Below, piece after piece: positions 1-14,502 of a stretch of DNA of 14,502 nucleotides. Within the stretch, counting starts at the first letter, position 1. The number at the start of each line of letters is the position of its first letter. This DNA is from Dubosiella newyorkensis (GTDB lineage Bacteria; Bacillota_I; Bacilli_A; Erysipelotrichales; Erysipelotrichaceae), in contig NZ_MPKA01000142.1 in NCBI RefSeq assembly GCF_001945605.1, positions 1 to 14,502 on the forward strand, in the 5' to 3' direction. Made by a program: the position numbers and the translations under genes. The notes beneath the pieces were generated by a model, which saw only the letters and a program-made list of their open reading frames with translations, was not told the origin of the DNA and made no database searches.

Positions 1-2
1 TG

Positions 3-252
3 AGAGGACATTGTCACGAAAGAGGAGAAAAAAAAGCAAATAAGTATCCAGAAGAAAAAGAGATTGATATTATATGGGACATTTTAAGAAAAAGGGGCTT
101 ATGTTTTTGCAAACTGTAAAACTCCCGAAAACGATACGATCTTATTGCTTGGCAAAGGAGACGAAGCATTTATTTACCGGGAAGAAGGAAGAGCCCCTTG
201 GATCGGCGATGATAAAGCGGCTCGCGAATGTATTCAAAAATACCGCAAGTAA
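3..252 (+). CDS. 3' end of a Mur-ligase-family gene (MurE/MurF-like C-terminal domain). It is 5'-truncated by the window edge and the reading frame appears disrupted near 89-97.
   Basis: Frame 1 (88-252) reads GAYVFANCKTPENDTILLLGKGDEAFIYREEGRAPWIGDDKAARECIQKYRK*. This resembles the Mur ligase C-terminal signature (vvliaGKGHE.yq....pf.DDre.Area). Upstream, the only protein-like text (KYPEEKEIDIIWDILRK) is in frame 3 and stops at 117-119, while frame 1 has a stop at 85-87. The supplied ORF 74-268 (frame 2) looks spurious. Confidence 0.35.
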
Positions 253-256
253 TGGC

Positions 257-284
257 TTGCATTCTTAAAAAGATTTGCTATAAT
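257..284 (+). promoter_or_regulatory. Sigma-A type promoter upstream of rpsU
   Basis: TTGCAT (257-262), a 16-nt spacer, then TGC-TATAAT (extended -10; TATAAT at 279-284). It lies ~35 nt upstream of the rpsU start. Confidence 0.55.
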
Positions 285-318
285 CTTAATGTACAACTCA
301 GGAAGGGAGGTTTTGTTC

Positions 319-498
319 ATGCCAAAAGTTGTTCTGAAAGAGAACGAACAATTAGATGACGCTTTAAGAAGATTTAAACGTCAAGTCTCTCGAAACGGCA
401 CCCTTGCTGAGGCGCGCAAAAGAGAATTTTACGTTAAACCTGGCGTTCGCAGAAAGTTAAAATCTGAAGCGGCGCGTAAAGCACGAAGAGGTAAATAA
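319..498 (+). CDS. rpsU: 30S ribosomal protein S21
   Basis: [59 protein letters not shown] is a typical S21. The ATG at 319 is preceded by GGAAGGGAGG (301-310). The track's upstream ATG at 289 has no SD and adds a non-conserved extension. Confidence 0.93.
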
Positions 499-524
499 TC
501 TGCATCCAATGCAGATTTTTTTTT
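498..524 (+). terminator. Rho-independent terminator or attenuating hairpin after rpsU
   Basis: ATCTGCAT (498-505) pairs with ATGCAGAT (509-516) and is followed by a T9 run. The phoH SD (GGAGG, 525-529) follows directly, so read-through is probably partial. Confidence 0.7.
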
Positions 525-536
525 GGAGGTAGATCC

Positions 537-1484
537 ATGGAATATAAAACGATAGATTGTTCCGAACGAAGCATGGAAGAAATGCAGATGCTTTGCGGGA
601 TCGATGATGAAAATATCAAACTGCTCAGCGAGGCATTCAATGGAAACATTATCGTTCGTTCTCACGCGATCAAAGTCGAAGAGCCAATCTTTGAAGCGAT
701 CTCTACGATCATTGAAAAAAGCTTTCAGATGATCGAGACGCGCGATCAACTATTAAAACAAGATCTTCATTATTTGATCCAGCTCGAGAAGAAAAAAATC
801 TTACGCTCTTTTTCAGCTAAAGCGCTCTCTCCGATCGCAAAAACACGAAGCGGAAAACTGATTTATCCAAAAACAATCGGACAAGCCAAGCTTTGCGAGG
901 CTTTCAAGGAAAAAGAGATCGTATTCGCCACAGGAGTTGCTGGAACAGGGAAGACTTATTTAGCGGTCGCATACGCGATCACTCAATTAAAAAATGAATC
1001 CGTCAAAAAAATCGTATTGACTCGTCCTGCTGTCGAAGCGGGCGAATCGCTTGGATTCCTTCCAGGGGACATGAAAGAGAAGGTCGATCCTTATCTTCGT
1101 CCTCTATACGACGCGCTCCATGAAATGCTCGGTCAAGAAACGACAGAAAAGCTGATCGAAAAAGAAGTGATCGAGATCGCGCCACTCGCGTTTATGCGAG
1201 GCAGGACGCTCAATGAAGCGATCGTCATCTTGGATGAAGCGCAAAACACGACCAAAGCGCAAATGAAGATGTTTTTGACGCGAATGGGCAAAAAGACGAA
1301 GATGATCGTAACAGGCGATGTGACGCAAATCGATTTGATCAAAGACAAAGACTCGGGGCTGATCCAAGCTTGCCAGATCTTGCAAGGGATCCCCGAAATC
1401 AGTATCGTTCATCTTGGAAACGAAGATGTCGTGCGCAATCCGCTCGTTCAGAAGATCATAGAGCGGTATGCCAATGTTGAATAA
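537..1484 (+). CDS. phoH: PhoH-family ATPase (PhoH-like protein)
   Basis: 315 aa. Walker A is GVAGTGKTYLAV and Walker B-like is AIVILDEAQN. The conserved PhoH block LTRPAVEAGESLGFLPGD..KVDPYLRPLYDAL is present. SD GGAGG lies 7 nt upstream. Confidence 0.9.
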   Translation: MEYKTIDCSERSMEEMQMLCGIDDENIKLLSEAFNGNIIVRSHAIKVEEPIFEAISTIIEKSFQMIETRDQLLKQDLHYLIQLEKKKILRSFSAKALSPIAKTRSGKLIYPKTIGQAKLCEAFKEKEIVFATGVAGTGKTYLAVAYAITQLKNESVKKIVLTRPAVEAGESLGFLPGDMKEKVDPYLRPLYDALHEMLGQETTEKLIEKEVIEIAPLAFMRGRTLNEAIVILDEAQNTTKAQMKMFLTRMGKKTKMIVTGDVTQIDLIKDKDSGLIQACQILQGIPEISIVHLGNEDVVRNPLVQKIIERYANVE

Positions 1485-1532
1485 ACGAGGATCAACTGCT
1501 ATACTATTAAAGATATTGAAAGGTGAAAACGT

Positions 1533-2261
1533 ATGGGAAGACACTTTGAAGTCCGTGCTGCAGCGATGCAGAAAACGGCGAATCAAAAAGCAAAAGTATA
1601 TTCAAGATATTCGAAAGAGATCTTAGTGGCTGCCAAAAACGGCGATCCAGATCCCGACATGAACCAAGCGCTGAAAAAAGCGATCGAACGGGCGAAAGCC
1701 AACAACGTGCCAGCGGATGTCATCAAGCGTGCGATCGATAAAGCGAAATCGAGCGCGGATGAAAATTTCTCGTCTGCTCGTTATGAAGGATTCGGAAGCG
1801 GCGGCGGAAGCACGATCATCATCGACTGCTTGACCGACAATGCCAATCGTACCATCGCCAACCTTAGAGCGTGCTTCAATAAATCACACGCCAAATTGGG
1901 AGTCGGCGGATCCGTTTCTTTTGGCTATGAGCATTTGGGAGTTATCGTCATTGAATACACGGACGAAGAAGCGATGATGGATGCGATGATCGAACACGAT
2001 ATCGATTTGAACGATATCGAGATCGAAGATGGCTATATGACGATCACGACCAATCCAAATCAGCTCGATGAAGCGAAAACAGTCGTCGAAGAATTGATCC
2101 CGGATGTCAAATTCCTTGTCTTGGAAGATAAAATGGTTCCAAATGAAGAAGTTGAACTGCAAGGAGAAGATCTAGAACTCTTCAAACGTTTGGTCACATT
2201 GCTCGACGATGTCGATGATGTGCAGAACGTTTATCATAACGTTTCTAACTTAAACAACTAA
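1533..2261 (+). CDS. YebC/PmpR (YeeN-like) family protein
   Basis: 242 aa. It carries the family pattern ...KEILVAAKNGDPDPDMNQALKKAIERAKANNVPADVIKRAIDKAK...YEGFGSGG..IIIDCLTDNANRT. SD AAAGGTGA is at 1519-1526. Confidence 0.85.
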   Translation: MGRHFEVRAAAMQKTANQKAKVYSRYSKEILVAAKNGDPDPDMNQALKKAIERAKANNVPADVIKRAIDKAKSSADENFSSARYEGFGSGGGSTIIIDCLTDNANRTIANLRACFNKSHAKLGVGGSVSFGYEHLGVIVIEYTDEEAMMDAMIEHDIDLNDIEIEDGYMTITTNPNQLDEAKTVVEELIPDVKFLVLEDKMVPNEEVELQGEDLELFKRLVTLLDDVDDVQNVYHNVSNLNN

Positions 2262-2274
2262 ATCCATCGAAAAA

Positions 2275-2470
2275 GAAAAGACGGATACAAAAGATCCTAG
2301 AGAGGGATGTGCTGGTGGAAGCATCCTATCTAACGTTTCGTTCAGACACTTTGGAGGAGCTAGAAAGAAAAGTCTAGCCGTTACGTCGCGTTAAGACTTT
2401 AAGAGCTTACATTGTAAGAAGTAAGGTGGTACCGCGTGCAAACGTCCTTATGATCGAGGGCGTTTTTTTT
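2275..2470 (+). promoter_or_regulatory. T-box riboswitch leader controlling hisS-aspS
   Basis: Stem I has an AGAGAG bulge (2299-2304) and the helix GGATG/CATCC (2305-2309 / 2322-2326) enclosing a GCTGGTGGAA distal loop. Candidate specifier triplets lie in GACAC (2345-2349). The canonical T-box sequence AAGGTGGTACCGCG is at 2423-2436. A terminator follows at 2441-2470. The 5' boundary is approximate. Confidence 0.85.
2441..2470 (+). terminator. Terminator helix of the T-box leader
   Basis: AACGTCCT (2441-2448) pairs with AGGGCGTT (2457-2464), with one G-U pair and an 8-nt loop. A T-run follows to 2470, ending 20 nt before the hisS ATG. Confidence 0.8.
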
Positions 2471-2490
2471 TATATAAAGGAGAACTATAT

Positions 2491-3801
2491 ATGCACTTTC
2501 AAATTCCAAGAGGAACCCAAGATATTCTGCCTGCCGAATCCAATAAATGGCAGGCACTCGAGCAAACTTTACGTCATTTCTGTTCGTTGTATGATTTCAA
2601 GGAGATCCGTACTCCGATCTTTGAACATACCAATGTATTCAAACGCGAAAACGATTCCAGCGACATGGTCAATAAAGAAATGTACACGTTCCAGCTTGAA
2701 AACTCGAACACATCGTTGACATTGCGTCCAGAAGGGACAGCTGGTGTCGTACGCAGTTTTGTCGAACATAAAATGTACGCGAATCCCGATCTTCCAGTCA
2801 AAATGTATTATATGGGAGAAATGGCGCGTCATGAACGGCCGCAAAAGGGACGCCTTCGTCTCTTTCATCAATTTGGTGTCGAATCGTTAGGAACCAAAAG
2901 TCCTTTGGCGGATGTCGAAGTGATCACACTCGCTTTTTCGATCTTGAAGGCGCTTGGTTTAGAGGAAATCAAAGTGCTGATCAACACGTTAGGAGACGAC
3001 GAGAGCCGTGCCGCTTACCGGAATGCTTTACGAGACTATTTCGCCCCATACCTCGATTCGCTTTGCGCGGATTGTAAACGCCGATACGAACAAAATCCGC
3101 TTCGTATCCTAGACTGCAAGATCGACCATGATCTTGACTGTGTCAAGAACGCTCCCAAGATGAGCGATTATTTAAATGAAAACTCAAAGGATTATTTTAA
3201 AACTGTACTGCAGACGCTCGATCGTCTCGGTATTCCTTATCAAGTAGAAGATACGCTTGTTCGTGGCTTGGATTATTATACACACACTGTGTTCGAGATC
3301 GTTTCGATCAACGAGGAGATGGGTTCCCAATCGACTGTCCTTGCAGGAGGACGTTATGATGGCTTGATCTCTTATTTTGGCGGTCCTAAAGAAATGAGCG
3401 GGATTGGCTGGGCGCTAGGCATGGAGCGTTTGATCATCGCTCTCGAGGCGGAAGGCATCAACTTGAATGAAGAAGATGCGTTAGACTGCTTCGTGATGGT
3501 GCTTGATCAAGAGGCGAGAGAATATGCCTTTGAAGTGCTGACAGAAATCAGGGCGTACGGCTATCGGGCCGATATGGATTATCAATCTCGTTCATTCAAG
3601 GCGCAATTCAAAGCGGCGGACCGCAAAAAAGCAAAAACAGCGATCATGATCGGCTCGTCGGAAATGGAATCGGGAAGCGTGACGGTCAAGCTATTGGATC
3701 GAAAAGAACAAACAACATTGCCTGCGGACGAACTCGTTTCGTATTTAGATGTTCATCTTGAAGAGGAAGAAGAACATCACCATCATCATGAGGAGGAATG
3801 A
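2491..3801 (+). CDS. hisS: Histidine--tRNA ligase, with an unusual C-terminal EEEEEHHHHHEEE tail
   Basis: 436 aa. Class II HisRS motifs are present (RHERPQKGRLRLFHQFGVE; AGGRYDGLI; GIGWALGMERL). SD AAGGAGA is at 2477-2483. A T-box lies upstream. Confidence 0.95.
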   Translation: MHFQIPRGTQDILPAESNKWQALEQTLRHFCSLYDFKEIRTPIFEHTNVFKRENDSSDMVNKEMYTFQLENSNTSLTLRPEGTAGVVRSFVEHKMYANPDLPVKMYYMGEMARHERPQKGRLRLFHQFGVESLGTKSPLADVEVITLAFSILKALGLEEIKVLINTLGDDESRAAYRNALRDYFAPYLDSLCADCKRRYEQNPLRILDCKIDHDLDCVKNAPKMSDYLNENSKDYFKTVLQTLDRLGIPYQVEDTLVRGLDYYTHTVFEIVSINEEMGSQSTVLAGGRYDGLISYFGGPKEMSGIGWALGMERLIIALEAEGINLNEEDALDCFVMVLDQEAREYAFEVLTEIRAYGYRADMDYQSRSFKAQFKAADRKKAKTAIMIGSSEMESGSVTVKLLDRKEQTTLPADELVSYLDVHLEEEEEHHHHHEEE

Positions 3802-3803
3802 TC

Positions 3804-5531
3804 ATGTATAGAACTCATTATAATGGAGAGCTAAGAGCGAATAACGAAAAAGAAAAAGTCAAACTTGTCGGCTGGGTTTCTAAAAAAAGAAACTTTGGCC
3901 AATTGTGCTTCATCGATTTGCGGGATACGACAGGGATCACGCAGCTCGTCTTTGACGAGGCGATCGCTCCAAAAGTCAAAGATGTCCGCAATGAATATAT
4001 TCTTCAAGTTTCTGGAACAGTCGAGAAGCGGAAAGATATCAATCCAACGCTTCCAACAGGAGAGATCGAAGTCATTGTCGATGATGTCAAGATTATCAAT
4101 ACCGCCAAGACGACGCCGCTCATCATCGCAGATGAAACGGATGCGTTAGAGGATACGCGTATGGAATACCGCTATCTTGACTTGAGAAGACCAATCATGC
4201 AGTCTCGTCTGAAAACAAGAGCAAAGATCAGCCGCTCGATGCGGGATTACCTCGACCATCATGGCTTCTTGGAGGTCGAGACACCTATGCTTGGAAAATC
4301 GACGCCAGAAGGCGCCAGAGACTATCTCGTGCCAAGTCGGGTTCATCCAGGTTCCTTTTACGCTTTGCCACAATCTCCTCAGCTCTACAAGCAATTGCTC
4401 ATGATCGCGGGTCTAGATAAATACTATCAATTCGCGCGCTGCTTTAGAGATGAAGATCTTAGAGCAGATCGTCAAACCGATTTTACGCAAGTCGATATCG
4501 AAACTTCGTTTTTAAGCGAACAAGAGATCATGGATTTCACAGAAGAAATGCTTTGCAAAGTGATGAAAGAAGTCAAAGGGATCGAAGTAAAACGTCCATT
4601 TTTAAAAATTACTTGGGAAGATGCGATGAATCGATATGGTTCGGATAAACCAGACAATCGGTTTGGGATGGAGTTTGTGGATCTAGGCCCAATGTTTGCC
4701 AAGAGCGAATTTCCAGTATTCCAAAATGTGGAAACGCTCAAAGGCTTTGTGGCGCCCGCTTTTCACGCATCCAATAAAGAAGTCAAAAAGCTTACAGAAT
4801 TTGTCAAGAAAAATGGTGGAAAAGGACTTGTCGTTTTCAAAATGCAAGAGGGAACTCTTTCTGGACCTGCGCGCAAATTTTTAAGCGACGAGGATGAAAA
4901 GGCGCTCATCGAAACGATGGGAGCGAACGATGGCGATACGATCTTTATTGTCGCAGACACATGGAGAAAAGCATGTACGGCTCTTGGAGCGCTTCGCAAC
5001 GAGATCGCAAGTCAAAAAGGTTTGAAAAAACCGAATGAATTCTCTTTTTTGTGGATCGTCGATTTTCCAATGTTCGAATGGAGCGAAGAGGAAGGCCGCT
5101 ACGTATCTGAACATCATCCATTCACGATGCCAAAAACAGAAGATCTGCCATTACTCGATACAGACCCTTCCAAAGTAAAGACAAACGCGTACGATATTAT
5201 TTTGAACGGATATGAGCTTGGGGGCGGAAGCATGCGGATCTATGACAATGCCCTTCAAAAAAAGATATTCCAGATCTTAGGGTTGAGCGATGAAGACATT
5301 CAAAACAAGTTTGGCTTTTTTGTCGATGCGTTCCAATATGGAACACCTCCGCATGGGGGTCTCGCGTTAGGGTTTGATCGTGTGGCGATGCTTTTGGCCG
5401 AAACGGATTCGATTCGCGATGTGATCGCGTTCCCGAAAAACGCGAGCGCGAAAGATCCGATGTCGAAAGCGCCATGTCCTGTCGATGAAAAGCAGCTCGA
5501 TGAACTGCATATCCAAATCGAGCATGACTAG
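3804..5531 (+). CDS. aspS: Aspartate--tRNA ligase (bacterial type with insertion domain)
   Basis: Motifs include FYALPQSPQLYKQLLM, FRDEDLRADRQ.DFTQVD, GGGSMRI and PPHGGLALGFDR. I prefer the ATG at 3804 because AGGAGG (3791-3796) lies 7 nt upstream. The track's ATG at 3798 abuts the SD and overlaps the hisS stop (ATGA). Confidence 0.93.
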   Translation: MYRTHYNGELRANNEKEKVKLVGWVSKKRNFGQLCFIDLRDTTGITQLVFDEAIAPKVKDVRNEYILQVSGTVEKRKDINPTLPTGEIEVIVDDVKIINTAKTTPLIIADETDALEDTRMEYRYLDLRRPIMQSRLKTRAKISRSMRDYLDHHGFLEVETPMLGKSTPEGARDYLVPSRVHPGSFYALPQSPQLYKQLLMIAGLDKYYQFARCFRDEDLRADRQTDFTQVDIETSFLSEQEIMDFTEEMLCKVMKEVKGIEVKRPFLKITWEDAMNRYGSDKPDNRFGMEFVDLGPMFAKSEFPVFQNVETLKGFVAPAFHASNKEVKKLTEFVKKNGGKGLVVFKMQEGTLSGPARKFLSDEDEKALIETMGANDGDTIFIVADTWRKACTALGALRNEIASQKGLKKPNEFSFLWIVDFPMFEWSEEEGRYVSEHHPFTMPKTEDLPLLDTDPSKVKTNAYDIILNGYELGGGSMRIYDNALQKKIFQILGLSDEDIQNKFGFFVDAFQYGTPPHGGLALGFDRVAMLLAETDSIRDVIAFPKNASAKDPMSKAPCPVDEKQLDELHIQIEHD

Positions 5532-6519
5532 ATCGATCAAGATCTTTGGCACGTTCGGACCGACGCTCCATACAAGAGAGCAGATCATCGACATGATCGA
5601 ATTAGGCATGAATGGGATCCGCTTGAATTGTTCGCATGTTTCGCTTGTGGATGCGAAAGAATGGATCGATGCATTGCATGAAGCGATGGAAATCACAAAG
5701 AAGCATGTCGAGCTCGTTGTTGATTTGAAAGGGCCTGAGATCAGAGTCCTCCATTTGAAGGAAAAGATCCGGATCCTTCCAGGCGAGATGATCAAGATCG
5801 AAGAAACATTTGACTTACCTGCGCTTGTTAAAGAAAAGATCGACTATCAAGATCAGCTCCAAGTCGATGACGGAAAACTTTTATTTGAAGTCAAGAAAAA
5901 AGATGAAGAGGGAATATTGCTGGAGACGATTCGGGGCGGGACACTGTATCCACATAAGAGCGTCGCAATCGAGGGCAAAGAAATCGTGCTTCCACCTTTA
6001 TGCCAAGACGATATTGAAACGATCAAGCACATTTCGGAATTTGGGGTGGAAGGCGTTTTGATGCCATTTGTAAGAAGCGAGCGAGATCTGATCGATCTCA
6101 AAGAGACGCTGGATCGTTTTCAATGCCCCGTCAAGATCTATGGCAAGATCGAATCGAGACAAGGGGTCGAAAACATCCGCTCGCTTCTTCCTTATATGGA
6201 TGAGGTCGTGATCGCACGTGGCGATCTAGGAAACGCGGTCGGATTATGCAGTCTACCAATCGCTCAGCATGAGATCGAGACGATTTGCCACAAGACCAAT
6301 AAGCCGTATATGATCGTAACGCAACTTCTTGAAATGGTGAGCCTGAAAGGCATTCCTTCTAGAGCAGAGGTCGATGACATTTTTTATGCGATCTATCAAG
6401 GGGCGAGTTCGATCATGCTGACTGGCGAGGTGGCGAATTCAAAGTATGCCAAAGAAGCAATGCGTATATTATGCGAAGTCAGCGAAAATACATTACAATA
6501 TAAATATAAGGAGACATAA
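5524..6519 (+). CDS. Pyruvate kinase family protein with A (barrel) and B domains only; the C-terminal regulatory domain is absent
   Basis: 331 aa from the ATG at 5524, which overlaps the aspS stop (ATGACTAG). PK motifs present: IFGTFGP, MNGIRLNCSH, DLKGPEIR, YGKIES, VIARGDLG, TQLLE, PSRAEVDD and MLTGEVA. Typical PKs are ~470-585 aa. Confidence 0.75.
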   Translation: MTRSIKIFGTFGPTLHTREQIIDMIELGMNGIRLNCSHVSLVDAKEWIDALHEAMEITKKHVELVVDLKGPEIRVLHLKEKIRILPGEMIKIEETFDLPALVKEKIDYQDQLQVDDGKLLFEVKKKDEEGILLETIRGGTLYPHKSVAIEGKEIVLPPLCQDDIETIKHISEFGVEGVLMPFVRSERDLIDLKETLDRFQCPVKIYGKIESRQGVENIRSLLPYMDEVVIARGDLGNAVGLCSLPIAQHEIETICHKTNKPYMIVTQLLEMVSLKGIPSRAEVDDIFYAIYQGASSIMLTGEVANSKYAKEAMRILCEVSENTLQYKYKET

Positions 6520-6521
6520 GT

Positions 6522-7454
6522 ATGAAAACAGCACTCGTGATCATGGCTGCGGGTCTTGGTTCTCGATATGGGGGCGGGATCAAGCAGCTAGAAGGTGTTG
6601 GTCCTAATGGCGAGATCATCATGGATTATTCGATTCATGACGCGATCGAGGCCGGCTTTGATAAAGTGGTCTTTATTATTCGTAAAGATATCGAAGACGC
6701 TTTTATGGAAGTGATCGGGGACCGGATCGAAAAAATATGCAAAGACAATGGGATTGAAGTAGAATACGCATATCAATCTCTTGATGACCTGCCTGAAGGT
6801 GTCGAATATCATGGCGAACGGACAAAGCCTTGGGGAACAGGACAAGCCGTATTGGCTTGTCGGGATCTGATCAAGGAACCATTCGTGGTTATCAATGCCG
6901 ATGACTATTATGGTAAAGAAGCATTCGTGCAGATCCATGACTTTTTAGAACAGTATTCGCCTGAAAGAGCGAATGATTACAGCTTGGCTGGTTTCTTGTT
7001 GAAGAACACGCTCTCGGATTTTGGCGGCGTGACGCGCGGAGTTTGCACGGTCGATCAAAACGATCAGCTTATAGATATTCAAGAGACGAAAAATATTATC
7101 AAGACAAAGGATGGCGCCCAAGTGGATGGAAAGAGTATAGATGGGAACACGTATGTTTCGATGAATATGTGGGGGCTCACACCCGAATCGATCGATCTTT
7201 TGAAGCAAGGGTTCATTGAATTTTTCGACCAAAACAAAGAGCAGATCGATACGGCTGAATTTTTGTTGCCGACATTCATTGGCGAACAATTAAAAAAAGG
7301 AACCGTAAGCGTGAAAGTCCTTCCTACCCACGATCAATGGTTTGGAGTGACGTATAAAGAAGATAAGCCCAATGTCGTGGCTTCCTTTCAAAAACTCATT
7401 GATGAAGGCGTCTATCAAAGCGATCTATTTTCCGATTTAAAAAAAGCGGAGTGA
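6522..7454 (+). CDS. Nucleotidyltransferase (sugar-phosphate nucleotidyltransferase fold, GT-A/NTP_transferase family)
   Basis: 310 aa. The N-terminal motif is LVIMAAGLGSRYGG (GxG[ST]R). SD AAGGAGA is at 6509-6515. The gene starts 2 nt after the preceding stop. Confidence 0.75.
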   Translation: MKTALVIMAAGLGSRYGGGIKQLEGVGPNGEIIMDYSIHDAIEAGFDKVVFIIRKDIEDAFMEVIGDRIEKICKDNGIEVEYAYQSLDDLPEGVEYHGERTKPWGTGQAVLACRDLIKEPFVVINADDYYGKEAFVQIHDFLEQYSPERANDYSLAGFLLKNTLSDFGGVTRGVCTVDQNDQLIDIQETKNIIKTKDGAQVDGKSIDGNTYVSMNMWGLTPESIDLLKQGFIEFFDQNKEQIDTAEFLLPTFIGEQLKKGTVSVKVLPTHDQWFGVTYKEDKPNVVASFQKLIDEGVYQSDLFSDLKKAE

Positions 7455-7495
7455 TCCGACGGTTTTAAAAATCTGATCATCTATATTCATTAACC

Positions 7496-7537
7496 AAAAG
7501 CCTTTCCTAAATCATTATCTTTAGGAAAGGCTTTTTT
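7496..7537. terminator. Strong rho-independent terminator ending the hisS-aspS-PK-NT operon; A-tract/T-tract symmetric, so possibly bidirectional
   Basis: AAAAGCCTTTCCTAAA (7496-7511) pairs with TTTAGGAAAGGCTTTT (7520-7535) across an 8-nt loop, followed by a T-run. Confidence 0.85.
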
Positions 7538-7987
7538 AGATAGTTTCAATCTATTAACAATAGAAGCCGATATCGCCTTTTTTTTCTTGGCAAAAACGCG
7601 TATTTCTTGTTCGAATACATGCCGAAAATAAGAATCATCACGTGTGATAGGCCAGACTTCCTTAGTTCATAGTTCAATGAGACAATCTTCTCCCACTTGT
7701 TTTTTTATATTTCAATTAAAAATATTTAAATATGGTTACAGAATGTCTCTGGGATCCGCTTTCATATCCAGCCATAAAGAAAGATTTTCGTGATAACACT
7801 ACCGTTGAATTAACGACTTTGACAATAACTCAGCAGATCGAATATTACCTAAAATAGGATCAAAGGATTATTTACTTCACTTTTCGAGATGTTTAGAAAG
7901 CCGTATGTTTTATTGAATATCGATCATTCTTCATAGCAAAATATAATTGAAGCTTCATTGGAAATAAACATATATAGACTAGTATTT

Positions 7988-9244
7988 CTAGACTGAATCG
8001 CTTAAAGTTTGATTTTGAACAAGGTCGGTTAGCTCTTTTTGGTAGTGAAGAGCCCATTCGAGATTTTCGCTTTTTTCAGAGAGTTCGATTAAACATTCCA
8101 AGATCCATGATCGCAAAGGATCCATATCAAATGCTTTGATGCTTTCTTTGAAATTTTCAATAGCTAAATAATAGTTGCTCTGATACCAAGCTACAATTCC
8201 GTCGATCAATAAACTCCAAGGAATCAGTTCGTCAAAAGAATTTACCATTTTTTTATTATCCAGGAGAAAGTCTTTGGCTTTATAAACAAAACTATAAAAG
8301 CAAGAATCATTCAATCGAAAAGCCGAAAAAATGATAATCAAATATAGAAACGGTTTTTCAGATGTCGTCTGAAGAGCTTGTTGTGCGTATATAAGGGCAT
8401 TTAGCGAGTCTTTTTTTCGAAAATGTCCATAAGCGAGCAAGGAAAGACAACTTTCGTATAAATCCGAGTCAAGAACAGATTTTTCTAAAAGAATACGATT
8501 TAAACATTGTAAAGATGATTGATAATCGCCTAAGTCAATCCGTATTTGTGCTTCCAAAAGAGAAAGCTGAATAAAACGAAAATACGATCCATATTGAAAT
8601 ACGAGAGATTTACATCGATTTAAGTATTGTAAAGCTTCTGTAAGCTTTTGTCTAAAATACGTATTCATAGAAAGATGTAAATTAATCATGAAAGAATTTG
8701 GATCGTAGAAATAAGCTTGGAGGAGATAGCTTGTTTCAGAATCGATATCGTTCGCATGAATTCCAAGTAAATGATAATAAATCGCAAGTTCTTTTGAAGA
8801 GTAGAATTCGATTCCAGACTCAATTAAACTTCGCAATTCCTCAATCTTTTTTTCATCTTCTTCATCGCATACTAATTTGTATAATTCTATTAATAAATAT
8901 TGCGGAAACAAAAAAGACGCAATCAAAAATCGATCAGAGAGGATTTGATCAATCAATTCTTTTCTCTTCTCATTTTGCAATGAACAATGTAGAAAATCAA
9001 TTTCATTTATTTGAGCGAGAAGCTTTTCTTTTTCTTGCATGTTGTTTTTGAAGGAAGGGAAGTCGAAAAGATGAGCAAACTGATTACGACCTTCCTCATC
9101 CAGATTGCTGATGCCCTTTTCAATAGAACGAATCATTGAATAAGAGTAATGTGTTTGATGGGCTAAAGCATCCAATGTCCAGCTATATTTCTTTCTCATC
9201 GTATTCACGAAAAAGCCGAAAATCCGTGATTCTGTTTGATTCAT
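7988..9244 (-). CDS. RNPP-type (NprR/PlcR/Rgg-like) transcriptional regulator: N-terminal XRE-family HTH plus a long TPR-like helical repeat domain
   Basis: 418 aa from the ATG at 9244, with SD AAAGGAA 6 nt upstream. The track start at 9259 is a TTG lying inside that SD. The HTH is FGFFVNTMRKKYSWTLDALAHQTHYSYSMIRSIEKGISN. The remainder is helical-repeat-like, with recurring Y/L/A-rich ~34-aa units. It is divergent from the rSAM operon. Confidence 0.7.
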   Translation of the reverse strand: MNQTESRIFGFFVNTMRKKYSWTLDALAHQTHYSYSMIRSIEKGISNLDEEGRNQFAHLFDFPSFKNNMQEKEKLLAQINEIDFLHCSLQNEKRKELIDQILSDRFLIASFLFPQYLLIELYKLVCDEEDEKKIEELRSLIESGIEFYSSKELAIYYHLLGIHANDIDSETSYLLQAYFYDPNSFMINLHLSMNTYFRQKLTEALQYLNRCKSLVFQYGSYFRFIQLSLLEAQIRIDLGDYQSSLQCLNRILLEKSVLDSDLYESCLSLLAYGHFRKKDSLNALIYAQQALQTTSEKPFLYLIIIFSAFRLNDSCFYSFVYKAKDFLLDNKKMVNSFDELIPWSLLIDGIVAWYQSNYYLAIENFKESIKAFDMDPLRSWILECLIELSEKSENLEWALHYQKELTDLVQNQTLSDSV

Positions 9245-9261
9245 AGTATTTCCTTTCAAAA

Positions 9262-9396
9262 TAGCAGATATTATTGGATTAAAAATCCAGAAAAACTATA
9301 ATATTATTTTGTTCAATTAAGATAAAAATCAGTTATATAGGATTTGTTTATAAAGCTTTGGCTTAAGAACAATAAAATGATGTAAAATATCTGCTA
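9262..9396. repeat. Pair of 11-nt inverted repeats in the regulator/rSAM intergenic region (candidate operator half-sites)
   Basis: TAGCAGATATT (9262-9272) and its exact reverse complement AATATCTGCTA (9386-9396). Confidence 0.4.
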
Positions 9397-9512
9397 CTTA
9401 ATTTGTTGCGTTGATAGTTATTTAATTCTATCATAAAGGTGTCAAGAATAGAATAGATGATATTGAATAAACAGGTTGTTAGACAATTAATCTATTAAAG
9501 AGAGGTAAGAAA

Positions 9513-10757
9513 ATGCAGTTTGAACCAAAAGAAGATGAAGTGTATTTTTGTGAGGACGAAGGATACGGTATAGTCTATTCACATGAGAAAAAATCGCTTT
9601 ATAAAATCTCTTCAGAACAAGCTAAAAAGTTAAAAGAAATCAAAAAAAGACAATCAATAATTAAAAGTGATTCAAGAGAAATTGTAAATTTTGATAATTC
9701 AAATTTAAAGAAAATAGAATTAATTATGAGCACAGCGTGTAATTTGAAATGTGATTATTGTTTTGCAAATGGTGGAAATTATAATTTAAAAATTAGAAAT
9801 ATAAAAATTGATGTTTTAGATAAAACTATAGAATTAATTGAAAAATCAAAAAATGTAAATGAAATTGTTTTTTTTGGTGGAGAACCAACCCTTGCAGAAA
9901 AAGAAATAGAATATTTATGTGAAAATTTAAGAAGAAAAGGTCTATTTCCTAAATATAAGATAGTGACAAATTTATATCAATTGAGCAATCAATTGATTGA
10001 TATCATTTATAAGTATAATATAATTATAACTATTAGTTTAGATGGACCAGAATGGATAAATAATAAAAGAAGAAAAGCTCGTGATGGGGGGAATGTATAT
10101 CAGAGAGTTGTAAATAATGTTGAGAGATTAAATAACAAGGGTATAAATATAAAAGCAATTGAAGCTACTTATATGACTACTCATAAAGAAGCTGGATTCA
10201 GTAAAGAAGAATTGAAGGATTTTTTTAAAGACAATTTTAAAATAGATGATATTTATATTGTTGATGAACTTAATGAAAAAGAAAATGAAGTGGAATCAGA
10301 AATTGGAAACCTATTTCAAAAAAATAATTTAGAAAGTTGTGATCTTTTGTTTTTATCTAGTTATTTCCAAGAAAATAAGAAATTATATGGAATTTGTAAC
10401 AGTGGAATTTCAAGCATTTGTATTGATCCTCAAGGATATATTTATCCATGCCATTTATATATTAATAAGAATTATTCTTTAGGAAATATTTTAAATGGAA
10501 AAATAAAAAGCTTTAAAGAAATAAATTGGATTAGAGAAAAACTTGGTTGTTATAATTGTTCAGCAAGATATTCATGCAATATTTGTTTAGCCCATTGTTT
10601 AATCTCTAATACTTCTTTAGAAGATAAATGCATGAAAGTTAAAAAAGAGAATTCAAAACTAGTTTATAAAATGTTTCGTTATTTAGATACACACAATTTA
10701 CAAAATTTAAACAAAGGAGAAAATAATGGAAGAGATCAAATTAGAAGTTTTGAATGA
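9513..10757 (+). CDS. Radical SAM / SPASM-domain peptide maturase
   Basis: 414 aa. CNLKCDYC (C76/C80/C83, nt 9738-9761) is the CX3CX2C motif. A GGEP motif (FFGGEPTL) is present. The C-terminal Cys-rich region has CNSGISSICIDPQGYIYPC (GX4C) followed by CYNCSARYSCNICLAHC...C. The N-terminal ~60 aa look like an RRE/PqqD-type leader-binding module. SD GAGAGG lies 7 nt upstream. Confidence 0.85.
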   Translation: MQFEPKEDEVYFCEDEGYGIVYSHEKKSLYKISSEQAKKLKEIKKRQSIIKSDSREIVNFDNSNLKKIELIMSTACNLKCDYCFANGGNYNLKIRNIKIDVLDKTIELIEKSKNVNEIVFFGGEPTLAEKEIEYLCENLRRKGLFPKYKIVTNLYQLSNQLIDIIYKYNIIITISLDGPEWINNKRRKARDGGNVYQRVVNNVERLNNKGINIKAIEATYMTTHKEAGFSKEELKDFFKDNFKIDDIYIVDELNEKENEVESEIGNLFQKNNLESCDLLFLSSYFQENKKLYGICNSGISSICIDPQGYIYPCHLYINKNYSLGNILNGKIKSFKEINWIREKLGCYNCSARYSCNICLAHCLISNTSLEDKCMKVKKENSKLVYKMFRYLDTHNLQNLNKGENNGRDQIRSFE

Positions 10758-10860
10758 AATAAAATTAGATGAAAAAGAATTAGAAGAATTGAAAGAGTTC
10801 CAACTCAATCTAGCTAATGGAGGAGCAGGAGGAGGAATTGTTTGCTATTGTAAAACATGA
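10726..10860 (+). CDS. Putative RiPP precursor peptide (44 aa), absent from the supplied ORF track
   Basis: The ATG at 10726 is preceded by AAGGAGA (10714-10720, 5-nt spacing). Translation: MEEIKLEVLNEIKLDEKELEELKEFQLNLANGGAGGGIVCYCKT*. The stop TGA is at 10858-10860. It overlaps the last 32 nt of the rSAM gene in another frame. It has an acidic amphipathic leader, a Gly-rich hinge and a short Cys-containing C-terminal core. Confidence 0.7.
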   Translation: MEEIKLEVLNEIKLDEKELEELKEFQLNLANGGAGGGIVCYCKT

Positions 10861-11204
10861 TTCTAATTTCATTTAAGGAATTTTGATAAGTTTTATTTTT
10901 TAAGAATATACATAGGCTCATGTTGAAAATATATTAGAAGTTTTAATCTACAGAAAAACATAATTAATATCAAATAATATATTTAATATATGAATTCTAC
11001 TTTACGTGTTTTAAATTGAAATAGTAAGTTATATTTTGTAAATTGTTGTATAAAAAAGGAGCTGTAGATTATTTCCATTTACAAAGCATATATTTTAAAT
11101 ATTATAATACATTAAATTGTATATTTATATAGCTTCTAGAAGAAATTAATACAACTCCTTTAAATATATATATAAAATTTTAAATAAATAAAATAAATGG
11201 AAAA

Positions 11205-11561
11205 ATGTTTAAACTAAATTTACTAAACAAGCAATGGGAAATTGCTTATCTAGGATGTATTAAAAAAGGAAGTATAATCATTTTGGGGGGACCTTTTACT
11301 AATTATTCTAATGATTTTGTAATTATTCCTCCTAATATACTTATGAAATTATTAGTGTTTTGCGTAAAAAATGATTTGAGTCCAATAATAATTCATAACC
11401 ATACAAATAACAGCTCTTTTTCTATTCCTGATAGAAATTTTTTGAAATCTATTGAAGAAATATATTATAGAAATGGAGGAAGTAAATTCATTTATTTGGG
11501 GTTAATAAATTCAAAGACAGGAGATTCAAAAGTTATTTGTAATAAAAGTAGGAGAAAATAA
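11205..11561 (+). CDS. Small (118 aa) protein with a JAB/MPN (JAMM)-like metallopeptidase motif pattern; function unproven
   Basis: E12 sits in WEIAYLG. A beta-strand-like segment SPIIIH64NH66TNNSSFS73IPD76 (nt 11394-11432) gives HxH-x6-S-x2-D, against the canonical JAMM HxH-x7-S-x2-D. The stop overlaps the ABC start (TAATG at 11559-11563). Its own SD is weak. Confidence 0.45.
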   Translation: MFKLNLLNKQWEIAYLGCIKKGSIIILGGPFTNYSNDFVIIPPNILMKLLVFCVKNDLSPIIIHNHTNNSSFSIPDRNFLKSIEEIYYRNGGSKFIYLGLINSKTGDSKVICNKSRRK

Positions 11562-13171
11562 TGAAAAAATACTTTATAAATAATAAAAATATTTGTATAA
11601 AATATTTATTCCTGATGATCATGAATGGCTTGATTCCAGTTTTTAGCGCTCAATGGATTACATGGGTTACAGGATATGCTTTAGGAGAAAATGATGAGTT
11701 AGTGAACTTAGCCCTTTCTTTAGCATTTATGAGTGGATATACAATAATTGTTTATTTATCATACGATAGAATTAAACGAAAATATAAAGAATCTATGATG
11801 ATAGAAATAGAGCAAGAAATGATGGATGCTGTTGTCTTGCAACCACAACAATCTTTCCATCGGTACGATTCGAGTTTCTATACATCATTTTTTCTTAATG
11901 ACCTTAAAATGTTGGAAGATTCATATTTCTCTCAAGTCCCAACTTTAATTTCAGGAATTGTACAGATTATTTTTACAAGTGTTTATGTAGTGGTATCGGT
12001 AAATGGCTGGATATTGCTTTATTTTATTTTATCTAGTTTTATTCTTTTATGGATACCAAAATATATGAGTCAAAAGATTCAAGAAAAAGCTCAATTCGCT
12101 ACTAAACAGGCTGGTGAATTGACTGCCTTTTTAAAAGAAACGTTTCAAGGATTTGATACTTTAGCAGGAAATAATGTTCAAGAACTTTATACAGAACACT
12201 CATTAGATCACTTTTTACACTATGAACTGGCAAAACAGAAAGTAAACTGGCTTACTATGATTTCTAGTTCTCTTTCCAATGGATGTGGACTGTTTTTTCA
12301 GTTCGTTTTGCTGTTTATATTAGCAATTTGCGTAACGGAAGGAAAAATAAAGGCAGAATATCTGATTTCGATCACCTCAATCTCAGGGACATTTATGAAT
12401 GGTGTTTTTACAATAACAGAAGCATTTTCCAATTTGCAAACTTCTAGACCAATCATTAAAAAAGTGCAAGAATTTCAAAACAATCCACGTATTTCATCAG
12501 AAAAAAAACGATCTTCTGTTAAATATATAGTTTTAAAAAACGTTGATTATTCGATAAACAATAAAGTGTTAATTGACAATTGTTCGTATGTTTTCGAGAA
12601 AGGAAAGAAATATTTGATAATTGGAAAAAGCGGAAGTGGGAAATCGACATTATTTAATTTACTTAATGGACGTATAAGTTGTAATAAAGGAAAAATAGAG
12701 TTTAGGAAACTAAATCATGATTCTTGTTCGTTTCCCCTCTACGAAGAAATCACTACAATTTCACAAAAACCTGTCTCTTTTCAAGGAACCGTAAAAACGA
12801 ACATTCAAATGAATAGATTCTTAGATGATAAAAAAATCAAGAAGCTTTTAGAAAAAGTCAATCTTCCATTATCGGTTTTAGATCAGCCGATCACAGAAGA
12901 TAACACTTCTGTTTCAGGAGGAGAATTACAACGAATTTCGATCGCTAGAGCTCTAGCAGATCCACGTTCATTTTTATTATGTGATGAAATTACTGCTAAT
13001 ATTGATCCCAATAGTGCGAGTATAGTTGAACATGCTGTGACTTCTGTTAAAGAAACAGGAATTTTATATATAGCTCATCATTATACGAAAGAAACGATAA
13101 AGAGATTTGATGTAATATTAGAACTAAAAAATGGAAAGCTAATAGATGTTACTTCACAATTCAATAACTAA
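11561..13171 (+). CDS. ABC exporter half-transporter (6-TM domain plus NBD) with no N-terminal C39 peptidase domain
   Basis: 536 aa. Walker A is GKSGSGKST (aa 355-363), Q-loop ISQKP, signature VSGGELQRISIARAL, Walker B FLLCDE, H-loop YIAHH. The hydrophobic N-terminal ~300 aa begin at residue ~13. SD AGGAG is at 11550-11554. Confidence 0.85.
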   Translation: MKKYFINNKNICIKYLFLMIMNGLIPVFSAQWITWVTGYALGENDELVNLALSLAFMSGYTIIVYLSYDRIKRKYKESMMIEIEQEMMDAVVLQPQQSFHRYDSSFYTSFFLNDLKMLEDSYFSQVPTLISGIVQIIFTSVYVVVSVNGWILLYFILSSFILLWIPKYMSQKIQEKAQFATKQAGELTAFLKETFQGFDTLAGNNVQELYTEHSLDHFLHYELAKQKVNWLTMISSSLSNGCGLFFQFVLLFILAICVTEGKIKAEYLISITSISGTFMNGVFTITEAFSNLQTSRPIIKKVQEFQNNPRISSEKKRSSVKYIVLKNVDYSINNKVLIDNCSYVFEKGKKYLIIGKSGSGKSTLFNLLNGRISCNKGKIEFRKLNHDSCSFPLYEEITTISQKPVSFQGTVKTNIQMNRFLDDKKIKKLLEKVNLPLSVLDQPITEDNTSVSGGELQRISIARALADPRSFLLCDEITANIDPNSASIVEHAVTSVKETGILYIAHHYTKETIKRFDVILELKNGKLIDVTSQFNN

Positions 13172-13595
13172 TATTTTAGATTCAGAAAAAATATTATTAT
13201 GTATCTGATTAACTCTAACAAGAAGTGTTTAGCATGATCTCTTTGAAAAAATTGGATGTAGTTCCATAAGAACGAAATAAATAGCTCGTAGAACACGTTA
13301 AGAGAATCAGAGACAATAGCTCAACGAATGAAACGTGTTATTCGAAAATAAAATAAATGAAAGTTTACTATCCTAGCAGAGTTCAAGAATATTTGGAAAT
13401 CATATCAAGAAGCATCTGGGGAAATGACCAATTTATATAAGAGAATTAAGAAACAACGATTATGAGCTTACCTAGACGCTTGTTAGAATTATAATATAAA
13501 AATTATTTCATATTTTATATCTCCTATTGAACAGATGTATTAGTTAAAAGCTAAAATCAATAGAAATCAAAATCTCAAAAATAGGTTTAAAAAGA

Positions 13596-14273
13596 TCATT
13601 CACTTCGCTTTTTAGCTGCGACAAGAGCGCAAAAATCCTCCCTAGGCTGATAACAAAGAACTTCTTCCTCGATCAGAGGCGCTTGGATCCATTTCTGGCC
13701 CCCATTTAGCGCTGTATCCGCGATGGCGATCATGATCTTAGTAGGGATCGAAAACGAAGAGAGTGGCTGGTTGAGAAGCTCTTGTTGCGTATATTCCGTT
13801 CTTTCTAAGAACGCGTCATTGATATAGTGGATAACCCCATTCATTCCGCTTCCGTTTCCATCGTATTCCATACCGATCAATAAAAAGGGAAGAGGGCAAT
13901 GATCGAATATGGAACACTGATAATCGATCGAGAGCGCTTGCCGGTTTTTTGACTTATTATATTTCTTTTCTTGCTCATATTTGACCGTTCTAGGTAGTCG
14001 AGCTCTTCCTTTGAAGACCATTCCGTCTTCCATCGTATAAAGGTCGTCTTTTACGCTGTAGATCTTTGAAGTCGAGAGCGCGATCCCTTTATTGACATTC
14101 AAGAATTCTTGGACGGGAAGTTCGTCCAAGATCGCCTTTAAAGGCGTAAATGTATCGATGATCCGTCCATCGATCAAGAAGATATTCGTCTTTCCGTTTT
14201 CGCGTTTGATGTATTTGATCTCCGGGATCTCGATATGGTGCTTGTTGAAAAATTTAATGAGTTTTGTATCCAT
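13596..14273 (-). CDS. LytTR DNA-binding domain protein with a C-terminal PAS-like domain and no receiver domain
   Basis: The LytTR-like segment is IPEIKYIKRENGKTNIFLIDGRIIDTFTPLKAILDELPVQEFLNVNKGIALSTSKIYSV..YTMEDGMVFKGR. The PAS-like segment is LPFLLIGMEYDGNGSGMNGVIHYINDAFLERTEYTQQELLNQPL. The start is ambiguous. I prefer the ATG at 14273 (225 aa) because a near-consensus promoter sits inside the longer 14348 reading. Confidence 0.6.
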   Translation of the reverse strand: MDTKLIKFFNKHHIEIPEIKYIKRENGKTNIFLIDGRIIDTFTPLKAILDELPVQEFLNVNKGIALSTSKIYSVKDDLYTMEDGMVFKGRARLPRTVKYEQEKKYNKSKNRQALSIDYQCSIFDHCPLPFLLIGMEYDGNGSGMNGVIHYINDAFLERTEYTQQELLNQPLSSFSIPTKIMIAIADTALNGGQKWIQAPLIEEEVLCYQPREDFCALVAAKKRSE

Positions 14274-14279
14274 ATCCGA

Positions 14280-14308
14280 ATTATAACAAACTTCAAATCT
14301 CCTTTCAA
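14280..14308 (-). promoter_or_regulatory. Near-consensus sigma-A promoter positioned for a leaderless transcript of the LytTR/PAS gene
   Basis: The minus strand reads TTGAAA (14308-14303), a 17-nt spacer ending in TGT, TATAAT (14285-14280), 6 nt, then ATG (14273). Confidence 0.4.
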
Positions 14309-14432
14309 AACTTGTTCGAAACAATGAATTACGGTGTATAAGTTGCATTCGAGGAATAGTTTTTGTATTATAGATCCCATCTTTTACAGTTTTAACAGTG
14401 CGAAAGGCGCCTATCTCCTTTATTTAAAGGGT

Positions 14433-14502
14433 TTAGACGCCTTTTCTTTCTTTTATGAATTTCGCCACATTTTTCCCGTTGGCATTTTTGACGATTTTGT
14501 TC
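14433..14502 (-). CDS. 3' end of an unidentified minus-strand gene running off the window
   Basis: The minus-strand frame reads ...NKIVKNANGKNVAKFIKERKGV* with the stop at 14435-14433. Only 22 codons are visible, so no product call is possible. Confidence 0.3.
   Translation of the reverse strand, partial: NKIVKNANGKNVAKFIKERKGV

What the first reader, a model, noticed from the sequence alone, without database searches (positions are those of the whole stretch)
7540..13595. AT-rich island encoding a self-contained, regulator-linked radical-SAM peptide system
Directly after a strong operon terminator the base composition collapses: a sampled line at 9661-9720 has 10/60 G+C, against 34/60 at 1021-1080. 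It recovers at 13596.

The island holds five mutually consistent parts:
- a divergent HTH+TPR RNPP-like regulator;
- an rSAM/SPASM enzyme;
- an overlapping 44-aa precursor ORF;
- a 118-aa JAB-like ORF;
- a coupled ABC exporter.

This layout parallels the quorum-sensing-controlled RaS-RiPP loci of streptococci, such as the streptide str operon under shp/rgg control. It differs in several ways. The maturase precedes the precursor. The regulator is NprR-sized. A putative non-C39 peptidase is present. The predicted core is very short. No mobility gene is visible, so how the island was acquired is unclear.
Basis: partly seen in the sequence, partly recalled or inferred. Interest (0 to 1): 0.85.

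Follow-up and report, generated by a model that had tools for sequence, protein, structure and literature searches.

The report
Strain-variable radical-SAM peptide island with JAB-like peptidase
A 6.1-kb AT-rich insertion found in a minority of strains of the mouse-gut bacterium Dubosiella newyorkensis encodes a small peptide-making kit (modifying enzyme, conserved 44-residue precursor, exporter, regulator) from a rare uncharacterised family, and its predicted leader-cutting enzyme is of a ubiquitin-protease type for which my searches found no such role reported.

Summary
Island-free Dubosiella newyorkensis strains have the nucleotidyltransferase and LytTR genes abutting stop-to-stop (TGATCA). 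The window carries 6137 extra bases (7457-13593; 28% G+C against 45%) bounded by a 4-bp GATC repeat, with no mobility gene.

The island encodes five parts:
- a divergent HTH+TPR regulator;
- a radical-SAM/SPASM enzyme;
- a 44-aa precursor;
- a 118-aa protein;
- a translationally coupled ABC exporter without a C39 peptidase domain.

The order rSAM, precursor, ~120-aa protein, ABC recurs in seven distinct loci with rSAM identity down to 31%. All precursors end ...LA(R/N)GG-A-x-G-x-h-h-C-x-C-x-x-stop.

The 118-aa protein has invariant E...HxH...SxxD. Its AlphaFold model (pLDDT 84) matches JAB/MPN+ peptidases (BubCD, PfJAMM1, AMSH/Sst2).

Best reading: this is a new radical-SAM RiPP family, closest to but below threshold for PapB and streptosactin GggB/GggC. 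It probably makes a roughly 11-residue thioether-bridged peptide. I propose, but have not tested, that the JAB-like enzyme removes the ubiquitin-tail-like Gly-Gly leader.

Quorum-sensing control is unproven: no pheromone ORF was found, and RRNPP membership is inconclusive.

Verdict: a new variant of a known kind, moderately high interest.

The parts
7457..13593 (.). Inserted island (6137 bp, 28.2% G+C), absent from most D. newyorkensis strains
   Evidence: blastn against island-free strain L096: window 127-7456 and 13594-14375 align at 99.6% to contiguous DNA. 100% identical in nine island-bearing assemblies.
7453..7456 (.). Left copy of the 4-bp GATC that is present once at the empty site
   Evidence: Junction sequences. 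Target duplication and microhomology cannot be distinguished.
13590..13593 (.). Right copy of GATC at the island junction
7496..7541 (.). Hairpin with an A-tract before it and a T-tract after it, so it looks able to terminate both strands; it lies inside the island
   Evidence: 16-nt perfectly complementary arms 7496-7511 / 7520-7535 with an 8-nt loop (I22); sequence.
7988..9244 (-). HTH (Xre-type) + TPR regulator, 418 aa from the ATG (423 aa from the upstream TTG at 9259)
   Evidence: Weak Pfam HTH_19/HTH_3 and TPR_2/TPR_12 hits. Two homologues score just above Pfam's whole-protein cut-offs (P0196 TPR_2 29.0 against 27; P0197 HTH_3 23.2 against 23). All-helical AF2 model, pLDDT 69. TPR, Rap and PlcR hits.
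9262..9271 (.). TAGCAGATAT, one arm of an operator-like inverted repeat in the divergent promoter region
   Evidence: Reverse complement of 9387-9396. Both arms are conserved in L011, and the distal arm also in L188 (sequence).
9387..9396 (.). ATATCTGCTA, second arm of the operator-like inverted repeat, about 115 nt upstream of the rSAM start
9513..10757 (+). Radical-SAM/SPASM peptide maturase, 414 aa
   Evidence: Pfam Radical_SAM 2.6e-17, Fer4_12 and weak SPASM. C76-x3-C80-x2-C83 plus seven invariant SPASM cysteines. Best NCBIfam hits PapB 128 bits, nif11, GggB, SCIFF. Best PDB hit CteB 5wgg.
10726..10860 (+). Precursor peptide MEEIKLEVLNEIKLDEKELEELKEFQLNLANGG|AGGGIVCYCKT (RBS AAAGGAG at 10713-10719); it overlaps the rSAM 3' end by 32 nt
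   Evidence: Conserved in seven loci (alignment A6). 16 synonymous against 4 non-synonymous changes versus L011. Sequence.
10693..10706 (+). ACAATTTACAAAAT, upstream arm of an inverted repeat that brackets the precursor gene
   Evidence: Exact reverse-complement copy at 11033-11046. The same pair is found in L011.
11033..11046 (-). Downstream arm of the inverted repeat bracketing the precursor gene
11205..11561 (+). 118-aa JAB/MPN+-like protein, putative leader peptidase
   Evidence: Invariant E12, H64, H66, S73, D76. AF2 pLDDT 84, pTM 0.77. Foldseek PDB: BubCD 6e-6, PfJAMM1, Sst2/AMSH, BRCC36, RadC, Rpn11. Only four real homologues among 1.8 billion representatives.
11561..13171 (+). ABC exporter (6-TM domain plus ATPase, 536 aa) with no peptidase domain; its start overlaps the JAB-like stop codon by 1 nt
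   Evidence: Pfam ABC_membrane and ABC_tran, no Peptidase_C39. Best NCBIfam hit is the streptosactin exporter GggC, 147 bits, full length.

Best explanation
The island is a horizontally acquired, self-contained radical-SAM RiPP (RaS-RiPP) gene cluster carried by one lineage of Dubosiella newyorkensis.

Proposed mechanism:
1. The HTH+TPR regulator controls the divergent promoter. This is inferred. A conserved inverted repeat, TAGCAGATAT/ATATCTGCTA, is a candidate operator.
2. The 44-aa precursor is made in excess of the enzyme. It has its own strong RBS and is bracketed by a conserved inverted repeat.
3. Its acidic helical leader docks on the rSAM/SPASM enzyme. The enzyme uses the two invariant C-terminal cysteines (C40, C42) to install thioether (sactionine or ranthionine) bridges. 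The chemistry is inferred from the closest families.
4. The 118-aa JAB/MPN+-like metallopeptidase cuts the leader after the ubiquitin-tail-like ...L-A-(R/N)-G-G. It thereby stands in for the C39 cysteine-peptidase domain that this ABC transporter lacks. This is my hypothesis, based on fold, catalytic motif, gene coupling and the known Gly-Gly specificity of JAMM enzymes.
5. The translationally coupled ABC transporter exports the roughly 11-residue product (AGGGIVCYCKT, modified).

The biological role is unknown. By analogy it is a narrow-spectrum antagonistic or self-directed peptide.

Shown here: the insertion polymorphism, the domain content, the conservation of the four-gene order and of the precursor, and the JAB fold.
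Inferred: the chemistry, the cleavage site, the regulation and the bioactivity.
For: Empty site and exact junctions.

rSAM: CX3CX2C plus seven invariant SPASM cysteines. Every top family hit is a peptide maturase. The best PDB hit is CteB.

Precursor: conserved directly downstream of the rSAM in seven loci with rSAM identity from 66% down to 31%. It has invariant L14, E18, Q26, L29, G33, G36, C40 and C42, and always ends C-x-C-x-x-stop. It shows 16 synonymous against 4 non-synonymous changes between the window and L011.

JAB-like protein: invariant E...HxH...SxxD, a confident model and JAB/MPN+ top hits. Among the 184 sequences held when the test was run (183 loci plus the window), it occurs only next to this rSAM clade; none of the 80 loci with more distant rSAM relatives has it. 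It sits immediately before the ABC gene, overlapping it or within 3 nt in five of the seven loci (window, L012/13, L184, L185) and within 20-116 nt in L011, L014 and L102.

ABC exporter: no C39 domain, and the best hit is the streptosactin exporter GggC over its full length.
Against: - No family model reaches its curated cut-off: PapB 128 against 340, GggB 92 against 650, GggC 147 against 750. The chemistry therefore cannot be transferred with confidence.
- Cyclophane-forming maturases also score (YhhB 70, AmcB 67), and most precursors have an aromatic residue or His between the two Cys.
- The JAB-like protein has no Pfam, NCBIfam or PDB sequence match.
- The spacing between HxH and S is 6 or 8 residues in every member, never the canonical 7.
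- The model's metal-site geometry could not be inspected.
- JAMM enzymes have not, as far as my literature searches reach, been linked to RiPP leader removal. This step has no precedent.
- No immunity gene is evident.
- No expression data are available.
- One assembly (L003) carries indels in the regulator and the ABC gene. A relative (L188) holds a truncated copy. The cassette evidently decays readily.
Confidence: 0.72

Rival explanations
1. The cluster is primarily a cell-cell signalling circuit. The modified peptide, or the leader fragment released by cleavage, is the ligand of the TPR regulator. The system would autoinduce, like RRNPP pheromone systems, and the peptide would not be an antibiotic.
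For: - The regulator has the HTH+TPR architecture of cytoplasmic peptide receptors. Rap and PlcR are among its structural matches.
- No separate pheromone ORF exists in this island. The only peptide encoded next to the receptor is the RiPP precursor.
- Regulator homologues stay paired with the ABC gene even where the rSAM is truncated or lost (L188, L189).
Against: - Generic TPR proteins match as well as Rap or PlcR, with TM-scores of 0.46 or less on a model with pLDDT 69.
- More distant cassette members (L185, L102) use an unrelated regulator. They also carry a separate small ORF with a signal-peptide-like start. The RiPP is therefore not generally its own signal.
- No oligopeptide importer is linked.
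Confidence: 0.15
2. The 118-aa protein is not a protease. It could instead be a catalytically inactive MPN-type scaffold that presents the precursor to the rSAM in place of an RRE domain, or that gates the ABC transporter. It could also be an immunity factor. Leader removal would then be done by a housekeeping protease, as is assumed for several streptococcal RaS-RiPPs.
For: - The HxH-to-S spacing is non-canonical, 6 or 8 residues.
- There are no sequence-profile hits to the JAB, Prok-JAB or RadC families.
- The rSAM has only about 65 residues before its SAM-cluster motif. That is short for a full RRE, so a separate peptide-binding partner is conceivable.
- MPN- scaffolds such as EMC8/9 and Rpn8 also appear among the fold hits.
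Against: - The metal-binding and catalytic residues of the JAMM motif (E, H, H, S, D) are invariant in every member whose full-length sequence was recovered, at 25-65% overall identity. One partial member (P0193, at a contig edge) lacks the N-terminal region that holds the Glu. Such conservation is hard to explain for an inactive scaffold.
- The protein is small and soluble, with no membrane segment that would suit an immunity protein.
- The precursors carry a conserved Gly-Gly, and the exporter lacks the usual Gly-Gly peptidase domain.
Confidence: 0.2
3. The polymorphism is a deletion, not an insertion. The cassette would be ancestral in D. newyorkensis and would have been lost from most strains by GATC-microhomology deletion.
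For: - A 4-bp repeat at both junctions is what microhomology-mediated deletion leaves.
- There is no integrase, no terminal inverted repeat and no plasmid or phage match.
- An uncultured Dubosiella sp. (L012) and Firmicutes bacterium M10-2 (L188), another mouse-gut Firmicute, carry related or decayed cassettes.
Against: - The island is 17 percentage points lower in G+C than its flanks.
- It is 100% identical in all nine island-bearing assemblies, whereas the flanks differ by 0.4% from island-free strains. This points to one recent lineage.
- The empty-site LytTR allele is listed in 909 blocks of the collection (24 contigs were read), against 14 contigs read for the rSAM; these are different units and only roughly comparable.
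- The related cassette in L012 sits in a different genomic context.
- Either direction leaves the cassette foreign in composition.
Confidence: 0.2
4. The rSAM acts on a non-peptide or protein substrate, for example as an anaerobic sulfatase maturase or in cofactor synthesis, and the small ORF is incidental.
For: anSME scores 73 bits in NCBIfam and 1e-12 against the PDB. Viperin-like models also score.
Against: - There is no sulfatase or cofactor gene nearby.
- Peptide maturases all score higher.
- The small ORF is conserved in sequence, position and C-terminal register in seven loci, and is under purifying selection.
- It is linked to a bacteriocin-type exporter.
Confidence: 0.02

Closest known systems
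Streptosactin (ggg) cluster of Streptococcus thermophilus: GggA precursor, GggB rSAM sactisynthase, GggC ABC exporter, under shp/rgg control
   Same: - A Gly-rich precursor with two Cys near the C-terminus.
- A single rSAM/SPASM maturase.
- An ABC exporter without a peptidase domain. GggC is the best NCBIfam hit for the window's ABC protein, aligned over its full length, and GggB is the third-best hit for the rSAM.
- A small product. Streptosactin is a 14-mer with two sactionine rings (PMC9389541, PMC8172795).
- A gut or commensal Firmicute host.
- A divergent peptide-receptor-type regulator.
   Different: - Scores are far below the family cut-offs: GggB 92 against 650, GggC 147 against 750.
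- The gene order is maturase before precursor.
- The regulator is a 418-aa HTH+TPR protein with no SHP gene, whereas the ggg cluster is under shp/rgg control (PMC13361665).
- The Cys register differs. Streptosactin donors sit three residues N-terminal of their acceptors (Cys25-Ser28, Cys31-Gly34; PMC8172795). Here only two residues follow the last Cys.
- An extra JAB-like gene is present here. None of the papers I read mentions a JAB-like gene in the ggg cluster, but I did not inspect a ggg locus.
PapB-family ranthipeptide maturases (freyrasin; NCBIfam NF047865)
   Same: - PapB is the best-scoring family for the rSAM (4.7e-37). The alignment covers residues 65-373 of the query and 2-327 of the 330-position model.
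- PapB joins a Cys thiol to the carbon next to a carboxylate, three residues downstream. In engineered substrates this can be the C-terminal carboxylate (PMC9413430, PMC12373016).
- Here Cys40 lies exactly X3 before the invariantly placed C-terminus.
   Different: - The score is 128 bits against a cut-off of 340.
- There is no conserved Asp or Glu acceptor and no repeated CX3D motif.
- The precursor is 44 aa with one CxC motif rather than six repeats.
- No crosslink chemistry has been shown for this family.
JAMM/MPN+ metalloproteases that cut after a C-terminal Gly-Gly (Rpn11, AMSH/Sst2, archaeal JAMM1, bacterial Bub/Bil-operon JAB peptidases, RadC-like JAB)
   Same: - The fold (Foldseek probability 1.0; BubCD E 6e-6, PfJAMM1 2.8e-3, Sst2 7e-3).
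- Invariant Glu about 52 residues before HxH, then S-x-x-D.
- The putative substrate carries an L-A-R/N-G-G segment resembling the LRGG tail of ubiquitin. The Gly-Gly specificity of JAMM enzymes is from my own knowledge of the family.
   Different: - It is minimal in size (118 aa).
- The loop between HxH and Ser is 6 or 8 residues, not 7.
- There is no profile-level sequence match to any JAB family.
- The context is a RiPP operon rather than a ubiquitin-like, sulfur-carrier or defence system.
- No E1/E2-like or beta-grasp gene is nearby.
Peptidase-containing ABC transporters (PCATs; C39 domain) that cleave double-glycine leaders during export
   Same: A Gly-Gly-containing leader, a dedicated exporter, and a peptidase gene functionally tied to the exporter through translational coupling.
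   Different: - The peptidase is a separate polypeptide with an unrelated metalloprotease fold.
- The ABC protein has no C39 domain.
- Cleavage after Gly-Gly is hypothesised here, not shown.
RRNPP quorum-sensing receptors (PlcR, NprR, Rap, AimR)
   Same: An N-terminal Xre-type HTH plus a C-terminal TPR array, about 420 aa (the size of NprR, from my own knowledge). It is transcribed divergently from its presumed target operon. Rap and PlcR are among the structural matches.
   Different: - There is no detectable sequence relationship to any solved RRNPP protein.
- No adjacent pro-pheromone ORF was found.
- The structural matches are no better than those to generic TPR proteins.

Membership tests
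Radical-SAM RiPP (RaS-RiPP) biosynthetic cluster, generic | rSAM enzyme with a CX3CX2C SAM-cluster motif | tested here: met
   C76-x3-C80-x2-C83, invariant in seven homologues. Pfam Radical_SAM 63.9 bits against a cut-off of 29.5.
Radical-SAM RiPP (RaS-RiPP) biosynthetic cluster, generic | SPASM auxiliary-cluster domain (seven-Cys motif) | tested here: met
   C295, G308-x4-C313, C346-x2-C349-x5-C355-x2-C358 and C373 are all invariant. Pfam SPASM itself is sub-threshold (17.2 against 21.5).
Radical-SAM RiPP (RaS-RiPP) biosynthetic cluster, generic | Small precursor gene conserved next to the maturase, with a variable leader and a conserved core motif | tested here: met
   Seven distinct loci. 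Invariant C40 and C42 and a conserved stop position. 16 synonymous against 4 non-synonymous changes.
Radical-SAM RiPP (RaS-RiPP) biosynthetic cluster, generic | Demonstrated post-translational modification of the peptide | not testable with these tools
   Needs co-expression and mass spectrometry.
Streptosactin / GGG subfamily | Maturase and exporter reach the NCBIfam equivalog cut-offs (GggB 650, GggC 750 bits) | tested here: not met
   92 and 147 bits.
Streptosactin / GGG subfamily | shp/rgg quorum-sensing pair adjacent to the cluster | tested here: not met
   The regulator is a 418-aa HTH+TPR protein with no hit to any curated regulator family in Pfam or NCBIfam. No short hydrophobic peptide ORF was found.
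Streptosactin / GGG subfamily | Two Cys donors, each three residues N-terminal of its acceptor | tested here: not met
   Only two residues follow C42. Streptosactin topology is from PMC8172795.
PapB-family ranthipeptide maturase (NF047865) | Score at or above the 340-bit cut-off | tested here: not met
   127.9 bits, although nearly the full length of the model is aligned.
PapB-family ranthipeptide maturase (NF047865) | Substrate with a Cys-X3-Asp/Glu motif | tested here: not met
   There is no conserved acidic acceptor. Cys40-X3-C-terminus is conserved instead.
SCIFF maturase (TIGR03974) | Score at or above 425 bits and a six-Cys-in-45 precursor | tested here: not met
   89.7 bits. The precursors have two or three Cys.
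JAMM/MPN+ metallopeptidase | Catalytic motif E...HxHx7Sx2D | tested here: inconclusive
   H64, H66, S73 and D76 are invariant in all members, and E12 is invariant in every member with a complete N-terminus (absent from the partial P0193). The HxH-to-S spacing is 6 or 8 residues, never 7.
JAMM/MPN+ metallopeptidase | MPN fold | tested here: met
   AF2 pLDDT 83.9, pTM 0.77. Foldseek PDB top hits are BubCD, PfJAMM1, Sst2, BRCC36, RadC and Rpn8-Rpn11.
JAMM/MPN+ metallopeptidase | Match to a curated JAB profile (Pfam JAB, Prok-JAB, RadC) | tested here: not met
   No Pfam or NCBIfam hit even at E 10 for any of five members. UniRef nevertheless labels it 'RadC-like JAB domain-containing'.
JAMM/MPN+ metallopeptidase | Zn2+-dependent peptidase activity | not testable with these tools
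   Needs biochemistry.
RRNPP peptide-sensing regulators | HTH DNA-binding domain fused to a TPR peptide-binding domain | tested here: met
RRNPP peptide-sensing regulators | Specific structural or sequence relationship to Rap, NprR, PlcR, PrgX or Rgg | tested here: inconclusive
   No PDB sequence hit. By Foldseek, Rap (TM 0.43-0.46) and PlcR appear, but consensus TPR, LGN and APC proteins rank as high. The model has pLDDT 69.
RRNPP peptide-sensing regulators | Cognate secreted pro-peptide gene adjacent to the receptor | tested here: not met
   No SD-preceded or conserved small ORF lies on either side of the regulator, in the window or in L011, L188 or L189.
Peptidase-containing ABC transporter (PCAT) | N-terminal C39 cysteine-peptidase domain | tested here: not met
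   The transmembrane domain starts at residue 19, and there is no Peptidase_C39 hit.
Genomic island | Presence/absence polymorphism at a defined site among conspecifics | tested here: met
Genomic island | Own mobility gene, or att/terminal repeats | tested here: not met
   There is no integrase or transposase ORF inside 7457-13593. There is only a 4-bp GATC repeat and no terminal inverted repeats.

The most novel reading that the evidence does not exclude
The 118-aa protein would be the first JAMM/MPN+-type RiPP leader peptidase. It would recognise the leader's ubiquitin-tail-like L-A-R/N-G-G and cut after Gly-Gly, working with a peptidase-less ABC exporter as a 'split', metalloprotease-based analogue of the C39 PCATs. 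This would tie ubiquitin-like C-terminal processing to ribosomal natural-product maturation.

A second, more speculative layer concerns the chemistry. The PapB-like rSAM might bridge Cys40 to the carbon next to the invariantly positioned C-terminal carboxylate (Cys-X3-COOH). So far this reaction has been seen only with engineered PapB substrates (PMC12373016).
Probability: 0.35. Interest if true: 0.8.

Novelty: new variant of a known kind. Interest (0 to 1): 0.62.

Why it matters
Dubosiella newyorkensis is a mouse-gut commensal. A strain-variable locus that makes a modified peptide could contribute to strain-level differences in competition or signalling.

For natural-product enzymology, the locus defines a rare RaS-RiPP family. 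I recovered only seven distinct loci from collections of billions of proteins. The family has a very short CxC core, which makes it cheap to synthesise and test.

If the JAB-like protein is the leader peptidase, it adds a new protease class to RiPP biosynthesis. It could also serve as a small, sequence-specific Gly-Gly endopeptidase tool. It would help explain how leaders are removed in RaS-RiPP clusters whose exporters lack a C39 domain.

The clean empty-site comparison also provides natural isogenic-like strain pairs for phenotype tests.

Tried and rejected
- Genome-contig scan with the flanking nucleotidyltransferase. It returned only relatives of 68% identity or less from many phyla. The empty site came instead from an exact look-up of the common LytTR allele.
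- Word-indexed homologue search with the 118-aa protein found only itself. The exhaustive HMMER search found four real relatives plus one repetitive false hit, P0191.
- Profile search of the JAB-like alignment against PDB sequences gave only a chance hit to chitobiose phosphorylase, E 0.6.
- A degenerate DNA pattern for the precursor core in metagenome contigs gave 0 hits. The scan with the rSAM alignment returned only relatives of 27% identity or less, none with a JAB-like gene.
- Plasmid and phage collections gave no DNA match to the island and no protein match to the JAB-like protein. PHROGs gave nothing for neighbours of distant members.
- PADLOC gave only generic rSAM (viperin) and ABC ATPase similarity, so this is not a known defence system.
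- Rfam found nothing in the island.
- Promoter and terminator scans were no better than shuffles.
- Searches for a pheromone ORF, including one for the GPGNx[IV]W motif seen in distant members, found nothing.
- Rejected reading: anaerobic sulfatase maturase or cofactor rSAM, because of the precursor conservation and context.
- Rejected reading: composite transposon mobilising the island. The flanking IS copies enclose housekeeping genes and sit well outside the island junctions.

Full report
**Source and observation**

The window comes from Dubosiella newyorkensis, an Erysipelotrichaceae species from the mouse gut. Every protein looked up carries that organism name in NCBI and UniRef.

The compositional collapse is real. 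G+C is 0.40-0.48 up to about 7250 and 0.21-0.35 between 7500 and 13250, with a minimum of 0.208 at 10751-11250. It returns to 0.40 from 13500.

**Exact boundaries from an empty site**

An exact look-up of the commonest LytTR allele returned six D. newyorkensis contigs (L096-L101). In these, the LytTR gene and the nucleotidyltransferase gene are convergent and directly abutting.

blastn of the window against one of them aligns window 127-7456 and 13594-14375 at 99.6% to contiguous DNA. The junctions read ...GCGGAGTGATC|ATTCAC... in the empty site. In the window they read ...GTGATC|CGACGG... and ...AAAAAGATC|ATTCAC....

The insert is therefore 7457-13593 (6137 bp, 28.2% G+C against 44.7% for the left flank). 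It lies exactly between the two stop codons (TGA/TCA) and is bounded by a 4-bp GATC present once in the empty site.

There are no terminal inverted repeats and no integrase or transposase inside. Island-free strains have no terminator between the convergent genes.

The island is 100% identical in nine island-bearing assemblies; a tenth (L003) carries small indels. The rSAM was found on 14 contigs. The empty-site LytTR allele is listed in 909 blocks of the collection, of which 24 contigs were read; these counts are in different units. Even so, the island looks like a minority, single-lineage accessory element.

Neither the island's DNA nor its JAB-like protein has a match in the plasmid or phage collections.

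**Gene content**

- Regulator, 7988-9244 (-). It has weak Xre-type HTH and TPR matches. It has only five relatives in 5.8 billion clusters. Two of these score just above Pfam's whole-protein cut-offs for HTH_3 or TPR_2.
- Maturase, 9513-10757. This is a radical-SAM/SPASM enzyme with CX3CX2C (C76, C80, C83) and seven invariant SPASM cysteines. Its best family matches are all peptide maturases: PapB 128 bits, nif11 94, GggB 92, SCIFF 90. None reaches its cut-off, and anaerobic sulfatase maturase ranks tenth. The best solved relative is the SCIFF maturase CteB.
- Precursor, 10726-10860. It has a consensus RBS (AAAGGAG, 6 nt spacer) and encodes MEEIKLEVLNEIKLDEKELEELKEFQLNLANGGAGGGIVCYCKT.
- 118-aa protein, 11205-11561, with no family match.
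- ABC exporter, 11561-13171. It overlaps the previous stop codon by one base and has no C39 domain. Its best family match, over the full length, is the streptosactin exporter GggC (147 bits, cut-off 750).

**Conservation of the cassette**

Context look-ups for rSAM homologues and for relatives of the 118-aa protein recovered six further distinct loci:
- L011 (66% rSAM identity);
- L012/13 (42%, uncultured Dubosiella sp.);
- L014/15, L184, L185 and L102/103 (31-34%).

All have the order rSAM, 41-45-aa ORF, 117-147-aa ORF, ABC.

The small ORFs align throughout. They share an acidic leader with invariant L14, E18, Q26 and L29, then L-A/G-R/N/S-G/A-G, then a short Gly/Ala-rich hydrophobic stretch. 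All end C-x-C-x-x-stop.

Between the window and L011 the precursor gene has 16 synonymous and 4 non-synonymous codon differences. The adjacent intergenic DNA is only 59% identical.

**The 118-aa protein**

An exhaustive HMMER search of 1.8 billion representatives found only four real relatives. All of them lie in these cassettes.

An HMM of the family, run over the 184 sequences held at that point (183 loci plus the window), hit only these cassettes. It hit none of the 80 loci that hold more distant rSAM relatives (27% identity or less).

The alignment shows invariant H64, H66, S73 and D76, and E12 is invariant in every member with a complete N-terminus (the partial P0193 lacks that region). 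This is the JAMM pattern E...HxH...SxxD, with the Glu 52 residues before HxH. The HxH-to-Ser loop is 6 or 8 residues rather than 7.

An AlphaFold2 model built on five sequences is confident (pLDDT 83.9, pTM 0.77). Foldseek against the PDB returns almost only MPN-fold proteins at the top:
- the JAB peptidase of the Citrobacter Bub operon (E 6e-6, TM 0.67);
- Pyrococcus JAMM1;
- Sst2/AMSH;
- BRCC36;
- RadC;
- Rpn8-Rpn11.

**Proposed mechanism**

Shown here: an accessory island, a peptide-type rSAM/SPASM enzyme, a conserved precursor with two invariant Cys, a JAB-fold protein with catalytic-type residues found only in this cassette, and an immediately adjacent, peptidase-less exporter.

Inferred:
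1. The rSAM installs thioether bridges from C40 and C42. The closest families are all thioether-forming, and the Cys are the only invariant core residues.
2. The JAB-like enzyme removes the leader. JAMM enzymes characteristically cut after a C-terminal Gly-Gly of ubiquitin-like tails (established knowledge of Rpn11, AMSH, archaeal JAMM1 and Bub/Bil JAB peptidases; not tested here). Four of the seven leaders read L-A-R-G-G, close to the L-R-G-G of ubiquitin. The exporter lacks the C39 domain that normally processes Gly-Gly leaders.
3. The ABC protein exports a roughly 11-residue product.

Four literature searches found no paper linking JAMM or JAB enzymes to RiPP or bacteriocin leader removal, and none linking Dubosiella newyorkensis with radical SAM enzymes. 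The library lacks most subscription journals, so this is absence of evidence only.

A further speculative point concerns the C-terminus. PapB, the best-scoring family, links Cys to the carbon next to a carboxylate three residues downstream. It can use a C-terminal carboxylate in engineered substrates (PMC12373016). Here Cys40 is invariably X3 from the C-terminus.

**Regulation**

The AF2 model of the regulator is all-helical, with an N-terminal HTH and helical repeats, but is only moderately confident (pLDDT 69). Foldseek returns consensus TPR, LGN and APC proteins alongside Rap (TM 0.43-0.46) and PlcR. There is no sequence match to any solved protein.

No ORF resembling a pheromone precursor lies on either side of the regulator, in the window or beside its homologues. 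The architecture therefore matches RRNPP receptors, but membership and quorum-sensing control are unproven.

Two more distant cassettes (L185, L102/103) use an unrelated regulator of about 420 aa. They also carry a small ORF between regulator and rSAM with a signal-peptide-like start and a shared GPGNx[IV]W motif. Peptide-receptor control may therefore be a recurring, but not homologous, feature of the family.

A 10-bp inverted repeat (TAGCAGATAT at 9262-9271, ATATCTGCTA at 9387-9396) is conserved between the window and L011, in otherwise diverged intergenic DNA. It is a candidate operator.

**Comparison with known systems**

The locus works like the streptococcal RaS-RiPP clusters, with streptosactin the closest. 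It shares a Gly-rich, two-Cys precursor, a single SPASM maturase, a GggC-like exporter and a peptide-receptor-type regulator.

It fails every membership test for the GGG, PapB and SCIFF families. It also differs in gene order, regulator type and Cys register, and it has the JAB-like gene.

I file it as a new variant of a known kind: a new RaS-RiPP family with an unprecedented candidate leader peptidase.

**Origin**

The cassette is AT-rich wherever it was found. In L012 it is 28-38% G+C against 43-50% for the flanks. L184, L185 and L102 are 23-29%.

In L184 and L186 it sits next to ParE/DUF6290 toxin-antitoxin genes, and in L186 also next to a MobA fragment. This hints at carriage on plasmids or other mobile elements elsewhere.

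Decayed copies exist. In Firmicutes bacterium M10-2 (L188) the regulator (48% identity) faces an rSAM truncated after residue 238 and joined to the ABC gene (52%). In L189 only the regulator and an ABC gene remain.

Whether the D. newyorkensis polymorphism arose by insertion or by GATC-microhomology deletion cannot be decided from these data. Composition, the rarity of the island and its zero diversity favour recent insertion.

**Verdict**

Confidence that this is a functional or recently functional RaS-RiPP cluster is about 0.7. Confidence that the JAB-like protein is its leader peptidase is about 0.35-0.5. Interest is 0.62.

Noticed in passing
window 1-126 and 14376-14502; L001 1-614 and 14864-16945: Both ends of the window diverge from island-free strains because they run into two identical, directly oriented copies of a 2082-bp IS (603-aa DDE_Tnp_1 transposase). 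The two copies bracket the whole 14.2-kb rpsU-to-LytTR segment in the island-bearing lineage. The right copy is flanked by an unusually long 132-bp direct duplication of target DNA (window 14244-14375 is repeated after the IS in L001).
   Followed up: partly
window 10693-10706 and 11033-11046; L011 2254-2267 and 2596-2609; L014 7165/7357; L184 3555/3764: A 14-nt inverted repeat (ACAATTTACAAAAT) brackets the precursor gene. It is conserved in L011 although the surrounding intergenic DNA is only 59% identical. L014 and L184 have a different 15-nt inverted repeat (CTTTATTCAAAACTA) in the same position. It may be a long-range RNA stem that stabilises or processes a precursor-only transcript, or a protein-binding site.
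   Followed up: partly
window 9262-9271 and 9387-9396: A perfect 10-bp inverted repeat (TAGCAGATAT / ATATCTGCTA), about 115 bp apart, lies in the divergent regulator/rSAM promoter region. Both arms are conserved in L011, and the distal arm partly in L188. It is a candidate operator for the HTH+TPR regulator.
   Followed up: partly
L185 4858-4986; L102 about 4400-4530 (same as L103 1-123): In two distant cassette members, a small ORF lies between an unrelated 420-aa regulator and the rSAM. It has a hydrophobic, signal-peptide-like N-terminus and a shared C-terminal GPGNx[IV]W motif (MKKLIYITYLSLLIIGYVCPSVENKISGGPGNPIWHVDMRSR; ...NKIVLIDGPGNEVWG). It is a candidate secreted pheromone precursor, and it is absent from the D. 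newyorkensis island.
   Followed up: partly
L096 8676-8681 (empty site); window 7451-7456 and 13590-13596: In island-free strains the convergent nucleotidyltransferase and LytTR genes share the palindrome TGATCA as back-to-back stop codons. There are no intergenic bases and no terminator. The island supplies the only terminator-like hairpin between them.
   Followed up: yes
L188 4250-8254 (Firmicutes bacterium M10-2); L189 5154-8242; L003: Decay series of the cassette. In M10-2 the rSAM is truncated after residue 238, and the precursor and JAB-like genes are deleted. Another lineage keeps only the regulator and an ABC gene. One D. newyorkensis assembly (L003) has indels that split the regulator and shorten the ABC gene. 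A 420-aa truncated ABC allele (P0128) is seen on 16 contigs.
   Followed up: partly
L184 6299-6787; L186 2234-3649: Distant members of the cassette sit next to ParE-toxin/DUF6290 pairs. In L186 there is also a MobA/MobL fragment. This suggests carriage on plasmids or other mobile elements in other hosts.
   Followed up: no
L012 3951-5570: The uncultured-Dubosiella version of the cassette has a second ABC half-transporter (539 aa) directly after the first. This suggests a heterodimeric exporter there, against a single gene in the window.
   Followed up: no
window 6522-7454: The flanking nucleotidyltransferase has its closest relatives outside the species (57-68% identity) scattered across Clostridia, Bacilli, Streptococcus and even contigs labelled Bacteroidaceae, Alistipes and Victivallis. 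This suggests the gene is itself widely exchanged.
   Followed up: no

Follow-up and report, generated by a model that had tools for sequence, protein, structure and literature searches.

How is the leader removed from the precursor of a RiPP cluster whose exporter has no peptidase domain? The question is raised by a locus in the window analysed here (the whole stretch of 14,502 nucleotides of Dubosiella newyorkensis DNA), where an open reading frame for 118 residues lies between the gene of a precursor with a Gly-Gly junction and that of an ABC exporter devoid of the C39 peptidase domain. Leader removal is often the missing step in heterologous expression of genome-mined RiPP clusters, and many radical-SAM RiPP clusters, those of the streptosactin type included, have peptidase-less exporters and no known protease. 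An initial annotation of this DNA had read the ORF as a JAMM/JAB-like protein and as a candidate Gly-Gly leader peptidase. This reading has survived the computational tests described below, and we put at about 60% the probability that the protein is a dedicated part of a four-gene RiPP module, a predicted zinc hydrolase, and its leader peptidase.

The module begins with the gene of a radical SAM/SPASM peptide maturase of 414 aa (9513–10757, forward strand), for which Pfam gave Radical_SAM (2.6e-17), Fer4_12, and a weak SPASM match under the Pfam cut-off. The best NCBIfam profile is that of the PapB-family ranthipeptide maturases (4.7e-37), reached at 127.9 bits against a cut-off of 340, and the enzyme is probably thioether-forming, of the sacti- or ranthipeptide type. 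The gene for the 44-aa precursor peptide (10726–10860, forward strand) was taken from the ORF list and shares 32 nt with the 3′ end of the maturase gene; all related loci have a homologue in the corresponding place. The precursor gene is followed by a 344-nt spacer of about 80% A+T (10861–11204), in which repeat and promoter/terminator scans found no terminator and only weak, A/T-rich inverted repeats; promoter-like matches were no commoner in the cluster than in shuffles. The GC content of 10801–11400 is 0.218, and the cluster is a low-GC island. The JAB gene (11205–11561, forward strand) and the gene of a 536-aa ABC exporter (11561–13171, forward strand) complete the operon.

The exporter, composed of TMD and NBD, was assigned to the bacteriocin/PCAT lineage by Pfam and NCBIfam. 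It had been noted to lack the usual C39 domain, and this was borne out, as Pfam found only ABC_membrane (residues 19–280) and ABC_tran (339–479) and no Peptidase_C39. The alignments to peptidase-containing bacteriocin/PCAT profiles start at profile positions 146–195 and leave the profile N-terminus unaligned, which means that the N-terminal C39 domain of ~150 residues is absent. No second protease is encoded in the cluster, according to the ORF list and Pfam, or in any version of the module recovered, and the same two sources revealed no E1, E2, ThiF or ubiquitin-like gene in the locus.

The nearest named systems to this arrangement are found among streptosactin (ggg) and PapB-type clusters, which likewise combine a small rSAM/SPASM enzyme, a precursor and a C39-less exporter with a peptide-sensing HTH-TPR regulator; the ggg precursor, too, is rich in Gly and contains Cys (PMC9389541, PMC8172795). 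Among the NCBIfam profiles, the exporter is matched best by that of the streptosactin exporter GggC (1.2e-42). Nevertheless, the equivalog level is not reached by either protein, the exporter scoring 146.8 bits against a GggC cut-off of 750 and the maturase 91.8 bits against a cut-off of 650 for the streptosactin maturase GggB. In contrast to ggg, the precursor gene here stands after the maturase gene, and the core ends in CxCxx with no obvious downstream acceptor pattern. Published descriptions give the ggg cluster a precursor, GggB, GggC and regulators; a JAB gene is not among its components (PMC9389541, PMC8172795). As that cluster manages with a C39-less exporter and without a JAB, such an exporter alone need not demand a cluster-encoded peptidase.

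The 118-aa ORF itself, with its ATG start on the forward strand, was confirmed by the mechanical ORF list and by reading of the DNA. The TAATG coupling to the transporter is also real, since the stop codon TAA of the JAB gene (11559–11561) and the ATG of the ABC gene (11561) have one base in common, and an AGGAG Shine-Dalgarno sequence was read within the 3′ end of the JAB ORF ahead of the ABC gene. Counting upheld the numbering of Q10, W11, E12 and C18 and placed H64-N65-H66 at the end of an IIIHNH run, with S73-I74-P75-D76 downstream. Six residues (T67–F72) separate H66 from S73, so that the motif, E...HxH-x6-SxxD, has one residue fewer than the canonical x7 spacing. In six-frame ORF segments of unrelated loci, ~830,000 residues in all, the pattern H.H.{6,8}S..D was found five times, and its chance expectation in 118 aa is about 6e-4. 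One of the five occurrences is E. coli YicR, a true JAB. The one inspected of the other four (L058) was spurious, being an antisense ORF within a histidine-kinase gene.

A word-indexed homology search with the single protein recovered only itself. An exhaustive homology search produced a small family, of which seven full-length members were aligned, with 26–36% identity to the window protein. The 869-aa repeat protein P0004 was discarded as a spurious match to its NATFNIPDLNL repeat. The residues E12, H64, H66, S73 and D76 are invariant in 7/7 full-length members, the complete set of invariants in the alignment being E12, G17, K48, C53, P60, H64, H66, F72, S73, P75, D76, F79 and Y87. The spacer from H to S consists of six residues in two lineages and eight in five, the canonical seven occurring in none. 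Within the exhaustive search, neither a JAB-ABC gene fusion nor a member outside the rSAM-precursor-JAB-ABC context was found.

For the fold, an AlphaFold model was built on a five-sequence family alignment, and a pLDDT of 83.9 and a pTM of 0.77 were obtained; the single-sequence model, with a pLDDT of 51.7, was too poor for use. In the model, the HxH ends a strand (59–66) and the SxxD begins a helix (74–89), a placement as in JAMM enzymes. Foldseek against the PDB gave the JAB-containing Citrobacter BubCD at ranks 1–8 (best E 6.3e-6), next P. furiosus JAMM1 (PfJAMM1, TM 0.58/0.54), Sst2/AMSH, EMC8/9 and BRCC36, and further RadC (2qlc), Prp8 Jab1 and Rpn8/Rpn11. Against BFVD, the top matches were a phage RadC (TM 0.66, rmsd 3.2) and JAB-domain, MPN-family and tail JAB proteins. 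The structure search proposed as a check therefore returned JAB/MPN domains as the best matches in both libraries, and an immunity or RRE fold found no support among the Foldseek matches. In the structural alignments to the PDB JAMM matches, the sequence identity is only 14–16%. The size also fits a minimal JAB domain, as had been suggested, RadC-type JAB domains being of similar length (about 120 aa).

The check by curated profiles came out differently. Neither the JAB clan (JAB, Prok-JAB, RadC) nor Peptidase_C39 was matched at E ≤ 10, and the Pfam, NCBIfam, PADLOC and PHROGs profiles gave nothing for any of the seven members even at this threshold. Searching the PDB by sequence, with the single sequence and with the family profile, retrieved no JAB chain and only chance matches to sortase and SMUG1. 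The comparison of the family with a RadC alignment by hhalign, however, laid HNH on HNH and SxxD on SxxD (E 0.015, score 20.8, probability 2.9%), a score that was reached by 0/300 column-shuffled controls (empirical p < 1/300). The RadC alignment used matches PDB 2qlc at 2.8e-33. This sequence link of the family to RadC, the only one obtained to the JAB clan, is weak in absolute terms. Taken together, the predicted fold, the invariant E/HxH/S/D residues and the in-register RadC alignment support the JAMM/JAB-like reading, and the model supports membership in the JAB/MPN+ (JAMM) superfamily with an MPN alpha/beta fold. Hence the gene at 11205–11561 is given here as that of a minimal, soluble JAB/MPN+ (JAMM-type) domain protein, on the strength of the family alignment, AlphaFold, Foldseek and hhalign.

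RadC-type JAB domains are the closest relatives of the protein, by sequence and by structure. With the RadC-like JAB family (PF04002; E. coli YicR, 2qlc) it has in common the core V-x-[VI]-x-P, a hydrophobic strand ending in H-N-H, and S-x-x-D. The UniRef name is 'RadC-like JAB domain-containing protein', but to judge from its sequence the protein is related to PF04002 without being a member in the curated sense. It has no PF04002 score, and of the HNHPSG...PSxxD signature of RadC only HNH and SxxD are common to both. The invariant P55-S56-G57 of the RadC alignment has no counterpart in the 118-aa protein, and neither, apparently, has the invariant D85-H86 of the RadC C-terminal strand, before which the hhalign alignment stops. 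The loop from H to S is six or eight residues long in the JAB family and seven in RadC, the N-terminal helix-hairpin-helix is missing, and the context is a RiPP operon, whereas RadC genes occupy rpmB-linked or mobile-element loci.

Membership in a RiPP cluster was examined across the family loci for which flanking DNA is present, about nine lineages from Erysipelotrichaceae to a Fusobacteriaceae MAG. At every such locus the order is the same: radical-SAM maturase, precursor of 41–45 aa, JAB, and C39-less ABC exporter. This identical four-gene order shows that the JAB is inherited together with maturase, precursor and exporter. In all lineages but one, the ABC gene overlaps the JAB gene or lies ≤20 nt from it, the maturase orthologues are 32–43% identical at all related loci, and the exporters have 526–545 aa where intact. 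The module of the Fusobacteriaceae MAG lies on a plasmid-like contig with MobA and ParE genes. The JAB family was found in 0/79 more distant rSAM loci. A complementary distribution of C39 exporters and JAB among close maturase relatives was also looked for; the JAB family is absent from the next-nearest rSAM loci (GTDB), which at only about 25% identity are too distant to inform on such complementarity.

The precursor reads MEEIKLEVLNEIKLDEKELEELKEFQLNLANGG followed by AGGGIVCYCKT and ends in NLANGGAGGGIVCYCKT, and thus contains the Gly-Gly junction that had been described. An acidic helical leader ending in Gly32-Gly33 precedes a predicted 11-residue CxC core, AGGGIVCYCKT. The family precursors share the junction L-[AG]-x-[GA]-G/[AST]-x-G (the slash marks the predicted cut), and their C-terminal pattern is C-x-C-x-x. 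In ten distinct precursors P1 is always Gly, P2 is Gly with one Ala, and P1′ is Ala, Ser or Thr; such a small-residue junction suits what JAMM active sites need. The hydrophobic positions of the leader follow a periodicity of -5, -9, -12, against -4/-7/-12 in the canonical C39 double-glycine leader. The register is therefore off by one position from the C39 type, which fits a different peptidase and proves nothing.

From these data we infer, with good support, a leader-peptidase role for the protein, and we propose metal binding, hydrolytic activity, a substrate and an exact cleavage site to go with it. In the proposed sequence of events, the maturase would put cross-links on the CxC core, and the JAB would bind the leader at its extended C-terminal end (...L-A-x-G-G), in the way known for JAMM enzymes and the ...LRGG tail of ubiquitin-like proteins. 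Zn2+ would be held by the predicted ligands H64, H66 and D76, with E12 activating the water and S73 as the helix-cap Ser. Hydrolysis of the peptide bond between G33 and A34 would release the 11-residue core, which would then be exported by the co-translated C39-less ABC transporter. The JAB may thus give in trans what the fused C39 cysteine-peptidase domain does in ordinary double-glycine exporters. The analogy to the C39 domains of PCAT exporters (LahT, ComA, NHLM_micro_ABC1) is a functional one, the removal of a double-glycine-type leader coupled to ABC export. The JAB gene lies directly 5′ of the TMD-NBD gene, translationally coupled to it and exactly at the C39 coding position, but a predicted zinc MPN fold replaces the papain-like Cys/His peptidase and a separate polypeptide replaces the fused domain.

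Mec+/CysO, QbsD/QbsE, archaeal JAMM1/SAMP, CBASS Cap3 and the Bil/Bub JABs have the fold that is predicted here and the same E/HxH/S/D set. Mec+ and QbsD hydrolyse a linear peptide bond right after Gly-Gly and free the C-terminal piece. The substrates of these prokaryotic JAMM enzymes are ubiquitin-like beta-grasp proteins, whereas the presumed recognition element here is an acidic helical leader of ~30 residues, and the freed piece is the product. To our knowledge, the known JAMM substrates are folded beta-grasp proteins and not helical leader peptides, and we know of no established biochemical activity or proven substrate for RadC-type JAB proteins. It is about an even bet that the protein founds a new class of RiPP leader peptidases: a free-standing JAMM zinc protease of ~120–150 residues that recognizes a helical leader and cuts exactly behind the Gly-Gly at its end, acts in trans with, and is possibly docked on, a C39-less exporter, has arisen convergently as an independent means of removing double-glycine leaders, and is the first JAMM enzyme with a natural substrate outside the beta-grasp fold.

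The initial annotation had considered a JAB acting as RiPP leader peptidase to be without precedent, and in full-text literature searches we found no published precedent, nor any paper tying JAB, MPN or RadC domains to RiPP precursors. A 2023 review of RiPP leader proteases covers the metalloprotease families M1, M16, M61, M103, M50 and M79 and never mentions JAB, JAMM or MPN (PMC10885120). With the UniRef label already present, only the functional proposal is new, and not the domain call; the protein probably represents a type of leader-removing protease that has not been described before. If this is true, a protease superfamily would be added to RiPP biosynthesis, and JAMM enzymes would be seen to accept a non-ubiquitin-like substrate, which would open the enigmatic RadC-like branch to biochemistry. 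A very small and potentially traceless protease specific for Gly-Gly would also become available as a tool, and a family of so far uncharacterised peptides with a CxC core would be defined in gut Erysipelotrichaceae and Fusobacteriaceae.

The same invariant catalytic residues would suit a JAB hydrolase that is active in the RiPP pathway without being its primary leader peptidase, a reading that we regard as rather unlikely. The enzyme could be a second-step trimmer that takes off the AGGG or ASGG left over once another protease has cut, and the precursors do have a second Gly-rich stretch ahead of the hydrophobic CxC core (AGGG/IV, ASGG/IV, AGGA/VIS); two-step leader removal is common among RiPPs (PMC10885120). 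At this second site, however, the would-be P1 varies (G, A, A, G, S, V) and is thus poorly conserved compared with the invariant P1 Gly of the first junction, and no version of the module has another protease. Alternatively, it could serve self-immunity by hydrolysing peptide that has been re-imported or has matured too early. Immunity functions are plausible because peptides of the streptosactin type kill kin of the producer (PMC9389541), but a maturation step agrees better with the translational coupling to the exporter.

Less probable still is a non-proteolytic role, in which an MPN scaffold would bind the leader as an adaptor or chaperone and hand the precursor to the maturase or dock it on the exporter, comparable to an RRE or to inactive C39-like domains of some exporters. 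Many MPN domains are non-catalytic, with Rpn8, EMC8/9 and Prp8 Jab1 among the structural matches, the H-to-S loop of six or eight residues is non-canonical, and the profiles of active JAMM families were unmatched. Nevertheless, scaffold MPN- domains typically lose the E/HxH/S/D residues, while all five are retained here; their invariance at 26–36% identity argues for selection on catalysis.

We consider it quite improbable that the gene is a mobile-element one for a RadC-like JAB whose role relates to DNA or to conflict, and that it merely hitch-hikes beside the RiPP genes on an island acquired by horizontal transfer. Prophages and plasmids often carry genes of the protein's closest family, the RadC-type JABs, the GC content of the cluster is low, and one homologous module was met on the plasmid-like contig. 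Against this stand the constant place of the gene in rSAM-precursor-JAB-ABC order at the loci recovered, inside the operon and with a usually overlapping stop and start, the absence of the N-terminal helix-hairpin-helix region of YicR-type RadC, and the failure of the exhaustive search to give members in other contexts. Finally, the split, degenerate C39-like cysteine peptidase (Q10, C18, H64/H66, D76) that the initial annotation had offered as its alternative, although encoded where a PCAT peptidase domain would be and translationally coupled to the transporter, is refuted with a negligible chance left to it, since the homologues conserve neither Q10 nor C18 (their residue 18 is Y, E, Y, T, W or F), Peptidase_C39 (PF03412) is unmatched at E ≤ 10, and the Foldseek matches are dominated by JAB/MPN with no papain-like or C39 structure among them.

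Beside the leader-peptidase module, a divergent gene on the reverse strand (7988–9259) encodes a 423-aa HTH + TPR protein of RRNPP/PlcR-Rgg-like architecture, for which Pfam gave weak HTH_19/HTH_3 (residues 17–68) and TPR_2/TPR_12 (236–297) matches, all under the cut-offs. It is likely the quorum-sensing regulator of the cluster. In L012, L019, L101 and L102, opposite-strand proteins of 359–428 aa, likened to it by size and place, occupy its position. A second regulator may be the LytTR-domain protein of 250 aa, weakly PAS-like in its C-terminal region, that is encoded convergently with the operon (13596–14348, reverse strand; Pfam LytTR 1.7e-5 at residues 37–102, PAS_9 0.0015). Its membership in the cluster is uncertain; it does not lie beside the module in other lineages, and it is found on other D. 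newyorkensis contigs.

The surroundings of the 118-aa ORF (11205-11561, plus strand), which a mechanical ORF listing returned exactly as first annotated, form a compact RiPP cluster in Dubosiella newyorkensis (Erysipelotrichaceae, Bacillota). An NCBI protein of the species is 100% identical to the ORF product; three assemblies contain the locus, as do several sequencing runs. The cluster comprises a divergent 423-aa HTH+TPR regulator (7988-9259, minus strand) and, on the plus strand, a 414-aa radical-SAM/SPASM enzyme (9513-10757), the 44-aa precursor MEEIKLEVLNEIKLDEKELEELKEFQLNLANGGAGGGIVCYCKT (10726-10860), an AT-rich spacer of 344 nt, the 118-aa ORF and a 536-aa ABC exporter (11561-13171). 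The top curated matches were the PapB-family ranthipeptide maturase and the streptosactin maturase GggB for the maturase and the streptosactin exporter GggC for the exporter; as the scores fall far under the equivalog cut-offs, the system is related to, yet distinct from, the PapB and streptosactin types. The exporter contains ABC_membrane and ABC_tran only, and its alignment with profiles of peptidase-containing bacteriocin exporters starts at profile positions 146-195. Therefore the C39 domain is missing, as the initial annotation had held. The coupling that it had claimed between the two genes is also evident: the last base of the TAA stop is the first base of the downstream ATG, and an AGGAG ribosome-binding site sits within the 3′ end of the 118-aa ORF.

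The residue numbering of the proposed JAMM motif is exact, with E12 in a KQWEIAYLGC context, H64-N-H66 at the end of the hydrophobic run SPIIIHNH and, after the six residues TNNSSF, S73-I-P-D76. Across six-frame ORF segments of unrelated loci, ~830,000 residues in all, the pattern H.H.{6,8}S..D occurred five times, and therefore ~6e-4 occurrences are expected in 118 residues. One of the five is the genuine JAB protein YicR of E. coli; the one inspected among the other four is a spurious antisense ORF. Conservation weighs more than rarity as evidence that the motif is not due to chance. Run exhaustively over 1.84 billion representative proteins, phmmer gave only four true homologues, and a profile search of a 5.8-billion-protein collection added a few, which makes a small family of about nine lineages, mostly metagenome-derived. 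Seven full-length members share only 26-36% identity with the window protein, and E12, G17, K48, C53, P60, H64, H66, F72, S73, P75, D76, F79 and Y87 are invariant among them; all five JAMM catalytic or metal-binding residues fall within this set. The spacer between the second histidine and the serine has six residues in two lineages, eight in five and the canonical seven in none, and the loop length is therefore variable. Like K48 and Y87, Cys53 (11361-11363) does not vary among the seven. It lies in the helix before the HxH strand, outside the canonical JAMM motif, and may be an extra metal ligand, a redox switch or a structural residue.

Pfam, NCBIfam, PADLOC and PHROGs gave no match for the 118-aa protein or any relative, and sequence searches of the PDB with the protein or its family found no JAB. 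An hhalign comparison of the family against 23 RadC JAB domains gathered with E. coli YicR placed V-x-V-x-P, HNH and SxxD in register (E 0.015, score 20.8), a score reached by none of 300 column-shuffled RadC controls (mean 11.05, sd 2.05, max 20.2). Structure prediction also favoured the reading. AlphaFold gave a poor model from the single sequence (pLDDT 51.7) and a confident one from a five-sequence family alignment (pLDDT 83.9, pTM 0.77). The latter consists of a β-hairpin, a helix, a strand that has HxH at its end, a second helix opening with SxxD, and two more strands. Its best structural matches are JAB/MPN domains. In the PDB, Foldseek ranks 1-8 are the JAB-containing BubCD of Citrobacter (best E 6.3e-6), followed by P. 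furiosus JAMM1 (TM 0.58/0.54), Sst2/AMSH, EMC8/9, BRCC36, RadC 2qlc, Prp8 Jab1/MPN and Rpn8-Rpn11. In BFVD, phage 'RadC DNA repair' proteins lead (TM 0.66, rmsd 3.2), with JAB-domain, MPN-family and tail JAB proteins also among the leading matches. As the RadC set itself matches 2qlc at 2.8e-33, the sequence and structure evidence meet on the same branch. The protein is thus very probably a JAB/MPN+ domain of minimal size whose catalytic set is intact, a fold call predicted from a shallow alignment. It is related to the curated RadC family but stands outside it.

The order maturase, precursor, JAB, C39-less exporter was found in every homologue with flanks on its contig: P0002 (L007/L008), P0003 (L009-L011), P0005 (L012-L014), P0006/P0008 (L015, L018, L021), P0010 (L019), P0012 (L020) and four further metagenome contigs (L101-L104). 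The proteins measure about 412-420 aa (maturase, where complete), 41-45 aa (precursor), 118-162 aa (JAB) and 526-545 aa (exporter, where intact). In the window, L007, L019 and L101-L104, the JAB and exporter genes share 1, 4 or 20 nt; in three other lineages 2-19 nt separate them, and only in L012 is the gap as long as 115 nt. The searches of both protein collections gave no member fused or in another context, and the family HMM found none in 79 more distant radical-SAM loci of GTDB genomes.

Ten distinct precursors were compared. Each has an acidic, helical leader (LTKEEEKLxKELQxNLA), a junction of [AG]-x-[GA]-G then [AST]-x-G, and a short hydrophobic core with C-x-C-x-x at its end. The Gly-Gly junction noted earlier is largely kept across the set, with Gly at P1 in all ten and at P2 in nine (Ala in one), and P1′ is Ala, Ser or Thr. 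Another glycine-rich point lies four residues further downstream, and its would-be P1 is far less conserved (G, A, A, G, S, V). Since the first junction is conserved and the second poorly so, cleavage of the window precursor is predicted at G33/A34, which would release the core AGGGIVCYCKT. Hydrophobic leader positions are conserved at -5, -9 and -12 as against the canonical -4, -7 and -12 of C39 substrates, and thus the leader is double-glycine-like but non-canonical. The position of the precursor gene after, and overlapping, the maturase gene is a conserved feature of the family; the overlap is 32 nt in the window (10726-10757) and 11 and 28 nt in L009 and L020.

JAMM enzymes hydrolyse the bond after Gly-Gly with Zn2+ held by two His and an Asp and with Glu as general base; the C-terminal tail of a ubiquitin-like protein lies extended in a narrow groove, which takes Gly-Gly only. 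Among prokaryotic members, Mec+ and QbsD, for instance, remove C-terminal residues by cutting the linear peptide bond that follows GG. By inspection, the 118-aa protein has neither a hydrophobic N-terminal nor a transmembrane-like segment, and hence is read as cytoplasmic. Because it carries the JAMM apparatus, is read as cytoplasmic, is made with a peptidase-less exporter and is always encoded beside a precursor with an invariant small-residue junction, a RiPP leader peptidase would be the most economical explanation, with a probability of about 60%. It would act in trans, as a separate protein with a C39-less exporter, in place of the C39 domain that PCAT exporters carry fused. The protein may instead be a pathway hydrolase in another role, e.g., second-step trimming or immunity, which we consider unlikely; the module has no other protease gene in any of its versions. 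A non-catalytic adaptor is rather improbable, as MPN domains that serve as scaffolds lose the catalytic residues that are invariant here. The RadC likeness might also point to a hitch-hiking mobile-element gene, but the invariant position within the operon makes this very doubtful. The split C39-like cysteine peptidase, offered initially as an alternative, can practically be dismissed, since the required Q10 and C18 vary among the seven full-length members.

The domain call itself is already in automated annotation, under the UniRef name 'RadC-like JAB domain-containing protein'. A 2023 review of RiPP leader proteases (Eslami, van der Donk) lists cysteine, serine and metalloproteases (M1, M16, M61, M103, M50, M79), and JAB, JAMM and MPN occur nowhere in its text (PMC10885120). 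The streptosactin cluster is described in reviews as precursor, GggB, GggC and regulators, without the JAB gene present in the window's module, and one review assigns leader removal to GggC without evidence for a peptidase domain (PMC9389541, PMC8172795). In the full-text literature searched, with much subscription content outside, no relevant report joined JAB with radical SAM and precursor peptides, MPN with RiPP precursor peptides, or RadC with RiPPs. In keeping with the novelty initially claimed, a family of JAB proteases dedicated to a RiPP module seems not to have been described there; what is new is the combination of a known superfamily with a known functional slot.

Several variants of the module were observed. 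In the closest homologous one (L007, 2324-5570; JAB 39% identical), the single exporter gene is replaced by a pair of adjacent genes for C39-less ABC half-transporters (530 and 539 aa), which suggests a heterodimeric exporter. Some D. newyorkensis contigs carry an exporter shortened to 518-520 aa (L003, 10357-11919; L004, 9194-10750, with displaced start), and in L018 (3359-4981) the exporter is split into 221 and 310 aa, suggesting frameshifts or decay in some strains. Several predicted proteins from Logan assemblies related to L018/L021 (P0007, P0013, P0015) are chimeric, with the maturase N-terminus (MNKQDYIYYKNKKGIVIYHVP...) running directly into segments of the JAB protein; they may represent deletion variants of the plasmid-borne module or misassemblies.

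Three other lineages encode, immediately 5′ of the maturase gene, an ORF of 41-48 aa whose N-terminus resembles a signal peptide (L019, 1475-1600; L101, 2968-3096/L102, 3305-3433; L007, 62-208). Two of the three end in a GPGNxxW-like motif (MRKTLICLAILACMISAGNVHQKLYFNKINLIDGPGNELWG; MKKLICITCLSLLIIGYICPSVENKISGGPGNPIWHVDMRNR), and these two lineages also encode a divergent 419-428-aa protein. The small ORFs look like RRNPP-type quorum-sensing pro-peptides; 9260-9512 of the window holds no equivalent of at least 20 aa.

The whole cluster forms a low-GC island (7800-13200, GC 0.22-0.31) amid housekeeping DNA of GC 0.44-0.46 (phoH, yebC, hisS, aspS), and a longer D. newyorkensis contig has a DDE transposase after the LytTR gene. 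In L021, from a Fusobacteriaceae MAG, the contig that carries the module is plasmid-like and also encodes replication functions, MobA and ParE; MobA and ParE/YafQ genes accompany it across L021/L015/L018. Together, the island, the transposase and the plasmid-like contig suggest horizontal transfer of the module. The hisS-aspS operon is preceded by a T-box leader (2258-2452; Rfam RF00230, 101.4 bits, E 7.6e-22), and at the C-terminus of the histidyl-tRNA synthetase there is an unusual acidic/histidine tail (3760-3801, ...HLEEEEEHHHHHEEE), like a natural His-tag.
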